Origin: Syntrophales bacterium
GTDB taxonomy: Bacteria > Desulfobacterota > Syntrophia > Syntrophales > UBA2185
Assembly: GCA_049512055.1 (NCBI GenBank)
Contig: JBEKXK010000004.1
Location: 5,065-69,064 of the forward strand
DNA: 64,000 nucleotides
Direction: 5' to 3'
Positions 1 to 64,000 of the stretch are shown here, in pieces. Positions within the stretch are counted from its first letter, which is position 1. Every line of letters starts with the position of its first letter. The notes beneath the pieces were generated by a model that worked only from the letters and a program-made list of their open reading frames with translations, was not told where the DNA came from and did no database searches. The position numbers were made by a program, and so were the translations under genes.

Positions 1-2697
1 AGAGTCTACGAGTTAGCCAAGGAATTGGGTATCGACAGCAAGGAGCTGATATCTCGTTTGGAAAAATTCGGCATTGCTGTAAAGTCCCATTCGAGTACTC
101 TGGAAGACGCAGATGTGGAGAAGATACAGAAGGATTTGCTATCAGGTGAACCACATGAAATGGTCGAGCAAAGAATAAAGTCCACAATCATAAGAAGGCG
201 GGCGGTTCGTCCCGTTGCGGAAGAAGTCATAGCAGAGCCTGTCGAGGCCGAAATTCCCAAACCGCCTGAAGGAAAGAAGATTGATGCAGCAGTCCCAAAA
301 GAGGCTAAGAAAGAGAAGGAAGTCCCTAAAGAAGCACCGGCAAAGGTGACCGCGCTTGCTGAAAAGGCGCCAAAGAAGACAGCTCCTGCAGAAGCAATTC
401 CGACTAAGGTCGCCAAGCCGGAAGAACCCGCTGTCGAAGAAATAAAGGTGGAGAGCCAGATGAAGCCTGCCCCCGCAGTTGAAGAAATTGCAAAGAAGCC
501 CAAGAAGAAGATTGAGTTGGTTGAAAAGAAGCCTGCACCTCCGGCGGCAGCTCCACCAGCGGCCCCTGAAGCAAAGGAGGCGCCGCAAAAGGAAGACAAG
601 AAAGAGGCTGCAACTGCTCACGTACACAAAGAGGCGGCTCTTGAGGTAAAGAAAGAGCCGGCACAGAAACCAGCACTAAAGATCGTAAAGGAAATCATCC
701 CTGCCAAGGCGGGAGAAAAACCGGCTAAGTGGGAACCCGATAAGGCCAAGATAAAGGGGAAAAAGCCTGTTGAAGTCGTTATGGAAGAACTGCCGTCCGC
801 AAGGAAGAAGGCCTTTATCAAGAAGCTCGTCGATAAGAAAGACAGGCGTGAGGACTTAGATAGAGAAGAGAGGATTAGTAAGTGGAAGGATGGAAAAAGG
901 CAGGTCGCTGCCAAAATGAAAAAGACGGTCATTACCACCCCGAAGGCAATAAAAAGGAGAATAAAGGTGGGTGAAGTAATAACCGTCGGTGAGCTTGCCA
1001 AAAAAATGGGTGTTAAGGCGAGCGAAGTTATTACCAAGCTGATCGGACTCGGCTTGATGGCTACCATCAACCAGGCTATCGAGAGTGATGCCGCAACTCT
1101 CATTGCCGGTGAATTCGGATATCAAGTGGAATTTGTCGGAGCTGAATATGATGAATCGCTCCAGAAAGTTGAGCCTCTTTCCGAAAATCTGACAACCAGG
1201 GCGCCCGTCGTCACGATTATGGGGCATGTTGACCATGGGAAAACTTCTCTTCTGGACGCCATAAGGCGGACCAATGTAATCGCCGGCGAGGTGGGGGGTA
1301 TTACTCAAGCCATCGGGGCATACCATGTCCACATTAAAGATAGAGATATCGTTTTCCTCGACACACCGGGCCATGAAGCCTTCACGGCCATGAGGGCCAG
1401 GGGCGCCCATGTAACAGATATTGTTGTGCTGGTAGTTGCGGCTGATGACGGCGTAAAAGACCAGACGATAGAGGCCATCAATCATGCACGTGTCGCAGGA
1501 GTTCCCATAATCGTTGCCGTCAATAAGATAGACAAGCCAGGAGCTGACCCGGGTAAAATCAAGCAGGTCCTCTCCGATTACAATCTCGTCTCTGAAGAAT
1601 GGGGCGGCGATACCATATACTGCGAGGTATCCGCCAAGAAGAAACAGGGCATAGAAGAGCTTCTGGAAATGATTCTTCTTCAAGCGGACGTCATGGATCT
1701 GCGTGCCGACGCCAACCGGCCCGCCCGCGGCGTCATCATCGAAGCAAAACTTGATCGTGGACGCGGGCCTGTAGCAACCGTGCTCATCGAAGAAGGCACA
1801 CTGAAAGACGGCGACGCCTTTGTCTCCAAAACGGAATTTGGTAAGGTTAGGGCGCTGATTAACGACCAAGGGGAGAGGGTGGAAGAGGTTGGACCGTCAA
1901 TGCCGGTAGAAGTAATAGGGTTTTCAGGGGTCCCCCAGGTGGGTGCGGAGTTTATATGTGTGGAGGATGAGAAAAAGGCCCGCAGCATTGGAGAATACTG
2001 GATAAGAAAAGAACGTGAACGGGAACTTTCCAAATCGTCAAAAATCACTCTCGAGCAATTATACCAAAAAATTAAGGAAGGGGTTAAGGAGCTCAACGTC
2101 ATCATAAAGGGAGATGTGCAGGGCTCTATAGAGGCCATAGCCGACGCCTTGAACAAGCTAAGTACAGCCGATATCAAACTGAAGATTATCCACAGTTCAA
2201 CAGGCGCTATCACGGAAACGGATGTCATGCTGGCATCGGCATCCAACGCCGTGATAATCGGGTTTAACGTTAGACCGGATAGCAGGGTTACGGAAATCGC
2301 CGAACAAGAGGGCGTCGAAATCAAGTTATATGAAGTCATTTACGACGTTATTGCGGATGTGAAAGCTGCGATGGAAGGCCTCCTCGAACCTATTTACAAG
2401 GAGACGGTAATTGGGCGGGCGGAAGTAAGAGAATTGTTCAAAGTTCCAAAAATTGGAACCATCGCCGGAAGCTATGTGACTAGCGGCAAGATTGCAAGAA
2501 ATGCAAATCTTAAATTGGTGCGAGACGGGGTACAGATTTACGACGGCAAGCTACTCTCCCTCAGGAGGTTCAAGGACGACGCCAAAGAAGTGATGGAAGG
2601 ATTTGAATGTGGTATCGGAATAGAGGGTTTCAACGATATCAGAGTGGGTGATGTCATCGAAGCTTATGTCAATGAAGAGATAGAAAGAAAACTCTGA
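1..2697 (+). CDS. infB: translation initiation factor IF-2; the 5' end runs off the window and the ORF-track start at 25 is an internal Met
   Basis: Frame 1 is open from nt 1 ([24 protein letters not shown] is the IF-2 N-terminal domain). There is a Lys/Glu/Pro/Ala-rich linker and the GTPase motifs [20 protein letters not shown] and NKID. The conserved DUF503-rbfA-truB-rpsO-pnp context follows. Confidence 0.97.
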
Positions 2698-2826
2698 GAC
2701 AGCAATGAGGAGAAAAATACGAAATTCCAAGAACCTAAGCAGCAAACAGATCCAGACAGAGGGCATAATTTAGATATTGGGGTTTTGCATTTGTTTGGAA
2801 TTTCGGATTTAGAATTCATTTAAGAT

Positions 2827-3165
2827 ATGGTTATAGGATCCGGCATCATAAATTTGTTGATCGTCGAAAGCAGGTCGCTGAAGGAAAAAAGAGGCGTCCT
2901 GAACAGGATATTGAAACGGACCCAAAACGAGTTTAATATTTCTATTGCCGAAATCGGCCAGAATGATCATTGGAAGAGGGCGCAGATTGGTTTCAGCCTC
3001 GTAGGGAATGACAGGCGTTATATTAATGGGAAAATTGACCACATCCTGAAATTTGTCGACCGTCTTCATCTGGCTGAAGTACTAAATTCAAAAATTGAGA
3101 TAACCAATCTTCCCGATTCGATGGACCACTTCGAATATAACGAGGATAAGTATAATGAGTTTTAA
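2827..3165 (+). CDS. DUF503 (YlxP-like) small protein
   Basis: 112 aa with the motif LxIxxSxSLKEKRxVL. It sits between infB and rbfA, the usual position for this family. Confidence 0.75.
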   Translation: MVIGSGIINLLIVESRSLKEKRGVLNRILKRTQNEFNISIAEIGQNDHWKRAQIGFSLVGNDRRYINGKIDHILKFVDRLHLAEVLNSKIEITNLPDSMDHFEYNEDKYNEF

Positions 3166-3526
3166 GAGGGCGACCCGCGTGGCGGATCTCATTATGGCAG
3201 ACATTTCCGACATCCTCTTGAGAGAAATTAGAGATCCGCGCATCAAGCTAGTTACCATTACCGGAGTAAACCTGACCGATGACCTGCGCTTCGCCAAAAT
3301 ATTTTTTGTCGAGATGGGCAAAGACACGTGCGACCCTCAAACCAAAATAGCGCTGGAAAAAGCAACCGGTTTCTTGAAGAGGGAGTTGGGGAAAAGGCTA
3401 AGACTGCGCTATGTGCCGGATATTATTTTCGTGTGCGACGAATCGTTCGCTTACGGAAGCCGAATAGATAAACTGCTTGCAGAAATACGAACGACAGAGG
3501 AACCGGATATTGAAGAGAATCATTGA
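3155..3526 (+). CDS. rbfA: ribosome-binding factor A
   Basis: 123 aa. Contains RVADLIMADISDILLREIRDPR and a VTITGVNLTDDLRFAKIFF-type KH-like core. Operon position fits. Confidence 0.9.
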   Translation: MSFKRATRVADLIMADISDILLREIRDPRIKLVTITGVNLTDDLRFAKIFFVEMGKDTCDPQTKIALEKATGFLKRELGKRLRLRYVPDIIFVCDESFAYGSRIDKLLAEIRTTEEPDIEENH

Positions 3527-3527
3527 C

Positions 3528-4469
3528 ATGATAAATAAGCACAGATCTTTTCTTATTGCCTCACATGTCAGACTTGATGGGGATGCGCTGGGATCGGAGC
3601 TGGCCCTGTATCAAATGCTTTCTAACATGGGCAAGAAGGTTACAGTCTACAATCAGGATGAAACACCGGGCAACTATCGTTTTCTCCCCGGGAGCGATAA
3701 GATTATCCATAAACTTCCCCCCCTCGAAAAATATGACGTCGCATTCATTCTCGATTGCAGTGAATTCGACAGGATCGGAGATGAAGCTTCCCGCGTCGGC
3801 AGCATGCAGCGCATCATAAACATCGACCATCATGTCTCAAACAGGAACTTTGGCAACATGGCTCTAATTGACCAGAATGCGAGTTCCACGGCAGAGCTGC
3901 TTTACAGGCTTATGCTGAAGATGGATGCCGACATCACGAAGGACATAGCGACCAATCTGTATGCAGCAATTATCACCGATACGGGAGGATTCTGTTACGG
4001 AACTACAAAGAAGGACACTCTTATAGCAGCGGGAAACCTTGTGGGAAAAGGGGCCGATCCTCAGTGGATTTCAGAGAATGTATATGAGAGCAACCCTCTT
4101 TCGAAGATAAGACTCTTGACAAAGGTACTCGAAACGCTTGCTTTTGACTGGGACAGAAAAGTCGGCTACATGGTTGTGTACCGGAAAGACCTCAACGGTG
4201 TGGGAGCGCTGGTGGAGTATACCGAAGGCTTTGTAGATATCCCCCGCTCTATTCAGGGAGTAGAAGTATCCATTCTCTTCACTGAATTATCAGAGTACCA
4301 ATTTAAGTTAAGCCTTCGATCAAAAGGAAAAGTGAATGTGGAACGTGTTGCCAGGGCATTCGGTGGAGGTGGGCATATTAATGCCGCGGCGTGCCAAATA
4401 GATGGAGACTTCAAGACTGTTTTGCAGCGAGTTTTAGGCGCTGTTGCTGACCTATCATCAAATCCATGA
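3528..4469 (+). CDS. nrnA: DHH/DHHA1 phosphoesterase (NrnA-like oligoribonuclease/pAp phosphatase)
   Basis: Motifs HVRLDGDALGS, NIDHHVSN and GGGHINAA (DHHA1). The start is trimmed to the ATG at 3528, just after the rbfA stop; the ORF track extends to 3477. Confidence 0.85.
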   Translation: MINKHRSFLIASHVRLDGDALGSELALYQMLSNMGKKVTVYNQDETPGNYRFLPGSDKIIHKLPPLEKYDVAFILDCSEFDRIGDEASRVGSMQRIINIDHHVSNRNFGNMALIDQNASSTAELLYRLMLKMDADITKDIATNLYAAIITDTGGFCYGTTKKDTLIAAGNLVGKGADPQWISENVYESNPLSKIRLLTKVLETLAFDWDRKVGYMVVYRKDLNGVGALVEYTEGFVDIPRSIQGVEVSILFTELSEYQFKLSLRSKGKVNVERVARAFGGGGHINAAACQIDGDFKTVLQRVLGAVADLSSNP

Positions 4470-4547
4470 ATAATGACTTGATGAAGAGACACTGCCGGGA
4501 AGCCCGGACTCTATAAAAAAGCAGCTTCATTTTATTGCGAGCGCATC

Positions 4548-5483
4548 ATGAATGGCATCGTTGTTATCGACAAACCTTCGGGAAAGACGTCTCATGACGT
4601 GGTCGAGAATGTCAAGAAAGCCCTCTCGGTGAAAAAGGCCGGGCATGCGGGCACCCTGGATCCAATGGCGACCGGCGTATTGCCCGTTTGTCTGGAAGAG
4701 GCGACAAAGTTAGTACAGTTCCTGTCAACGGATACGAAAGACTATACGGCGACTATGTTACTGGGTGTGAAGACAGACACCCAGGATATAGAAGGCAAGA
4801 TAATTGCCCGTGATGACCCATATGCCATACATGAGGACATAGAAGATATTTTTTTTCGCTTTGTGGGAGAGACGGAGCAGGTGCCTCCCCGCTATTCAGC
4901 TGTAAAATATAAGGGTAAGCCTCTGTATAAATGGGCGAGGCGTGGTATTACCATTGAACCTCCGCGGAGGATCATAGAAATCTACGACATCGCGATCGAT
5001 GAAGTGAATGTGCCCTACATAACTTTCAGAGTCTCCTGTTCAAAGGGAACCTATGTAAGGTCCCTCTGTTCCGACATAGGCGAAATGCTGGGTTGCGGAG
5101 CATGTCTGGCAAGCTTGCGCAGAACAAGAAGCGGCCGTTTTTTTGAGGCGTCTGCCATATCCCTTGACGAACTTGAGAATGCAGCAGGGAAATGGCCGTC
5201 AGACCATATTATTCCTTTGATTGACGCCCTGCCTCATATCGCGGCGATTCATGTGGATCACAAATTTGCCAGGAGATTGAGAGAAGGTTATCAGCCGGTT
5301 GCAGAAACATTGAGAATATATCAAATCCCTTCCCTTGCAGATGGAGATATGGTAAAATTTATCGATGAAGACCGCAACCTCGTTTCTGTTGCGAAAATGC
5401 TTTGTGCATCCGACCGGATTGATTCGATGGATGGAAAGAGGCAGGCGGCTAAGATCGTAAGAATTTTTAATACGGATAAATGA
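4548..5483 (+). CDS. truB: tRNA pseudouridine(55) synthase
   Basis: NGIVVIDKPSGKTSHDVV and GHAGTLDPMATGVLPVC (catalytic Asp), plus a PUA-like C-terminus. Confidence 0.93.
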   Translation: MNGIVVIDKPSGKTSHDVVENVKKALSVKKAGHAGTLDPMATGVLPVCLEEATKLVQFLSTDTKDYTATMLLGVKTDTQDIEGKIIARDDPYAIHEDIEDIFFRFVGETEQVPPRYSAVKYKGKPLYKWARRGITIEPPRRIIEIYDIAIDEVNVPYITFRVSCSKGTYVRSLCSDIGEMLGCGACLASLRRTRSGRFFEASAISLDELENAAGKWPSDHIIPLIDALPHIAAIHVDHKFARRLREGYQPVAETLRIYQIPSLADGDMVKFIDEDRNLVSVAKMLCASDRIDSMDGKRQAAKIVRIFNTDK

Positions 5484-5624
5484 ACTTATGACAGTCATTA
5501 AATCTATTTGCGCATATATCAAGAACTTATGGCCTCGAAAGAGTCAAGGAAAGGTGAATTACGCATAAGCAGAAGCTAACATTAGCAAGGCTGGATAGCT
5601 TTCCTGCTGCTGTCGGAATGGACG

Positions 5625-5652
5625 TTGACAAATTATCGGCTACGACTAATTT
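5625..5652 (+). promoter_or_regulatory. candidate sigma70 promoter for rpsO-pnp
   Basis: TTGACA at 5625-5630, a 16-nt spacer, and TAATTT at 5647-5652, about 20 nt upstream of the rpsO start. Confidence 0.35.
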
Positions 5653-5670
5653 TAGGGAGGATATGAAGCG

Positions 5671-5937
5671 GTGTTAGATACGGAAAAAAGAAAGGACGTC
5701 ATTAACAATTTTCAATTACATGCGGTAGACACAGGTTCTCCTGAAGTCCAGATTGCTCTTCTCAGCGCCAGGATAGAATACTTGACGGAACATTTCAAGG
5801 CCCACAAAAAGGACCATCATTCGCGCAGAGGTCTTTTGAAACTTGTAGGCAAGAGAAGGCGCCTTCTGGATTATCTCAGAAAAAAGGATGTGGAGAGGTA
5901 CAGGAGCGTTATTCAGCGTCTGGGACTGAGAAAATAA
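5671..5937 (+). CDS. rpsO: 30S ribosomal protein S15
   Basis: 88 aa with a GTG start after the RBS GGGAGG. Contains [36 protein letters not shown]. Confidence 0.95.
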
Positions 5938-6075
5938 CTGAGCATCAAGTTCTGGAAACTGGACGTGACTTAAAGCATCTTTCACTTCCGTTGCGGAGTC
6001 GTTCGGATTTTCGTCCTTTGGTCCTATTTAAGAAACACGTATTTAGACAAGAACTCATGAAGAGGAAAAAATTAC

Positions 6076-8196
6076 ATGAACAATATATTTAGTAAGGATT
6101 TTGCGGGAAGAAGCATTTCCATTAAAGCAAATTACATGGCACGTCAGGCCGATGGATCGGTCCTCGTAACATACGGTGACACTGTAGTCATTGTGACCGC
6201 CGTATCACTTAAGCATAAGAGAGAAGGCGTAGATTTCCTTCCCCTTACAGTCGATTATCAAGAAATGACCTTTGCGGCAGGAAAGATTCCCGGAGGGTTC
6301 TTTAAACGTGAAGGTCGCCCCAATGAAAGAGAGACCTTGACGTCGAGAATTATTGACCGATCCATCAGACCTCTTTTTCCAAAAAGTTACTACTTCGAGA
6401 CTCAAATCGTGGCAACAGTGCTTTCCGTGGATAATGAAAATGATTCTGTTGTGACAGCTTTACTCGGCGCCTCCGCTGCCCTGGCGATTTCCGATATTCC
6501 CTTCAATGGGCCAATTGCCAGTGTCCGTGTCGGCAGGGTTGACGGCAAATTTGTCGTGAACCCGTCAGCAGACGTTCTGGAGAAAAGCGATTTCAATCTC
6601 TTCATAGTGGGAAGGAAAATCTCACCGGCGCCGGGAAGCAAAGATTTTGACATTAATCTGGTTATGCTTGAAGGTGATGCACATGAAGTAGAAGAGGATA
6701 CAATTGTGGATGCCATCAATTTCGGCCTGGAGTCGTTGCGGCCGATAATTGAATTTCAGGATCATATTCGCCAGACCATAGGAAAAGAGAAACGGGTTGT
6801 TGATGCGGCCGCCGTCAATGAAGTTCTTTTGGCAAAGGTAACAGAGAAGGCCAAAGACAGAATGAAAGAAGCCTATACCATAGCGCGAAAACAGGACAGG
6901 CACAATAAGCTTGACTTGATAAGGGAAAAGGTCATCAAAGAAGTTTGCGCCGAGGATGACAAGCTTGGTCACGAGGTGAGCAACATACTATCAGACCTGG
7001 AGAGGCAAGTCGTCAGGAACATGATACTGCATGATAAGAGAAGGTCCGACGGCAGGACATCCGCGGAGATCAGACAGATCAGTTCCGAGGTGGGGATTCT
7101 CCCCAGGGCCCACGGGTCGGCCTTATTTACCAGGGGTGAAACCCAGGCTCTTGCCGCCCTCACACTTGGTACATCTTCTGATGAACAGCGGTTGGATTAT
7201 ATAAGCGGGGAAGAAATGAGAACCTTTATCCTGCACTACAATTTCCCGCCTTATTGCGTAGGAGAGGCGCGGCCTTTAAGAAGTCCGGGAAGAAGAGAGG
7301 TCGGACACGGCGCCCTGGCCAGAAAAGCCTTGCTTCCTATTCTGCCCTCCGAGGAGACATTCCCCTATACGATAAGGATTGTCTCTGAGATACTGTCTTC
7401 CAATGGCTCATCTTCGATGGCCACGGTGTGCGGCAGCCTGTTGTCCCTCATGGACGCCGGTGTGCCGGTAAAGGATATTGTTGCCGGTATTGCCATGGGG
7501 TTGTTAAAGGACGACAACAATGTTGTTGTTCTTTCTGATATTATCGGAGATGAGGACCATGCCGGTGACATGGATCTCAAGGTGTGCGGGACGAGGAAGG
7601 GAATAACCGCATTGCAGATGGACATCAAAATAGGCGGCCTCACCGAGGATATTTTGAGAATGGCCTTGCACCAGGCTAAAGAGGGACGGCTTTTTATCAT
7701 TGAGAAGCTCAGGGAAACTATTGCAGAACCAAGGAACGATATCTCCAAATATGCGCCACGGATTACAACGCTCAAGGTCAGACCCGAGAAGGTAAGAGAT
7801 GTGATCGGAAGCGGCGGGAAAAATATCAGGCAGATTATCAGTGAAACGGGTGTTACCATCGATGTGGAAGATGATGGTACGGTAACCATTGCGTCAAATG
7901 ACTCAGAAGCGGCGTCAAGGGCTGTCGCCATGGTCAAGTGGTTGACTGAGGACGCAGAGGTGGGAAAGATCTACCGCGGCACTGTTAAAAAAATAGTTGA
8001 TTTTGGCGCCTTTGTCGAGATATTGCCGGGCACGGAAGGGCTGGTGCACATATCCCAGCTGTCGAGGGAGCGGGTCAAAAGCGTTACCGATGTCCTCCAT
8101 GAGGGCGAGGAAGTGATGGTAAAGGTTCTCGAGATTGATAAACAAGGGAAAATCCGCCTTAGCAGGAAAGATGCACTGGGTGCCAATGCACAATAA
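6076..8196 (+). CDS. pnp: polyribonucleotide nucleotidyltransferase (PNPase)
   Basis: 706 aa with two RNase PH domains, a KH domain (GSGGKNIRQI) and an S1 domain (GKIYRGTVKKIVDFGAFVEILPGTEGLVHISQL). Confidence 0.97.
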   Translation: MNNIFSKDFAGRSISIKANYMARQADGSVLVTYGDTVVIVTAVSLKHKREGVDFLPLTVDYQEMTFAAGKIPGGFFKREGRPNERETLTSRIIDRSIRPLFPKSYYFETQIVATVLSVDNENDSVVTALLGASAALAISDIPFNGPIASVRVGRVDGKFVVNPSADVLEKSDFNLFIVGRKISPAPGSKDFDINLVMLEGDAHEVEEDTIVDAINFGLESLRPIIEFQDHIRQTIGKEKRVVDAAAVNEVLLAKVTEKAKDRMKEAYTIARKQDRHNKLDLIREKVIKEVCAEDDKLGHEVSNILSDLERQVVRNMILHDKRRSDGRTSAEIRQISSEVGILPRAHGSALFTRGETQALAALTLGTSSDEQRLDYISGEEMRTFILHYNFPPYCVGEARPLRSPGRREVGHGALARKALLPILPSEETFPYTIRIVSEILSSNGSSSMATVCGSLLSLMDAGVPVKDIVAGIAMGLLKDDNNVVVLSDIIGDEDHAGDMDLKVCGTRKGITALQMDIKIGGLTEDILRMALHQAKEGRLFIIEKLRETIAEPRNDISKYAPRITTLKVRPEKVRDVIGSGGKNIRQIISETGVTIDVEDDGTVTIASNDSEAASRAVAMVKWLTEDAEVGKIYRGTVKKIVDFGAFVEILPGTEGLVHISQLSRERVKSVTDVLHEGEEVMVKVLEIDKQGKIRLSRKDALGANAQ

Positions 8197-9442
8197 GTCA
8201 GTTCTTTCCAATGGTATCAGGGTTGTTTCGGAAGACATCGATCATGTCAGGTCAATATCCATAGGGATCTGGGTCAAATGTGGTTCACGCTATGAAGACC
8301 ATGCCACAAACGGAGCGGCACATTTTATCGAGCACATGCTCTTCAAGGGAACCAAGAACAGGTCCGCTTTTGAAATTGCGTCGGCTATTGATTCCGTCGG
8401 CGGTATGATGAATGCCTTCACCGGCAAGGAGTTGACCTCGTTCTATATAAAGATACCAGACTATCACCTCCCTATGGCGGTAGACCTCCTTGCTGATATT
8501 TTTACAAACTCATGCTTTGATGAAAAAGAAATCATGAAGGAGCAATCCGTGGTCCTTCAGGAAATCAACATGACCGAGGATGCACCTGATGATTATATTC
8601 ATGATTTCTTTGAGGGCGTATTCTGGAATGACCACCCCCTGGGTTTTCCGATCTTAGGTACCAAGAGTCTGGTAGCCTCCTTAAACAAGAAGCTTCTTCT
8701 GTCTTTTTTCGATGCACGCTATGGAGGTGATAATCTGGTACTCTCTGCTGCGGGCAACATGAAACACGATGAATTCGCTGATCTCGCAAATAAGACATTC
8801 GGATCCATACCGGCAGGAATAACCAAAGCTCAAACAGAGAAACCTATAGTGACATCAAAGGTTGCCACCCTCAAAAAAGACCTGGAACAGGTGCATATGA
8901 TCATGGGCACCCTCGCCCCCTCCGCCGTCAGCCCTGAAAGATATTCCGGCTTTCTATTGAACGCCATTTTAGGGGGGAGCATGAGTTCGAGGTTATTTCA
9001 GGAAATCAGAGAAAGAAGGGGACTCGCCTATGCAATCCATTCCTATATCTCCCCATATATGGATGTGGGTCTTCTGGGCATATATGCAGGAACCAGCGAA
9101 GAGAGAGTACCAGTAGTCATTAATCTCATTCTTGAAGAACTAAAGCGATTGCGTCATGAGGTGCTAACGGAAAAGGAGCTGGTACAGGTCAAAGAGTTGA
9201 TCAAAGGAAATTTTCTCCTTTCCATGGAAAGCACTGACAGCCGCATGATAAGATTGGCCAAGAACGAAATTTCTTTCGGAAGGCATATCCCCGAGGACGA
9301 CGTTATCGCGGCCATAGACGCCGTTACCGCAGAAGACGTGAGAAAACTTGCCTTTGAAATGTTCAGGCCTGGCGCCATGTCCCTGGCTGCAATGGGAAGG
9401 ATTTCGGAAAAAGACATTGCTCTTGATTCGTATGAAGGATAG
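8186..9442 (+). CDS. M16-family zinc peptidase (insulinase-like)
   Basis: HFIEHMLFKGT contains the HxxEH zinc motif. The start is uncertain (ATG at 8135, 8171 or 8186); 8186 gives an 11-nt overlap with pnp. Confidence 0.85.
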   Translation: MHNKSVLSNGIRVVSEDIDHVRSISIGIWVKCGSRYEDHATNGAAHFIEHMLFKGTKNRSAFEIASAIDSVGGMMNAFTGKELTSFYIKIPDYHLPMAVDLLADIFTNSCFDEKEIMKEQSVVLQEINMTEDAPDDYIHDFFEGVFWNDHPLGFPILGTKSLVASLNKKLLLSFFDARYGGDNLVLSAAGNMKHDEFADLANKTFGSIPAGITKAQTEKPIVTSKVATLKKDLEQVHMIMGTLAPSAVSPERYSGFLLNAILGGSMSSRLFQEIRERRGLAYAIHSYISPYMDVGLLGIYAGTSEERVPVVINLILEELKRLRHEVLTEKELVQVKELIKGNFLLSMESTDSRMIRLAKNEISFGRHIPEDDVIAAIDAVTAEDVRKLAFEMFRPGAMSLAAMGRISEKDIALDSYEG

Positions 9443-9482
9443 GAGCTTTATGGGTCATGCAGGAATGAATTTCTAAGTTGCA

Positions 9483-9932
9483 ATGATAGAAGAAATTGGC
9501 GTGCAAATTCAAAAGCTGCCCGGTTATATGGACATATCGCTGCCCCGATACATGACGGAACATTCAGCGGGCATGGATATTTATGCAGCCGTCAAGACAG
9601 ATGAGACCATACTTCCGGGACAGAGGAAGATAATTCCTACAGGCATAGCGATTGCGCTGCCGGAAGGCTATGAAGCAGAAATAAGACCCCGAAGCGGCCT
9701 TGCCATAAAGAATGGCGTGACGCTGGTTAATTCTCCGGGAACCATTGACACGGATTACCGCGGCGAGATCGGCATTATACTGATTAACCATGGGGAAGAT
9801 CCCTTTGTCATCAGGCGTGGTGATCGCATCGCACAGATGATAATACACAGGGTCTGTAAAGTGTCATGGATAGAGTGTCAGCAACTTGATGCAACTACTA
9901 GAGGGGATGGGGGTTTCGGCCATACTAAGTAA
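9483..9932 (+). CDS. dut: dUTP diphosphatase
   Basis: 149 aa with AGMDIYA, RPRSGLA, GTIDTDYRGEI and a RGDGGFGHT tail. Confidence 0.93.
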   Translation: MIEEIGVQIQKLPGYMDISLPRYMTEHSAGMDIYAAVKTDETILPGQRKIIPTGIAIALPEGYEAEIRPRSGLAIKNGVTLVNSPGTIDTDYRGEIGIILINHGEDPFVIRRGDRIAQMIIHRVCKVSWIECQQLDATTRGDGGFGHTK

Positions 9933-9949
9933 GCAAGGGTGAGTGCTTC

Positions 9950-11128
9950 ATGAAGAAATTCAGGGTAAATAAGACATACAAAGAGATCAACGAGAAGATC
10001 AAGAAAGGAAAGGCCGTTGTTGCAACAGCTGAAGAGATGATCGACATCGTTGAGAGACATGGTCATGTTGAGGGGGCCCGGAGAATAGACGTTGTCACGA
10101 CCGGAACATTCGCCCCCATGTGTTCATCCGGAGCCTTCCTGAATTTCGGCCATACGGCTCCGAGAATAAGGGCCTCCAAAGTGTGGCTAAACGACGTACT
10201 CGCTTACGGCGGCATCGCGGCAGTGGACTGCTATATAGGAGCAACTGAGGTGGCCGAAGGGGATCCCTTGAATAGCGTCTATCCGGGGGAATTCAAATAT
10301 GGTGGCGGGCATGTGATTGAAGACCTGGCGGCAGGCAATGTAATCAGATTGCGCGCCGAAGGGTATGGGACCGATTGCTATCCCGCCCGAAGATATGAAA
10401 AAAATATCACGATAAACGATCTGCGGGATGCAATCCTCTTCAACCCGCGGAACGCTTATCAAAATTACAATTGTGCCGTCAATATGTCTGACAAGACGAT
10501 TTATACTTACATGGGGGTGTTGAGGCCTCGCATGGCCAACGCCAATTATGCTACAGCGGGACAGTTAAGCCCTCTTTTTAATGATCCCCACTACATGACC
10601 ATCGGTATCGGAACCAGAATCTTTTTGGGAGGAGCCAAAGGTTATGTGGCTTGGCACGGGACCCAGCACAACCCGAATGTTAAGAGAGGCAAGCATGGCG
10701 TCCCTAAAGAAGGCGCAGGAACAATTTCGGCAATAGGGAACCTTAAAGAAATGTCGTCACGCTGGCTTGTAGGCGCGAGCATGTTAGGATATGGAGTTTC
10801 CCTGTATGTTGGCATAGGCATTCCCATACCGGTTTTGAATGAAGAGATGGCAAAGTACACGGCGGTTAAAGATGAGAATATATGTACACAGATCTATGAC
10901 TACAGCATGGATTATCCCAAGGGTGGTGCTCTCAAGAGTCTCGGAGAGGTGAGCTACAAAGAACTCCGTTCCGGCGAGATCGTAATAAATGGTAAAAAAG
11001 CAATTACAGCATCCTTGTCAAGCTATTACAAGGCAAAGGAAATTGCAAATATCCTCAAGGAGTGGATTGAAAGCGGGGATTTCCTCCTCGGGGAACCCCA
11101 ACAGTGCCTGCCTTCTGTAATTATCTGA
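9950..11128 (+). CDS. DUF39/COG1900-family homocysteine biosynthesis protein (sulfur-incorporating enzyme)
   Basis: The N-terminus KTYKEINEKIKKGKAVVATAEEMIDIV followed by DVVTTGTFAPMCSSGAFLNFGH is characteristic of the DUF39 family. It lies 17 nt downstream of dut. Confidence 0.8.
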   Translation: MKKFRVNKTYKEINEKIKKGKAVVATAEEMIDIVERHGHVEGARRIDVVTTGTFAPMCSSGAFLNFGHTAPRIRASKVWLNDVLAYGGIAAVDCYIGATEVAEGDPLNSVYPGEFKYGGGHVIEDLAAGNVIRLRAEGYGTDCYPARRYEKNITINDLRDAILFNPRNAYQNYNCAVNMSDKTIYTYMGVLRPRMANANYATAGQLSPLFNDPHYMTIGIGTRIFLGGAKGYVAWHGTQHNPNVKRGKHGVPKEGAGTISAIGNLKEMSSRWLVGASMLGYGVSLYVGIGIPIPVLNEEMAKYTAVKDENICTQIYDYSMDYPKGGALKSLGEVSYKELRSGEIVINGKKAITASLSSYYKAKEIANILKEWIESGDFLLGEPQQCLPSVII

Positions 11129-11302
11129 TTACCGGCTTTGCAAGAAACCGGAAGCGCAAATAAGACCCCTAGTGACAATTGTTAAATCTATAATATCATT
11201 AAGTTTGCTTTTGACGACCGCATCTCGGAACGATAAGGCGCGAGTTTTTGCAGTGACTTCCATTTTTATTAATGTTCATTAATATTAAAAAATATTGCAT
11301 AT

Positions 11303-11356
11303 AAGTGATATTAATCACTTGACATAAATTATCTTTCGTATCATAAATTCGTATCA
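11303..11356 (+). promoter_or_regulatory. candidate promoter/operator region of the XRE gene
   Basis: Palindrome AAGTGAT-ATTA-ATCACTT at 11303-11320 overlaps a TTGACA at 11319-11324. Direct repeats TTCGTATCA occur at 11335-11343 and 11348-11356. Confidence 0.3.
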
Positions 11357-11372
11357 AGACTATATTTCATAC

Positions 11373-11585
11373 ATGAGAATGAAGATGAAAAAAAATAAAG
11401 TTAAACAGTTCCGGGAAGATATCCCCATGAGCATTGCCGAGCTCGCAAGGAAGGCGGACTTAGCACCCCAGACTGTAACAAAGATGGAAAAAGGATTGCC
11501 AACGAGAAAGTACTCCGAACTGAAAGTTGCGAAGGCGTTACAGAAGAATTATGAAGACGTTTTCTTGTCGGATAAAGATGCTTAG
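11373..11585 (+). CDS. small XRE-family helix-turn-helix DNA-binding protein
   Basis: 70 aa. MSIAELARKADLAPQTVTKMEKG is an HTH_3-like pattern. Several in-frame Met starts are possible. Confidence 0.6.
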   Translation: MRMKMKKNKVKQFREDIPMSIAELARKADLAPQTVTKMEKGLPTRKYSELKVAKALQKNYEDVFLSDKDA

Positions 11586-11635
11586 TATATTTTTTGCATA
11601 ATACTATTGCTGCGTGTTGGAGACTAGTGGTTAGA

Positions 11636-11902
11636 ATGAAAGTAGGAAGGTACCTTGTTGTGTTCATTTTTCTGATGAGTTTGCTCATCACCTTCGGCAA
11701 GAGGGGGCTCATCGACAACTATTCCATGAAGGAACGGTTAATGGCTCTCAAGAAGTCGAATCAGGATATTTCCCTTGAAAACAGGGAATTAAGCAAGAAA
11801 GTAATGTTGCTAAGAGGCGACCTTCAATATATGGAAACAGTGGTGCGAAATGAGCTCGGTATGGTCAGAAAGGGAGACCTCGTTTATCGATATCTGAAAT
11901 AA
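11636..11902 (+). CDS. ftsB: septum formation initiator (FtsB/DivIC family)
   Basis: N-terminal TM segment (YLVVFIFLMSLLI), a coiled coil, and a C-terminal VRNELGMVRKGDLVY motif. The start is trimmed to Met15 of the ORF. Confidence 0.7.
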   Translation: MKVGRYLVVFIFLMSLLITFGKRGLIDNYSMKERLMALKKSNQDISLENRELSKKVMLLRGDLQYMETVVRNELGMVRKGDLVYRYLK

Positions 11903-11939
11903 ACCTGCATGAGAAAAAAGAACCAGGCACGGTGATCCT

Positions 11940-13067
11940 ATGTTTGATGTCAAAAATTTGTTAGCAGACGGCAAAAGGATATTCACTCTTGATGCCATTA
12001 AGAACCTGTTTCCGGCCAGCAAGAGCCTGGTCGGTCTTGACATAGGATCAAGCGCCATAAAGCTTGCTGAAATAGTCGAGACGCCTAAGGGCTACGTACT
12101 TTCCCGGTTTTCTCAGATACCTCTGGCAACGGGTGTGATAGTGGATGGAGTGCCTGTCGAACATCAAGAACTGGCCCAAAAAATAAAACAACTATTCAAA
12201 CAGTCCGGTTGCAAGAGGAAGTCCATAGTTACCTCACTTTCAGGACACTCCGTCATCATCAAGAAAGTAAACTTTCCCACAATGGATGAAACGGAACTGC
12301 GTGAGCTGATAAAAGATGAAGCAGGAAAGTATTTACCCTTTGATAGCATGGAGGCGGTAAGCTACGACTTCCAAATATTGGGCGAGAATGAATTCAACCC
12401 CAATCAGATGGATGTTATTATTGTTGCGGCGAAGAATGATATCGTCAACTCCTATGCAGATGCCATCCAGCAGGCAGGCTGTTCGCCGGTTATCATGGAT
12501 GTGGATTCCTTCGCACTGGAGACCATGTATGAAGAGAATTACGATTTTGAAGACACTGAAATGGTTGTCCTCGTCAATATTGGGGCAAGTATCACGAATA
12601 TAAATGTCCTCAGAGGCGGTTCTTCGGTCTTTACTAGAGATTTTATGCTGGCAGGAAATTCCATAACTGAAGCCCTCGGCCAGAAGATGGGAATCGCCTT
12701 TGAAGAGGCTGAGAGAATCAAGATCGAAGGTCCCGATGGTAACGAAGCTGCGGATAGGGAATTCCGGGAAAGTCTCCTTTATTATGCCGACCCGATCTGT
12801 TCGGAAATTGAGAGGTCCGTAGATTATTTCAGGTCCACCTATGGGGGGGAATATTTGAAACGCATTCTCCTCTCCGGCGGAAGTGCAAGAATACCGGGTA
12901 TCGTGAATGACCTCACACAGAGGCTCGGCGTGGAAGTGGAAATCGCCAATCCCTTTAAAAAAATAGGCTACGATACAAAGGCCCTGAATCAGGCTGCAGT
13001 TGAAGAGATTGCACCGATCGCTGCCGTGGGTGTCGGACTGGCGCTGAGAAAAGTTGGTGACAAATGA
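11940..13067 (+). CDS. pilM: type IV pilus assembly ATPase-fold protein PilM
   Basis: 375 aa, actin-like fold. Contains LVGLDIGSSAIKLAE and GGSARIPGI. It is the first gene of a pilMNOPQ string. Confidence 0.9.
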   Translation: MFDVKNLLADGKRIFTLDAIKNLFPASKSLVGLDIGSSAIKLAEIVETPKGYVLSRFSQIPLATGVIVDGVPVEHQELAQKIKQLFKQSGCKRKSIVTSLSGHSVIIKKVNFPTMDETELRELIKDEAGKYLPFDSMEAVSYDFQILGENEFNPNQMDVIIVAAKNDIVNSYADAIQQAGCSPVIMDVDSFALETMYEENYDFEDTEMVVLVNIGASITNINVLRGGSSVFTRDFMLAGNSITEALGQKMGIAFEEAERIKIEGPDGNEAADREFRESLLYYADPICSEIERSVDYFRSTYGGEYLKRILLSGGSARIPGIVNDLTQRLGVEVEIANPFKKIGYDTKALNQAAVEEIAPIAAVGVGLALRKVGDK

Positions 13068-13612
13068 TCAGAATTAACCTTCTTCCCTACCGGGAAAGAG
13101 AAAAGAAGGAGGATATCACTCGTCAGGTTGTTATCATTGTCATTACCCTCGTCGTCTTTCTCTTAGTCATAGGTTCCTTCCAGCTTTATCTCAGCATGAG
13201 TGTAAGCAGCCTCGAGAAAAACATAAAACTCCAGGAGGAGGAACTCTCTCGTCTGACAAAGACTATAGGTGACATAGAACAGTATAAGTTGAACAAGGCG
13301 ACTCTGGAGAGGAAACTCGCTATAATCAACAACCTCGAAGAAAACCGTCTGGCGCCTGTTATGATGCTTGACGAACTTTCGCTGCTGGTTCCTGTGAAGG
13401 ATGTCTGGCTCGATAAGATCTCAGAGAAAGGTTCCGATATTACCTTGGACGGCATGGCGAGAAATAATATCGCCGTTGCACATTTTATGAAGAATCTCTC
13501 TGGGGCCAACTTTGTCATGACTGTCGATCTCTCATCCACCAGGGAAAAGGAAATTTCTGGCATGAAATTGCAACAATTCGTCATATCTTGTGTGAAAAAG
13601 AGGATTCCATAA
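13064..13612 (+). CDS. pilN: type IV pilus assembly protein PilN
   Basis: MIRINLLPYRE hallmark, a single TM segment and a coiled coil. ATGA overlap with pilM. Confidence 0.85.
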   Translation: MIRINLLPYREREKKEDITRQVVIIVITLVVFLLVIGSFQLYLSMSVSSLEKNIKLQEEELSRLTKTIGDIEQYKLNKATLERKLAIINNLEENRLAPVMMLDELSLLVPVKDVWLDKISEKGSDITLDGMARNNIAVAHFMKNLSGANFVMTVDLSSTREKEISGMKLQQFVISCVKKRIP

Positions 13613-13616
13613 TTAG

Positions 13617-14321
13617 ATGGCTCTCACTTTCGAAGACATAAAGAAATGGCCTCCAAAGCGTAAAGCAATGGCTCTTGGCATAATTTATTTGCTTTTAGGC
13701 GGTGCATATTACTCTCTTTTTATGCAATCATCCATGGATCAGAAAGGGTCCTTGGACAAGAAGCTTTCCGAACTCCGGGAGCAAGTCCAGGAAAAAGAAC
13801 GTCTGGCAGCCCAAAAGGGCAAATATGTGAGTGAGGTTAATGTCCTGAGGGAAGCATTCAAGATTGCCCTTACGAAGCTGCCTGAGCAGCGTGAGATACC
13901 GGGTCTCCTATATTCTGTTGCCGAGGCCGGAAAATATTCCGGCGTAGATTTTATGCTTTTCGAACCGAGACAAGCGGAAAAGAAACCCCGAGAAACGGAA
14001 GATCTCGGAGTAAAGCCGCCAGCTGCAAAAGCCGCAGCACAAAAGCCGGGTGACAAGAAACGTGTCGAGGCGCCGAACCCGCAGGAAGAACAGTTTTATG
14101 AGGAGATACCAGTTAGAGTAACAGTCAATGGGAGCTTTCATAGCACGGTGACTTTCTTTGAGAAGGTCGCGAAGCTTCCCCGGATAGTCAATATTGAAGA
14201 TATAACCATGTCAGAAACGAAGGACGTAAAGCGGGGGCGCGTCATTGTTACGAACTGTGTGATAAAGACTTACATGTTCCTCGAAAAAATGGATGAGAAA
14301 AAGGCTGATGGAAAAAAATAG
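13617..14321 (+). CDS. pilO: type IV pilus assembly protein PilO
   Basis: TM segment plus coiled coil, a ferredoxin-like C-terminal part and a Lys/Ala/Pro-rich insert. Position lies between pilN and pilP. Confidence 0.8.
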   Translation: MALTFEDIKKWPPKRKAMALGIIYLLLGGAYYSLFMQSSMDQKGSLDKKLSELREQVQEKERLAAQKGKYVSEVNVLREAFKIALTKLPEQREIPGLLYSVAEAGKYSGVDFMLFEPRQAEKKPRETEDLGVKPPAAKAAAQKPGDKKRVEAPNPQEEQFYEEIPVRVTVNGSFHSTVTFFEKVAKLPRIVNIEDITMSETKDVKRGRVIVTNCVIKTYMFLEKMDEKKADGKK

Positions 14322-14844
14322 ACCCCGATCTCACGTAATACGAATCCTTCTGGTCTCAATTGCTGCTCTGTGGCTGTCAGTGTCCATATCTATAGCCGCG
14401 GTGCCACAATCACCTGAAACTAAGGCGTCGGGTGCCGATATGGCTGAAACGAAGGTCCCAGATGTCAAAACGGCCCCTACATACAAATACAACCCCATTG
14501 GAAAGCCCGATCCCTTTAAACCTTTTATCGAACAGGAGCTGAGCCCGAAAAAAAAGACTGAATCAAAAACCCTACCTATTTCACCCCTCCAAAGGGAAGG
14601 TATAAATAATTTCAGGCTCGTTGGCGTATCGGGTGATGACCATCACAGAATAGCCATCGTCCAGGATGTTAAAGGTAAAGCCTACCCCATTTTTCTAGGA
14701 ACTTACATCGGCCAGAACGGCGGCAGGGTAGTGGAGATACTGCCAGACCGTGTCGTTATCGAAGAAAAGGTCAACTCAGAGGCCAAGCAGGCGAAAACAA
14801 ATAGACTGACGCTGAAACTTCGCAAGGACGAAGGTGAGGAGTAA
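14293..14844 (+). CDS. pilP: type IV pilus assembly protein PilP
   Basis: Signal/TM segment and the conserved C-terminal beta domain (FRLVGVSGDDHHRIAIVQD...YPIFLGTYIG). An alternative start is at 14308. Confidence 0.75.
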   Translation: MRKRLMEKNRPRSHVIRILLVSIAALWLSVSISIAAVPQSPETKASGADMAETKVPDVKTAPTYKYNPIGKPDPFKPFIEQELSPKKKTESKTLPISPLQREGINNFRLVGVSGDDHHRIAIVQDVKGKAYPIFLGTYIGQNGGRVVEILPDRVVIEEKVNSEAKQAKTNRLTLKLRKDEGEE

Positions 14845-14846
14845 CC

Positions 14847-16649
14847 ATGAAAAAAAACATGCCCTGGATTATAATCTTGATTGCTTGTGTAATGTTTATT
14901 GGCAGCACGGAATATGCCGGGAGTGCACCGCCGGAAGATAAAGCATCCCAGGAGGCCCCTGCAGCCAAGGTGCAGGGCACAGATTTCGGTTACCTGGAAG
15001 GTATAGCATTTGACAGAATAAACGGCAAAGAGCGCCTCACCATTGTTGTATCCAGACCGTCAGGCGTCGCTATTGAATCCATAGGTGATAAAGACCTGTT
15101 GGTAAAAATGACTAAGGTTTTTGTACCCGAGGAACTCAAACGCACCCTGGGTGAAGGAAAGCTTTCCAATATAGTAAGTGTTGTGCCTTCCCAAAGAACA
15201 GTTGACGGCGAGCAATGGGCATTAATCAATATCGCTTTAAGAGAGCGCGTGCCTTACAAGGTAAACCAGGAAGGCCAGAACGTCCAGATTGACTTCGATG
15301 TGAGAAGCCTTGCAGCCAAGTCGCCTGCAGCTGAGCAGAAAACGCCTGACGTCCCTAAAGAATCGCCAAAAGTTGCAGAAGCATCTAAGGAAATGCAAAA
15401 AACTCCGGAATCTCCTAAAGAAGATATAGCTCAAAGGCAGACAAAGCCTCCCTATGGCGGTCCGGCGATATCGCTTGATTTTCAGGATGCAAATATAAAG
15501 ACCGTTCTCAGATTGCTCTCCGAGGTGGGAGGAGTCACGATTGTTTCCGGAGACGACGTCAAGGGGAACGTGACTGTGTACATGAAGAAGGTCCCCTGGG
15601 ATCAGGCCCTTGATACCATTTTAGATGTTCAGGGTCTCGTCAAGAAGCAGATTGGTGACGTGATCAGTGTCGTGACCGTCGAGAAGATGAAAAAAGATGA
15701 GGCTGACCGGAGGGCGGGGGAGGAAGATCGTTTGAAGGCCGAGGCTGTTGCCAAGAAAGCGGAACAGGATCGGCTCGAAGAGAGAGGAAGACTGCGGCAG
15801 ATATCCATAGAGGCGAAAATTGTGGAGGCCCAGGATGATTTCGTGAGAAACCTCGGGGTACAGTGGGGCGCAGTATCGTACAATTCGATTGGCGGCTATT
15901 CCTCTGCCTTGATGGCCGGCACAAATCCCGGCACAGGCAGTACAAGTCGTAGTATAACGTGGCCGTATCCGACAGGTAGTGCATTTTTAAATACGGATGG
16001 AACCGTAGTGCAGTCTGCTGCCCTTAATTATCCGGCAGCGGTAACAGGACCGTCATTCGGTCTTATCTTAGGTGGGGCCAACGCCGTTATCGAAGCCCAG
16101 CTTCAGGCCCTGGAGACAAATAATACAGGAAAGATCATTTCGTCACCAAAAATTACCACCATGGATAATGTCAAAGCTACGATAAAACAGGGACAGGAAA
16201 TTCCCTACGTTACAATAGACAAAGACGGAAACAGGAGTATAACCTTTAAGGAGGCTGTCCTGAAATTGGAGGTTAAACCTAAAATTACTCCCGATGGCAC
16301 CATTTCCATGGAGATCAAAGCGACAAATGACGCTGCGGACTACGCCACGGGTACCTTGCTGGGAGGAAACCCGCCCATTAACAAGAATGAGGTTGAGTCA
16401 AAGATCGTCGTAACGGATGGAGACACTATTGTCATCGGGGGAATACTTAAGATGTCGGATCAAAGAAATGAGTCCGGTGTTCCTTGGTTTATGAAGATAC
16501 CAGTACTGGGCTGGCTATTCAAGACTGAGGGCATAACGAAACAGCGAAAACAGCTTATGGTATTTATTACCCCGAGGATAATAGCAAAAGAAGAAACAAG
16601 TGTCGATAAATTAGAAAGGCCGAAGGGACCCGAAAAACCTAAGGGATAG
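14847..16649 (+). CDS. pilQ: type IV pilus secretin PilQ
   Basis: Signal peptide, an AMIN-like domain, an N0/N1 region (ISLDFQDANIKTVLRLL) and a secretin domain (ISSPKITTMDNVKATIKQGQEIPY; VPWFMKIPVLGWLFK). Confidence 0.93.
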   Translation: MKKNMPWIIILIACVMFIGSTEYAGSAPPEDKASQEAPAAKVQGTDFGYLEGIAFDRINGKERLTIVVSRPSGVAIESIGDKDLLVKMTKVFVPEELKRTLGEGKLSNIVSVVPSQRTVDGEQWALINIALRERVPYKVNQEGQNVQIDFDVRSLAAKSPAAEQKTPDVPKESPKVAEASKEMQKTPESPKEDIAQRQTKPPYGGPAISLDFQDANIKTVLRLLSEVGGVTIVSGDDVKGNVTVYMKKVPWDQALDTILDVQGLVKKQIGDVISVVTVEKMKKDEADRRAGEEDRLKAEAVAKKAEQDRLEERGRLRQISIEAKIVEAQDDFVRNLGVQWGAVSYNSIGGYSSALMAGTNPGTGSTSRSITWPYPTGSAFLNTDGTVVQSAALNYPAAVTGPSFGLILGGANAVIEAQLQALETNNTGKIISSPKITTMDNVKATIKQGQEIPYVTIDKDGNRSITFKEAVLKLEVKPKITPDGTISMEIKATNDAADYATGTLLGGNPPINKNEVESKIVVTDGDTIVIGGILKMSDQRNESGVPWFMKIPVLGWLFKTEGITKQRKQLMVFITPRIIAKEETSVDKLERPKGPEKPKG

Positions 16650-16730
16650 GACATTCTCGTTTCTTAGCAATCAAACGCGTTGCGACTCTTCTCTCCCAAA
16701 CCAATCTTTTTACAATGAAGAGATGCTAAA

Positions 16731-17507
16731 GTGAGCATGAATCGGTTAAACATATTACGTGCCGCCCTTGCGGCATGTGCTCTTGCCATCATGGCATGCG
16801 GGACAAGCCCATGGAATCAGGAGCAGGCGGATGCCCACATTAATGTCGGGGCTGCCTACTTGGGATCGGGACGATCTAATGATGCCTTAAAGGAATTTTT
16901 GGAGGCGGAAAAACTCTCACCCCGGGATCCCAAAGTTCATTATTATATGGGGATTTCTTATCTGGAGAAAGGGCTTACTGACAACGCCATCGATGAATTC
17001 AAGAAGGCCCTGTCCCTGAAGCCGGACTATGCGGAGGCCCACAACTTTCTGGGTATAATCTATCGCGATAAGAAACAATGGGACATGGCCATTGATGAAT
17101 TTAGAAATGCCCTTGCCAATGTGCTCTATGAAACCCCTGACAAGGCGATATTCAATATGGCAACGGCCTATAATGGTAAGGGGGATTATGAGAAGGCGCT
17201 GAAGATGTACGAGGAAGCGAAGAACAAGCAGCCGCATACAGTCCCCGCCCCTGTGATAGACCTTTATATCGGCAGAACCTATTATGACCAGGGAAATATG
17301 GGAAAGGCCATTAGTTATTTCAAGGCGTCCCTCAAGGTTGCCCCCTCTTTACTGGAGTCCCACTACTGGTTAGGGCAGTGTTATATCAAACTGCATGACC
17401 CGGCAAAGGCAAAAGCAGAGTTTAAGACCATCATCGATATAACACCGGATTCGGGATTGGGGATAGAGGCCAAGAAGAGCCTCGATTCCATGACGTCATC
17501 ACGTTAG
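16731..17507 (+). CDS. TPR lipoprotein, PilF/PilW-type pilotin candidate
   Basis: Lipobox-like LAIMAC-G and about six TPRs. It sits immediately downstream of pilQ. The functional call rests on position plus the TPR-lipoprotein architecture. Confidence 0.6.
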   Translation: MSMNRLNILRAALAACALAIMACGTSPWNQEQADAHINVGAAYLGSGRSNDALKEFLEAEKLSPRDPKVHYYMGISYLEKGLTDNAIDEFKKALSLKPDYAEAHNFLGIIYRDKKQWDMAIDEFRNALANVLYETPDKAIFNMATAYNGKGDYEKALKMYEEAKNKQPHTVPAPVIDLYIGRTYYDQGNMGKAISYFKASLKVAPSLLESHYWLGQCYIKLHDPAKAKAEFKTIIDITPDSGLGIEAKKSLDSMTSSR

Positions 17508-17637
17508 TCAAAGCCAGGTTTACGCAAGAATTCGTTCATCCCCTCATCACTCTAAGGACACTGCAAAATTTCTACGCTTTCCCCTCAGTTGTCCCGTATT
17601 TGATTTCGAGCCCTTCTCAAAAAATGTTCCCTCACGA

Positions 17638-17686
17638 AAAAATCCCCCTGCCCTTTCCCGGCGATTTGCATCCGTAAGGGCAGGGG
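17638..17686 (-). terminator. intrinsic terminator of the minor-pilin/pilY1 operon
   Basis: 11-bp stem CCCCTGCCCTT (17645-17655) / AAGGGCAGGGG (17676-17686). On the minus strand it is followed by ATTTTTT. Confidence 0.7.
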
Positions 17687-17783
17687 AACCGAAAACATAA
17701 GATTTGTTACACCCATGATCTTGCCACTAAGCGCGGGTAAAGCTCTTCGCGATAATATGACCCGCGTTTTTCTTGAGGCTCTC

Positions 17784-20700
17784 TTACTGTATTCTCCGAT
17801 CCTTCCAGTTCAGGATATTGACCTTGTTGGAGAGCCCCGGAGGATTGAAATTTACGCGCTGCGTGCTTGCCGCAATACCACCGCCGCCGCTCAGGGTTAT
17901 ATAGATATCCGCAATGGTTGATCCTCCCGGTTTCATGGAAATCAGGGGTGAAGAGGCTATGCCGGCTCCGAGTGACATGCTTCGTGATGCGCCTCCAAAG
18001 CGGCCGTCACCTGATGTATAGCCGATGGCGTAGAGCGCCGATGTGCCGCCCTGTAAACAGAGATCGCCGCTCCCCGTAGGAGGAGTGTACGTCGTAAAGT
18101 AGACCACGCCGCCAAACACCGTGGGATCGGAGAGCATCTTTTCCCCTGTTCCCACGAGGTTGATATAGAACCCGTCTTTCGTGCCCATGTCCGCGGTACC
18201 ATAGGTCTGTCCCGTGGTTGTTATATTTTTTAGATTAGCGATCGTGGGAATATTGACCCCGCTCTTGTTTTTATCCATAATAGCGAACACCGTGTCATGG
18301 GTGGTTGTATCCTTCGGGGTCTCCTTGTTTCCCGTACCCCAGTAGACCCAGCTATTCCCCTGATTATCCACGGCAAAGCTGGCGCTCGTGAAGATGGGCT
18401 GGGCCGTGGTGGATCTGTAAAGAAGCCCTCCCGTCCAGTCTGCGGTCGAGCTGGTCGGAAACTTGAAGCGCCACATGTTCCCGCCCAGGTCCCCGACATA
18501 GACCGTATCGATGAAGCCGTCAATGTCCGTGTCAATAATGACGGGGGTCGCGGGGATGCTGTATCTCATATTCGTCGCGTCATTATCGTGCGTGTATCTC
18601 CAGAGGATCTGCCCGTTGCTTAAGTCGACGACAAAGAATCCCTTCCCCCGGCAGTCACAAGCTCCGCAGGCATCTCCGGGGTTGCAGCTCGCGCCGTTAT
18701 AGCCCCCGCCGATGAAGCCGACCCATTTTTCCTTCTCGGCGCCGTCATTGTACTTCACCCTGCCTACCACCATCTTGCTCCAGGGGGCGCCGAGAAAGGG
18801 GCGATCCAACGCGTTTATCGCGCTGGTGCCGCCGAGATGCCACATGAAGGTGCCCGGTATATTGGATGTGTTCGTAACGTCAAATGCATAGTATCCGCAG
18901 TAATAGCGATAGGTGCCATCCTGTGTGCCTTGAAAGTTGTTGCTCTCGCAGTTCTGGTCGGAGCTCCACAGATTGACGCCCCCGTCCCCTTCACCGAAGA
19001 TCGCCAGCGTGTGCCAGTCCGCTTTGCTCTTGCTCGTACCATCACCCGTCCCCAGCCATACGTCCGCCACCGTCACCGCCCCGTCCACGAGATACTGATG
19101 GGCAAGAGTGGAAGGATTGGAGGCATGGGCAAGGTACTGGAGCTGGGGAAGGAGGTTGGGCGGTACGAAGCTCCACTTTTCCATCCCGAGGTGCGTTTCG
19201 AAGACGTGGAACTGGCCGTCATTCGCGCCCGCTACGATACGGCGCAGGCCGTTCGCGGAGGTACGCAGATGGTCACATCTGTGTTGGTCAAAGGCATTCG
19301 TCCACACTGTGATGCCGTTGCACGCATACGATCCATAATTCTGATCGCGGGTGTCCTCGTAAAAGAGATTCGGCGTTCCCACATTGACCGGGTTCGAGTG
19401 GAATATATCGCCGAGTTTCCAGTTGTCAGGGTTGGTTGATCCTCCCCGGACATAGTCCACGATGGCGTCCCTCTGTCCAGTGGTTAAGACGGCAACCATG
19501 GTCTGCGTGACGTTAGGGGTCCCACTCTTTACGAAAGGTATCAAGGCGCCGCCAGACAAGGTATACACATTGCGGGCGGAAGCACTGGTCCCCGCAAGAT
19601 TGGCCCCCGCCTCCCAGTTGACAGTGCCGAGGGTCCCGTCGGCATTGATGTTGTATTGCTTCAGATATCCCCGCCAGAAAGGATCGCTGTTTACGGGTAT
19701 GAAAGAGGCCTCGTAGAGGAAGTTCTCGTCAGTGACTCGGGAGGAGGCAACGGAGCTTGTGGCAAAGGAATACGTCCGTGATATGATGTCCTGAGGTATG
19801 GCAGCGAGCGCCGCCGCAAGCTGCGTGGTATTATCGGCGTAATAGGCATGGCCGTTCAGGTCGGCCGTGCCGCCGTGCGCCGCCATGGCGTCGAGCTGCA
19901 CCTTGGACTGGTCGGTGAGGGCCATGCCCAAGACGTAGGTATTGATATCGAAGGTGTAGCCGGGGATGGCCGTCGTCGTAAGCGTCCTCAAGGCGTCGAT
20001 CTGGTCTAAAACTCCCCCCGTGGCTGTCATCAAAGTGGTGGCATTACCGCTTGCGCCGTTGGGGTCCGTGCTCGGGAGTCCATCCGTTACAAAGATGATG
20101 AAATTCTTCTGGCACCACGCCTGTATCGGGCTCGTATTGGCAATACCGCTCTGATAGTCGTTCTGACCCTTGAAGTAATTTATGGCGGAACGGAAGGTGC
20201 CCGCCGTCGGCGTGAGGCCCGCATCCACGATGTACGTGCAGGCATTAGGGTTAGCTGTATTTGTGCAGCTCATGTAGCCCGTCTCGTCACCTTCGTGCAT
20301 GGCGAGTTTCGCCGTCAGGGCATTGAGCTGGCTGTTGTTGGCCGGGTTGTCGGCTGCTGCCACATGGAGATAGCCATTGCCCGGGGAGGTGTTGGCAAAC
20401 CATGTCTGCCCCGTGTGATACCAGAAGTTCCGCCTGCCGAATTCATTAAACCCGAGGGCCGTGTCCTCGTCCGTAGGGGAAAAGACCCCGCTTATACCGT
20501 CGGGGCGGGAATAATTTTTTGGATAATCGTCATTATAAGATGTCTTTGTATAATAGCACACGTAAGAATCGTCTGGCGTATCATTTGTAGTATATCCGGC
20601 GGAGTAACAGAAGCCATTCCCATAATTTGAGCCGGCATAAAATGTCCCGGGGATCTTGTAATAGACATAATTGCTGGTGTCTGTCGGGTTTGTCATGCGA

Positions 20701-21290
20701 GTCGTCTTTGGATAGGTAAGGGTGCAGTACCTGTTGCGAGGATCCGTGCTTACTGCGCTTACTGGGAAGGCCGTAAGTCCATCCGTGCCGGCGCCTGTCA
20801 TCGAGTAGTCTGCATCGAAATAGGGGTTCCCAACCCGACAGGCCGTATTGCAGGTATCTCTGCTTGCCGTATGCCCTGGATAATTTTCGCAGTAATCGAC
20901 GCATCCTGGTTCCGGCGGCGGGTTCGGGCACCAGGAAACACGCGTGTACGAAACAAAATAAGGGTCGTTATGGAGATGATACTTGCTCGATGCGGGGAGG
21001 CGGAAGGACATAAGCCCGATGCGCATGTTGTTCGCGTTGGCATTAACCACATTTATCAACTGCCTCCGGCCCTCCACGGCCCTGCTTCCCGTTGCCCAGG
21101 AACAGATGGCGTTTCCAACAAAGTCCTCGTCCATGCTGTTGGAGTTATCCAGGATGATAAGGACGTTGGGCTTCAGGTTGGCCAGAAAGATATCCGCCTC
21201 ATCGGCGTACGCGTATTTGACGCAGCCTAAGGAAATTATGAGAAACAGCCAGATAATGACTATAATGATATTTCTAAAGATCCTGCCCAT
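17784..21290 (-). CDS. pilY1: PilY1-like type IV pilus tip adhesin/biogenesis factor with an N-terminal vWA domain
   Basis: 1168 aa with a signal peptide. MIDAS DNSNS is at aa 48-52 and the vWA TDG strand (FIIFVTDGLPS) is near aa 403. The C-terminal beta-propeller region carries DTDIDGFIDTVYVGDLGGNMWRF, a DxDxDGxxD calcium-loop-like motif. Confidence 0.85.
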   Translation of the reverse strand: MGRIFRNIIIVIIWLFLIISLGCVKYAYADEADIFLANLKPNVLIILDNSNSMDEDFVGNAICSWATGSRAVEGRRQLINVVNANANNMRIGLMSFRLPASSKYHLHNDPYFVSYTRVSWCPNPPPEPGCVDYCENYPGHTASRDTCNTACRVGNPYFDADYSMTGAGTDGLTAFPVSAVSTDPRNRYCTLTYPKTTRMTNPTDTSNYVYYKIPGTFYAGSNYGNGFCYSAGYTTNDTPDDSYVCYYTKTSYNDDYPKNYSRPDGISGVFSPTDEDTALGFNEFGRRNFWYHTGQTWFANTSPGNGYLHVAAADNPANNSQLNALTAKLAMHEGDETGYMSCTNTANPNACTYIVDAGLTPTAGTFRSAINYFKGQNDYQSGIANTSPIQAWCQKNFIIFVTDGLPSTDPNGASGNATTLMTATGGVLDQIDALRTLTTTAIPGYTFDINTYVLGMALTDQSKVQLDAMAAHGGTADLNGHAYYADNTTQLAAALAAIPQDIISRTYSFATSSVASSRVTDENFLYEASFIPVNSDPFWRGYLKQYNINADGTLGTVNWEAGANLAGTSASARNVYTLSGGALIPFVKSGTPNVTQTMVAVLTTGQRDAIVDYVRGGSTNPDNWKLGDIFHSNPVNVGTPNLFYEDTRDQNYGSYACNGITVWTNAFDQHRCDHLRTSANGLRRIVAGANDGQFHVFETHLGMEKWSFVPPNLLPQLQYLAHASNPSTLAHQYLVDGAVTVADVWLGTGDGTSKSKADWHTLAIFGEGDGGVNLWSSDQNCESNNFQGTQDGTYRYYCGYYAFDVTNTSNIPGTFMWHLGGTSAINALDRPFLGAPWSKMVVGRVKYNDGAEKEKWVGFIGGGYNGASCNPGDACGACDCRGKGFFVVDLSNGQILWRYTHDNDATNMRYSIPATPVIIDTDIDGFIDTVYVGDLGGNMWRFKFPTSSTADWTGGLLYRSTTAQPIFTSASFAVDNQGNSWVYWGTGNKETPKDTTTHDTVFAIMDKNKSGVNIPTIANLKNITTTGQTYGTADMGTKDGFYINLVGTGEKMLSDPTVFGGVVYFTTYTPPTGSGDLCLQGGTSALYAIGYTSGDGRFGGASRSMSLGAGIASSPLISMKPGGSTIADIYITLSGGGGIAASTQRVNFNPPGLSNKVNILNWKDRRIQ

Positions 21291-21320
21291 AGTATACTCC
21301 TTTACGTCATGTAAAAGCTG

Positions 21321-21647
21321 TTAACGTAAAACGACCTCCTTCAATACACCGTTTACGAATGTCATTTCCGCCAGTTTCTTCGTTGCGGAGACGCGGCGCT
21401 TACCCGTGAGATCGATCACATTGACACCGGTAAGATCGTAGCTCTTGTTCCCTTCCAGGTAGAGCACGTTATTTGCAATCTTCTTCACAAACTGAGAGGA
21501 TTTAGAAACCTGTGTCTGATTCGCGGGCGGGTCGCCTTTCCCGCCTACAGAGCTTGCGGCCATGCGCGCTCCTGCATCAGTGACGGAGACAACAAAAAAT
21601 AAAGATATAATCAGAGCGCATATTATTTTCTTGTTTTTCGACATCAT
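21321..21647 (-). CDS. small secreted protein of unknown function
   Basis: 108 aa with a signal peptide (KKIICALIISLFFVVSVTDAGA). It sits 30 nt upstream of pilY1 on the same strand. I recognise no family. Confidence 0.55.
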   Translation of the reverse strand: MMSKNKKIICALIISLFFVVSVTDAGARMAASSVGGKGDPPANQTQVSKSSQFVKKIANNVLYLEGNKSYDLTGVNVIDLTGKRRVSATKKLAEMTFVNGVLKEVVLR

Positions 21648-21789
21648 TCACCTCCTCGTCATATTCCGTGAGCTGACCCCATCTCCAGGGATAATCTCGG
21701 GTTAAGGATAGCCTCACCTCTGGAAAGCATGAAAAGCTTGCCGTGGCGATTGCGGGATTGCCCGTTTCCCGTATTTTCATGGGGCATAC

Positions 21790-22263
21790 CTAACGCTGCA
21801 TGGTGGTTCCGCCTTCAACGGGGCCATACCCGACCCCCACACCGATGGTCACCTGTGTATTATATTCCGTATTTCTTCCAACCACATCGATATTATATCT
21901 GCTCTGCCTCCACGGATCGGAGTAGCCTGCAATCTTAATCAATATGGGACCCACCGTCGGGCGTGTGGCCGGATAATTAACGGTATAGCTGGACACACCG
22001 TCGGCCCTGTTGGTAGTCTGAGGGATACCGATGGGGTTCTGGGGATCAAATGTCTGTGACATGCTGTGAATGCCTGTATCCGCCGCCGCAAGGGCCCTCT
22101 TTTCACCGACAATTTTCACGCTGACCCTGATATCCTGCGTTGATAGAGAAATAACCAGCATCCCCAGGGCGAGAAGTATCAGGCAGGCCATGATGGCCGC
22201 GATGAGGGCAAATCCCGCCTCGGAATTCTTCTGGGAGACCGCTGTCAGTATTTTCTTATCCAT
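21790..22263 (-). CDS. pilX: PilX-like minor pilin
   Basis: N-terminus EAGFALIAAIMACLILLALGMLVISL, followed by KRALAAADTGIHS, which is PilX_N-like. Operon position fits. Confidence 0.7.
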   Translation of the reverse strand: MDKKILTAVSQKNSEAGFALIAAIMACLILLALGMLVISLSTQDIRVSVKIVGEKRALAAADTGIHSMSQTFDPQNPIGIPQTTNRADGVSSYTVNYPATRPTVGPILIKIAGYSDPWRQSRYNIDVVGRNTEYNTQVTIGVGVGYGPVEGGTTMQR

Positions 22264-22276
22264 GGTTGCTCCGGGA

Positions 22277-23035
22277 TCAATAGTTCATCAGGGTCTCACG
22301 GGTCTTATAGATCATCCTCCGCGTCAGGCCCGTACTCGGATCGATTTGATCCGTTTCGACCGCCAGGGTAATCTCTATCATTCTTATATCTGCCGTACAT
22401 CCCGGCAGGCAATTTCTTCCTGCGCCCAGGAGCTCAACCCCCTGGCCGTCAAAGTACCGGAAGACCGGAACGTTGACATCGGCGTCGGCATTGATCACCC
22501 TTACCGTCCGCGGACGGCCGCTCGCGATAATATCCCCGAGGAAGGGCTGGGCCCCCCCGCAGTTTGTCTCTCTCGTAATATACCTGTCATTGCCTGTCTG
22601 CACAAAGTTATACCTGATGATCTCGTTGGTTTCCGTAAGGACGCCGTTGCCGTCAGGATTGCCGTTGGCGTCGACGCCGCCGTTGACATCCATTTCCACG
22701 GTGATCGAATTTGCTGTAGCCTCCTGTATCCCCTTGTATGCCTGATTTACGGACTGGCCTGCTGGGCTGGGGTCGCAAAAGCCAGCCGTTCCCGGATTCC
22801 CGTTACTCCGCCAGATGGTCGTGGAAAATGACGGGTTATAGGAGGCCATCTTGATCTCCAGTGCCATGATCTCCAGGGCGCCCCTTACATCCTGCTGGGC
22901 AGTAACCTTTCTCTCTATACCCCCGGAAGACCTCGATGCGGACTCGATGGCCACGCCGATGGCGAAGAGCATGATGAGCGAGACACAAATGGCTATCGCG
23001 ATCTCGACAAGTGTAAAGCCTCTCGCGTCATTCAT
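22277..23035 (-). CDS. pilW: PilW-like minor pilin (prepilin-type N-terminal cleavage/methylation domain)
   Basis: MNDARG|FTLVEIAIAI is a prepilin leader. The start is trimmed to the ATG at 23035; the ORF track extends to 23071. Confidence 0.75.
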   Translation of the reverse strand: MNDARGFTLVEIAIAICVSLIMLFAIGVAIESASRSSGGIERKVTAQQDVRGALEIMALEIKMASYNPSFSTTIWRSNGNPGTAGFCDPSPAGQSVNQAYKGIQEATANSITVEMDVNGGVDANGNPDGNGVLTETNEIIRYNFVQTGNDRYITRETNCGGAQPFLGDIIASGRPRTVRVINADADVNVPVFRYFDGQGVELLGAGRNCLPGCTADIRMIEITLAVETDQIDPSTGLTRRMIYKTRETLMNY

Positions 23036-23048
23036 ACGGTTCGCCCCA

Positions 23049-23534
23049 TTAGAAACCCGCCGGCACGGCATTTGAACTATTTACACATCCTGTCGGAAAT
23101 TTGTAACCATCCTGTTGCGAGACAACGGCGCTCTCCACAAGATTCCTGTAATTGCGTAAGACTTGGTCCGGCCAAGTAACCGTGACTGTTACCGTCCATT
23201 GATTGATGGTACCGGCGACGGCGGTGATGTTTGTGTTCACCGTGTACGTGGCATCCCCCCGAACCTCTGCCCCCAGGCCGCTGACGATGATGGTTTGTAC
23301 AGGCCTGTCCCCTATGGGGACCACGTTGCAGGGATTCATGATCCATGCCTCGCGGAGTTCAAGCTCTCTATGCAATATGCCGGCGCCCCTGCCCATGTAG
23401 TCTGACTTTCCTATGGTTCTCCAGGCTGATGGCTGCATTGACAGGATGGCCATAACGCCGACAGCGACCAGAAATATGGCGATAACCACCTCGATGAGGC
23501 CGATACCCCGGTTAGACAATATTAAACGTGACAT
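23049..23534 (-). CDS. pilV: PilV-like minor pilin
   Basis: Leader ...SNRG|IGLIEVVIAIFLVAVGVMAI, 161 aa. Position lies between the fimT-like and pilW-like genes. Confidence 0.75.
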   Translation of the reverse strand: MSRLILSNRGIGLIEVVIAIFLVAVGVMAILSMQPSAWRTIGKSDYMGRGAGILHRELELREAWIMNPCNVVPIGDRPVQTIIVSGLGAEVRGDATYTVNTNITAVAGTINQWTVTVTVTWPDQVLRNYRNLVESAVVSQQDGYKFPTGCVNSSNAVPAGF

Positions 23535-24000
23535 AGGTTCTTCCCGTCAAATTGACCGTAATCGTAGCTTGAGAGTTTCTGCTGTTCTGGAGAACAACGC
23601 CGTCCAGTCCCCCCCCCAAGGGTGATACGGTGCCCCGCGGATTAAAAATAACCGTCGGCGACGCGCCTGCGCCGAATGTGGCGCCGACGATCCTAATACC
23701 TGACCCGAACAATAATGAGGGGCTCTTGGTCGTCAAGTTGGTGACAACCACGCCTACAACCGACTGGATCGTATAGCTCCCGGGTGCAGTAGTATCAAAA
23801 GCGATTTGATATGTAATGTTTTCGGAAACCGCTCTTTCCTTGTATAAGGCAAGGTCAGAGGCAATGTCTCTCGCGGCAGTCCTGAGATTTCTGTTTAATG
23901 TATAGTTGTGCAGGATCAATCCACCGATGGCTGAAATCAATGCCAGCATACAGACGACGATCATCAGCTCCACAAGCGTAAATCCTTGAGGACGTTTCAT
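23512..24000 (-). CDS. GspH/FimT/FimU-type minor pilin
   Basis: MKRPQG|FTLVELMIVV is a prepilin leader. The body (TAARDIASDLALYKERAV) is GspH-like. The start is trimmed to the ATG at 24000. Confidence 0.75.
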   Translation of the reverse strand: MKRPQGFTLVELMIVVCMLALISAIGGLILHNYTLNRNLRTAARDIASDLALYKERAVSENITYQIAFDTTAPGSYTIQSVVGVVVTNLTTKSPSLLFGSGIRIVGATFGAGASPTVIFNPRGTVSPLGGGLDGVVLQNSRNSQATITVNLTGRTYVTFNIV

Positions 24001-24001
24001 A

Positions 24002-24808
24002 CTATTTCTTCCCGTCAATGAGGTCTAACAGTTCCGGCTCGGGTAAAGCCCCCACTTTGAGCCTGCCATCGGGCAGTATCATAGAGGGCGTTCCCCCGAT
24101 GCCGAACGACTTAGCAAGCTTCATAGAATTATCTATCTCATCGGTGGCACACTCCGTCTTCGGTATCTCCCTGTTTTCGAAGTTGTCCTCCAGCATCTTT
24201 ACCGACTTGTTACAGACGATGCTCTTTGCCTTCCAGTAAGCGTCCTTATGAAACTCCAAAGGCAAAAACTTGATATAAAAAGCTATGTCCTTCCTCTTGG
24301 CTACGATCTGTTTCATCGTCTGGTGGAGCTGTCCGCAGAAGGGGCAATCAGGGTCTGTAAATACCACTACTTTTTTCGCGGCGTCCTTCTCCCCCAAGAC
24401 GAGGATATCAGTCAGCGGTATTTTCGCTATATCGATCCTTTTCTTGTCCTGAATCCTGTGAATAGCCTCCATAGTCTTGTTGGTCATAGTAGACACTTCT
24501 ACCAACTGGCCAATGATCAGGTAGTTTTTGTCAGCGTCAAGATAAAATATTTTCGTCTGCCCCATGATTTCGACAACTACTTCACAGACACCCTTTATGG
24601 GACTGTCTGTGATGCCGAGCACCTCAGCGTCAGGTGCGTTGAGCTTCTTCAATATCTCTCTTAACCCTTCTTCGCCTAAGGAAATGCAGTCTTTCTTCAC
24701 CTGGCCCGCTTCTGCTCCCCACGCGACGCCACTTCCTACAGGAAAAGATGCAAAAAGCGATGCACACAACAGACATAAGAAAGCAGAGAATAGGCTTTTT
24801 CTTGTCAA
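24002..24808 (-). CDS. DsbC/DsbG-like periplasmic thiol:disulfide isomerase
   Basis: Thioredoxin-fold CxxC (DPDCPFCGQLH), a DsbC-like N-terminal dimerisation region and a signal peptide. The proposed start is TTG at 24808, preceded by GAGAGGTGG; the ORF track extends to 24913. Confidence 0.75.
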   Translation of the reverse strand: MTRKSLFSAFLCLLCASLFASFPVGSGVAWGAEAGQVKKDCISLGEEGLREILKKLNAPDAEVLGITDSPIKGVCEVVVEIMGQTKIFYLDADKNYLIIGQLVEVSTMTNKTMEAIHRIQDKKRIDIAKIPLTDILVLGEKDAAKKVVVFTDPDCPFCGQLHQTMKQIVAKRKDIAFYIKFLPLEFHKDAYWKAKSIVCNKSVKMLEDNFENREIPKTECATDEIDNSMKLAKSFGIGGTPSMILPDGRLKVGALPEPELLDLIDGKK

Positions 24809-25531
24809 TGCGCCACCTCTCTCGCTATTTTTTTGACGCTTTTTTATCTCATATTTTCTCGGTGAAATCAAGAAACCCATTCCTTGCAAACGTCGAATGG
24901 CGCGGTGTTTCACAATGTGGCGGGGTCAGACGGGTGCCTCAGTAAAAGGGCCGTAGGTTACTTCATCACAGAAGGTCATTCCAATCGTCCGGCAACCCTG
25001 CCGCCGTATCCGCTTTAATAAAGAAGATTTAGGCCAGTGGCTTTACGTCCCGTCCTTTCGGACAGTTTGCCTTTTTCAGGACTCTCTTTATGATTTCAAA
25101 GATTATACGATTTCTTCAGGGAGTCTTGCTATTCCCCCTCTCCATATTTGTATCGGCAATAAAAAAGAAATCTTTAGTGCTTTTTCCACATAAAATCTAA
25201 GACTGAATATCTATGACGCAATCAATATGCCACGCAACTGCACGTCTGCATCTCTAAATGGATAAAATCAAAAGCCTGCAATTTTTTTTGTAAATTGGAT
25301 TCGCCTCATCATATCTGACGAGAAAAACTTCTCAGGAGTCTTGCCAAAAAGCGGTGATTATAACCAATCATATGTATGAAATTCATCCCGGAATTGGCTT
25401 ATAATTACTGGGTATTTTTTCAATTAAACGTCGTGGATTTCTTGCTTGACACGTTATAGGTGCTGTGTTACAGCTCACACCTGTCCAGGCCGCTGCAGTA
25501 AAATTCGCTGATATTCAAGATACATGACCAT

Positions 25532-26230
25532 ATGGACGATACTGCCACCAAAGAAAGAGAGGAGTTTCTTTCGATCGCGGAAGCCTATATAGATAAGAAT
25601 CTGTATAAAGAGGCTGCGCATATAGCCGAATCATGGCTTAAGCGCTACCCAATCGATGCCGATGCGAATATTATACGCTGCCACGCTCTGCTTAAGATGG
25701 GGCATCTTGAAGAACTCAGTGAAGTACTGGATGACCTGGAAGCCAAAGTCCTTGAGTTGTCGCGGATCTATCATCATGTCGGAGATCTCTGCTTGAATGC
25801 GGGATTGACGAAAGAGGCAATAAATTTTTATCGAAAATTTATATTTCTAAATCCCACTGTGGCGAGTGCAAGAGGAATCTACGATAAGGTCAATGACCTT
25901 GCAGCCCAAATAGATGACTCGTTCACAGGAGGAGATGTGGATACGCCTAGCCATTCTGACGGCGTTGTGACTGATTTCTGCACCACAACCCTGGCTGAGC
26001 TGTACATCAGGCAGGGTCACCTTGATATGGCCATCAATGTACTTGGTGAAATACTCAAAAGAGAACCTGAAAACAAATTGGTTGCGGATAGGTTAAACGA
26101 TGTAATGGCAATGCAGCATGACGGCATCAGAGAAAAGACGTCTTTACATATAGAGCAGGATGCTGCTGCAATCAAGGAGCTGACAAGGTGGCTTGAAAAT
26201 ATCGGCAGGTTAAGAAGCCATGCATCATGA
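25532..26230 (+). CDS. TPR-repeat protein
   Basis: 232 aa with TPR-like helices at both ends (LAELYIRQGHLDMAINVLGEILKREPEN). It overlaps the pepP start by 11 nt. Confidence 0.6.
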   Translation: MDDTATKEREEFLSIAEAYIDKNLYKEAAHIAESWLKRYPIDADANIIRCHALLKMGHLEELSEVLDDLEAKVLELSRIYHHVGDLCLNAGLTKEAINFYRKFIFLNPTVASARGIYDKVNDLAAQIDDSFTGGDVDTPSHSDGVVTDFCTTTLAELYIRQGHLDMAINVLGEILKREPENKLVADRLNDVMAMQHDGIREKTSLHIEQDAAAIKELTRWLENIGRLRSHAS

Positions 26231-27308
26231 CTCCCCGGCGCCTCCTGAAAGGATGGCAAGGGTAAGGGCTATTCTTCATGAACTCGATATTGATGCCCTG
26301 CTTCTTCTTGATATGAAAAATGTCCGGTATCTTACGGGCTTCACAGGCAGCGACGGGGCGCTAGTGATAGGAGAGAAGCAAGAGACCCTCCTTGTTGACG
26401 GCCGCTATACTAATCAGGCAAGAAAAGAAGTCGAGGGGCCCCATGTCTTCGAGTATAAAGATAAGATAGATGGAATCGCGGCAATCCTTTCAGACGGGAG
26501 TTTGAGATCCGTCGGGTTTGAATCGCAGGCGATGAATGTCAACAGCTATTTGAACCTGAAGGAGAAACTGGGCGCCTTGAGGCTAAACCCGCTCTCCGAC
26601 GAAATCGGCGCCCTCAGGGCCGTCAAAGATGAGAAAGAAATTGCGTATATCAGAAGAGCGGCAGAGATATCGTGTGAGGCCCTTACTGCCGTTCGAGATC
26701 TTATCAAGCCGGGCATAAGAGAGACGGATATTGCCATAGAGCTAGATTTTCAGATGAGGAGATGCGGTGCAGAACAAGTTTCCTTCCCGACTATTGTAGC
26801 GTCGGGAGCGAACTCAGCGCAACCCCACGCGCAGCCAGGGTCGCGGGCGATTGTTAATGGAGATATGGTTATAATAGATTGCGGCGCTGTATATTGTGGT
26901 TATCATTCTGATGAAACCTGCACATTTGCCGTCGGCCATAAGGACAAGAAACAGGAAGAGGCATACTCCCTGGTAAAGACTGCTCACGACCGGGCAAGGG
27001 ATGCTGTCAAGGCCGGCATCCCTTGCGTGGAAATCGATCGCATTGCCAGAGAGTACATTGAGACTGGCAAGTTGGGCAAGTATTTCACGCATGGTACAGG
27101 CCACGGTGTCGGGCTTGATGTTCACGAAGCGCCGCGGATAGCAAGCAATTCGGTAATGGTCCTTGAGGCGGGGATGGTATTGACCGTAGAACCAGGTGTC
27201 TATATACCGGACCTCTGGGGCGTCCGCATTGAAGATATGATATTGGTTAAAGAGGAAGGGTGTGAGGTCTTGACAAGAGTATCGAAGGACTTCACAGTGC
27301 TCCGTTGA
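26220..27308 (+). CDS. pepP: Xaa-Pro aminopeptidase (M24B family)
   Basis: Creatinase-like N domain and metal ligands in the context DCGAVYCGYHSDETCTF, HGTGHGVGLDVHE and EPGVY...GVRIED. Confidence 0.85.
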   Translation: MHHDSPAPPERMARVRAILHELDIDALLLLDMKNVRYLTGFTGSDGALVIGEKQETLLVDGRYTNQARKEVEGPHVFEYKDKIDGIAAILSDGSLRSVGFESQAMNVNSYLNLKEKLGALRLNPLSDEIGALRAVKDEKEIAYIRRAAEISCEALTAVRDLIKPGIRETDIAIELDFQMRRCGAEQVSFPTIVASGANSAQPHAQPGSRAIVNGDMVIIDCGAVYCGYHSDETCTFAVGHKDKKQEEAYSLVKTAHDRARDAVKAGIPCVEIDRIAREYIETGKLGKYFTHGTGHGVGLDVHEAPRIASNSVMVLEAGMVLTVEPGVYIPDLWGVRIEDMILVKEEGCEVLTRVSKDFTVLR

Positions 27309-27354
27309 TACTAAAAAAGGAATACAATAAATTTATGTATTAGGATGCCGCGAT

Positions 27355-27753
27355 ATGAAGGTATTTCCAGATGATCTTCTTTACAACAGGGAACATGCAT
27401 GGGTCAGGGTTGAAGGTGAATTAGCTACCATTGGTATCACGGATTACGCCCAGGAAAAATTGGGAGAAATCCTCGCTATAGAACTGCCCGAAGTTGACTC
27501 CTATGTGGAAAGGGACGAACCTTTCGGAACTATTGAATCTGCAAAGGGTGTGTTCGAGCTTATTTCACCCGTGAGTGGTGAGATAGTGAGTGTCAACGAA
27601 GATATATTAGACGACATTGGCATTGTCAACAGTGACCCCCACGATACAGGATGGATGATCACTCTGGAGATGTCGGATTCGGAAGAGCTTGACGATCTCC
27701 TGGATCCAAGAGAATACCATGACTTTGTACTTAAAGAAGCGGAGAGTGACTGA
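27355..27753 (+). CDS. gcvH: glycine cleavage system H-type lipoyl carrier protein
   Basis: 132 aa with YNREHAWVRVEG, GITDYAQEKLGEI and the lipoyl-lysine context IESAKGVFELISPVSGEI. Confidence 0.9.
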   Translation: MKVFPDDLLYNREHAWVRVEGELATIGITDYAQEKLGEILAIELPEVDSYVERDEPFGTIESAKGVFELISPVSGEIVSVNEDILDDIGIVNSDPHDTGWMITLEMSDSEELDDLLDPREYHDFVLKEAESD

Positions 27754-27762
27754 CCCTGTTTC

Positions 27763-28608
27763 ATGATATGGAGATTCCTTTCATTCAAGCGCTTGAATGC
27801 CTTTGAAAACATGGCCATTGACGAGGCCATATTCCGGGAAAATCAACGGACCGATTCACCGCCCACACTCAGATTTTACAGTTGGTCCCCTGCATCAGTG
27901 TCTCTGGGATATTTTCAGGAAACCCGGAAAGAGGTCAACGTTGAAGCGTGCAGAAGATATTCGGTAGACATCGTCCGGCGCCCAACAGGGGGGAAGGCCG
28001 TACTTCATGAAAATGATCTGACCTATGCCATAATTGCCAGTGAGCATAATCCCCTCTTCCCACCAGACATCTTGGGAACATACAAGGTCATCAGTAGCTG
28101 CATCGCCGGTGGACTATCGGAGCTTGGCATAGAAGCCGAGCTGGAGGGTAACAGGAGATCGTATCAGAACGATTCCCTGAAAGCTGCCTGTTTTTCGTCT
28201 CCTTCCCGATATGAGCTGCTGGCAAAAAAAAAGAAAATATGCGGCAGTGCCCAACTAAGATCAAAGGGTATTTTCCTTCAGCATGGCTCAATCCTGGTTG
28301 ATTTTGACCCCGTCAAGACATGTACCGTCCTGCTGCCGCAGCAGGACGACCGGAGTCGGCAAACCGAGAAGCTGCGCGGGTCTGTAACCTCGATATATGA
28401 GCAAATCGGCTCTCCCGTGCCTGTGGAAAATATCTGCCGTGCCATGAAAAGGAGTTTTGAAAAGAAGTTGGATATCGAGCTGGTGGAGGGATGTCTGACC
28501 CCTGAAGAGGAGTCCTTGAAGTTACGGCTGATGAATTATAAATATATGAATGATAAATGGAACATGGAAGGCAAGGTCGCTTCAGGTGGACGTAAGAACT
28601 CTGATTAA
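27763..28608 (+). CDS. lipoate-protein ligase/octanoyltransferase family protein (LipM/LplA-type)
   Basis: NMAIDEAIF, LRFYSWSPASVSLGYFQ, RRPTGGKAVLH and KICGSAQLR. A Cys sits in AACFSSPSRYEL, reminiscent of the LipM acyl-thioester site. It is adjacent to gcvH. Confidence 0.8.
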   Translation: MIWRFLSFKRLNAFENMAIDEAIFRENQRTDSPPTLRFYSWSPASVSLGYFQETRKEVNVEACRRYSVDIVRRPTGGKAVLHENDLTYAIIASEHNPLFPPDILGTYKVISSCIAGGLSELGIEAELEGNRRSYQNDSLKAACFSSPSRYELLAKKKKICGSAQLRSKGIFLQHGSILVDFDPVKTCTVLLPQQDDRSRQTEKLRGSVTSIYEQIGSPVPVENICRAMKRSFEKKLDIELVEGCLTPEEESLKLRLMNYKYMNDKWNMEGKVASGGRKNSD

Positions 28609-29650
28609 AAAGGAAGTGCGCGAGCAGGAATGTTATCGGGCTGACATCATGTCCTATCGCGCCAAAATGGATGCGAATGAGAGCCCCTTTTCGCTTTCTC
28701 CCCTGCTTAGAAAAAAACTGTTCGAAGAAATAAAAAAAGTTTCCTTAAACAGATACCCGGAGCCGGGTGCGCCCCTGATCAGGAAACGCTTTGCCGAACA
28801 CTACGGCGTAGCCGATAATATGATAATGATCGGCAACGGATCTGATGAGCTTATTCAGATCCTCTGCGCCACTCTGGTAAATTCATCTTCAGTCGTCATG
28901 GTTCCGGTACCGACTTTTGTCATGTACAAGATTATCGCATCAAATTCCGGTCATGCGGTGGCAGAGGTGCCCCTAGGTGCCGCCTTTGATTTGGACCTGG
29001 ATGCAATGCTAAACCGGATTGCCAAAGATGCACCCGTACTGACCTTCCTGAGTTACCCCAACAGTCCTACGTCAAACTGCTTCAGTGAAAAGAGTGTCGC
29101 GGCCATTGTTGAGGCATCAACAGGAATTGTGGTTGTAGATGAGGCTTACGGCAGCTTCGCTGGAAAAACCTTGCTGCCCCTATTGAATAAATATGACAAC
29201 CTGGTTATATTGAAGAGCCTCTCTAAACTGGGACTTGCCGCCATCAGGATAGGCTTCTTGATCGGCTCCCCGACTCTCATTCGTGAACTCGACAAGGTGA
29301 GACTCCCCTATAATATCAATACACTTTCCCAGGTCGCTGCCGGGTTCTATTTGGATCACATTGATACGTTTTGGGGTCAGACGAGGGATATAATTGCAGG
29401 TCGTGAAGAGCTCCTCCGCGCTCTTGGGAAGATCGAGGGTGTACATACCTATCCTTCAGATGCAAATTTCATTTTTTTTAGTTGCGATTTTGATACGGAT
29501 AACATATACTCCGTCTTAACCCAGGAGGGAATTCTTATTAAGAATCTGAACTCTCCCGGGGTCTTGCAGAATTGTATGAGAGTTACCGTTGGTAACCGCG
29601 AAGAAAATCGAGAATTCTTAAAGGCTTTAAAGAAAATCCTTCAAAAGTAA
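28586..29650 (+). CDS. hisC: histidinol-phosphate aminotransferase
   Basis: MDANESPF, YPEPG and the PLP lysine context LKSLSKLGLAAIRIGF. The start is uncertain: a GTG at 28586 fits the family N-terminus, while the ORF track begins at 28550. Confidence 0.85.
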   Translation: MDVRTLIKKEVREQECYRADIMSYRAKMDANESPFSLSPLLRKKLFEEIKKVSLNRYPEPGAPLIRKRFAEHYGVADNMIMIGNGSDELIQILCATLVNSSSVVMVPVPTFVMYKIIASNSGHAVAEVPLGAAFDLDLDAMLNRIAKDAPVLTFLSYPNSPTSNCFSEKSVAAIVEASTGIVVVDEAYGSFAGKTLLPLLNKYDNLVILKSLSKLGLAAIRIGFLIGSPTLIRELDKVRLPYNINTLSQVAAGFYLDHIDTFWGQTRDIIAGREELLRALGKIEGVHTYPSDANFIFFSCDFDTDNIYSVLTQEGILIKNLNSPGVLQNCMRVTVGNREENREFLKALKKILQK

Positions 29651-29798
29651 GGAGTGTGGTCTAACATAAGGTAACAGAGGGTAGTTTACGGCAAAGGCGT
29701 TTTTGTCCAGTGTCGTACTGCCCTTTTTTTGTCCCCTTTTGGCTCAACGTTTAAAGAATCTATATATCGTTACTAAAAAAAAGAAAGGAAGGGTTGTT

Positions 29799-29990
29799 TT
29801 GGAAGTAAAAGTATATGACAATGACATTGAAAAGGCCTTGAAAATCCTGAAGAACAAACTTTCAAAAAGCGGATTGTTTAAGGAGCTAAAGCTGCGGAGA
29901 GCCTATGAGAAGCCTTCTGTGAAGAGGAAACGCAAAGCCATTGAAGCTCGCAGACGTTATGCCAAGGTTCAGCGCCGCAGAAGTTACTGA
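29799..29990 (+). CDS. rpsU: 30S ribosomal protein S21
   Basis: LEVKVYDNDIEKALKILKNKLSKSGLFKELKLRRAYEKPSVKRKRK. A TTG start at 29799 is preceded by AAAGGAAGG; the ORF track extends to 29703. Confidence 0.85.
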   Translation: MEVKVYDNDIEKALKILKNKLSKSGLFKELKLRRAYEKPSVKRKRKAIEARRRYAKVQRRRSY

Positions 29991-30062
29991 TAATTTTTTC
30001 AACAGCAAGAACCATTATCACCGAGGCCGGGGTCTCCTGCCGGATGCTCACGGAGACCCGGA

Positions 30063-30725
30063 ATGAACACTATGGATGAAAAACAATATTTGGTCGATGC
30101 CTTGTCGATAGAGGAATCATGGCGGATATTCCGCATCATGGCGGAATTTGTGGAAGCCATTGAAACCCTGTCCAAGGTGAAAAACGGTGTCACCATTTTT
30201 GGATCCGCAAGAGTGGGGCCTGATGATCCATGCTACAAGAAGGCGGAGTATCTCGCCAGAAGGCTTGCCGAAAATGGCTTCAGTGTAATTACAGGAGGTG
30301 GCCCGGGTATCATGGAGGCGGCCAATAAGGGAGCGGCGGAGGCAGGTGGCCAGTCGATAGGAATGAATATTCGTCTTCCATATGAGCAAAAACCAAACCC
30401 GTACGCCAAAACTATTATCGAGTATAAATATTTTTTCATCCGTAAAGTAATGTTTGTAAAATATGCTGTGGCCTATGTAATCCTACCAGGTGGCTTCGGA
30501 ACAATGGATGAGCTCTTCGAGGCCTTGACCCTGATTCAGACGAAAAGGATTAAGGGCTTTCCCGTCATATTGATGGGTAGCGAATACTGGCAAGGACTGA
30601 TGGGCTGGATCAAAGGCACCATGCTCGGGAACGATAAGATTGAACCGTGTGATCTCGAAATTATCCACATCATTGATGATCCGGATGAAGTAGTAAAACA
30701 TATAAAGAAATTTGTCATTCTCTAA
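30063..30725 (+). CDS. LOG-family (TIGR00730-type) nucleotide 5'-monophosphate nucleosidase
   Basis: TIFGSARV, ITGGGPGIMEAANKGA and PGGFGTMDELFE. Confidence 0.85.
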   Translation: MNTMDEKQYLVDALSIEESWRIFRIMAEFVEAIETLSKVKNGVTIFGSARVGPDDPCYKKAEYLARRLAENGFSVITGGGPGIMEAANKGAAEAGGQSIGMNIRLPYEQKPNPYAKTIIEYKYFFIRKVMFVKYAVAYVILPGGFGTMDELFEALTLIQTKRIKGFPVILMGSEYWQGLMGWIKGTMLGNDKIEPCDLEIIHIIDDPDEVVKHIKKFVIL

Positions 30726-30782
30726 ATACCCTGGAAGATCTCGTCTGATACCTATATCAAGTTTCGATAAAAACGGTGCTGA

Positions 30783-30862
30783 ATTGTCATGTCGAGCGAA
30801 GCGAGGCATTTTGGAATACAGCGTATTAAGATTCCTCGCTCGGACGAGGGATGAAAGACAAT
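30783..30862. repeat. imperfect inverted-repeat (REP/MITE-like) element
   Basis: Left arm ATTGTCATGTCGAGCGAAGCGAGGCAT (30783-30809). The right arm, reverse-complemented, is ATTGTCTTTCATCCCTCGTCCGAGCGAGGAAT (30831-30862). Shared cores are ATTGTC, CGAGCGA and GCGAGG. It is intergenic between the LOG gene and holA. Confidence 0.4.
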
Positions 30863-30912
30863 AAACGTACCTTCAGAATTAGGAAAAAGTTCACGACTCC
30901 AAAGCCGGCACA

Positions 30913-32274
30913 ATGAATTTTGAAAAGATACTGATGGAATTCAAGAATGGGAAGGCGGACCCTTCTCCCTGTTATCTCCTGCACGGCGAAGAAGAATATC
31001 TTGTCAAGGATGCCCTGAATAAAATCATAGCTGCCATCATCCCCGCAAGCGACAGAGATATGAATCTCTTTTTCATGGATGGAGAGTCGGAAGATATAGA
31101 CAGCCTTTGCGAGACAATCCTGACACCACCCCTTATTCCGGGAAGAAAAGTTGTTGTGCTGAAAAACACCCGTCTTTTTCAAACAAGAATTGCCCTGCCG
31201 GAGATAGTACAAAAAATTCGACAACATTTTGCTAATGACCCCAACATGGCAGTCAGATATTTTATGCAATTCCTGAAGATCACAGGCTGGAATATCGATG
31301 ATCTCAGAGACGGCGGCTGGAAAAAAATTACCAGCGACAACTGGCAAAAGACTGTTGCAGGCGACAGCGGACATGATCGGGAAACCTGGCTCCCCGAAAT
31401 GATCGAGACCTGCATAAGCCGAGGAGTGGATATAAGCGAGCAGAGAGGGGTAGCGGAACGTCTTGAAGATACCCTGAGAAAAGGAATCCCGGCGGGCATC
31501 CACCTGATCATAACCGCCGAATCAGTAGACAAGAGGAAGAGGCTCTTCAAGACTATATCCGAAACCGGAACTGTCCTTAATTTTTCTCGGCCAAAAGGTG
31601 ATGCGAGGCAGAAGAATGCCCTCATGGATATGGCAAAAGATCTCTTAGCCGAGAGTGGGAAAGAACTTACGCCGGAAGCGTGGATCGCTATCGGCAGGAA
31701 AACAGGCTTTGACCTTGCCGATTCCATGAAAGCCCTGGAAACGCTAATAACCTACGCGGGTGACAAGATATCAATTGAAGAGTCCGACGTCGCAGAAGTC
31801 ATAGGAAAAACTAAAGAGGATACCGTCTTTGATTTGACAGGCGCCCTTTTTGCGAGAAAGCTGGATGCGGCCTTGTCAAATTTGAAAGATCTTTTCGATC
31901 AGGGTATAAACCATGTGTTGATCCTGTCAATGATAGCAAGGGAAATCAGATTTCTTCTCCATGCCAAAATGTTTATCAGATCAGGCAAGCTTGGGTCTAT
32001 TGAACCCAATATGGACTATGAAATGTTTCAGAGGTCCGTTTATCCGGTTATCTTGCAATGGAGAGGCGATAAATGGGGAAAAGGCGGCCTGGACGGTCAA
32101 CATCCGTACGTCATTTATAATGCCGTAAGAAACTCTTATCGCTTCTCATACGAGCGCCTGTTGAAATTTTTGGAAGACCTCGTCGATATGGATATTGCCT
32201 TCAAGACCACGACGAAGGAGCCGAAGTTTATGCTGGAGAGATTTATTCTTAGCGTTTGTAAAGCCGAGAATTGA
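30913..32274 (+). CDS. holA: DNA polymerase III delta subunit (long form)
   Basis: N-terminus YLLHGEEEYLVKDALNKI and a later C-terminal helical domain (VFDLTGALFARKLDAALSNLKDL). It is longer than typical delta subunits. Confidence 0.7.
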   Translation: MNFEKILMEFKNGKADPSPCYLLHGEEEYLVKDALNKIIAAIIPASDRDMNLFFMDGESEDIDSLCETILTPPLIPGRKVVVLKNTRLFQTRIALPEIVQKIRQHFANDPNMAVRYFMQFLKITGWNIDDLRDGGWKKITSDNWQKTVAGDSGHDRETWLPEMIETCISRGVDISEQRGVAERLEDTLRKGIPAGIHLIITAESVDKRKRLFKTISETGTVLNFSRPKGDARQKNALMDMAKDLLAESGKELTPEAWIAIGRKTGFDLADSMKALETLITYAGDKISIEESDVAEVIGKTKEDTVFDLTGALFARKLDAALSNLKDLFDQGINHVLILSMIAREIRFLLHAKMFIRSGKLGSIEPNMDYEMFQRSVYPVILQWRGDKWGKGGLDGQHPYVIYNAVRNSYRFSYERLLKFLEDLVDMDIAFKTTTKEPKFMLERFILSVCKAEN

Positions 32275-32343
32275 AGGAGGAATCCTGACTGGCTGGAGTT
32301 CTTATATCAAATCCGTAAAAAATTCAATCCCACCCAAAAGTCG

Positions 32344-32877
32344 CTATAACTTCTTGATTTTTACCATGGCTGACTTTTTCCTCCGGGAAAGTCTCCTTGA
32401 TGGGCCTTTCTTTTTTGCCCGTCCCATTGTTGCATCGTTCTCTCTGCCTGATCTTTCTTCCTTATGGGAGGCATGGTCGGTCATAGCGATTTTCGCCCTC
32501 CCCATCAGTTCGTCAAACTCCTGAGATGATATTGCTGTCCCGCCTCGGCGACTGACAAAATCGGCAATGTCCCTGTCCGACGTGACAACGACGATTTCTT
32601 CCGCCCTTTCTTGGACCATTCGCTTAATGACTTCATCCGCTTTTTCGCCCTTCCGGGAATATATGATGTCAATGCCTGAGAGTTTGTCCCTCTCTTCCTC
32701 GAAAGGTCCACCCTGCCAGCCGTCGAAGACAACAGTCACCTTGTGTCCTCTCTGTTTCTTATAAAGAGATATGCCGCGTATCAGAGCGTTCCGTCCCTCC
32801 TTCAGACTGATTCTCTCATACCGCCTTAATATATCGGACTGTCTTATCAGATTGTACCCGTCAATGATGATGTGCAT
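32344..32877 (-). CDS. NYN-domain RNase (YacP/Rae1-like, DUF901)
   Basis: MHIIIDGYNLI, VTVVFDG and VVVTSDRDIADFV, with a Lys/Arg-rich C-terminal tail. Confidence 0.75.
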   Translation of the reverse strand: MHIIIDGYNLIRQSDILRRYERISLKEGRNALIRGISLYKKQRGHKVTVVFDGWQGGPFEEERDKLSGIDIIYSRKGEKADEVIKRMVQERAEEIVVVTSDRDIADFVSRRGGTAISSQEFDELMGRAKIAMTDHASHKEERSGRENDATMGRAKKKGPSRRLSRRKKSAMVKIKKL

Positions 32878-33118
32878 GATGGATGATGTCTGCTTTAGTT
32901 CATCAATTGATAACTTCAGACAAGAGAGAAGACTCTCCTGCTTCGCCGCAAGTTAGGCACGCAGTGCCAATTTATTTATTACCTATGCCATCCGATTTTT
33001 CCTTGACCTTAAGACCGCGCTTCTGCTATTTTTTATTTGGTTTCATGTTAGAAAGTTCTTTGCAGGTCAATTCCTTCCTTAATGACTTCCTGAAAAAAGA
33101 GTAGAAATAGTGTCATGT

Positions 33119-33304
33119 TCATCTGATTGACTGTTGAATAATCTTGATTGATTGCATGGGGCGTAATAGGTATTTTCCTGCGACCGTGGTTAACTCTTTA
33201 ATGGCGGGGTCGTTTATCAGTAATAAAGATAGGCCGATTCCACCGGAAGAGCACTGATACTTCCAAACATGTCCCGCTATGGAATGAATGTTACTAGGAA
33301 ACAT
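33119..33304 (-). CDS. possible small ORF coupled to the TetR gene (hypothetical)
   Basis: 61 aa. Its ATG overlaps the TetR stop by 1 nt (TAATG on the minus strand). I see no recognisable motif and it could be spurious. Confidence 0.25.
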   Translation of the reverse strand: MFPSNIHSIAGHVWKYQCSSGGIGLSLLLINDPAIKELTTVAGKYLLRPMQSIKIIQQSIR

Positions 33305-33975
33305 TATCGTGGCGTCTTGCCGCGAGGTATATCTTTAATGGCGACCCCGTGCAAAAATATGTCCACCACTTCATTAATGATTTTGTCTGTCGCCAGTGGA
33401 ACAATGTCTTTTCCCTGCAATATTTCTTGAGAATAAAGAAAGCCGTATAGCATGTTGTGAAAGATATGTGCGTAAATATAGGGATCGCCCTTCCTTATAA
33501 GATTTTTGTCTTGAAAAGCCTTGAAGTAAACAGCGATATTCTCCATTAATCGATGACGGACTTTTCGATAATATTCTTTGCCGAATTCTTTATTGAAAGC
33601 TGACTCTGAGACGACGAATCTAATGATTGGAATGCGTTGCTCAAGCTTGCCGAAATATTTCTTCCCTATGGAGTACATAAAATCCCTTGGGCTTAGTTTT
33701 ACAAGTGAATCGTCACCTATCGATTCCATGAAACCGGTAGCGCCCGTTATTCCGATAAGCTCCATCGCCAGTGTTCTCTTATTTGGAAAATAGCGATATA
33801 CGGTTCCGTGCGCTACGCCCGCGACGGCGGCAATATCTGACATTCTGCTTTGGTGATAGCCACGTTTAGCGAAAATCTCAAGTGCAGCCTGCAGGATATC
33901 TTCGCGGCGTTGTTTCTCCGGCAAGACCGTCCTTTTCCTCTTTTTCTGATTTTTTAAATTCATTTCTTGCCCCAT
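33304..33975 (-). CDS. TetR/AcrR-family transcriptional regulator
   Basis: HTH region ILQAALEIFAKRGYHQSRMSDIAAVAGVAHGTVYRYFPNK. Confidence 0.9.
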   Translation of the reverse strand: MGQEMNLKNQKKRKRTVLPEKQRREDILQAALEIFAKRGYHQSRMSDIAAVAGVAHGTVYRYFPNKRTLAMELIGITGATGFMESIGDDSLVKLSPRDFMYSIGKKYFGKLEQRIPIIRFVVSESAFNKEFGKEYYRKVRHRLMENIAVYFKAFQDKNLIRKGDPYIYAHIFHNMLYGFLYSQEILQGKDIVPLATDKIINEVVDIFLHGVAIKDIPRGKTPR

Positions 33976-34311
33976 ACATTCCGTGTTTTCATAAGACTAT
34001 ATTTAACATAGAAGTTCGATGATCATGAATCTATTTTTACCATTTACAGCGCTTTGTAATATTTGTCAAAGTCATAATATGCTTTCTTGAAATGCAGGGT
34101 GCGAAGATCCGCAGGATTCCCAATAGCCTGCAGAATCATTTGGCCGCTGATCGGGCATGATTGAAAGACTTCACTTGAAATGCATCGTTCGGGCAAACAT
34201 CACCCTATCAACTCCATAATGTGCATTACCTTTTAAAGCAATTTATTTCGCTCGATTCAATCCATCTACGATTTTTAAATATACAAAATTTGTCATTCTA
34301 TTATATTTAAT

Positions 34312-34332
34312 GTCGTTGACTTTAACAACGAC
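34312..34332. promoter_or_regulatory. candidate TetR operator
   Basis: Perfect 7-bp inverted repeat GTCGTTG-N7-CAACGAC in the divergent TetR / acyl-CoA dehydrogenase intergenic region. Confidence 0.3.
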
Positions 34333-34473
34333 GGAGGGTATAGACAAACAGATGAATACAGCAAAGCACGGCGGACCTGACCGATACCTCATTGTTGACG
34401 AAACATCCAAGAGCATTATGGGTGAGAGTAATAAAATTCAATCGAGAAAATTATATGGTTAGGAGGGCGAAAA

Positions 34474-35616
34474 ATGGATTTTGAATTGAACGATGAACTG
34501 AAGATGTTGAAGGAGATGTCATACAAATTTGCCCAGGCTGAATTTACCGGGATATCCCATGAATGTGACGAGGGGGAAAAATATACCCCGGACATTCGTA
34601 GGAAGGCCGCCGAAAATGGTCTTGTCGGAGCATGGATCCCCGAAGAATATGGTGGCGCGGGGGCGGGTTACTTGGGCAATACCATCATCATGGAAGAACT
34701 GTCCAAGGTGGATATGGGGATCGGCTTGAATGTTGTTGCCGCTACGTTCGGCTGTGAATCCATACTACAGTTTGGATCGGAAGAACAAAAGAAGAAATGT
34801 CTGCCTCCCGTATGCCGGGGTGAGCAGGTGAGCGCGGGGGCATTTACGGAGCCCAATGCGGGCACAGATGTGGCAGGATACAGAACTAAGGCGGCTAAAG
34901 ACGGAAATGACTATGTCATTAGCGGAAATAAAATGTTCATAACCAATGGAAGCGTCTGTGACTTCATGGTAGCCCAGTGCATTACCAACCCGGAGGAAAA
35001 AAAACACAACAGTTTCAGTCTTATAATAGTTCGAGCCGATACCCCGGGAATAACGAGAAACAAGATCCACGGCAAGATGGGTATCCGCTCCAGTGACACG
35101 GCGGAAATCGCTTTTGAGGATGTGCGAGTTCCTCGAATTAACCTTGTAGGTAAGGAAGGCAACGGCTTCCGGCAGTTGATGCATTTCTTTGATACAACAA
35201 GAGTAATGGTTGCCGCCCAGGCCCTCGGCCTTTCCGAAGGCTGTCTGGAGACAAGCATCAAGTACGTCAAAGAGAGAACGGCTTTTGGGGCCCCCCTGGG
35301 TTCATTCCAGTTGACCCAGATGAAACTGACGGAAATGGCGATCAAGGTAGAGGCTCTACGGGGTCTTATTTATAAATCGGCATGGCTTCTTGATCAGGGC
35401 AGGCCGGACTATACCCTGGCTGCGATGGCAAAATACTACGGAGGTCAGACGGCGGTCTTCTGTGCGAACTACGCGGTGGAACTGCACGGCGGGTACGGTT
35501 ACATCGACGAGTACAGCGTCCAGAAATGGTACCGTGACGCCAAAATTCTTGAACTTTACGAAGGAACCAAAGAAGCTGAAATTATGACCATCGGCAGGAT
35601 ACTGCAAGCACGGTAG
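34474..35616 (+). CDS. acyl-CoA dehydrogenase (short/medium-chain type)
   Basis: 380 aa with AFTEPNAGTDVA, KMFITNG and a YEGTKEAEIMTIGR C-terminus (catalytic Glu context). Confidence 0.9.
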   Translation: MDFELNDELKMLKEMSYKFAQAEFTGISHECDEGEKYTPDIRRKAAENGLVGAWIPEEYGGAGAGYLGNTIIMEELSKVDMGIGLNVVAATFGCESILQFGSEEQKKKCLPPVCRGEQVSAGAFTEPNAGTDVAGYRTKAAKDGNDYVISGNKMFITNGSVCDFMVAQCITNPEEKKHNSFSLIIVRADTPGITRNKIHGKMGIRSSDTAEIAFEDVRVPRINLVGKEGNGFRQLMHFFDTTRVMVAAQALGLSEGCLETSIKYVKERTAFGAPLGSFQLTQMKLTEMAIKVEALRGLIYKSAWLLDQGRPDYTLAAMAKYYGGQTAVFCANYAVELHGGYGYIDEYSVQKWYRDAKILELYEGTKEAEIMTIGRILQAR

Positions 35617-35688
35617 TCACACAATAAATGCCCCCGTCCCCGCCATGACAAACATGGGGATAGGGGCATTTCCAATTTTAAGTGGAGA

Positions 35689-36348
35689 TCAACCGCGTAT
35701 TAGGGCTTTCATGGCCCTGATGGTGTGAGCATAGTCTCCGCTCCCGAAGATAGCGGCGCCCGACACTATGACGTTTGCACCGGCTTCGGAAACCAATCCA
35801 ATATTATCGAGAGTTATGCCGCCGTCAACTTCGATGGCGACTTCAGGTGAAACGACATTCACCATCTCCCTGGCCTGCTCTATCTTCGGCAGGACACTCT
35901 CTATGAATTTTTGTCCCCCGAATCCGGGATTAACGGACATGACAAGAAGGAGATCGATATCTTTCAGAATCGGCTCAACCTGAACGAGCGGTGTGGCAGG
36001 ATTAAGAGACACACCCGCCTTGACGCCCCGCTCCTTTATCTGAGCAATTGTCCTGTGGAGGTGCCAGGCTGTCTCAACATGAACGGTTATGATATCACTT
36101 CCGGCTTCGGCAAACGAGTCTATATAACGTTCCGGATTTGATATCATGAGATGCACATCGAAAGGAAGTCTCGTGATCTTTCGGAGCCATTTTACCGGAC
36201 CCGGCCCAATAGTGATATTGGGAACGAAGTGACCATCCATTACATCTATGTGTATCCAGTCGGCACCCGCTGCTTCCACGGCCTGGATTTCTTCACCAAG
36301 CCTGCTGAAGTCAGCGGAAAGGAGAGAGGGGGCAATTTTTTTCATCAC
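35689..36348 (-). CDS. rpe: ribulose-phosphate 3-epimerase
   Basis: IAPSLLSADF, HIDVMDGHFVPN, VMSVNPGFGGQKF and VDGGI. Confidence 0.93.
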   Translation of the reverse strand: MMKKIAPSLLSADFSRLGEEIQAVEAAGADWIHIDVMDGHFVPNITIGPGPVKWLRKITRLPFDVHLMISNPERYIDSFAEAGSDIITVHVETAWHLHRTIAQIKERGVKAGVSLNPATPLVQVEPILKDIDLLLVMSVNPGFGGQKFIESVLPKIEQAREMVNVVSPEVAIEVDGGITLDNIGLVSEAGANVIVSGAAIFGSGDYAHTIRAMKALIRG

Positions 36349-36544
36349 ATGCCTTCTTTTCCGTTCTTTTGAAGCCTATGAGAATATGTGTTTTGTGTCA
36401 TTCTCAAAAGAAGAGTACTGACGCAATGTCAATACACCATCGATGCTGACCTGTCAATAATTACCGAACTGGACAAAAGACCCTTGACAAAATAATTGCA
36501 AAAGCCCATGCTTCCGGCAAAATCGAAGCACATAAATGTAATCA

Positions 36545-37840
36545 ATGTACCTCCTTTATAACATTCTATTAGTCATGGCTGCCCTGCTCGCTTTCCCCTA
36601 CTATGCGATCAAAATGACGCTGACGGGAAAATACAGAAAGAGCATGGGGCCGAAGTTCGGGCTTGTCAGTCCCGCGATCTTTGCCGAGATGAAGGGCAGT
36701 CCCAGGATATGGATACATGCTGTTTCCGTAGGCGAGGTGATGGCTGCCGAACCAATCGTTGCTTCCTTAAGAACGCACTTCCCCGAGGCCTGCATTGTGC
36801 TTTCCACCAGCACGGAAACAGGCCAGGACATGGCCAGAAGAATTGTCACCGGAGCGACGTCCTTTATATACTACCCACTTGATATCCCATTTGTCGTGAG
36901 AAAGATTATCACGAAAGTGAGTCCTGATATCTTTATCCTGACAGAGACGGAACTCTGGCCCAATTTTATCAGAGTATGTAAAGAGCAGGGTGCGAAGATA
37001 ATCATGGTGAACGGTCGCATCTCTCAACGCTCTTATCAGAGATATGCCCTGACGAAGTTCTTCTGGAAAGACATCGTAAATTTGGTTGACGAAATGGGCG
37101 TGATTTCGGCCATGGACGCTGAGCGGCTGAAAGCCATTGGCATGGCACCAGCGAGGGTCCATGTAATGGGGAACGCAAAGTACGACAGCTTAGCAGCGAA
37201 GGCCTCCCCCCTTGTGCGGGAAGAGATGCACAGAAAGCTGAATTTGATCGAAATGGACAGGGTCTTAGTGGCGGGAAGCACGCATGACGGCGAAGAGAAA
37301 ATCGTCCTCAATGTTTACAGGCGTCTCCTTGAGAGATACCCTGATTTCAAATTGATTATCATCCCCCGGCATCCTGAAAGAGGTCATGCAGTCCTTTCCC
37401 TGCTTGAAGAAACCGGCTTTGATGATTGCATAACAATGACCGATATCGAAGGAGGCAGGCATCGAACCGGCGAACGCATCATCGTTATCGATGTCATCGG
37501 TGAACTCTTCAAAGTATACTCCCTCGCTTCTGTGGTCTTCTGCGGCGGTTCCCTTGTCCCGAAGGGCGGGCAGAACATCCTCGAACCTGCCGCATGGGGC
37601 AAGGTCATCTTTTATGGACCTTCCATGGATGACTTCCGGGATGAAAAGGAACTCCTGGAAAATGCCGGCGCGGGGATAATGGTGAGAAGCGGCGAAGAAT
37701 TACTCGAAGGTATCCTCACACTCATGTCTGATCCTGATACGCTTGCCAGGAAGGGAGAGGAGGGGAGGAGAATTGTAGTTTCTAATATGGGGGCCGCAGA
37801 TAGATATGCCGACATGGTGAGGTCACATATCAAAAAATAA
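36545..37840 (+). CDS. waaA: 3-deoxy-D-manno-octulosonic acid (Kdo) transferase
   Basis: N-terminal membrane anchor, IWIHAVSVGEV, ETELWPN and GGSLVPKGGQNILEPAA. Confidence 0.88.
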   Translation: MYLLYNILLVMAALLAFPYYAIKMTLTGKYRKSMGPKFGLVSPAIFAEMKGSPRIWIHAVSVGEVMAAEPIVASLRTHFPEACIVLSTSTETGQDMARRIVTGATSFIYYPLDIPFVVRKIITKVSPDIFILTETELWPNFIRVCKEQGAKIIMVNGRISQRSYQRYALTKFFWKDIVNLVDEMGVISAMDAERLKAIGMAPARVHVMGNAKYDSLAAKASPLVREEMHRKLNLIEMDRVLVAGSTHDGEEKIVLNVYRRLLERYPDFKLIIIPRHPERGHAVLSLLEETGFDDCITMTDIEGGRHRTGERIIVIDVIGELFKVYSLASVVFCGGSLVPKGGQNILEPAAWGKVIFYGPSMDDFRDEKELLENAGAGIMVRSGEELLEGILTLMSDPDTLARKGEEGRRIVVSNMGAADRYADMVRSHIKK

Positions 37841-37922
37841 ATTGTACCTGTGCATGCAATATGCGATAATAAAAAATCTTCAATCGTGGTGAGAAATATC
37901 CAGCCCTTCGATCAAGATAGTG

Positions 37923-38822
37923 TTAGCCCTCGGCCCGCCTCAGGTATTCATTCCATCTGGTGTCAACCCACCTCTGAAGCTGCCTCAGCTGCTCGATGCT
38001 CATCTTCCGGAATCGCCCTTGCCTCTCCACGTAATTGATGACAGGCAGCTTATTCCCTTTTTCCGCCAGTGTCTTGCTTCTTCCGGTAAAGCGAAATTTG
38101 CCGTCCTCAATCTCGAAGAGGACGACGATTCCCGTTTCTACGGCAAGCCTCCCGATGCGCACTGTGTCCTTGGGCGCGTATCCCCATCCCGGAGGGCAGG
38201 GAACGGCGATATGCATGTACCGCGCTCCCTTGATGCGCTTGGCCTTGACGAATTTATCGTACAGGTCAATTGGATAGGCCGATGAAGTGGTGGCGAGATA
38301 AGGCAGGTCGTGGGCTTCCATGATTCGCAGCATATCCTTCTTGGGTTGCTGCTTGGTGAGCACCGGCGTGGTAGAGGTCAATGCCCCCATGGGCGTGGCG
38401 CTGGAGCGCTGTGTGCCGGTATTCATATAACCTTCGTTGTCGTAGCAGACGTAGATGAAGTCCGTGCCCCTTTCGGCCGCCCCGCTCAGTGCCTGGATTC
38501 CCATGTCGAAGGTACCGCCGTCTCCGGCGATAGCCACGACTGTAATGTCCGTGCGGTTCACGGCATTCAAGCCGGCGACAAGACCCGACGCAGAGGCAGC
38601 CGTACTGGCGAATGTGCAATTGAGGGCAGGAATAGTCACGGATGTCGTCGGATACAGGCCATGGAGAACGGTCAGGCAACAGGCCGGAAATGTCACAATC
38701 GTATTTTCACGCAAAGCTTTCAGAACATAGCGGTATGCGAGGGACAGGCCGCAACCCTGGCAGGCTCTCTGCCCCGGGAGCATATACTCTTCAATATTAA
38801 CCTTGAACAGGTTCTCTGGCAT
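37923..38822 (-). CDS. 2-oxoacid:ferredoxin oxidoreductase, beta (TPP-binding) subunit
   Basis: CQGCG and IAGDGGTFDMGIQALSGAAERG (TPP motif). It is the last gene of a gamma-delta-alpha-beta set. Confidence 0.9.
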   Translation of the reverse strand: MPENLFKVNIEEYMLPGQRACQGCGLSLAYRYVLKALRENTIVTFPACCLTVLHGLYPTTSVTIPALNCTFASTAASASGLVAGLNAVNRTDITVVAIAGDGGTFDMGIQALSGAAERGTDFIYVCYDNEGYMNTGTQRSSATPMGALTSTTPVLTKQQPKKDMLRIMEAHDLPYLATTSSAYPIDLYDKFVKAKRIKGARYMHIAVPCPPGWGYAPKDTVRIGRLAVETGIVVLFEIEDGKFRFTGRSKTLAEKGNKLPVINYVERQGRFRKMSIEQLRQLQRWVDTRWNEYLRRAEG

Positions 38823-38826
38823 ATTA

Positions 38827-40035
38827 TCACCCCGTAAAACAGTTTAGCCATTTCGGCGCAGGTTCCATATCACCTGCAGCGATTGCATCCCGTGATGATC
38901 TTGCAGCCTCTGCGAGTTCCCGCGCCTTGACATCCCGGCCTCCAAGGCCGCAGATGTAATTGTGGATAGGCAACCGGATATCCGTTGCGTAAAAGGCCGC
39001 CTTGATTTCGGAACACAGTGCTCCTTCATATCCGTAACTGATCCCCTTTTCGAAGATACAGACAGCCTTCGCCTTCCTGAAAGCCGCGCGGACATCTTCT
39101 TTCGGGAAGGGCCTGAAGACCCTGATTCCGACAACACCGGCTTTGATCCCCTGCGACCTCAGCATATCCGCTGCCGTGGTTGCTTCGCTTGCCACAGAAC
39201 CCATCCCCACAAGCATCATCTCGGCGTCATCTGTCTTATATTGCCATAACATGCCGCCGTGATCTCTCCCGAAAGCCCCGGCAAATTCACGGCTCGCAGA
39301 GATAATAACGTCACGGGATTCGTCGAGGGCCTTCTGAAGTTTGTAGCGCATTTCCATATAGCCGTCGCACAGAACGCCCTCTGGATTAGCCCGCCGCCAT
39401 GGGAAAAGAACAGGGTTGATATTCATGGGAGCATCCGGCGATAGGATTGTGTGGGGTTTATAAGGGGGGAGGAAATCGGAGACAGACTCAGCATCAGGGA
39501 TCTCCACGGGCATCATCGTATGAGACATGACAAAGCCATCGTAACAGATCATGACCGGTACATAAACGGACTCGGCAATCCGATACGCCTGAATGATGGA
39601 GTCAATAATCTCCTGGTTGTCCCGGCAGTAAATTTGTATCCAGCCTGTATCCCGCTGTGCGATGGAATCCTGCTGGTCATTGAATATCGTCCATGGCGCT
39701 CCCACTCCCCTGTTGATGCAGCACATCACAATAGGCAGCCTGGCGCCGGCGGCCCAGTGTATCTGCTCATGCATGTAAAGCAGCCCCTGGGAGCTCGTGG
39801 AAGTGAAGACGCGGGCCCCCACGGTGGATGCCGAAATGCAAACCGCAAGCGCAGAATGCTCTGATTCAACGCGGATGTATTCTGCCTTGAGTTCTCCGCC
39901 CTCAATCAACTGGGAAAGCATCTCCGTCACAGAGGTCTGTGGCGTAATGGGATAGGCTGCCACAACCTGAACATGGCTGAGCTTAGCCCCGAGGGCCGCG
40001 GCCTGGTTGCCCGTCATGATTTGTACTTCAGCCAT
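38827..40035 (-). CDS. 2-oxoacid:ferredoxin oxidoreductase, alpha subunit
   Basis: GNQAAALGA...VAAYPITPQT and other POR/VOR alpha-type domains. Confidence 0.9.
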   Translation of the reverse strand: MAEVQIMTGNQAAALGAKLSHVQVVAAYPITPQTSVTEMLSQLIEGGELKAEYIRVESEHSALAVCISASTVGARVFTSTSSQGLLYMHEQIHWAAGARLPIVMCCINRGVGAPWTIFNDQQDSIAQRDTGWIQIYCRDNQEIIDSIIQAYRIAESVYVPVMICYDGFVMSHTMMPVEIPDAESVSDFLPPYKPHTILSPDAPMNINPVLFPWRRANPEGVLCDGYMEMRYKLQKALDESRDVIISASREFAGAFGRDHGGMLWQYKTDDAEMMLVGMGSVASEATTAADMLRSQGIKAGVVGIRVFRPFPKEDVRAAFRKAKAVCIFEKGISYGYEGALCSEIKAAFYATDIRLPIHNYICGLGGRDVKARELAEAARSSRDAIAAGDMEPAPKWLNCFTG

Positions 40036-40327
40036 TTTTCTCCCCCTCGTTCACCATGGTTATCGCTTTTCCGGGACACTCCTCAGCACAGATGCCGCAA
40101 CCCTTGCAATATTCCAGGTCGATTTCCAGGGGGATCGTTGCTTTGATTACTCCTTCCGGACAATAGAGCCAGCAGAGAAAACAGGCAGCCTTTTTCTTGA
40201 CGGAGGGGATGCACTTCGAATGATCACAAACTGGCCTCATGTCCCGCCAGTCCCCCGTTTTCCCCGCTTCTCCGACTGCCGGTGTGGCCATGGCGGAAAT
40301 ATTCGTGTCTTTTTTCTTCACAATCAT
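40028..40327 (-). CDS. 2-oxoacid:ferredoxin oxidoreductase, delta subunit (2x[4Fe-4S] ferredoxin)
   Basis: 99 aa with CxxCxxCxxxCP-type clusters (CFLCWLYCPEG; CKGCGICAEECP). Confidence 0.88.
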   Translation of the reverse strand: MIVKKKDTNISAMATPAVGEAGKTGDWRDMRPVCDHSKCIPSVKKKAACFLCWLYCPEGVIKATIPLEIDLEYCKGCGICAEECPGKAITMVNEGEKNG

Positions 40328-40899
40328 TGTCCTCTATTGGCGGCTTTTATTAAAGTCTGTGCAAATGCGTCCCGCAAGGCGACGATATTGGCAGCAGAAA
40401 CGGCGCCTGATAATTTACCCTTCAGTCCTTTTTCCATCGCATCAAGAGACACAAGGTTTGATGCCCTGGCAAATGCCCCCAGCATCGTGGTGTTGACAAT
40501 CGGTTTCCCTTCCCTGATGAGATGGTGTTTGAGGGCAATATCTCCGGCATCAACCGTGGCTATGCTGATCTTCACATCAAAGTTCAGCTCCTCGGGTTTC
40601 AAGGGGGTGTTGACGATGATAAGCCCCCCTTCTTTGAGCGTTGCCAGAATATTTACGGCAGAAAGGAGAGATGAATCCAGAACAACAGATATATCTGCAT
40701 GCTCAATCTGCGAGACCATCCGGACGGGCTCTGACGAAATCCTCGTTGAAGCTGTTAACGGGGCGCCTCTTCTTTCAGGACCGAAGGTCGGTGCGGAGGT
40801 GACCCCTTTGAATCCTTGAATATAAGCTGCTTCTGCCAGAATCTGTGCAGCTATCACAACACCCTGACCGCCCCTTCCGTGCCATATTACTTCATGCAT
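40324..40899 (-). CDS. 2-oxoacid:ferredoxin oxidoreductase, gamma subunit
   Basis: IWHGRGGQGVVIAAQILAEAA and ERRGAP. ATGA-type overlap with the delta gene. Confidence 0.88.
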   Translation of the reverse strand: MHEVIWHGRGGQGVVIAAQILAEAAYIQGFKGVTSAPTFGPERRGAPLTASTRISSEPVRMVSQIEHADISVVLDSSLLSAVNILATLKEGGLIIVNTPLKPEELNFDVKISIATVDAGDIALKHHLIREGKPIVNTTMLGAFARASNLVSLDAMEKGLKGKLSGAVSAANIVALRDAFAQTLIKAANRGQ

Positions 40900-40935
40900 A
40901 CTGCCGACCTTTGTGAACTTAAGCTAAGTTTCATC

Positions 40936-40973
40936 AAAATAAAAAGGCCATGGATTTTTTGCCCATGGCCTTT
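40936..40973 (-). terminator. intrinsic terminator after the TMTC-like gene array
   Basis: 11-bp stem AAAGGCCATGG (40943-40953) / CCATGGCCTTT (40963-40973). On the minus strand it is followed by TTTTTATTTT. Confidence 0.7.
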
Positions 40974-41192
40974 AGGATGATATAAACGTACTCTTATCCT
41001 TTCCTAAAAACGACGGGCGACGCGGGGAGCCGCGTCAACAGAAGAGCGAGGAGAAGCAAGCGACGAGCACACAAATCAAAAATCTCTCTTCTTATTGATA
41101 CAAATGTCATTGTCAGGAAATCCCGTCTAAGGTCTGGAGATAATATAGAATAAATGACAGCCGGTGTCAATAGGCAAATCATACCCCAATAC

Positions 41193-42920
41193 TCACCTGA
41201 ATCTCTTCTGCGCAGCCAGAGCGTTCTTAAGGTTTTCCTGCGCCAGTGCGTAACCTGGGTTGAGACGCAATGCCTCCCGATAACTGGCGATTGCCTCGTC
41301 AAGCCTTCCTTGATAGAGTAAGACGTTGCCCAGATTGTTGTAAGCCTTTGCATACCCCGGACTGATACGGATGCTTTCGCGAAACTGATAAATGGCTTCA
41401 TCGAGGTTCCCTTGTGAGGCCAGTATTGTTCCCAAATTATAGTGTGCATCAGCCGGATTGTTGATGCTGATAGCCGTCTGAAAGTGGACAATAGCTTCCC
41501 TTGTTTTGCCCTGGAGAGATAGGGCATAACCCAGGTTATTTTGCGCCCAAGCATTTTCCGATGTAACCTTTATGGCATGCTCATAGAGGATGATGTTATT
41601 GCGCCAAAAACCAATCTGGACATACGTCATAATCATACAGGCGAGAAGAATCCCCACAGCGGCAGTAGCAATGGCAAACCTTCTATAACGCCAGCGATTG
41701 AGAACTTCCGGAACGCCCCAGGCAATCATGATGAAAACACCGATGAGGGACACGTAGGTATAGCGGTCGGCCATAGACTGCAATCCCACCTGCACCAATC
41801 CAATGACCGGTATAAGAGTTCCCGAATACCAGAGCCAGCCGACTATAAGATAGGGAAAACGCCTGGCTCCTCGAATAGTAAGGTAGGTTGTAACCAATAG
41901 AACCAACATGGCCGATACTGCCTGCCATGAGAGGAGCGCAATACCTACATACGGATAAAAGATGGAGAGCTTTACAGGCCAGAGCATCTTTCCAATATAG
42001 CTGACATAAGAAATCAGTGCATTGGCAATGCGGCCGCTAAGGGGATACAGCTCCATGGGTTTCACTACCAACTGCTGGGCATAGAAGGTCACGAAGCAGA
42101 AGAGTATGGTGATAATAAAAAATGGTATCTTTTCTTTCAGCAACGGTCGTATCTCCGGCCACAGGGCACGGGATGACGTGGCACTCTTTGTCTTTACAGT
42201 CTCTTTTCCGGGTTCCTGCTGCGACTTCTGCTTTTTCTTCGCGCGGCTCGCCGGTTGGGGCGTTGCAGCAGCGATGCGGGCGCCCGATTTTGCCAAGTTG
42301 AGCCGCTTGAGGGGCCAGTAATCCAGGAGCAGAAGGACAAAGGGCAAGGTGACCAGCATGGGCTTGGACATGAGACCCAATACGAAGAATACGAAGACCA
42401 AGAGATACCTCTTATATCCGGGACGCTCCACATAGTAGACATAAGCCCCCATGGTGAGCATCCAGAATAACGTGGAGAGGACATCCTTCCGTTCAGCCAC
42501 CCAGGCGACAGACTCCACATGGAGGGGATGCAACGCGAAAAGCCCTGCCACAAAGGCACTCTGCCAGAGATCCGTCGTCATGCGGCGTAGAATTAGGAAG
42601 AGCAGGAGGGTGTTGGCTACATGAAAGAAGAGGTTGACCAGATGATGCCGCCCCGGCTTCAGTCCGAACAGCTGACAGTCCAGCATGTGTGAAAGCCATG
42701 TCAGCGGGTGCCAATTATGGGCATGCGGCTCGGAAAATGCCCAGACTATGCCTTTTGAAGTAATCCCATCCTTTACATAATGGTTCTCTGTTACATAGTC
42801 GTTATCATCAAATGATATGAACTCGTGGTTGCCGACCTGCCAGAAGACCGCAATTGTTATTATCGCCAGTGCAGTACAAATTGCCAATACTGAATAGTTG
42901 CTATTTATCTTACTTATCAT
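41193..42920 (-). CDS. TMTC-like GT-C membrane glycosyltransferase with C-terminal TPR domain (paralogue 1)
   Basis: 575 aa with many hydrophobic segments. First-loop acidic motif FISFDDNDY, DUF1736-like HPLHVESVAWVAERKDVLS, and C-terminal TPRs (AHYNLGTILASQGNLDEAI...). Confidence 0.75.
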   Translation of the reverse strand: MISKINSNYSVLAICTALAIITIAVFWQVGNHEFISFDDNDYVTENHYVKDGITSKGIVWAFSEPHAHNWHPLTWLSHMLDCQLFGLKPGRHHLVNLFFHVANTLLLFLILRRMTTDLWQSAFVAGLFALHPLHVESVAWVAERKDVLSTLFWMLTMGAYVYYVERPGYKRYLLVFVFFVLGLMSKPMLVTLPFVLLLLDYWPLKRLNLAKSGARIAAATPQPASRAKKKQKSQQEPGKETVKTKSATSSRALWPEIRPLLKEKIPFFIITILFCFVTFYAQQLVVKPMELYPLSGRIANALISYVSYIGKMLWPVKLSIFYPYVGIALLSWQAVSAMLVLLVTTYLTIRGARRFPYLIVGWLWYSGTLIPVIGLVQVGLQSMADRYTYVSLIGVFIMIAWGVPEVLNRWRYRRFAIATAAVGILLACMIMTYVQIGFWRNNIILYEHAIKVTSENAWAQNNLGYALSLQGKTREAIVHFQTAISINNPADAHYNLGTILASQGNLDEAIYQFRESIRISPGYAKAYNNLGNVLLYQGRLDEAIASYREALRLNPGYALAQENLKNALAAQKRFR

Positions 42921-42942
42921 CCGTCAGCCGTAATGAGATTAA

Positions 42943-44865
42943 TTATTTCTTATTATGCATTGCAAGGGCATTTTTCAGGTTGTCGCTGGCCTGCTTGAAG
43001 TCAGGGTTAATTCGCAGGGCTGCACGGTAACTGTTGATGGCTCCGTCAATCTCGCCCCGCGAAAGCAAGGCGCTTCCCAGATTGTTATGGGCATCTGCCA
43101 AATCAGGCTTGAGTCTGATGGCCTCCCGAAAGTGGGTGATAGCTTCGTCTTCTTTACCGAGGAGGGCCAAGACATAACCGAGGTTATTCTGATATTCTGC
43201 AACGCGAGGTCTGATTCTTACAGCCTCCTTGAGGTGGGTCACAGCTTCCACCATTTTCCCCTGGTGCGCCAAAGCATTACCCAGGTTATAATGTCCATCG
43301 GCGTGGTATGGATTGATCCTCAAGGTTTCCTCATAGTCGGCGATAGCCCCCCCGTAATCACCGAGCTTGGCCTTTGCGTTTCCACGATTTTCGTAAGCTA
43401 TAAAAAAGCGAGGGTTGATCTCAATTGCTCTATTGTAATACCTTAAAGCCTCAGATGCATTCCCTGCATCGGCGATTGCCTTCCCGTAAGCATTCAACGG
43501 TCTCGGTTTATTAGGAGATTTCCTCAGACAGTCGGCCCACAGGGTATATTCACTCTTCCAGACCCTATTGCGCTCATAGGTCAATACTGCGTTTGTCAAG
43601 ATAAGTAAAACCAGCGCTCCTACCGATACCTGCCTGTATCGATCCCATATAAAATAAAAGACCACGCCTGTCAGTACAAGAAAGAAACCAATACTTGGCA
43701 GGTACGTCCGATGTTCAAATATAACATTCTGGGAAATCGGGATGATACTTGATTCTACGGAGAGTGTTAAGAAAAACCAGAATATACCAAAGGAAATCAG
43801 CCGATACCTGCGGAAAAGGAATATTGCCGCGACAAATATTCCGACCAGGGATAACAGGCCAAAAAGCGTATGCCCTTCAAAAAGGCTGTGGGAGATCGGA
43901 CAGTCATAATCCAGATTCTGATTTACAGGCAGAATGAATAGCCTGATATATGTTAGTATGACGCTGAACTGCGTGAGGAGATATTCCCGTGCCGTTATGA
44001 GAGAATCATAACCCTGGTTGAGAAGGGGGGGCACGGGAGTAAATATCCCGAAAGAGAAATTAAGGAAAAAAAGGGCAACGAAAATCACGAGGATAATGAC
44101 AGGAATCTGGATGCCCCTGTCTCTTAAATCGATCTTCCACGTATCGGTTTTTATAAAACTGAACTCGTACAAAACAAGGGCAAAGGGTAACGTAAAGACG
44201 ATCTCCTTGGTCAGCATCCCCAATATAGCGCACAGTACAGAGCCTGCGTAATAAAAGTAAACCCGTGTATCTTTATTACCTTCCCGAACTCTGCCCTTGA
44301 CAAACAGCGCTAATGATAACAGATAAAACAGCGTGGCCAATGAAGCCAGCCGTTGCACTATATACGTTACCGACTGCGTAGCCAGCGGATGCGATACGAA
44401 GAGCAGTGCGGTAAACAAAGCCATTGCTCCTTTATGCCTGCTTATCGGCTGAGCCTTCATTACAGGCGTCGCCATTGTCAGGATCACCAGCCACCATACC
44501 AATATGGCATTGACAACGTGTATCCCCAAATTAACGAGGTGGTATCCCCAGACATCGAGTTTGTGAAAATGATAATCCAGGGCAAATGATAGATTCCCTA
44601 TGGGACGGCTGGGGATAAAACCCCACCAGGCTTTCACATTGGAAAGATTCCGTATGGTGATATTTTCCTCAATGTTCGGTGTATCGTCAAAATGAAAAGA
44701 GCAATCAAACGAATTGGAATAAGCTATTACACCCACAAGGCATATAAGTATTATAGATATTAGGCTCCATGGGAACTTTCTATTTTTCCCCTGTTCTTTT
44801 TTGCCATCAGGGATTGGTTTTTGTTTTTTTTTCTTAGGGGTATTCAATTTCTGGATGCGTGCCAC
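42943..44865 (-). CDS. TMTC-like GT-C membrane glycosyltransferase with C-terminal TPR domain (paralogue 2, divergent)
   Basis: 640 aa with a GTG start after GGGAGATAAGG. Contains FHFDDTPNI and HPLATQSVTYIVQRLASLA, with six or more C-terminal TPRs. Confidence 0.72.
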   Translation of the reverse strand: MARIQKLNTPKKKKQKPIPDGKKEQGKNRKFPWSLISIILICLVGVIAYSNSFDCSFHFDDTPNIEENITIRNLSNVKAWWGFIPSRPIGNLSFALDYHFHKLDVWGYHLVNLGIHVVNAILVWWLVILTMATPVMKAQPISRHKGAMALFTALLFVSHPLATQSVTYIVQRLASLATLFYLLSLALFVKGRVREGNKDTRVYFYYAGSVLCAILGMLTKEIVFTLPFALVLYEFSFIKTDTWKIDLRDRGIQIPVIILVIFVALFFLNFSFGIFTPVPPLLNQGYDSLITAREYLLTQFSVILTYIRLFILPVNQNLDYDCPISHSLFEGHTLFGLLSLVGIFVAAIFLFRRYRLISFGIFWFFLTLSVESSIIPISQNVIFEHRTYLPSIGFFLVLTGVVFYFIWDRYRQVSVGALVLLILTNAVLTYERNRVWKSEYTLWADCLRKSPNKPRPLNAYGKAIADAGNASEALRYYNRAIEINPRFFIAYENRGNAKAKLGDYGGAIADYEETLRINPYHADGHYNLGNALAHQGKMVEAVTHLKEAVRIRPRVAEYQNNLGYVLALLGKEDEAITHFREAIRLKPDLADAHNNLGSALLSRGEIDGAINSYRAALRINPDFKQASDNLKNALAMHNKK

Positions 44866-44938
44866 ACCTTATCTCCCATGTTCTTCTTTCACAGTAGAGA
44901 GAGCATAAATAAATAAGATATGATTGAACGCGCAAAGC

Positions 44939-46768
44939 CTATCGGTTTCTTTTCTGTTGAGCAAGGGCATTCTTCAGATTCTCCCGCGCCATAGTATAAT
45001 CCGTCTTGAGACGCAGGGCCTGTCGATAACTGTCAATGGCTTCATCAATCTTTCCCCGAAAAAGCAAGGCGTTTCCCAGATTGTTATATGCCTTGGCATA
45101 GTCCGGTTTGATGCGAACGCATTCCCGAAATTGATAGATAGCTTCATCGAGCTTCCGCTGTGATGCCAGAAGAGTACCGAGGTTGTAGTGTGCTGCTGCA
45201 TGGCTGGGATTGATTCCAATGGCCTTGAAGAAATTGGGTATGGCTTCATCTGGCCTTCCCAGCTTGGTCAAGGCAAGACCTATATTATTATATGCATCTG
45301 CCAGACCCGGGTCAATCCGCAATGCTTCGGCATAGTGAGCGATGGCTTCATCAAGCCTGCCCTGATCCTCCAGGGCGTTGCCGAGGTTATTTTGCATTAT
45401 GGGATTATTAGTTGTCACTTCCACTGCATGCGTAAAGAGAACAACGCTGTCCTTCCAGTATTTCACCTGCTTCCAGGTAACGAACGAAAAAGTGGTTAGT
45501 GTGATGACAGCTACCGTTGCAAGTGCAGCATTCCGATGTCGCCACTTTTTTGAAAGCTCAGGTACACCCCAGGCAACCATAATCGAAACGCCTACAAGGG
45601 GCACATAGGTATAGCGGTCCGCCATGGCCTGGACACCCACCTGGACGAGGCCGATCACCGGAACCATTGTCCCCAAGTACCACAGCCATCCTGTCGCAAG
45701 ATAGGGGTAGCGCTTCACGTTCCGGATAATCAAAAAGGTTGTAATGCCAAGAAAGAAGACCGCAGCAACAACCTCCCAGGTTGGCAACATGCCGTGGTAC
45801 GGATAAAGAACCGCAAGATCAGCGGGCCAGATCATCTTCCCAATGTAACGGCAGTAAGAGACAAGGGCATTGGCAATGCGTGTTGACAGGGGAAAGCTTT
45901 GCAGAGAACGCATGGCCCCGCCTTCCTGCTGGGCCATGTATGTAACTATACTCGATGCCAGAGAAAGAACAAAAAATGGAACCTTTTCCAGGATAATGTG
46001 ACCGATAGCAGGCTGTTGCCGGTTCTGCTTCTCAGGCTTATTTACATACTCTGCTTTTATTGCACTCTTCCGGCGTTCCTTTTTTTTGCTGTTCCTTTTC
46101 AGGGGTCTTTCAGATCGCGTGTTCTCATTTACTAACGATTTCCCTATCGTCAACCGGCGGAGGGGCCAGTAATCAAGAAGGAGCAGGACAAAGGGAAGCG
46201 TAACCAGCATGGGTTTGGCCATGAGGCCCAGGGCAAAAAAGAAAAGAGCAAGCAGATACCTCTTTAGCCCCCGCCTTTCAACATAGAAAACATAAGCCCC
46301 CATGGTGAGCATCCAGAAGAATGTAGAAAGGACGTCCTTGCGCTCGGTAACCCAGGCAACAGACTCCACATGAAGGGGGTGAATGGCGAAGACAGCCGCC
46401 ACAAAGGCACTTTGCCAGAGGCCCTTCGTCATGCGGTGAAGAATGAGAAAGAGCAAGAGTGTATTGGCGATGTGAAAGAAGAGATTGACTAAATGATGAA
46501 AACCCGGCCTCAATCCGAACAACTGACAGTCCAGCATGTGAGAAAGCCAGGTCAGGGGGTGCCAGTTACTCACATAGAAGGTTGTAAAAGCCCATGCAAC
46601 GTTCCCGGATGTCAGACCCGTCTGTACGTGATGATTTTCCGTTATGTATTCGTTGTCATCGAAACCAACGAAGTCGTAATCCTTCACCTGCAAGAAAACG
46701 GACAGCATAACAACCGTTAGAAAGAGGCATATGAGTAATGCCTGCCGTTTGTCATCTAGTTTATTCAT
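44939..46768 (-). CDS. TMTC-like GT-C membrane glycosyltransferase with C-terminal TPR domain (paralogue 3)
   Basis: The start is trimmed to the ATG at 46768, which overlaps the hflX stop by 1 nt (TGATG). Contains FVGFDDNEY and HPLHVESVAWVTERKDVLS. It shares long identical blocks with paralogue 1. Confidence 0.75.
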   Translation of the reverse strand: MNKLDDKRQALLICLFLTVVMLSVFLQVKDYDFVGFDDNEYITENHHVQTGLTSGNVAWAFTTFYVSNWHPLTWLSHMLDCQLFGLRPGFHHLVNLFFHIANTLLLFLILHRMTKGLWQSAFVAAVFAIHPLHVESVAWVTERKDVLSTFFWMLTMGAYVFYVERRGLKRYLLALFFFALGLMAKPMLVTLPFVLLLLDYWPLRRLTIGKSLVNENTRSERPLKRNSKKKERRKSAIKAEYVNKPEKQNRQQPAIGHIILEKVPFFVLSLASSIVTYMAQQEGGAMRSLQSFPLSTRIANALVSYCRYIGKMIWPADLAVLYPYHGMLPTWEVVAAVFFLGITTFLIIRNVKRYPYLATGWLWYLGTMVPVIGLVQVGVQAMADRYTYVPLVGVSIMVAWGVPELSKKWRHRNAALATVAVITLTTFSFVTWKQVKYWKDSVVLFTHAVEVTTNNPIMQNNLGNALEDQGRLDEAIAHYAEALRIDPGLADAYNNIGLALTKLGRPDEAIPNFFKAIGINPSHAAAHYNLGTLLASQRKLDEAIYQFRECVRIKPDYAKAYNNLGNALLFRGKIDEAIDSYRQALRLKTDYTMARENLKNALAQQKRNR

Positions 46769-48495
46769 CACGAGGGAAACGACCTTGATTCGATAGGATT
46801 CATTCTCGTCCGGGTCTGATTGATCATCGCTTCCATCCTTTCCGCAAGAGGAGGCAGGGTTTCGGGATTGAGGGCTGAGATGGCTGTGGCGCAAAACCTC
46901 TGACAGAGGTTTTGCAGGATCACTTTATCGGAGAAGCGATCTGCCTTATTGAAGACACGGAGAGTGGGCTTTCCGATTATTGCAAGCTCCTCCAGGATTT
47001 TCTCAACTGCCGCCATATGGCTTTCAAAATTCGGATTACTTATGTCAACTACATGGAGAAGGACATCGGCTTCGTGGAGTTCATCAAGGGTCGCCCGAAA
47101 GGCAGCAAAGAGATCCCGGGGAAGATCCCGGATAAATCCTACCGTATCGGTGATGATCGCTTCCGTATCCCGCGGAAAGCGGAGCCGCGAACTCTTGGGA
47201 TCAAGGGTCGCAAACAGGCGGTCCTCCGTAAAGACACTGCTTTTTGTGAGCGTATTCAGGAGGGTTGATTTTCCGGCATTCGTGTAGCCGACGATGGAGA
47301 TTATGGGAAGACCCATTTTCCCCCGTTTAACGCGGCGTTGTTGCCTTGCCCTTTCGATCTCGTGCAGTTCACGTTCGAGGCGGCGGATTCGATCCCTCAC
47401 ACGGCGGCGGTTTATCTCAAGCTTAGTCTCCCCCGGCCCCCTGCCTCCGATGCCTCCCGTGAGCCTCGACATGGCCGTATTTTTTGTCGCCAGCCTGGGG
47501 AGGAGATACTTTAACTGTGCCAGCTCCACCTGGAGCTTGCCCTCTCGGCTATGGGCGCGCCGGGCGAAGATATCAAGAATGATCTGGGTGCGGTCGACGA
47601 CCTTCATCTCCGTAAAATCCGTAATGGATCTCAGCTGTGCCGGTTGCAGTTCATGGTCGAAGATGAGGAGATTGGCTCCTATCTGCATGGCCCTGATGAC
47701 GAGCTCCGACATTCTCCCCCTGCCGAGGACAAATCGAGGGTCTATCTGATCCCGATACTGGATGATGCTGTCGAAAACCTCAACCCCGCAGGATCGGGCG
47801 AGCTCCTTCAGTTCATCTAAGGAGCTTCGGCTGTCGGCAAGGGGACGCGTTTCCACACGGATCAGTATGGCGCGGTCTGCAGAATCCACCTTGCGAGTTT
47901 TCTGTTTTTTTGTAAATTCGCTCTCCAGGGCCTGGATGAAGGCAAGAAAATTGAGGTGCATCTCCGACGGACGCACCTTCTCCATAATAAGCCAGAACCT
48001 GCCATCAGGGTTTTCCGGAATCAGGTGGGCAGTGTGGGCATAACCGGGAAGGCCATCCTCTCCCGTCTCAACGGCTGAGATGAGATCGAGGCGGAGAAGG
48101 GCCAGGTCGGTGAGGTCGTCAGTGGTGAGTCCTTCACCGTTTAAATGGGTGTGGATTAAGCGGAGGCCCTTGAAGCGTATGGAAGAAGAACGGAAGCCGT
48201 CAAGGCCGGGAATCATGATGTCCTTGGGCGAGCCGGCAATGACGTAGGCGATCTCGCCTCTGCGGCTGATCAAGATTCCTATCTGACGGTTGATTTCCCG
48301 TGAAATGGATGTGAGTTGTCTCGCCAGTTCGTGGGTAATGACGCGTTCCGGCGGTACCTTCCTCCGGTAGAGTTGACCGATCCTCCTTATCTGTTCTGCG
48401 CCCAGGCCGGTCAGGCTGCCATAGACTTTATTGATTTCCTGCCCCCTTGCTTTCGGCCTGACGCGAGGCCATCCTCCTCGCCAGACGTTCCTCAT
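46768..48495 (-). CDS. hflX: GTPase HflX (long form with N-terminal extension)
   Basis: HflX N-domain (LQVELAQLKYLLPRL) and G motifs GYTNAGKSTLLN, DTVGF and NKAD. About 190 extra N-terminal residues. The exact start is uncertain because it overlaps the zinc-ribbon gene by 68 nt. Confidence 0.88.
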   Translation of the reverse strand: MRNVWRGGWPRVRPKARGQEINKVYGSLTGLGAEQIRRIGQLYRRKVPPERVITHELARQLTSISREINRQIGILISRRGEIAYVIAGSPKDIMIPGLDGFRSSSIRFKGLRLIHTHLNGEGLTTDDLTDLALLRLDLISAVETGEDGLPGYAHTAHLIPENPDGRFWLIMEKVRPSEMHLNFLAFIQALESEFTKKQKTRKVDSADRAILIRVETRPLADSRSSLDELKELARSCGVEVFDSIIQYRDQIDPRFVLGRGRMSELVIRAMQIGANLLIFDHELQPAQLRSITDFTEMKVVDRTQIILDIFARRAHSREGKLQVELAQLKYLLPRLATKNTAMSRLTGGIGGRGPGETKLEINRRRVRDRIRRLERELHEIERARQQRRVKRGKMGLPIISIVGYTNAGKSTLLNTLTKSSVFTEDRLFATLDPKSSRLRFPRDTEAIITDTVGFIRDLPRDLFAAFRATLDELHEADVLLHVVDISNPNFESHMAAVEKILEELAIIGKPTLRVFNKADRFSDKVILQNLCQRFCATAISALNPETLPPLAERMEAMINQTRTRMNPIESRSFPS

Positions 48496-48649
48496 ATCTC
48501 TCCCGGCTGTGGAAGCTGGTGCGTCCTATCAATTTTTTGGGATTCATTGCCCCGCATTTGGGGCAGGTGACAACTTCCTGATCTTCACCGACCTTCATTA
48601 AGCATTCAAATGTATGCTTACATGAGCATTCAAATTCATAGATAGGCAT
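48428..48649 (-). CDS. FmdB-family zinc-ribbon protein
   Basis: MPIYEFECxC...CPKCG (CxxC_CxxC_SSSS-type), 73 aa. Confidence 0.7.
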   Translation of the reverse strand: MPIYEFECSCKHTFECLMKVGEDQEVVTCPKCGAMNPKKLIGRTSFHSRERYEERLARRMASRQAESKGAGNQ

Positions 48650-48683
48650 TGAGAATTCCTACTTACGCGCTTTGGCAGAAAAT

Positions 48684-48711
48684 TAACATACTCACAGGCG
48701 ACGGGTCAAGG
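48684..48711 (-). promoter_or_regulatory. candidate sigma70 promoter of the zinc-ribbon/hflX/TMTC operon
   Basis: On the minus strand: TTGACC (48711-48706), a 16-nt spacer and TTAATT (48689-48684), about 35 nt upstream of the zinc-ribbon ATG. Confidence 0.3.
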
Positions 48712-48726
48712 GGGATTTTCGCAATG

Positions 48727-48760
48727 AAAAAACCCCGGAGGGACATCCCCCCGGGGTTTT
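48727..48760 (-). terminator. intrinsic terminator after the porin gene
   Basis: GC-rich hairpin CCCCGGAGGG-ACAT-CCCCCCGGGG (48733-48756), flanked by an A6 run on the plus strand and therefore a T6 run on the minus strand. Confidence 0.75.
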
Positions 48761-48785
48761 GAGATGCAAGTAATAACGACCGGAT

Positions 48786-50150
48786 TTAGAAGGTGAGGGT
48801 CAGTTTTTGAGTTATGAGATAGTCGTTGTCGATAGAGTATGATGAAACGGAGCCCTTCCAGTAGTCACCCGCCCACAGGTAGCCAAAGCCGACCATGTAG
48901 GTGAGGTTGTCATAGATCTTGTAGGTTGCCGTCACGTCAAGCTCACTACCGTAGTTATGGGAAATCTGATTCGCAACTGCGTCCTTGTCCGCAGTGGCAA
49001 TGGCGTAGGCCGCCTTGATATCCAGCTTTGGTAGAGGCTTCACACCAACAAAAATCTGTGCAAATTGGGCATTGGTAATGCCTGCAATCACAGACGTAGG
49101 AAGAGGCCCCATACCACCATTCCACCTGGACAAGTCAAAGTTCCAGAGCATCAGGCAGGGGTTAAAATCGGTCATTCCGGGCCATCCTGAGTTGTCTTTA
49201 TCAGTTGCATTAATATCGGTACCCTCTACGTAGACCAGGTTGATACCGGCATACATGGGTGCGAAATCAACGGTGGCCGAGATATAGGCACTAAGTCCGT
49301 CCTTAGTCTGATCTGTGCCGTTGCTGGCCGTGTCATACTTTTTTGTTTTACCTGTTAGGTAAAACGCTTCACCCTCGATATAGACAGGACCTATCTGGGC
49401 CTTAAAGTAGGGGTCAAAGATCTCCCACAGTCTCTTGTAGCCCGCATCTGTCGCAGGGTTCGGGCTAGTCCCGGCATTTCTGCTATCGACGAGGTGTTTA
49501 TAGAGCAAACCGGCATTCCCCTTGCCCCAGTCGTAGATAAAGGCCAGGACGTACGCATCCTGCTGGTTATCCACCTGGTAGAGGGAGTTGCCTATGTTGC
49601 CGGCAGGACCGGCAGAGCTATAGTACTGAGTGGCTTCTGTCTTGTCATAGAGAGCGATAAGTGTCCATGGACCGATAACGTAATCGTACCTGACCCTGGG
49701 GCCATAGGCGTAGTCGCCGTAGTCACCGAATGTGGTGCCGAACTGACCTTGCCGCTGGTAACCGGCTCTGAAGAGGCCTCCAAAGAGATTAGCGCTCACA
49801 TACACCTGGTTGAAATGGATATTTTCATCTTCATCATTATTCGGTAAGTTGAAGATGTTAGAGACATTCGCGGGGGTAACTGTAGAACTCCTTGAAGCGC
49901 CCCATATCTTATCCATAATGTCGGCCTGGACCGTCAGCGACAGGCCTTCCTGGACCTTGAAGTCTGTCTGCAGCCTCAGTCTCTGCCATGTATTCATCAG
50001 GGACGCTCCCTGATCCACCAGAGCACGGTTGTTTTCATAGTAACCCTGGATGACGTAAGACCCGCTGAACTTCACATCCGTCGCACATACGGGCATTGTG
50101 AAGGCCATGATCAGGGCAACTGATAGTAAAACTATCCAAAGCTTCTTCAT
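48786..50150 (-). CDS. outer-membrane beta-barrel porin-like protein
   Basis: Signal peptide MKKLWIVLLSVALIMAFTMPVCA, alternating Tyr/Gly-rich amphipathic strands and a C-terminal ...LTLTF. The start is trimmed to the ATG at 50150 after AGGAGGAAACA. Confidence 0.65.
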   Translation of the reverse strand: MKKLWIVLLSVALIMAFTMPVCATDVKFSGSYVIQGYYENNRALVDQGASLMNTWQRLRLQTDFKVQEGLSLTVQADIMDKIWGASRSSTVTPANVSNIFNLPNNDEDENIHFNQVYVSANLFGGLFRAGYQRQGQFGTTFGDYGDYAYGPRVRYDYVIGPWTLIALYDKTEATQYYSSAGPAGNIGNSLYQVDNQQDAYVLAFIYDWGKGNAGLLYKHLVDSRNAGTSPNPATDAGYKRLWEIFDPYFKAQIGPVYIEGEAFYLTGKTKKYDTASNGTDQTKDGLSAYISATVDFAPMYAGINLVYVEGTDINATDKDNSGWPGMTDFNPCLMLWNFDLSRWNGGMGPLPTSVIAGITNAQFAQIFVGVKPLPKLDIKAAYAIATADKDAVANQISHNYGSELDVTATYKIYDNLTYMVGFGYLWAGDYWKGSVSSYSIDNDYLITQKLTLTF

Positions 50151-50748
50151 TGTTTCCTCCTGTTTTCGTTTTTTAAATTGATCTTTCCGGGCATGTTCCT
50201 GAAAGACCATTCTCATTAGAACCACTTTTAAAACTTCGGCCTCCAGAATTACCTAAAGGCCGCTTAAACCCCTTCTTCACCTCCTTTCATAGAGATTTAC
50301 GGCGAAAATATGTACCACCGTCAATATTCGTTGTCAAGCCTTTTTCGCCGCTGTTTTACAAAAGGGCCTCGCAAAGAGCCGCCCTTCTTTTTGCTTATTC
50401 GACCAGCAATAACCGTACCACGGCTGTGCATCAGGAATACCATAAAAGAATGGGCAACGGTAACATATTGTAAATAAGGGAGCTAATGCCTGATAATGAT
50501 TGCTGGCGAAGAAAAAAAATAAGGCACCTACAATAGCCCTAAAAATCAACAATGAATATCATTGCACACGGAAATAATCCTGGAGACACGAGGCTAAGCT
50601 GAGGGGTAATCTTACAATATTGTCTCCTATCAAATACTTACAGGATTTATGAATTCACTAGAACCGATAAATGGGAAATCTTTCAAACCGTAACATACGC
50701 TCCACATGTGTAGCAAAAAAAACACACTCAAGCAGGCAGCGGGATTTT

Positions 50749-51729
50749 TTACAACAGGGATTGATGATCTTTTACCATATCTGTATCCATTTTAATGTTG
50801 CGCCCCTGCGTTGTCAGATAGTTGCCGATCATCAGGCCATTTGCACCAGCGAGCATGGCCCATGATTGATAATCTCTGAGAGTCACTTCTCTCCCACCGC
50901 AGATGAGAATATTCTTGTCAGGATTGACGAATCTGAAAACGGCTATGCACTTCAATGCCTCCAAGGGCTTGAGCAAGGGTCTCTTTTCCATTCCGGTGCC
51001 CGCAATGGGATTGAGAAAATTTATCGGTATACCGTCAACGTCGAGTTCCTTCAGAGTAAAGGCTAATTCCGCGCGCTGCTCCCAGGTTTCACCCAGTCCC
51101 AAAATGCCTCCTGAACAAACCTTCATCCCTGCCGCCTTGGCAAGCTTAACTGTAATGATGTCCTCTTCGTAGTCATGGGTCGTGCATACCTTATCGAAGA
51201 AACTCCGTGCTGTTTCCAGATTATGATGGTAAACGACAATCCCCCCTTCCGCGAGCCTGCGTGCTTTGGCCTCATTGAGCATTCCCAGGGAGGCGCAGAG
51301 AGTGAGGTCCGTCTTTCCGGCAATGGCAGCCGCGCTACGGCAGATGATGTCCAGTTCCTCGTCTGTCAGCATATAGCCGCTTGTTACCATGGAATATCTT
51401 GTGGCCCCTCCCCTCTCTAACTCAATTGCGCTTTTCACAATTTCCTCTTCATCCAATAAGGGATACGTCATGATCTCCGTTTTATGATGGGACGATTGGG
51501 CGCAGAAAGCGCAATCTTCGGAGCAAAAACCCGATTTGGCATTGATGATGGAACACAGAATAGTTTCTTTTACCTCTCGCATCTTTTTGATCTTGTGAGC
51601 ACAGAATAGTAAGTCCATGGTATCCTTTTCCGGAAGATGAACAAGTTCACAGGCATCTTCGTAAGAAACGGCATCACCGCCATCGTTTATAATTTTTTCA
51701 GTGAGCTCGATAATTTTCTTATTGAACAT
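50749..51729 (-). CDS. bioB: biotin synthase
   Basis: Radical-SAM CSEDCAFCAQS plus biotin synthase C-terminal motifs. The start is trimmed to MFNKKIIELTEK (ATG at 51729). Confidence 0.93.
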   Translation of the reverse strand: MFNKKIIELTEKIINDGGDAVSYEDACELVHLPEKDTMDLLFCAHKIKKMREVKETILCSIINAKSGFCSEDCAFCAQSSHHKTEIMTYPLLDEEEIVKSAIELERGGATRYSMVTSGYMLTDEELDIICRSAAAIAGKTDLTLCASLGMLNEAKARRLAEGGIVVYHHNLETARSFFDKVCTTHDYEEDIITVKLAKAAGMKVCSGGILGLGETWEQRAELAFTLKELDVDGIPINFLNPIAGTGMEKRPLLKPLEALKCIAVFRFVNPDKNILICGGREVTLRDYQSWAMLAGANGLMIGNYLTTQGRNIKMDTDMVKDHQSLL

Positions 51730-51827
51730 ATTCTTCTCCTTTTTTGCGGGATGTCCATTTCTCGGGAAATAATCTGCCTCTTGGCGGTAAGAAAGAGTAT
51801 TTGCCCATATCAGAGGGCGGAACATAA

Positions 51828-51855
51828 GTCAACCTTATTTATATTTTGGGTTGAC
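51828..51855. promoter_or_regulatory. BirA operator (bioO) in the bioB / birA-bioA divergent region
   Basis: Perfect inverted repeat GTCAACC (51828-51834), a 14-nt AT-rich spacer, and GGTTGAC (51849-51855). This matches the TGTWAACC-N14/15-GGTTWACA class of BirA sites. Each half-site overlaps an outward-facing TTGAC(A/T) hexamer. Confidence 0.7.
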
Positions 51856-51885
51856 AATCAATTACGAGGATGTTATGAGCCGCGC

Positions 51886-52872
51886 ATGTCCACAAAGCAG
51901 CAGTTACTCATATATTTGAAAGATGGTAGGGGAACCTGGGTCTCCGGCGAATTCCTCGCCCATAAAATGGCGGTTTCCCGGTCGGCTGTATGGAAACATA
52001 TCGGCACTTTAAAGGAAGATGGTTATGTGATCGAATCGTCGCGAAAAAAAGGGTATCTCCTTCGCCAGACATCCGATTTACTTCTTGCAGATGAAATCCG
52101 AGAAGGGCTGAACACGAATGTTTTCGGTAAGGGACAGATTATTTATTTCAGGGAAACGGACTCAACTAATGTGAGGGCTAAGTATCTGGCAGGCGACGGC
52201 GCTCCTGAGGGAACGGTGGTTGTTGCGGAGAAGCAGACACAGGGACGAGGAAGAAGGGGAAGAAGCTGGTTTTCTCCCCCTGGTGAGGGCATCTACACCT
52301 CTATCATCCTAAGGCCACCCATTCCTCCAAATGAGGCGCCTAAGCTGACTTTATTGGCATCGGTGGCGGTAGCTGAGGCTTTGCTTTCTCTTACATCATT
52401 AAAGGTCAACATTAAATGGCCCAACGACATACTGATCAAAGGCAGGAAGGTCGCAGGCATTCTCACGGAAATCAGCACGGAAATGGACAGAATCGATTAT
52501 GTGGTCATAGGTGTTGGTGTAAATGTGAATACGCCGCGAAAAGGCCTTCCTCCTGATGTCGCACACACGGCAACATCTGTTTTCATGGAGGCAGGCAGGG
52601 CATTCCCCAGGATCGCCCTCCTTCGCGCCTATCTGGAGTGGCTCGAAATATATTACGAAACATTCAAGACGAAGGGTTTTGATCCAATATTGAATCGGTG
52701 GAAGCATCTTGCTGACATAATCGGGAGGCGGATAAGTGTTGACCTCATGGGCAGTGTACGCATGGGTAAGGTCTTGGATGTAGACAAAGACGGTTCTCTG
52801 ATCCTCCAGGATCGCAAGGGGACGATTGAGAGGATAATTTCCGGGGACGTAACTTTGTTATCTCAGGAGTAG
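51886..52872 (+). CDS. birA: bifunctional biotin-protein ligase / biotin operon repressor
   Basis: N-terminal winged HTH (GEFLAHKMAVSRSAVWKHIGTLKEDGYVI) and a ligase core (QTQGRGRRGRSW; KWPNDI). The start is trimmed to the ATG at 51886. Confidence 0.9.
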   Translation: MSTKQQLLIYLKDGRGTWVSGEFLAHKMAVSRSAVWKHIGTLKEDGYVIESSRKKGYLLRQTSDLLLADEIREGLNTNVFGKGQIIYFRETDSTNVRAKYLAGDGAPEGTVVVAEKQTQGRGRRGRSWFSPPGEGIYTSIILRPPIPPNEAPKLTLLASVAVAEALLSLTSLKVNIKWPNDILIKGRKVAGILTEISTEMDRIDYVVIGVGVNVNTPRKGLPPDVAHTATSVFMEAGRAFPRIALLRAYLEWLEIYYETFKTKGFDPILNRWKHLADIIGRRISVDLMGSVRMGKVLDVDKDGSLILQDRKGTIERIISGDVTLLSQE

Positions 52873-52996
52873 AGAATTGTGCAGATTTCACGTCTCTAAG
52901 ACCAACTGCCTTTCAACCCCGCTGCTGTTTCGACCGGAGGAACTGTAACATAATTGGCGTGACGCAGCAGAATTGAACGAGTGAGGTTTAGATATC

Positions 52997-54364
52997 ATGA
53001 CCGGCAAAGACAGAAAAGAACTGGAGATCGCTGATAAAAAGTATATTTGGCATCCCTTTACCCAGATGCGGGGTTATGAAAAGGAAACGCCGCTCATCAT
53101 TGAGGAAGCGGAAGGGTGCCTGTTAAGAGATATGGAGGGTAACAGTTATATTGATGGTGTTTCTTCACTCTGGACCAATGTTCACGGCCACAGGAAGAAG
53201 AGACTTGACGATGCCCTGAAAGAGCAGCTTGGCAAGATTGCCCACTCGACCCTGCTGGGACTTTCCAATACACCGGCAATCAGACTGGCGAAGAAATTAA
53301 TCGCAATTGCCCCGGCGGGATTGACGAAGGTATTTTATTCCGACAATGGTTCCACAGCCAATGAAATAGCGCTTAAGATGGCCTTCCAGTACCATCAGCA
53401 ATGCCCTTCGGGAAAGCACAGCAAGAAGAAATTCATTCGCCTGTCCAATGCCTATCATGGAGATACGATAGGCTCCGTGAGTGTGGGAGGGATTGATCTG
53501 TTCCATTCCATGTACAGGGACCTGCTCTTCCCGTCTTTCAAGGCGGAAGCACCCTACTGTTACCGCTGCGCATTCGGAAAGTCCCATCCCGCCTGCGGGC
53601 TCGCATGCCTGGCGCACGTGGAGGACATCATGAAGGCCCATAACCATGAGATTGCCGCGCTCATGATAGAGCCCTTGGTCCAGGGAGCCGGCGGGATATT
53701 GGTGCAGCCACCAGGATACCTGAAAAGGGTAAGAGAATTATGCACGCGCTACAACATCTTCATGATCGCCGATGAGGTGGCGGTCGGCTTCGGCAAGACG
53801 GGAAAAATGTTTGCCTGTGAACATGAAGGGGTGGTGCCGGACATCATGGCCCTGGCAAAGGGAATAACGGGAGGGTATCTCCCGCTTGCAGCAACCCTCG
53901 TGACGGAGGAAATCTATGAAGGATTTCTCGGGGAGTTCGAGGAGTTCAAAACATTCTTTCATGGACACACTTTTACGGGAAACCCCCTGGCATGCGCGGT
54001 TGCCATCGCCAACCTTAAGGTCTTCGAAGAGGAGCGCACCCTCGACAAACTCAAAGCAAAAATTGCGCACCTCGCAGAGAGGCTAAAACCATTTGCCTCT
54101 CTCAGTCACGTCGGAGAGGTGCGCCAGTGCGGCATCATGGTGGGTATAGAGCTCGTTTACAATCGAAATACAAAGCAGCCCTTTCCCCCGGAGAAGAGAA
54201 CAGGTCATCGGGTCATTATGGAGGCAAGAAAGAGAGGCGTGATTATCCGCCCTTTAGGGGATGTCATTGTACTGATGCCGCCCTTGAGCATTTCTAAAAA
54301 GGAAATAGATCTTCTCTGTCAGACTGTCTACGATTCGATTCAAATCGTCACAGAAAGAAAGTGA
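52997..54364 (+). CDS. bioA: adenosylmethionine-8-amino-7-oxononanoate aminotransferase
   Basis: 455 aa class-III aminotransferase with [25 protein letters not shown] and the PLP lysine context [12 protein letters not shown]. Confidence 0.93.
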
Positions 54365-54373
54365 GGTCTCGAA

Positions 54374-54700
54374 ATGGCCGGTGATGAAGAAGCATCAGAG
54401 AGAAGCCCCGGCAATGGCCCCTGGGAGGGCGTATTTTATTTTCATCCGGATGACGGCATTTACCAGGATCATTTCCCCGGGTACCCGGTTGTCCCCGGAA
54501 GCCTGATAGTGCGTGCATTTTTGGAAGCGGCAACAGACGCCGGCTTCTTGCCGGATTATCTTGCAATAGAAAACTTCAGGTTCAGAGAATTTCTCTCACC
54601 CGGCCATTACGCATTTCGTATCGAACTGGCGGAGGACCGGCTGAAATGCCAGATTTATCGGGGAGAGAAGAAACTCGTTACGGGAGTCTTGAAAAGATGA
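54374..54700 (+). CDS. short FabZ/FabA-like hotdog-fold dehydratase homologue
   Basis: 108 aa. DHFPGYPVVPGSLIVRAFLEAA matches the FabZ HFPxxPVxPG...EAxAQ catalytic region, with the His and Glu positions retained. It lacks the usual N-terminal strand. Confidence 0.65.
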   Translation: MAGDEEASERSPGNGPWEGVFYFHPDDGIYQDHFPGYPVVPGSLIVRAFLEAATDAGFLPDYLAIENFRFREFLSPGHYAFRIELAEDRLKCQIYRGEKKLVTGVLKR

Positions 54701-55440
54701 GCCGCCATTTTTCGGGAAATCGTGCCCTCGTTCTGGGTGGCACGTGCGAGCTTGCTCTTGCTTTGGCTCACTCCATGATAGGGTCTGATCTTTTTCCCAT
54801 TCTTACTTACAGAGACGATAAGGGTCTAAACGCAATAAGAGAGTCTCTGCGGCCCTTTCACGGGAGATACGAGACTTGCTATCTGAATTTCGGTGATCAT
54901 GCTTCGCTGGATTCCATCTTCACCCAAATCGGCGATGACCTCCATTTCCTGGTAGATTTTGCCCAGGGAAATTATGAGAGTTTTGTCGCCGGAGCAGACG
55001 AGGACAGCGTTTACAATTATTTCATGGAAAACATTTCTTTTCGCGCCGCTATTCTGAAAAGGGCTGGAAGGGCGATGCTGAAGAAAAGAAGGGGGCGACT
55101 CGTTTTTATTTCTTCTGCAGCCGCGGCAAGACCCAATCCCGGCCAGGGATTTTATGCAGCCGCCAAGCTGGCTTCGGAGGCCCTCTATCGCAACATGGGA
55201 TTGGAGTTGGGAGAACGTGGTGTGACTACGGTGATTCTTCGTCCCGGTTATATCGAGGCCGGGCGGGGCAGAATTTATCTGCAAGGGCAGGATCGAAAAA
55301 TTCTTGAGATGGTGCCGATAAGAAGGGCTATTACAGGCGAAGAAATTTCCCAGACGATTCTCTTCCTTCTTTCCGACGGCGCCTCCGCCATCAACGCGAC
55401 GGAGATCTCCATGGACGGAGGTCTCACATCCGGAAAATAA
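54697..55440 (+). CDS. short-chain dehydrogenase/reductase (FabG-like ketoreductase homologue)
   Basis: Rossmann N-terminus ALVLGGTCELALAL, FISSAAA and the YAAAK (YxxxK) catalytic motif. ATGA overlap with the preceding gene. Confidence 0.8.
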   Translation: MSRHFSGNRALVLGGTCELALALAHSMIGSDLFPILTYRDDKGLNAIRESLRPFHGRYETCYLNFGDHASLDSIFTQIGDDLHFLVDFAQGNYESFVAGADEDSVYNYFMENISFRAAILKRAGRAMLKKRRGRLVFISSAAAARPNPGQGFYAAAKLASEALYRNMGLELGERGVTTVILRPGYIEAGRGRIYLQGQDRKILEMVPIRRAITGEEISQTILFLLSDGASAINATEISMDGGLTSGK

Positions 55441-55508
55441 GAGGCCGTCAAACTCTCAAGCGAAATGGAAGAAAGGTCTTGAGTAGCACAGCCGAAAGTG
55501 TAGGACAC

Positions 55509-55880
55509 ATGGATGTTTTTGCTGAATTAAAAAAAATACTGGCAGAACTACTGGACATCGAAGACAGAGAAATTACGCCGGAGACTCTTCTCATCCAGGA
55601 TTTGGGTGCTGAGTCCATTGACCTTCTGGAGCTCGCCGTAACCGTAAACAGCCGGTTTAAGATAGCCGTGAGGGATGATGAGATATTCCTGACACGCTTC
55701 AGACTCTATTCTACAGAAGCGAAGCAGGAGGGAAAGGACACCGTCCACTATATTGCCGGAAAATATCCCTTTCTTGGCGAAGACAGGATAGCAGAAATAA
55801 TGGCGCATATTAAAGAAGGTCCTCAGTTGAAGATAAAAGACCTTATCAGTTATGTGGCATACCGGTCACAGGGGGTTTAA
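55509..55880 (+). CDS. acyl carrier protein-like protein with C-terminal extension
   Basis: DLGAESIDLLEL resembles the ACP DLGxDSLD phosphopantetheine site. It has about 45 residues beyond a normal ACP. An alternative TTG start lies at 55479. Confidence 0.75.
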   Translation: MDVFAELKKILAELLDIEDREITPETLLIQDLGAESIDLLELAVTVNSRFKIAVRDDEIFLTRFRLYSTEAKQEGKDTVHYIAGKYPFLGEDRIAEIMAHIKEGPQLKIKDLISYVAYRSQGV

Positions 55881-55884
55881 CGCC

Positions 55885-56523
55885 TTGGACATAACGCCTC
55901 TGGATAAACTGATCAATCAGCGGAGGAGCATCAGGAAGTACAAACGCGAATGCCCTCCCGAAGAATGGGTAAGAAAGATGATCCTGGCAGCCATGAGGGC
56001 GCCTTCTCCCTCAAACAGCCAACCCGTGCGGTTTATCCGCATCCTGTCTCCTGAGCTTAAGGACCATCTGCTTCAGGCCATGCGCGAAGGTGAAGAACGT
56101 TTGCTGGAGGCAGTTAAGAATGCGAGCAGTTCAAAAAGATTGAGAAACTGGATTAATGCCTATCGCCGGTTCTCGGAGTTCATGTTCGATGCGCCGGTAC
56201 TTCTTGCCGTCAGCACCACTACGACATTTCTCAATCTCGCAGAAAGGCTGTTCCGCGCCAGCGCGATGGAACAAGGACAGAAGAAACACCGGGACATTGA
56301 CATTGCCGTTGGTCTGGCTCTTAAGGGATATCTCCTGAAGGGGGAGGAGCTTGGCCTCGGTTCTTGTATTCTCACAGCCCCCCTGCTCTTTATCCAGGAA
56401 CCCGAGGGAATACTTGGCTTGAAAGGGATGGAGATCAAATGCTTTGTTACAACAGGGTATCCCGATGAAGAACCGGCTTATATCAAGCAAAAAGATATCA
56501 CAGAAATCTTCAGGGAAATTTAG
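55885..56523 (+). CDS. nitroreductase-family flavoprotein
   Basis: RRSIRKYK and APSPSNSQPVRF are FMN-nitroreductase signatures. The proposed start is TTG at 55885 after AGGGGG; the ORF-track ATG at 55852 would overlap the ACP gene by 29 nt. Confidence 0.75.
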   Translation: MDITPLDKLINQRRSIRKYKRECPPEEWVRKMILAAMRAPSPSNSQPVRFIRILSPELKDHLLQAMREGEERLLEAVKNASSSKRLRNWINAYRRFSEFMFDAPVLLAVSTTTTFLNLAERLFRASAMEQGQKKHRDIDIAVGLALKGYLLKGEELGLGSCILTAPLLFIQEPEGILGLKGMEIKCFVTTGYPDEEPAYIKQKDITEIFREI

Positions 56524-57738
56524 ATGAAACGAAGGGTCGTTATCACCTCTATGGGGATTCTCTCGTCTCTGGGCCACAACCGCGGGGAGATTATAAAGAG
56601 TTTCAAAGAGGGAAACGTGAATTTCGAAAGGCCCGCATTTGACGACGAAGTCGTTGCCTCCCCCATTGGGGGCTTCAATGTCCGGGCATATACAGGCCCG
56701 TTTAAGGATGGCCGTTATCTAAACCGTGGCTCTCAGTTTGCTGTTGCCTCCGCCATCGCAGCGATAAAGGATTCAGGGTGCAAAAGAGATGATCTGGTGG
56801 AAGCAGGACTCTTTGTCGGTGCCGGTCCGAACCTCAATATCGGCTGCGAGTTCCCGGAGATCAGGAAAGGGGAAATTGACCGGGAGGACCTTCAGGCCTT
56901 GTGGATCCTGAGATTTCTGCCCAACACCGCTGCGTCTGTTATCGCAAAGCTTACAGGTATCCACGGTGAGAACCTCACAGTATGCACTGCCTGTTCAGCT
57001 TCCTTGCAGGCAATCGGAGAGGCGTTTCGCAAAATAAAAACCGGTTATCTTGATCGCGCCCTTGCCGGAGGCAGTGATTCTCGCCTGAGTCCGGGAGGGA
57101 TTCTGGCCTATAAGAAGGCAAAAGTCGTCTATTTAGGCAATAGCGAACCCGCCAAGGCAAGCAGGCCCTTCGATTGCGGGCGGAGCGGCTTTGTCCCCGG
57201 GGAAGGAGGGGCATTTTTTCTTCTGGAGGAATTTGAGAAGGCGAGAGAACGTGGGGCGCAGATATACGGCGAGATATGTGGTTACGGAAGTTCCATGGAC
57301 GCTGCCAACATGACCGCCCCGGAAGGTACCGGGAAATGGGGGAGGCTGGCCGTGCTCTCCGCTTTGCAGGAGGCAGGGATGTCTCCCTCTCAGGTTGATG
57401 TAATTTCCGCACACGGAACAGGAACCCTCCTCAATGATGAAGGAGAAGCCAACCTCATAGACGACATCTACATGGGCTGCAGCCCCCGGGTGATGGCGCT
57501 AAAGTCCTGGATAGGGCACACGGCCTCCGCCTGCGGAGCTATGGAGCTTGCCCTCTCGTTGATATGCATGCAGGAGAGTTATATCCCTGAGATCAGAAAC
57601 CTGAAAGACCCGTGCCGCGGGAAAATCAATTTTGTTCGCGATGGAGGGACTTTTTCATTTGGTACAGGCGTCATTGAGAATTTCGGGTTTGGAGGACAGA
57701 ACGGCGCCCTAATCGTAAGACGGGCTGAAGACGTGTGA
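56524..57738 (+). CDS. beta-ketoacyl-ACP synthase, FabB/FabF (Cys-His-His) type
   Basis: Active-site Cys in VCTACSASLQAIGEA and His residues in SAHGTGT and IGHTASACG. GFGGQN is near the C-terminus. The ATG directly follows the preceding stop (TAGATG). Confidence 0.9.
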   Translation: MKRRVVITSMGILSSLGHNRGEIIKSFKEGNVNFERPAFDDEVVASPIGGFNVRAYTGPFKDGRYLNRGSQFAVASAIAAIKDSGCKRDDLVEAGLFVGAGPNLNIGCEFPEIRKGEIDREDLQALWILRFLPNTAASVIAKLTGIHGENLTVCTACSASLQAIGEAFRKIKTGYLDRALAGGSDSRLSPGGILAYKKAKVVYLGNSEPAKASRPFDCGRSGFVPGEGGAFFLLEEFEKARERGAQIYGEICGYGSSMDAANMTAPEGTGKWGRLAVLSALQEAGMSPSQVDVISAHGTGTLLNDEGEANLIDDIYMGCSPRVMALKSWIGHTASACGAMELALSLICMQESYIPEIRNLKDPCRGKINFVRDGGTFSFGTGVIENFGFGGQNGALIVRRAEDV

Positions 57739-57777
57739 GAGCATTCTTGTTCCTGTGCCCTAGCAGAAGGTTATTTT

Positions 57778-58245
57778 ATGGAAGTGCATAATATGGACGC
57801 GATCATTGTCATCAATTCAGGACTCGCAGATTTCATAATGCTTGATAAAGTTCTGGAAGTGAACGCTTCCCGCATCATTGGTGCAAAATCTTTTATCGGT
57901 GTGCCGGCGTATTTGCGTCTGGAATCGCTTGCCCAGCTCGGTGCGTTTCATGTCCGTTACATAACCGGGTTTTCCCGGCATGTATTCCTTATAAAAATCG
58001 TGAGCTGTTCATTGCCTCTGAGGACAGCAATGGAGGGAGAATACGTACTGTCCGGAAACCTGGTAGGCAGCAGCGATTCATCCTTTCGCTGCTTCCTGAG
58101 AGCGGAAAACGATAAAGAAACAGCCGCGGAAGCTGAGCTTATGTACGCCGCAGTTGATTACGATCATAACTTTAAGAAGGGAATGTTACATGACCACTAC
58201 ACAAAGGTATTTTCATGTTTGCAGAGAGATTTAAGAACCGGCTGA
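57778..58245 (+). CDS. hotdog-fold (FabZ-like, catalytic His absent) protein
   Basis: FIMLDKVLEV...IIGAKSF resembles the FabZ N-terminal LLVDRVLEL...KNV. RLESLAQLGAF resembles the EAMAQ helix. GVPAY replaces the GHFP segment. Confidence 0.45.
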   Translation: MEVHNMDAIIVINSGLADFIMLDKVLEVNASRIIGAKSFIGVPAYLRLESLAQLGAFHVRYITGFSRHVFLIKIVSCSLPLRTAMEGEYVLSGNLVGSSDSSFRCFLRAENDKETAAEAELMYAAVDYDHNFKKGMLHDHYTKVFSCLQRDLRTG

Positions 58246-59360
58246 TGCTGCAGCAGCAAACGGGCCTGTACCGCGAACCGCCGGAAGTGAAAAGCAGAGA
58301 CGGGAAATACCTCAACATAGAGGGAAGGAGGGTTCTGAATTTTGCGTCCAATGACTACCTGGGGCTCGGCGTTTCCGAGGAACTGCGACAAAGGGCGGCG
58401 CGAAATTTTGGGAAGTATGGAACGTCATCTTCGTCATCGCGCCTGGTGTCAGGAAATTACTCTATAATAAACAAGGCGGAGAAAGAATACGCATCATATT
58501 TCGGTTATGGCGATGCCATATTTTTCCCCAGCGGTTACCAGGCTAATTTGGGAATTCTTTCCACCTTTCTGGAACGGGGAGATACTGTCATTTTTGACAA
58601 GCATATTCATGCAAGCTCTGTAAAGGGAATGACGATAAGCGGGGCAAGTTTTCTGGGGTACAACCATAATTCCATGCCCCACCTTGAAAAGAGACTGGAA
58701 ATGTACACGAGGGAGCAGGTTGCCGTAATAACGGAGTCTCTCTTCAGTATGGATGGTGATCTTCTGGATGTAACTGGTCTGTGCAGATTAAAGGAGCGTT
58801 GCCGTTTCTTGACAATCGTCGACGAAGCCCACGCCTTTGGTGCCATAGGTTCCGGAGGGCGCGGCATCGCAGGTCCCGTGGCTGATATTGCTGTCGGAAC
58901 CTTTGGCAAGGCTTTCGGCTTTTTTGGCGCCTTTGTCCTTCTTCCTGCGGGATTCAAGGAATACCTCTTTAACTTTTCCTCTCCTCTCATTTATACCACG
59001 ACCCTTCCGGAAGCCCATGCCGCAACGGCAATAGACATCCTGGAAATTATAGAGCGCAGTGAAGACAAGAGAAAACGCTTGAGAGATACCAGTCAATCTC
59101 TGAAGAAAAGCTTGCGCCTTGAGGGATTTCGGGTTACCGGTGATGCTCACATCTTGGCCCTGGAGATCGGTGACGAGGCTAAGGCCGTCAATATGGCCCG
59201 GAAGCTTCTCCAGAGGAATATATTTGTCCTGCCAGCCCGCTATCCTACAGTGCCTCTGCACCGCTCAATACTGAGAATAGGCGTCACGGCTCTTCACGAA
59301 GAGGAGGATATTACATCATTCATTGACCATGTAAAGGAAGCAAGTGGAGAGCTCGAATAA
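58215..59360 (+). CDS. bioF: 8-amino-7-oxononanoate synthase
   Basis: NFASNDYLGL, DEAHAFG and the PLP lysine context GTFGKAFG. Confidence 0.9.
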   Translation: MFAERFKNRLMLQQQTGLYREPPEVKSRDGKYLNIEGRRVLNFASNDYLGLGVSEELRQRAARNFGKYGTSSSSSRLVSGNYSIINKAEKEYASYFGYGDAIFFPSGYQANLGILSTFLERGDTVIFDKHIHASSVKGMTISGASFLGYNHNSMPHLEKRLEMYTREQVAVITESLFSMDGDLLDVTGLCRLKERCRFLTIVDEAHAFGAIGSGGRGIAGPVADIAVGTFGKAFGFFGAFVLLPAGFKEYLFNFSSPLIYTTTLPEAHAATAIDILEIIERSEDKRKRLRDTSQSLKKSLRLEGFRVTGDAHILALEIGDEAKAVNMARKLLQRNIFVLPARYPTVPLHRSILRIGVTALHEEEDITSFIDHVKEASGELE

Positions 59361-60051
59361 GAAAATTCAAAACCTATTTGTTGTGGGAACGGATACAGGG
59401 GTGGGAAAGACTGTACTTGCCCTTCTCCTGATGCAATTCTTTTTTGCTAAGGGATATAGCCCTTTTTATCTCAAGCCCGTGCAGACAGGATGCAGGGATG
59501 CAAACGACGCTGACAGTGATGCAAAATTCATTTACAGGCATGTCGAATCTTTGCATGGCAGACAACCGGCCGAATCCGTGATCTACTGCTTCAGGAATGC
59601 GAAGGCACCTCTCTATGCCGCGAGCGATGAAGGAAAATTAATAGACCTATCAAAGATAGAGAGAGTCGTATCTCAGAAGTCTGAGGCCCACTGCCCCGTA
59701 ATACTCGAAGGTGCAGGCGGTGTTCTGGTCCCCGTAGCGGGGAAGAAACTCATAGTTGACATTATCAGCTTAGTAAATGGAACTCCCGTCATAGCCGCAA
59801 GGGCAGGATTAGGGACAATTAACCACACTCTCCTTACGATCGAGGCCATTGAGAATAGAGGACTCAAACCTCTCGGAATTGTCTTCATAGATGCCGGAGA
59901 AAAAGAGACGCCTCCCGAGATGATTAAGGAAAACAAATCCGCCATTGAAGAGACTTCCGGCATAAGAGTGGCCGGGGTTATCGGCAGAATTCATGATTTT
60001 TCACAACCACCGCATGATTGCTACAAACCATTGGCAAGAATGTTTGGTTGA
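59344..60051 (+). CDS. bioD: dethiobiotin synthetase
   Basis: P-loop VVGTDTGVGKTV and EGAGG. A GTG start overlaps the bioF end. Confidence 0.88.
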   Translation: MESSNKKIQNLFVVGTDTGVGKTVLALLLMQFFFAKGYSPFYLKPVQTGCRDANDADSDAKFIYRHVESLHGRQPAESVIYCFRNAKAPLYAASDEGKLIDLSKIERVVSQKSEAHCPVILEGAGGVLVPVAGKKLIVDIISLVNGTPVIAARAGLGTINHTLLTIEAIENRGLKPLGIVFIDAGEKETPPEMIKENKSAIEETSGIRVAGVIGRIHDFSQPPHDCYKPLARMFG

Positions 60052-60537
60052 TTGCGATTATTCCTAGATAGCTGCTATACATTTTTCGTCTACCAAAATA
60101 TTTCTTGACATTACTCGATCAATGATGTAGCCGATATCTCGCAGGTGTGACTAGTAGTCATATAATGACCGCTATTCATCCTGAGAAATGGTTCCATTTC
60201 ATCTCCTAATCATTATTCTTTAAGTGCGGAAACATTTCTTGTCTAAGAACTTGATTCATGATAGGAACTGTCGCGATTTTCTTGCATCACTAATATTTAA
60301 ATAATCTTAATATTATTTATTAATCTTTTAATATTGATATTTATCAATTATATGATGTAAGGTTCGACACTCAGGCTAAAGCCTGACCACCATCATTTCC
60401 GCCTAGGGAAAGGTCCAGAACCGCAAAGAAAAAGGCGGATTCCGTTTTTATATAAAGGCTGTGCAGAATATAGTATCGAGAAATTTGAATTTTAATGTCA
60501 ACATGAAAGATATAGAAAAGGGAGGTTATTCATAGAC

Positions 60538-62514
60538 ATGGGAGATACGGAAAAGCTTGAATTGAAGGAAGTTTATCCCGTTCCTGATTGGGCGCGCAAG
60601 CAGGCGTACATTAAGAGCAGGGCCGAGTACGAGAAACTGTGGAAGCGTTCCATCAAAGAACCTGACGCTTTCTGGGCAGAGATCGCAACCGAGTATGTGG
60701 ACTGGTTCAAGAAATGGGACAAGGTGGAAGACTATAATTTTGATGTGCAGAAGGGCCCCATTTACGTGAAGTACTTTGAGGGCGGCAAGCTAAATGTCTC
60801 TTACAACTGTTTAGACAGGCAGCTAAAGAAAAGGGGTGACAAGATAGCCATCCAGTGGGAGGGCAATGAACCCACTGAGGACAGGTCTTATACCTACAAG
60901 CAACTGTTCAAGGAAGTCTGCAAGTTCGCCAATGTCCTGAAGTCGTTGGGCGTAAAGAAAGGCGACCGGGTCTGTTTCTTTCTTCCCATGATACCGGAGC
61001 TCCCCATCGGGATGCTGGCATGTTCCAGAATTGGCGCCATCCATGGCGTGGTATTCGGCGGATTCAGCGCCGAGTCCTTACGCGACAGGATTCAGGACAG
61101 TGAAGCGAAGATACTGGTGACTTGCGATGGCACCTTCCGTGGCGCCAAGGCAGTCCCCCAGAAGAGCGGTGCGGACGAGGCAGTGAAGACCTGCCCTTCC
61201 GTCGAGAAAACCATCGTAGTGAAAAGAGTGGGGGAAAAGATCTCCTGCCAGATGAACGCAGGCAGAGATTTGTGGTGGCATGACGTGATGGCAAAGGCAA
61301 GTGACAAGTGCGAACCTGAGTGGATGGATGCCGAAGACCCCCTCTTTATTCTGTATACGTCTGGCTCCACGGGAAAGCCGAAGGGCACCGTGCATACGAC
61401 AGGAGGGTATCTGGTGTATGTGGCATATACACACAAGATGATTTTCGACTATCATGAGAACGATATCTTCTGGTGCACTGCCGACATCGGCTGGGTGACC
61501 GGACATAGTTACATCGTGTATGGTCCTCTGTGCAACGGCGCCACGTCCGTGATGTTTGAGGGCGTGCCCAATTATCCTGATATGAGCCGCTTCTGGAAGG
61601 TCTGTGAAAAGTATAAGGTGACGATTTTTTACACTGCTCCGACGGCCATCCGGGCAATTGCGAAGGAGGGGACCGATTGGGTTAAGAAAGCGAACTTATC
61701 CTCTCTGCGGCTCTTAGGCACTGTGGGCGAGCCGATTAACCCCGAGGCGTGGCACTGGTATCACCACAACATCGGCCGCGACGAATTGCCGATTGTGGAT
61801 ACATGGTGGCAGACCGAGACAGGAGGCATTCTCATTACGCCTCTGCCCGGCGCCATTGATCTTAAGCCCGGCAAGGCTACAGTGCCGTTTATGGGGGTGG
61901 ATCCAGCTATCATCGATGAGAACAATGCAGAGATCACAACGACGGTTGCAAGCGGGCCACTCTGCATCAAAAAGCCCTGGCCCGGGATCATGAGGAGGGT
62001 ATACGGGGACCCGATGAGGTTCCAGGAGACCTACTTCATACAGCGCCCCGGATTCTATTACACCGGTGATGGAGCCACCAGGGATGAAGACGGCTATTAT
62101 CAGCTCATGGGCCGGATCGATGACGTCATCAATGTTTCCGGACACAGACTGGGGACAGCGGAAATCGAAAGCGCCCTCGTCGCTCATGAAAAGGTGGCCG
62201 AGGCCGCCGTTGTAGGCTATCCCCATGACATCAAGGGTCAGTCCATATACGCATATGTGACTCTCAAGACCGGCGTGCAGAAATCCGACGACTTGAGAAA
62301 AGAACTCGTAGCGCACGTCAGGAAGCTCATCGGGCCAACCGCTACACCGGAGAAGATCCAATGGGCCGACGGTCTGCCGAAGACGAGAAGTGGCAAGATC
62401 ATGAGGAGAATACTCAGGAAGGTGGCTGCGAATGAGATCAGTGATCTGGGAGATACAACTACCCTGGCAGACCCTTCTGTCGTTGACGATATCGTGAAGA
62501 ACAGGGTGCTATAG
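60538..62514 (+). CDS. acs: acetyl-CoA synthetase (AMP-forming)
   Basis: 658 aa with [17 protein letters not shown] and [11 protein letters not shown]. Confidence 0.95.
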
Positions 62515-62530
62515 AAGAAAGGAGGCAAAT

Positions 62531-63301
62531 GTGAATATCGTAGCATGTGTAAAGCAGGTTCCGGACACAGAAACCCTTATCAAGGTGAAGCCTGATGGAT
62601 CAGGGATTGACGAAGCTGGTATTAAATGGGTCATGAATCCCTATGACGAGTTTGGTGTTGAAGAAGCCCTGAAACTGAAGGAAAAGTTCGGCGGAGATGT
62701 TACCATCGTTTCCGTCGGTCCAGCGAGGGCATTGGAGACCATCAGAACAGCTCTTGCCATGGGAGCTGATAAGGGAATACATATAAACGATCCGGCCCTT
62801 GAAGGTGCCGATGCATATAACATAGCCGCTGCTCTGGCTGCGGCAATCAAAGGCATTCCACACGACATTATCTTTTGCGGACAGCGCGCCATCGACGATG
62901 ACGCCGGTCAGGTAGGTTCCGTCCTTGCAGAATTCTTGGGCATCCCTCAAGTAACCTTTGTTACAAAGCTCGACGTCGAAGGTGCGGCCATAAAGGTCAT
63001 AAGACCGATTGAAGGGGCTCAACTTCTGATCGAAAGTTCACTGCCGTGTGTCGTCACCGCGCAGAAAGGGCTGAACGAACCGCGCTATGCATCACTTCCG
63101 GGAATAATGAAGGCAAAGAAGAAACCCGTCGATGTAAAGGATGCTGCAGGGCTGGGAGTAACTGTTGCCCCCAAAGCAAAGATAGCCAAGACCTTGCCGC
63201 CTCCTGCCAGACCTCCCGGAAAGATTATCTGCGGTGAAGAGCCGGCGGAGAAGGCCAGAGAACTGGCAAAACTGCTCAGGGAAGAGGCGAAGGTTATTTA
63301 A
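62531..63301 (+). CDS. etfB: electron transfer flavoprotein, beta subunit
   Basis: GTG start after GGAGG. Contains NIVACVKQVPD, PYDEFGVEEALKLKE and GQRAIDDDAGQVG. Confidence 0.9.
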   Translation: MNIVACVKQVPDTETLIKVKPDGSGIDEAGIKWVMNPYDEFGVEEALKLKEKFGGDVTIVSVGPARALETIRTALAMGADKGIHINDPALEGADAYNIAAALAAAIKGIPHDIIFCGQRAIDDDAGQVGSVLAEFLGIPQVTFVTKLDVEGAAIKVIRPIEGAQLLIESSLPCVVTAQKGLNEPRYASLPGIMKAKKKPVDVKDAAGLGVTVAPKAKIAKTLPPPARPPGKIICGEEPAEKARELAKLLREEAKVI

Positions 63302-63353
63302 GAGCTTATGGCTGAGCTTTCTTAATGATCTCTATATATGGAGGAAAGTAAAA

Positions 63354-64000
63354 TGGCAAAAGGTGTATGGATCGTTGCGGAGCAGAGGTATGGAGCTTAC
63401 CGCAAGATAAGTTTTGAACTTGTCAGTGCAGCCAGAAAACTTGCCGACCAGCTGGGGGAGGAGGTGGGTGCCATCCTGCTTGGTTCCGGGATTGAAGGTA
63501 TTGCCGGTGAGTTAGGAAAATATGGTGCAGATAAAGTCTATGTGGCGGATAACGCCCTTTTTGAACCCTATACAACAGACGCACATGCTGCGGCAGTTGC
63601 AAAGCTGGTTAAGGAGCAGAATCCTTCTATTCTGCTCCTTGGCGCTTCCGCCCAGGGCAAGGACCTGTCTTCCCGCCTCGTGGGCAAGCTGGCAACTGGA
63701 ATGGCAACGGACTGCGTTGACTTAAAGATAGCCGATGGCAAGTTGATTTCTGTAAGACCCATGTACGCTGGGAAATGTAATGGTGAAGTCATCGTATCTG
63801 CATTTCCCCAGATGGCGTCGCTCCGGCCGAATGTATTTCCCGCTGTTGAAAATCCTAAGACGGCGGAAGTTGTCAAATTCGACCCCGGCCTGGATGCAAG
63901 TCAACTGAAAACGAAGGTGCTTGAGGTGCAGAAGGATACATCTGGAAAGGTTGACCTCACGGAGGCCAATATAATCGTATCCGGCGGACGCGGCATGAAA
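63354..64000 (+). CDS. etfA: electron transfer flavoprotein, alpha subunit; the 3' end runs off the window and it is absent from the ORF track because no stop is reached
   Basis: My own translation from the ATG at 63354, after GGAGGAAAG: MAKGVWIVAEQRYG...LLLGASAQGKDLSSRLVGKLATGMATDCVDL...VSGGRGM. These are typical EtfA N-terminal and middle domains. Confidence 0.85.

Follow-up and report, generated by a model that had tools for sequence, protein, structure and literature searches.

Three consecutive genes in a Syntrophales genome encode paralogous membrane proteins, here termed P1, P2, and P3, that sequence comparison shows to be clear relatives of animal TMTC protein O-mannosyltransferases. 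TMTC1-4 are Dol-P-Man:protein O-mannosyltransferases of cadherins and protocadherins (CAZy GT105). We consider it probable that P1-P3 are periplasmic-facing inner-membrane GT-C enzymes, homologous to the TMTCs, that would draw on polyprenyl-phosphate sugars and whose acceptors are likely to be envelope proteins. The three proteins belong to a known, widespread, and poorly understood bacterial family. Their genes lie in a stretch of 64,000 nucleotides (the window), in which the following features are relevant here.

P3, 44939..46768, minus strand: putative TMTC-like GT-C glycosyltransferase of 609 aa from an ATG start, A-type (the P1/P3 type), assigned from the open reading frame and its translation
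P2, 42943..44865, minus strand: putative TMTC-like GT-C glycosyltransferase of 640 aa, GTG start, B-type (the P2 type), assigned from the open reading frame
P1, 41193..42920, minus strand: putative TMTC-like GT-C glycosyltransferase of 575 aa, ATG start, A-type, assigned from the open reading frame
Junction TGATG, 46766..46770, minus strand: the hflX stop and the P3 start share one base, as read from the sequence
hflX, 46768-48495, adjoining P3: matches Pfam GTP-bdg_N, GTP-bdg_M, and MMR_HSR1
Terminator-like hairpin, 40943..40973, minus strand: 12-bp stem with 6 G-C pairs and a T-rich tail, a pattern match only, from a consensus scan
Kdo transferase gene (kdtA), 36545-37840, strand opposite the array: 3.3 kb from the array, beyond the oxidoreductase operon and a terminator-like site

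The three minus-strand reading frames of 575, 640, and 609 codons were found as an earlier, preliminary description of this DNA had claimed. Mechanically, the P3 frame extends to a TTG at 46894; orthologues of P3 are 604-610 aa long, among them P0002 with 604 aa and 86% identity. The GTG start of P2 is supported by its orthologues, which measure 639-642 aa. The one-base overlap of hflX and P3 suggests translational coupling and co-transcription, and P3, P2, and P1 are probably co-transcribed with hflX. The hairpin, situated about 220 nt 3' of the P1 stop and a candidate terminator by its pattern, likely forms the 3' end of an hflX-P3-P2-P1 transcription unit. The same adjacency of hflX and array also occurs at loci L001, L002, L029, and L064.

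Comparison of profiles supports the relationship to the TMTCs. The membrane-domain profile (A3) was aligned with hhalign to 12 aligned sequences of animal TMTC1-4 from the PMC7801869 supplement, with a probability of 99.9%, E=1.2e-35, and 395 of about 430 columns aligned. Each of the two types matches on its own, the A-type profile (P1/P3) at 99.5% and E=1e-22 and the B-type profile (P2) at 99.8% and E=1.3e-29; the P2 type is the closer of the two to TMTC. Pfam PMT_2 (PF13231) matches P1 at 26.2-26.8 bits and P3 at 28.3-29.0 bits, scores that lie just above the curated cut-off of 26.1 and that cover TM2-TM6, about 105-110 of the roughly 440 membrane-domain residues; it also matches, at or above that cut-off, all 12 A-type relatives compared (best E=1.4e-7). 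No Pfam family matches the P2 membrane domain, which joins GT-C through its hhalign link to TMTC. That Pfam leaves uncovered the type nearer to TMTC is of practical note. The resemblance to TMTC of a GT-C membrane domain followed by tetratricopeptide repeats (TPRs), as initially proposed, emerges strengthened from the TMTC1-4 and PMT_2 matches, and these profiles do not place the domain outside GT-C. A suggested comparison with the PMT, TMTC, and ArnT families succeeded for TMTC1-4 and, with P1 and P3, for PMT_2, but hhalign against the single sequence of E. coli ArnT did not reach significance. Searching PDB sequences with a profile yielded nothing, and when both full-length, untrimmed models were compared with the PDB by Foldseek, TPR proteins filled the best 50 matches listed.

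Structural models of P1 (pLDDT 84.5, pTM 0.84) and P2 (pLDDT 89.4, pTM 0.87) were computed using AlphaFold2. Each contains 11 TM helices; the first loop is long and includes short helices, and the TM7-TM8 loop, also long, includes an amphipathic helix. The TPRs follow, comprising 12 helices in P2. The order of the helices and the lengths of the loops are in agreement with the topology published for TMTC/ArnT. In P3 the 11-TM domain occupies about residues 1-432. Positively charged residues are concentrated on one side of the membrane, with 18 Lys and Arg among 68 cytoplasmic loop residues of P1 versus 9 among 129 periplasmic ones, and 21 among 65 versus 8 among 142 in P2. These positive-inside counts, together with the modeled helices, predict a cytoplasmic N-terminus and place both the DD loop and the C-terminal TPRs, whose orientation had been posed as a point to be determined, in the periplasm.

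The architecture of a polytopic N-terminal domain with C-terminal TPRs holds for all three proteins, and two of its reported details hold in part. A Lys-rich loop is present in P1 (residues 202-253, disordered and cytoplasmic) and in P3 (a Lys/Arg-rich cytoplasmic loop, 201-256), but P2 instead carries a Lys-rich disordered N-terminal tail (residues 1-32). The reported five or more TPRs apply to P2, with 5 Pfam TPR_1 stretches and 12 helices forming about 6 repeats. P3 has 4 TPR_1 stretches and, as it corresponds to P1 with a further repeat of 34 aa, about 5 repeats; P1 itself has only 3-4, its 3 TPR_1 stretches and 8 helices making about 4 repeats. Identity with PilF, PilW, or TadD was considered and rejected: the NCBIfam PilW model, with a cut-off of 154 bits, gives only 54-74, confined to the TPR region, and the proteins possess a 440-residue 11-TM domain, unlike a small TPR-only (lipo)protein.

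Closer examination of the sequences reveals which elements of the TMTC active site are retained. The acidic first-loop motifs FISFDDNDY, FHFDDTPNI, and FVGFDDNEY are all present as described, and their DD pair (D38/D39 in P1, D60/D61 in P2, 37-38 in P3) corresponds to D52/D53 of human TMTC1. The pair is invariant in alignments of 94 and 90 sequences and sits in the loop after TM1 of the AlphaFold2 models, on the side poor in Lys and Arg. Roles of ligand residues in human TMTC1 have been reported (PMC7801869). P1 and P3 keep the EL1 His, the EL2 Asp, the EL3 Lys, and the Arg before TM10, the P1 residues H66, D146, K186, and R386 aligning with H89, D169, K219, and R404 of human TMTC1. P2 is partial at these positions, retaining K220 (within a TKE at 219-221) but with the EL1 His/Lys segment deleted, Ala174 in place of the EL2 Asp, and its arginine, R386, shifted by one position. 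HP154/155 of human TMTC1 correspond to H131/P132 in P1 and H159/P160 in P2. Across both subfamilies, which share 22-27% overall identity, strict invariance extends to the DD pair, the HP pair, the EL2 Arg, the EL3 Lys with TLP, and, in EL4, a Tyr and a Pro that form a Y-x6-P in the TM7-TM8 loop (Y308...P315 in P1).

The motif HPLHVESVAWV[AT]ERKDVLS was previously taken for a DUF1736 signature, and this proved wrong. It lies at residues 131-149 of P1 and 130-148 of P3 (HPLHVESVAWVTERKDVLS), with HPLATQSV at 159 in P2, and it aligns with the TMTC segment 'HPIHTEAVAGIVGRADVLA' at TM3-EL2-TM4, where it serves as a good family marker. DUF1736 is the TM7-TM8 loop of the TMTCs (PMC7801869), and Pfam DUF1736 (PF08409) matches neither the P1-P3 membrane domains at E<=10 nor 21 family members at E<=1. 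That loop, EL4, is still alignable in the profile comparison with TMTC, and its signature is only partly kept: DNPA is lacking, and by alignment with human TMTC1 the DW pair is replaced by F321-Y322 in P1 and D321-C322 in P2, and the EL4 Asp is missing from P1 and P3.

Among the reported relations of the paralogues, the shared blocks and the divergence of P2 were accurate, but the age of the duplication was not. P1 and P3 have NWHPLTWLSHMLDCQLFGL, HHLVNLFFH, and KPMLVTLPFVLLLLDYWPL as identical blocks that P2 lacks, and P2 is indeed divergent, with 25-27% identity to the other two. A recent duplication of P1 and P3 had been deduced from the shared blocks; these are no sign of one, because the two proteins are only 55% identical overall (57% in the membrane domain). 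In other Syntrophales genomes an 85-87% identical orthologue of each occupies the same array position, and by these comparisons the duplication is old. The array order A-B-A is kept in several Syntrophales genomes.

By analogy with the GT-C and TMTC families, P1-P3 would be supplied with sugar by a polyprenyl-phosphate carrier (undecaprenyl-phosphate-hexose or similar) after its flipping to the periplasmic face. An EL5 arginine and basic residues of EL1 and EL3 would act with the DD loop to position the phosphate of the donor, a metal ion, and the hydroxyl of the acceptor; the TPR domain would hold the acceptor that receives the sugar. On the same grounds, Ser or Thr residues of periplasmic, outer-membrane, or secreted proteins would be the most likely acceptors, and each paralogue may have its own acceptor set, as do TMTC1-4. 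HflX is a ribosome-associated GTPase. Since the two types show complementary active-site losses (the EL4 Asp in A; the EL2 Asp and EL1 His segment in B) and the A-B-A order is maintained, they could conceivably form an obligate hetero-oligomer, like Pmt1-Pmt2, or add sugars sequentially to a common envelope protein, with the Lys-rich cytoplasmic segments and the coupling to hflX perhaps hinting at a link to translation or translocation; we regard this elaboration as highly improbable.

The chief competitor of the envelope-protein reading, rather unlikely in our estimation, retains active GT-C enzymes and alters the acceptor to lipid A or LPS core, peptidoglycan, or capsular or exopolysaccharide, with the TPRs docking on envelope machinery, in the manner of ArnT or of Gram-positive GT-C side-chain glycosyltransferases. 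A TPR domain alone is no proof of a protein acceptor, and glycans or lipids are the targets of many bacterial GT-C enzymes (PMC11127046, PMC8035078). Relatives are numerous in phyla that are rich in exopolysaccharide systems. In published HHpred searches (PMC7801869), the solved structure nearest to the membrane domains of TMTCs was that of ArnT, yet our own alignment to E. coli ArnT, as given above, lacks significance; the closest sequence relatives of known function, the TMTCs, act on proteins, as does TfpW (below), and TPRs are typical protein-binding modules. The kdtA gene, only 3.3 kb from the array, lies on the opposite strand and is separated from it by the intervening operon and terminator-like site. 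Gene context is otherwise sparse: the array is flanked by hflX and the gamma subunit of a 2-oxoacid:ferredoxin oxidoreductase, its neighbors are housekeeping genes, and the 64-kb window contains no ArnC/GtrB-like GT2, flippase, or sugar-nucleotide genes. Indirect hints at a lipid-phosphate-linked sugar donor come only from some related arrays (L021, L032) that adjoin an ArnC/GtrB-type polyprenyl-phosphate glycosyltransferase gene; the L021 product matches Pfam GT2 and shares 31% identity with E. coli ArnC over 308 aa (E=2e-45).

Two further explanations were considered. P1-P3 might be TfpW-type pilin glycosyltransferases or oligosaccharyltransferases serving the type IV pilus system encoded elsewhere in the window, where pilMNOPQ and genes for a PilY1-like protein and for minor pilins are found. 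TfpW of P. aeruginosa, the group IV pilin D-arabinofuranosyl transferase, is a GT-C protein whose N-terminus is cytoplasmic; it has 11 predicted TM helices, a DDx in periplasmic loop 1 that is essential, a loop-4 Tyr/Pro motif, and a periplasmic C-terminal TPR domain (bioRxiv 10.1101/2020.04.19.049825). P1-P3 share this architecture, their Y-x6-P recalls the Y-x6-P-F-x7-P of TfpW (same source), and some homologues bear the JGI name 'Tfp pilus assembly protein PilF'. Such PilF/TadD names reflect TPR similarity only, however, and the array stands between hflX and the oxidoreductase operon with no adjacent pilin gene, at least 17 kb from the nearest pilus genes, which end at 24018; non-pilus synteny is also found at L001 and L002. 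We therefore regard a role in pilin glycosylation as improbable. The absence of any link to PilY1 or the porin, noted at the outset, is borne out by these distances and by the location of the porin gene beyond hflX and a terminator-like site. Finally, we give the least credence to the proposal that P1-P3 are non-catalytic, membrane-anchored TPR scaffolds (PilF/TadD/BatC-like) with a GT-C-derived anchor. The NCBI name for homologues is plainly 'tetratricopeptide repeat protein', and the residue losses in P2 (EL2 Asp, EL1 His segment) and in P1 and P3 (EL4 Asp) accord with such a role, but the invariance of DD, HP, and the EL2, EL3, and EL4 residues is the pattern expected of an active site rather than of an anchor, and the family profile is conserved with the TMTCs over all 11 helices.

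The bacterial TMTC-like family, with about 121,000 clusters at 50% identity, spans at least eight phyla and ranks among the largest families of bacterial membrane proteins; JGI-sourced entries give some homologues the name 'protein O-mannosyl-transferase'. Tandem arrays are common, occurring at 36 of 81 loci with up to 7 copies. The present array, typical in this respect, with housekeeping neighbors and no linked donor or acceptor genes, adds little on the targets of the family. The substrates and sugar donors of bacterial TMTC-like proteins were initially described as uncharacterized, which is nearly right: in the available literature we found no characterized bacterial member apart from TfpW, which has the same architecture and which glycosylates pilin (bioRxiv 10.1101/2020.04.19.049825).

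Among known systems, PMT_2, ArnT, and PMT enzymes share the acidic first-loop motif, whereas P1-P3 have neither the MIR domain of PMT nor the C-terminal domain of ArnT type. TfpW, likened here by architecture and motif description only, is likewise bacterial, with 11 TM helices, a DDx/DD loop 1, and a periplasmic TPR. tfpW lies directly downstream of pilA in all species examined (bioRxiv 10.1101/2020.04.19.049825); in contrast, the present array is not next to pilA, and the window showed no genes of a D-Araf pathway. The closest comparison is with TMTC1-4 of animals. The 11-TM domain is homologous over its full length, the predicted topology is the same (N-terminus in, TPRs non-cytoplasmic), and the motifs agree at DD in loop 1, RP in EL1, HP.H.E.V....R.D.L at TM3-EL2-TM4, K(E)..T in EL3, and [DE]R..Y before TM10; in both cases a genome carries several paralogues. 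The bacterial enzymes differ in that their donor lipid would be a polyprenyl phosphate instead of a dolichyl phosphate, in the divergence of EL4 (DUF1736, DNPA, DW), in the disordered, Lys-rich loop of 50 residues that joins TM6 to TM7 on the cytoplasmic side in the A-type, and in having only about 4-6 TPRs, fewer than human TMTCs possess. Identification of the donors and acceptors of these proteins would open a large area of bacterial envelope glycosylation and inform the origin of the animal TMTC pathway.

P1, P2 and P3 are tandem minus-strand genes, each encoding a TMTC-like protein (GT-C membrane domain plus TPRs), and are separated by gaps of 73 and 22 nt. They follow hflX, the gene for a ribosome-associated GTPase.

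40943-40973, strong terminator-like hairpin with a 12-bp stem, 3' of P1 (pattern scan)
41193-42920, minus strand, P1, 575 aa, ATG start
42943-44865, minus strand, P2, 640 aa, GTG start with the ribosome-binding site GGGAGA before it
44939-46768, minus strand, P3, 609 aa counted from ATG
46768-48495, minus strand, hflX, upstream of P3, Pfam GTP-bdg_N/M and MMR_HSR1
48738-48752, terminator-like hairpin after the porin-like gene, upstream of hflX (pattern scan)

The hflX TGA stop shares one base with the P3 ATG (TGATG at 46766-46770, minus strand), and this overlap, together with the flanking terminator-like hairpins, suggests that hflX, P3, P2 and P1 likely constitute one transcription unit. The mechanical ORF of P3 reaches a TTG at 46894; P3 orthologues measure 604-610 aa. 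Downstream of the array, a 2-oxoacid:ferredoxin oxidoreductase is encoded by its gamma, alpha and beta subunit genes, and kdtA and rpe come next. An ORF of 186 aa in another frame (40994-41554, minus strand), overlapping the 3' end of P1, is low-complexity and Arg/Leu-rich and is probably no gene.

The motifs and identical blocks quoted in the preliminary description were all recovered, and the architecture it proposed for the three proteins, a shared membrane domain followed by TPRs, is borne out by strong Pfam TPR matches in each. P2 is indeed divergent, with 25-27% identity to P1 and to P3 in an alignment that spans the membrane domain; the P1/P3 type of this domain is termed A-type and the P2 type B-type. 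P1 and P3 match Pfam PMT_2 (PF13231, GT-C clan) over residues about 91-201 with 26.2-29.0 bits (gathering score 26.1), as do all 12 A-type relatives tested (best E=1.4e-7) and none of nine B-type proteins. Judged by this profile, P1-P3 belong to the GT-C clan. Neither DUF1736 nor PMT (PF02366) matched P1-P3 or their relatives in Pfam searches at permissive E-values. Searches of PDB sequences with the membrane domain (phmmer/hmmsearch) gave no meaningful match, and full-length queries matched TPRs only.

Profile-profile comparison bears directly on the relationship with the animal protein O-mannosyltransferases TMTC1-4. An alignment of 21 membrane domains (A3), compared by hhalign with 12 human, zebrafish and fly TMTC1-4 sequences taken from a published alignment (PMC7801869 supplement), scored 99.9% (E=1.2e-35) over 395 aligned columns, approximately all eleven helices. 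Taken singly, the A-type reached E=1e-22 (99.5%) and the B-type E=1.3e-29 (99.8%). These profile scores identify both subfamilies as true TMTC homologues and place the P2 type, though invisible to Pfam, closer to TMTCs, so that the GT-C/TMTC likeness noted at the outset is substantiated. The corresponding comparison of A3 with E. coli ArnT (probability 0.3%) is uninformative, since the ArnT template was a single sequence without a profile. The P2-type membrane domain (P2, P0121-P0240 and thousands of members overall) falls outside every Pfam-A family, an annotation gap in which such proteins carry only the label 'tetratricopeptide repeat protein'. A PilF/PilW/TadD identity, as in some JGI names, was rejected, the NCBIfam PilW score being 54-74 bits for a cut-off of 154.

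AlphaFold2 models were built on alignments of 94 (P1) and 90 (P2) sequences and reached pLDDT 84.5 and pTM 0.84 for P1 and pLDDT 89.4 and pTM 0.87 for P2. Both contain eleven transmembrane (TM) helices. The first loop and the TM7-TM8 loop are long, the former containing short helices and the latter a single one, and TPR helices run on from TM11, eight in the P1 model and twelve in the P2 model. Pfam TPR_1 stretches number three, five and four in P1, P2 and P3; the earlier count of five or more TPRs therefore holds for P2 only, P3 having about five and P1 about four. When helix boundaries are taken from the models, Lys and Arg number 18 among 68 loop residues in P1 and 21 among 65 in P2 on the N-terminal side, and 9 among 129 and 8 among 142, respectively, on the opposite side. 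The positive-inside rule predicts that the N-terminus and Lys-rich segments are cytoplasmic and that the DD loop, extracytoplasmic loops EL2, EL4 and EL5 and the TPRs are periplasmic; this answers, at the level of prediction, the question raised earlier of which side the TPRs face. In a Foldseek comparison of the full-length models with the PDB, the 50 matches listed were all TPR proteins (OGT, designed consensus TPR or CTPR proteins, APC/C); they are uninformative about the membrane fold, and the search did not directly confirm GT-C.

Only two of the proteins have the Lys-rich loop described for all three: P1, at residues 202-253 (13 Lys and Arg; modelled as disordered), and P3, at 201-256. 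In P2 it is the N-terminal tail (1-32) that is disordered and rich in Lys. A cytoplasmic segment rich in Lys/Arg and predicted to be disordered thus occupies the TM6-TM7 loop in the A-type and the N-terminal tail in the B-type, and each placement recurs within its own subfamily in alignment A3.

Residue correspondence between human TMTC1 (roles from PMC7801869), P1 and P2.
D52/D53, catalytic pair: P1 D38/D39; P2 D60/D61
H89, EL1: P1 H66; P2 segment deleted
R93/P94: P1 H71/P72; P2 R87/P88
H154/P155: P1 H131/P132; P2 H159/P160
D169, EL2: P1 D146; P2 A174
K219, EL3: P1 K186; P2 K220
D330/W331, EL4: P1 F321/Y322; P2 D321/C322 (family consensus D-Y)
R404, before TM10: P1 R386; P2 H385, with R386 adjoining

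Both large alignments (94 and 90 sequences) keep the DD pair without exception. The HP-containing motif had been likened to the DUF1736 signature, but HPLHVESVAWVAERKDVLS pairs with TMTC1 HPIHTEAVAGIVGRADVLA, a segment that runs from the last part of TM3 through EL2 into TM4, whereas DUF1736 is the TM7-TM8 loop (EL4) of TMTCs (PMC7801869).

The order porin-like outer-membrane protein, hflX, array, oxidoreductase, kdtA, rpe is kept in two related genomes, whose arrays (L001 and L002) contain four and three copies, respectively. Identity between P1 and P3 is 55% at full length and 57% in the membrane domain; in that domain, the first genes of the two related arrays share 87% and 76% identity with P3, the middle gene(s) 83% and 80% with P2, and the last genes 85% and 84% with P1. 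Because positional orthologues are far closer than P1 is to P3, sequence identities date the A-B-A array to before the split of these lineages, and the recent P1/P3 duplication proposed previously is rejected. The sole truly recent duplication seen concerns the B-type copies of L001, 93% identical in the membrane domain. These tandem genes of the 2.9-Mb relative (7717-9918 and 10001-11917) encode 733 and 638 aa, and this unequal length despite high identity points to recent duplication with a changed TPR number. A general link with hflX was discarded: the array adjoins hflX just in the Syntrophales-like loci L001, L002, L029 and L064 and at none of the other 77 loci. The porin-like ORF (48786-50225, minus strand; 479 aa, likely start MKKLWIVLL) has a signal peptide and a C-terminal ...LTLTF resembling that of an outer-membrane beta-barrel, and matches no Pfam family; it is kept upstream of hflX in L001 and L002 (60-64% identity) and L029 (36%).

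At E<=1e-3 the membrane-domain profile matched 120,974 cluster representatives (50% identity), a number that falls to 44,160 at E<=1e-30. In a word-index search, P3 yielded at least 8000 candidates, all 8000 scored passing E<=1e-5, and P2 6091 of 8000 scored; the nearest relatives among the matches listed were Syntrophales MAGs (up to 86-92% identity). Species-representative genomes held at least 586 matching stretches, the best 79 of which span Desulfobacterota, Planctomycetota, Verrucomicrobiota, Acidobacteriota, Ignavibacteria/Chlorobi, Gemmatimonadota, Armatimonadota and Hydrogenedentota. Two or more copies occurred within +-8 kb at 36 of 81 loci, several genomes supplying more than one locus, with a longest run of seven (L055); tandem arrays are thus the family's usual state rather than a peculiarity of the window. 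Obligatory pairing of A-type with B-type was dismissed, mixed arrays occurring at just 5 of the 36 multi-copy loci.

By analogy, we infer that P1-P3 would use a polyprenyl-phosphate donor to glycosylate an acceptor held by the TPRs. The acceptors are most likely proteins, on the indirect grounds that TMTCs are protein O-mannosyltransferases, that TfpW glycosylates a pilin and that proteins are the usual binding partners of TPRs; a non-protein acceptor is a less likely alternative. That P1-P3 form a non-catalytic scaffold is scarcely credible, because DD, HP, R, K, TLP, Y and P are strictly invariant across subfamilies at 22-27% identity. The P. aeruginosa enzyme TfpW shares the architecture of P1-P3, and its DDx motif is essential (bioRxiv 10.1101/2020.04.19.049825); searching the literature for a bacterial TMTC-like enzyme of established function brought up TfpW alone. 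Pilus genes also occur in the window.

11940-16649, plus strand, pilM, pilN, pilO, pilP and the pilQ secretin
16731-17507, TPR protein, 258 aa
17784-21290, minus strand, PilY1-like protein, 1168 aa
21321-24018, several small ORFs (minor pilins), one with a GspH domain and N-methylation motif
24002-24913, DsbC-like thiol-disulfide isomerase

Within this type IV pilus region (11940-24913), the pilus genes (11940-24018) lie at least 17 kb from the array and the porin-like gene belongs to another unit, so neither is tied to it, in agreement with the initial reading that nothing links the array to PilY1 or the porin; a TfpW-like role of P1-P3 on pilin is accordingly quite improbable.

No ArnC/GtrB-like donor synthase, ArnT or ArnE was detected in the window by tblastn; the Pfam survey found kdtA as its only other glycan gene, and no glycan or acceptor gene in the window is linked to the array. 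Some related arrays are interleaved with methyltransferases and ArnC/GtrB-type GT2 genes, any such match occurring at only 9 of 81 loci, an arrangement that would fit a donor-synthase plus GT-C system. At locus L021 (1-17365, Smithellaceae chromosome OY820932.1), the five TMTC-like genes found within 17 kb alternate with genes for an ArnC/GtrB-like GT2 (872-1846; 31% identity to ArnC over 308 aa), a methyltransferase-GT2 fusion (9970-11406), two methyltransferases and a 518-aa protein that lacks a Pfam match. Its gene content makes L021 a better guide than the window to the donor chemistry, which may possibly involve methylated sugars.

Beyond the porin-like gene, a biotin-related cluster occupies 50749-60051.

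50749-51825, minus strand, bioB-like radical SAM/BATS
51637-52872, birA, listed ORF of 411 aa overlapping the bioB 5' end

A bioA-type aminotransferase gene follows, then FabA-like, SDR, ACP, nitroreductase and ketoacyl-synthase genes, and finally a bioF-type aminotransferase gene and bioD (AAA_26). Since BirA measures 328 aa in relatives, the true birA start is probably further downstream than listed.

Prokaryotic TMTC homologues have been mentioned before (PMC7801869), and some homologues already bear the JGI name 'protein O-mannosyl-transferase'; the TMTC-like annotation of P1-P3 is correct but ordinary. The family is very large, and the P1-P3 locus does not bring its function closer to a test. 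Compared with TMTCs, P1-P3 lack the DUF1736 signature, and their EL4 loop is alignable but has lost DNPA and DW; they nevertheless display most of the features that define the family, share the topology reported for TMTCs (PMC7801869) as far as it is predicted, and, from their sequences, are predicted to work like TMTCs.

Follow-up and report, generated by a model that had tools for sequence, protein, structure and literature searches.

Six tightly packed genes (P1–P6) lying between bioA and bioF in a Syntrophales genome probably encode a biotin-regulated, private elongation system that makes pimeloyl-carrier protein for BioF and dispenses with the methyl-ester disguise of BioC and BioH. As a pimeloyl-ACP route this reading is well supported, by the conserved synteny with bio genes, the distribution of a BirA operator and the genetics of Desulfovibrio vulgaris Hildenborough (DvH; PMC10102598), and it is not new. 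The first-pass annotation of this DNA had suggested such a dedicated mini-FAS with its own carrier, with reference to comparative genomics of Desulfovibrio that proved to be the work of Rodionov et al. (2004; PMC545781), who predicted such a pimeloyl route for this gene set. It had also called the system functionally undescribed, which holds for the biochemistry (no biochemical study of primer, intermediates or product was found in the literature searched) but not for the genetics, as RB-TnSeq data were published in 2023 (Trotter et al.; PMC10102598). With a 2004 prediction and 2023 genetic evidence for the same route, the novelty originally claimed was overstated.

The features of the biotin region, numbered within the window (the whole 64-kb stretch of DNA analysed), are:

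50749–51729, reverse strand: bioB, biotin synthase (Radical_SAM and BATS domains; orthologue alignment)
51826–51857 (core 51828–51855), no strand assigned: BirA operator-like palindrome aaGTCAACC-N14-GGTTGACaa, between the divergent bioB and birA
51886–52872, forward strand: birA, bifunctional biotin ligase/repressor with HTH, ligase and C-terminal domains (TIGR00121, 4.5e-69; HTH_11, 3.5e-16)
52997–54364, forward strand: bioA (TIGR00508, 1.7e-168, above cutoff)
54374–54700, forward strand: P1, short FabZ-like hotdog protein of 108 aa (Pfam FabA-like, 1.4e-6; motif DHFPGYPVVPG)
54697–55440, forward strand: P2, FabG-like SDR, candidate 3-oxoacyl-carrier reductase (adh_short_C2, 7e-25)
55509–55880, forward strand: P3, private acyl carrier protein of 123 aa (PP-binding, 6e-9; Ser36 in DLGAESID)
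55852–56523, forward strand: P4, nitroreductase-fold FMN protein, candidate enoyl-carrier reductase (Nitroreductase PF00881, 6e-25)
56524–57738, forward strand: P5, FabF/FabB-type ketosynthase (ketoacyl-synt N and C domains)
57778–58245, forward strand: P6, second FabZ-fold hotdog protein (AlphaFold2 and Foldseek)
58215–59360, forward strand: bioF, 8-amino-7-oxononanoate synthase (TIGR00858, 1.3e-98)
59344–60051, forward strand: bioD, dethiobiotin synthase (TIGR00347, 7.7e-38, above cutoff)

All six ORFs were confirmed, and profile searches with P1–P6, together with AlphaFold2 models of P3 and P6, returned the assignments first made from the sequence alone. The gene junctions also proved to be as first described, with an ATGA overlap between P1 and P2 (54697–54700), TAGATG between P4 and P5 (56521–56526) and a 31-nt overlap of P6 with bioF that we regard as translationally coupled. 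The start of bioB is probably MFNKKIIE rather than that of the longest ORF, that of P3 (55509) was set by comparison with orthologues, and P4 begins at either ATG 55852 or TTG 55885, the latter being used by its orthologues. The product of bioF scored 330 bits against TIGR00858, under the 426-bit cutoff, this being its top-scoring model with glycine C-acetyltransferase behind. The first gene of the operon is birA, separated by 124 nt from bioA and the genes behind it. Upstream of birA, at the head of the whole birA-bioA-module operon, the palindrome GTCAACC-N14-GGTTGAC shares bases with a TTGACA −35-like hexamer, has a single copy in the window and none in 100 shuffles, and agrees with the delta-proteobacterial BirA sites published in PMC545781, bearing out the BirA operator proposed earlier. 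Of 54 related loci, 34 had such an operator upstream of the module-bearing operon, compared with 0 of 26 control fabF loci.

Orthologues of all six genes were found in the same order in these 54 species-level Desulfobacterota loci, and the arrangement P1-P2-P3-(P4)-P5-P6-bioF-bioD was kept, across Syntrophales, Desulfobacterales and Halodesulfovibrio, in every sufficiently long locus except L042, where the module has only rnf and housekeeping genes as neighbours. The ketosynthase of the module is at best 88% identical to that of any species representative and identity falls to 49% across the 54 loci; the next matches, after a sharp drop, are ordinary FabF at 36%. The module was accompanied by no further conserved gene family in the neighbourhoods of the related loci.

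A direct link to Desulfovibrio genetics is provided by the Halodesulfovibrio spirochaetisodalis locus (L046), a genome shown in Fig. S3 of PMC10102598. The DvH cluster, DVU2558–DVU2565 plus DORF42491, has the gene order of the Halodesulfovibrio loci L046, L049, L051 and L052 and comprises the same two FabZ-like proteins, FabG-like SDR, private ACP and FabF-like ketosynthase, likewise set among bioA, bioF, bioD and bioB under BirA control. These nine clustered genes, both FabZ-like ones included, were specifically needed for growth without biotin, as was the unlinked nitroreductase DVU1220, in a genome lacking bioC and bioH, and Trotter et al. proposed a methyl-ester-free route from malonyl-ACP to pimeloyl-ACP (PMC10102598). 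The module described here differs in its host (a Syntrophales/Syntrophaceae-like lineage), in the position of birA, which is divergent in DvH but here is the co-directional first gene of the operon, and in having its nitroreductase in the cluster, whereas that of DvH, DVU1220, is unlinked and carries an added 4Fe-4S domain.

The first-pass annotation had noted that known pimelate routes were absent from the operon. Within the 64-kb window, to which our check of bioC, bioH, bioW, bioZ and bioE was confined, a Pfam scan likewise detected no methyltransferase, alpha/beta-hydrolase, BioW, P450, KAS III or ferritin-like protein, but the original list had omitted the recently described BioE. The scan covered likely-gene ORFs of at least 150 aa (38 in positions 1–50800, plus the bio region); ORFs outside it overlap scanned ones in other frames, and acs and etfB were inspected manually. 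Close to the biotin operon are genes for an acyl-CoA dehydrogenase, acs and etf. In the BioC-BioH route of E. coli, methyl-ester-masked malonyl-ACP is elongated by housekeeping FAS II, and carbon is presumed to follow the same course as here, two FAS-type cycles leading from malonyl through glutaryl to pimeloyl thioester and ending at BioF. In contrast, the window encodes neither methyltransferase nor esterase, the module has a private ketosynthase, ketoreductase, dehydratase and carrier and a candidate enoyl reductase in place of housekeeping enzymes, and its intermediates presumably carry a free carboxylate. The BioZ route of alpha-proteobacteria, in which a KAS III condenses glutaryl-CoA with malonyl-ACP, shares with the module a dedicated ketosynthase committing a dicarboxylate to pimeloyl-ACP, but BioZ is a Cys-His-Asn FabH-type enzyme that depends on housekeeping ACP, FabG, FabZ and FabI.

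The ketosynthase P5 carries the Cys-His-His triad of the elongating FabB/F type that had been read from its motifs (Cys157, His297 and His332, with Lys327). It matched TIGR03150 (fabF) at 1e-81, yet its 274 bits fall short of the 494-bit cutoff, and comparison with 26 FabF sequences revealed an insert of four residues in a loop as well as basic residues specific to the family. The carrier P3 similarly scored under the cutoff of AcpP models; its orthologues share a conserved insert of ~45 residues that separates helix III from the final helix, and its AlphaFold2 model (pLDDT 75) has six helices. The module has no gene for an acyltransferase or a phosphopantetheinyl transferase.

The two hotdog proteins appear to divide a FabZ catalytic dyad between them. 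P1, aligned residue by residue with FabZ from the PDB (profile match 1.7e-6), has an invariant catalytic His33 in HFPxxPVVPG among 23 orthologues and never a Glu at canonical FabZ position 47. P6 had no match in Pfam or NCBIfam, but its AlphaFold2 model (pLDDT 79) is a hotdog whose top 48 PDB Foldseek matches were all FabZ. Among 135 diverse representatives of the P6 family, which comprises only 224 clusters, Glu49 in ExxAQ is 100% conserved, Arg60, His58 and His68 are conserved, and the FabZ His position holds Gly or Ala; the mapping of P6 onto FabZ residues comes from a weak profile alignment (E 0.56) and fold similarity. P1 and P6 occur together throughout the 54 loci; a direct profile comparison of P1 with P6 was not significant, and a search for a P1-P6 fusion protein found none. 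As the His is present only in P1 and the Glu only in P6, sequence comparison implies a P1-P6 heterodimer with a single composite FabZ-type active site. FabZ active sites arise where two subunits meet, one providing the His and its partner the Glu, and in double-hotdog DH domains each half supplies one catalytic residue. P1 and P6 have the hotdog fold in common with the FabZ homodimer/hexamer and the double-hotdog DH of type I FAS/PKS; they differ in being encoded by two genes and in having diverged strongly: P1 is cut down to 108 aa, P6 has an additional C-terminal helix, and each retains only one of the two catalytic residues.

The SDR P2 has the Ser-Tyr-Lys residues (YAAAK) and a diverged Gly-rich motif, and its top NCBIfam matches were FabG models at ~89 bits, far under their cutoffs of 297–332. 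The curated families nearest to P4 were the FbiB C-terminal domain (1.6e-12) and BluB, with a PDB match to 3gfa (8e-14). The FbiB domain reduces a C=C bond adjoining a carboxylate in dehydro-F420-0. P4 is the likely enoyl reductase of the module, enoyl reduction being the single elongation activity with no other candidate among the six proteins, and its gene lies between those of the ACP and ketosynthase in 41 of the 54 loci, its ends overlapping or directly adjoining the neighbouring genes. It is, on the other hand, absent from nine loci, including all four of Halodesulfovibrio, and we know of no enoyl-ACP reductase with a nitroreductase fold. The same pathway might then rely on housekeeping FabI, FabK or FabV, with P4 an accessory (e.g. 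for another redox step or oxygen-/flavin-related protection), a variant that we consider possible but rather unlikely. Trotter et al. left both options open, but in DvH, without an in-cluster copy, the unlinked nitroreductase was the sole non-cluster gene needed without biotin (PMC10102598). P4 probably belongs with the in-cluster nitroreductases already noted in Syntrophobacter fumaroxidans and Desulfobacter vibrioformis, which are only distantly related to DVU1220 (PMC10102598).

As to primer, number of cycles and the part played by each protein, we propose that housekeeping AcpS and FabD would phosphopantetheinylate P3 and load malonate, after which P5 would take a free-carboxylate malonyl primer and condense it with malonyl-P3 to 3-oxoglutaryl-P3. 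The keto group would be reduced by P2, the 3-hydroxy intermediate dehydrated by the P1-P6 heterodimer (P1 His33 and P6 Glu49 forming one site) and the enoyl thioester reduced by P4 or, in loci lacking it, by a homologue encoded elsewhere or an enoyl reductase of the housekeeping set. A second cycle would give pimeloyl-P3, to be converted to biotin by BioF, BioA, BioD and BioB. Free-carboxylate 3-oxoglutaryl and glutaconyl thioesters are prone to decarboxylation, and the demanding chemistry this entails counts against the scheme.

A single cycle, in which P5 condenses a C5 primer (glutaryl-CoA or glutaryl-carrier) with malonyl-P3 to 3-oxopimeloyl-P3, would resemble the BioZ route but use a FabF-type enzyme. 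Syntrophales make glutaryl-CoA and pimeloyl-CoA in benzoate and cyclohexane-carboxylate metabolism, so that the Syntrophales-like host and the neighbouring acyl-CoA dehydrogenase, acs and etf genes would suit this scheme, and with one ketosynthase nothing in the sequence fixes the cycle number. However, the same module occurs in Desulfovibrionaceae, for which we know of no glutaryl-CoA source, no acyltransferase is available to shift glutaryl from CoA to the carrier, and P5 is not of the CoA-primed Cys-His-Asn type. Moreover, in BioZ organisms housekeeping FAS II enzymes process 3-oxopimeloyl-ACP with its free carboxylate, so that a full private set would be superfluous for the C7 cycle and is most easily explained if a C3-to-C5 cycle is also needed; we therefore regard a glutaryl primer as distinctly improbable. 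A role of the module in making a short acyl or polyketide compound unrelated to biotin, with the bio genes as mere neighbours, has in its favour L042, where neither bioF nor bioA lies within 6 kb of the six genes, but is very improbable and already largely refuted by the biotin-specific fitness phenotype of the DvH homologues (PMC10102598), the translationally coupled overlap with bioF, the adjacency to bioF-bioD in all sufficiently long loci but L042 and, in L030 and L048, a BirA operator directly upstream of P1.

Six ORFs on the forward strand (P1 to P6, together referred to as the module) lie between bioA and bioF, as the first-pass annotation had observed, two of its start codons requiring slight correction. 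The bio genes are arranged as follows:

bioB, 50749–51729, reverse strand: divergent from birA
birA, 51886–52872, forward strand: heads the run of bio genes
bioA, 52997–54364, forward strand: directly before the six ORFs
P1, 54374–54700, forward strand: 108 amino acids, short hotdog protein of the FabA/FabZ family (Pfam, 1.4e-6), via HFPGYPVVPG
P2, 54697–55440, forward strand: SDR (7e-25)
P3, start at 55509 as set by orthologues, forward strand: phosphopantetheine carrier (6e-9), with Ser36 within DLGAESID
P4, 55852 or 55885 to 56523, forward strand: nitroreductase-fold flavoprotein (6e-25)
P5, 56524–57738, forward strand: FabF/FabB-type ketosynthase (TIGR03150, 1e-81)
P6, 57778–58245, forward strand: second hotdog protein, from its predicted structure; no match in Pfam or NCBIfam
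bioF, 58215–59360, forward strand: after P6
bioD, 59344–60051, forward strand: after bioF

The junctions described previously (ATGA at 54697–54700, TAGATG at 56521–56526 and the 31-nt overlap of P6 with bioF) are all exact, and the 124-nt gap between birA and bioA holds no convincing terminator. A single transcript across the operon is plausible; a scan for promoter and terminator consensus sequences performed no better on the window than on shuffles. The base composition of the insert is the same as that of its flanks, and there is thus no sign that it was recently transferred.

A perfect BirA-type palindrome (GTCAACC-N14-GGTTGAC, 51828–51855) is placed between bioB and birA, with a TTGACA hexamer overlapping it. 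The window has a single copy and 100 shuffles have none; the sequence agrees with the BirA sites listed for delta-proteobacteria by Rodionov et al. (2004; PMC545781). In 34 of 54 related loci (see below) the palindrome lies just 5′ of the operon's first gene, and in two of these loci (L030 and L048) it immediately precedes P1, while it was detected in 0 of 26 control fabF loci. A putative BirA operator over the operon, as predicted here, is a feature of the Desulfovibrio-type extended bio cluster. The TTGACA lies in the right operator arm and is followed 17 nt on by TATGAG, with the birA ATG only ~7 nt beyond (51851–51886), which may leave the birA-bio transcript with almost no leader. On the opposite strand, the longest bioB ORF (358 amino acids, 50749–51825) reaches to within 3 nt of the operator; its orthologues begin at MFNKKIIE (51729), which leaves a leader of ~100 nt.

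The related loci, 54 at the species level, were retrieved with the P5 ketosynthase by scanning one genome per species, and come from Syntrophales/Syntrophaceae MAGs (ketosynthase identity up to 88%), Desulfobacterales and Halodesulfovibrio (49%), below which there is a sharp drop to ordinary Ruminococcus FabF (~36%). Searching them with all eleven window proteins (tblastn) gave the order P1-P2-P3-(P4)-P5-P6-bioF-bioD in every sufficiently long locus, bearing out the expected co-occurrence of the insert with bio genes. Beyond the 11 genes already known, clustering of the ORFs from the 54 loci gave only antisense shadow ORFs, with no acyltransferase, PPTase, bioC, bioH or bioW partner. P4 is present in 41 loci and absent from nine (L046, L049, L051, L052, L022, L024, L028, L041 and L048), which include all four Halodesulfovibrio and some Desulfobacterales; here the ACP and ketosynthase genes abut directly. 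A Desulfobacterales MAG carries the six-gene module alone (L042:3703–7646), preceded by rnf subunit genes, followed by rluD-like, carD, H+-pyrophosphatase, pth and L25 genes, and with no bioF, bioA or bioD within 6 kb, which shows that the six genes are a self-contained unit. Two further loci are unusual: at L029:4434–5348 P1 is followed by the ACP gene after only ~265 nt, the SDR gene (P2) being missing from its usual place, and a contig binned as 'Methanosarcinaceae archaeon' (L032, JBQVLY010000058.1) carries the bacterial module with 62% ketosynthase identity, probably through contamination in binning and not as a copy belonging to an archaeon.

This gene set has a history in the literature. 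Rodionov et al. (2004; PMC545781) described bio operons under BirA control in two Desulfovibrio species that contain five FAS-like genes, and proposed a new pimeloyl pathway. RB-TnSeq in Desulfovibrio vulgaris Hildenborough, whose genome lacks bioC and bioH, showed that DVU2558–DVU2565 are specifically required without biotin (Trotter et al., 2023; PMC10102598). Among the required genes of this cluster are a FabG-like gene (DVU2561), an ACP (DVU2562), a FabF-like gene (DVU2563) and a FabZ-like pair, DVU2560 and DORF42491, the latter unannotated until then. An unlinked nitroreductase (DVU1220) is required as well, and the authors suggest it as a possible enoyl reductase (PMC10102598). The loci without P4 resemble D. 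vulgaris in this respect, the required nitroreductase being unlinked there. A nitroreductase-like gene was reported inside the clusters of Syntrophobacter fumaroxidans and Desulfobacter vibrioformis (PMC10102598), hence the nitroreductase-containing variant is also already published. Fig. S3 of the same study aligns Halodesulfovibrio spirochaetisodalis with D. vulgaris (PMC10102598); this genome is our locus L046 (49% identity to the window in the ketosynthase and 27% in P6, with the same gene order), which places the window cluster in the published family. In common with the Desulfovibrio-type extended bio cluster, the window has an ACP, a FabF-like ketosynthase, a FabG-like SDR and two FabZ-like proteins among bioA/F/D/B, in the gene order of the Halodesulfovibrio loci of the published set.

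The window, from a Syntrophales-like genome, therefore adds a member to a system that was predicted in 2004 and gained genetic support in 2023. The first-pass annotation had taken the module to be functionally undescribed. This stands for the biochemistry, as our literature search found no biochemical characterization of the pathway, but not for the genetics, which have been published for D. vulgaris (PMC10102598). A 2024 biotin review and a 2025 BioE paper (PMC12704756) list the BioC-BioH, BioI-BioW, BioZ and BioE routes and leave this one unmentioned.

P5 matches the N- and C-terminal ketoacyl-synt domains and the FabF/FabB models, and its catalytic residues (Cys157, His297, His332 and Lys327) uphold the earlier assignment to the elongating Cys-His-His type. 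A BioZ/FabH-type enzyme (Cys-His-Asn) is ruled out by the same domain matches and the Cys157-His297-His332 triad. P5 reaches 274.5 bits on the FabF (KAS II) equivalog TIGR03150, whose cutoff is 493.75; it is predicted to work like FabF but is not the housekeeping enzyme. In a comparison of 49 module ketosynthases with 26 FabF sequences, the former share four extra residues, PNL(D/N), within the loop bearing FabF Ile108, a strictly basic position 130 (Arg/Lys; Met/Ser in FabF), Tyr196, Lys198 and Ala199 where FabF has Phe, Asn and Met, and also Trp127, Trp329 and Gly69.

P2 carries the Ser-Tyr-Lys catalytic residues (YAAAK), read directly in its sequence. Its best curated relatives are FabG models, with scores (TIGR01830, 88 bits against a cutoff of 297.75) which point to an SDR other than the housekeeping FabG. 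P3, the private ACP, is 123 residues long in all lineages, and the orthologue alignment reveals a conserved insert of ~45 residues between helix III and the final helix. Its AlphaFold2 model (pLDDT 75) has six helices, and a Foldseek search with this model returned only ordinary ACPs with E above 0.1 and no solved ACP with such an insert. P4 passes the Nitroreductase family PF00881 (88.7 bits; gathering threshold 23.5) and contains an RRSxR FMN-binding motif, read directly as QRRSIRKY. Among curated families the FbiB C-terminal domain and BluB come closest to it, and its relatives in the PDB are 3gfa, BluB-like proteins, IYD and FbiB.

The fold of P6 was recognized by structure and not via sequence libraries. 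An AlphaFold2 model built from its homologue alignment is a hotdog (pLDDT 79), and every one of its 48 best PDB matches in Foldseek is a FabZ (E about 1e-6, TM 0.6–0.7); a Pfam scan of 23 P6 orthologues with E up to 1 gave weak FabA matches (E 0.18) in only two. With 224 clusters among 1.84 billion representatives, the P6 family is a small one, and its members are annotated solely as hypothetical proteins.

The FabZ active site lies at the dimer interface, with His from one subunit and Glu from the other. Neither P1 (26.5 bits for FabZ, TIGR01750; cutoff 155) nor P6 (no match) carries both the His of HFPxxPxxPG and the central-helix Glu on one polypeptide. In 23 orthologues of P1, His33 is invariant and position 47, aligned with the FabZ Glu, varies among His, Arg, Gln, Ser, Asn, Lys and Trp without ever being Glu. 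P6 has an invariant central-helix motif (E49-x-x-A-Q), with Glu49 conserved at 100% and Gln53 at 99% across 135 representatives of 50%-identity clusters, and Gly or Ala at the FabZ His position, according to a weak residue alignment to FabZ (E 0.56). The P1 and P6 profiles are not directly alignable (hhalign probability 4%), so the His/Glu mapping passes through FabZ as an intermediary. The two genes are always found together in the related loci, and their D. vulgaris counterparts are both required (PMC10102598). These patterns are most simply read, we infer, as P1 and P6 pairing into a heterodimer in which one active site is composite and the other dead. No P1-P6 fusion occurs among 356 retrieved proteins. 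Arg60, His58 and His68 of P6 are near-invariant and are candidate binders of an omega-carboxylate.

A dedicated mini-FAS route to a pimeloyl-carrier, as the first-pass annotation proposed, is in our judgement the correct reading, given the D. vulgaris genetics (PMC10102598) and the bioF-bioD synteny. Of the explanations considered, the one reached there and by Trotter et al. is best supported, and we set it out as two cycles. Housekeeping AcpS and FabD would make malonyl-P3, to which P5 would join a malonyl primer; the keto group would be reduced by P2, dehydration would fall to P1-P6, and the enoyl intermediate would be reduced by P4 or, elsewhere, by a homologue encoded outside the cluster or by a housekeeping enoyl reductase, two such rounds yielding pimeloyl-P3 for BioF. 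P4 as enoyl reductase is the least certain step.

A rival for Syntrophales, which make glutaryl- and pimeloyl-CoA catabolically, is a single cycle starting from glutaryl-CoA. In BioZ organisms, however, ordinary FAS II enzymes process 3-oxopimeloyl-ACP with its free carboxylate, so a private set of keto reductase, dehydratase and enoyl reductase is best explained if the shorter C5 intermediates are handled too. The module is also present in Desulfovibrionaceae, for which we know of no glutaryl-CoA source, and we regard the single cycle as unlikely.

Genes for the other pimelate routes were sought with a Pfam scan of 38 likely-gene ORFs of at least 150 amino acids in 1–50800, together with the bio-region genes. 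The scanned genes include infB, truB, pnp, pilMNOPQ, a lipoate ligase, a 2-oxoacid:ferredoxin oxidoreductase, TPR proteins and hflX; downstream, acs and etfB were identified by eye from translations. No SAM methyltransferase, alpha/beta-hydrolase or KAS III was detected among the scanned genes of the 64-kb window, nor a BioI P450, BioW or ferritin-like BioE, which extends to these genes the absence of BioC/BioH-type, BioW, BioI and BioZ genes first noted for the operon. Lacking both a methyltransferase and an esterase-type domain, the scanned window ORFs (at least 150 amino acids) rule out a BioC-BioH route by window genes. BioE requires O2 (PMC12704756) and is thus unlikely in the present anaerobic lineage.

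Biotin synthesis varies in its first stage, where the pimeloyl moiety arises, and the route to this moiety in sulfate reducers, syntrophs and related anaerobes is backed by genetic evidence. The main contribution of the window is a further lineage and testable residue-level predictions, and not a new system. We tentatively put forward, as a possibility somewhat short of even, that the module is the first FAS-type system to elongate an unprotected dicarboxylate on its own carrier, with two hitherto undescribed types of enzyme, an FMN-dependent nitroreductase-fold enoyl-carrier reductase (an additional class beside FabI/L/V/K) and a split-site heterodimeric FabZ (His and Glu from different subunits), and with P6 Arg60/His58/His68 and ketosynthase R/K130/K198 as omega-carboxylate binders setting the C7 length. 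If so, FAS-type enzymes would manage free-carboxylate C3–C7 intermediates without a methyl-ester disguise, enoyl reductases would gain a new fold and dehydratases a split-site form, and vitamin-auxotrophy predictions for anaerobic communities would improve. Of these ideas, the dehydratase with a split dyad and the reductase of nitroreductase fold are attractive and can be tested.

Elsewhere in the window, three consecutive paralogous TPR-repeat proteins (575, 640 and 651 amino acids; 41193–46894, reverse strand), whose N-terminal halves have no Pfam assignment, adjoin hflX. Four consecutive ORFs of 157–264 amino acids without a Pfam match (21790–24018, reverse strand), with a 1168-amino-acid PilY1-like protein immediately upstream on the same strand, are probably minor pilins and neighbour the pilMNOPQ cluster (11940–16649). 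Adjoining bioB, a 479-amino-acid protein without a Pfam match (48786–50225, reverse strand) has a signal-peptide-like N-terminus, is beta-rich and ends in Phe, and may be an outer-membrane porin. An HcyBio-family homocysteine-synthesis gene (9950–11128, forward strand) and the LplA/B-type lipoate ligase gene (27763–28608, forward strand) represent further pathways for cofactors and amino acids that are typical of anaerobes, unrelated to the biotin module.
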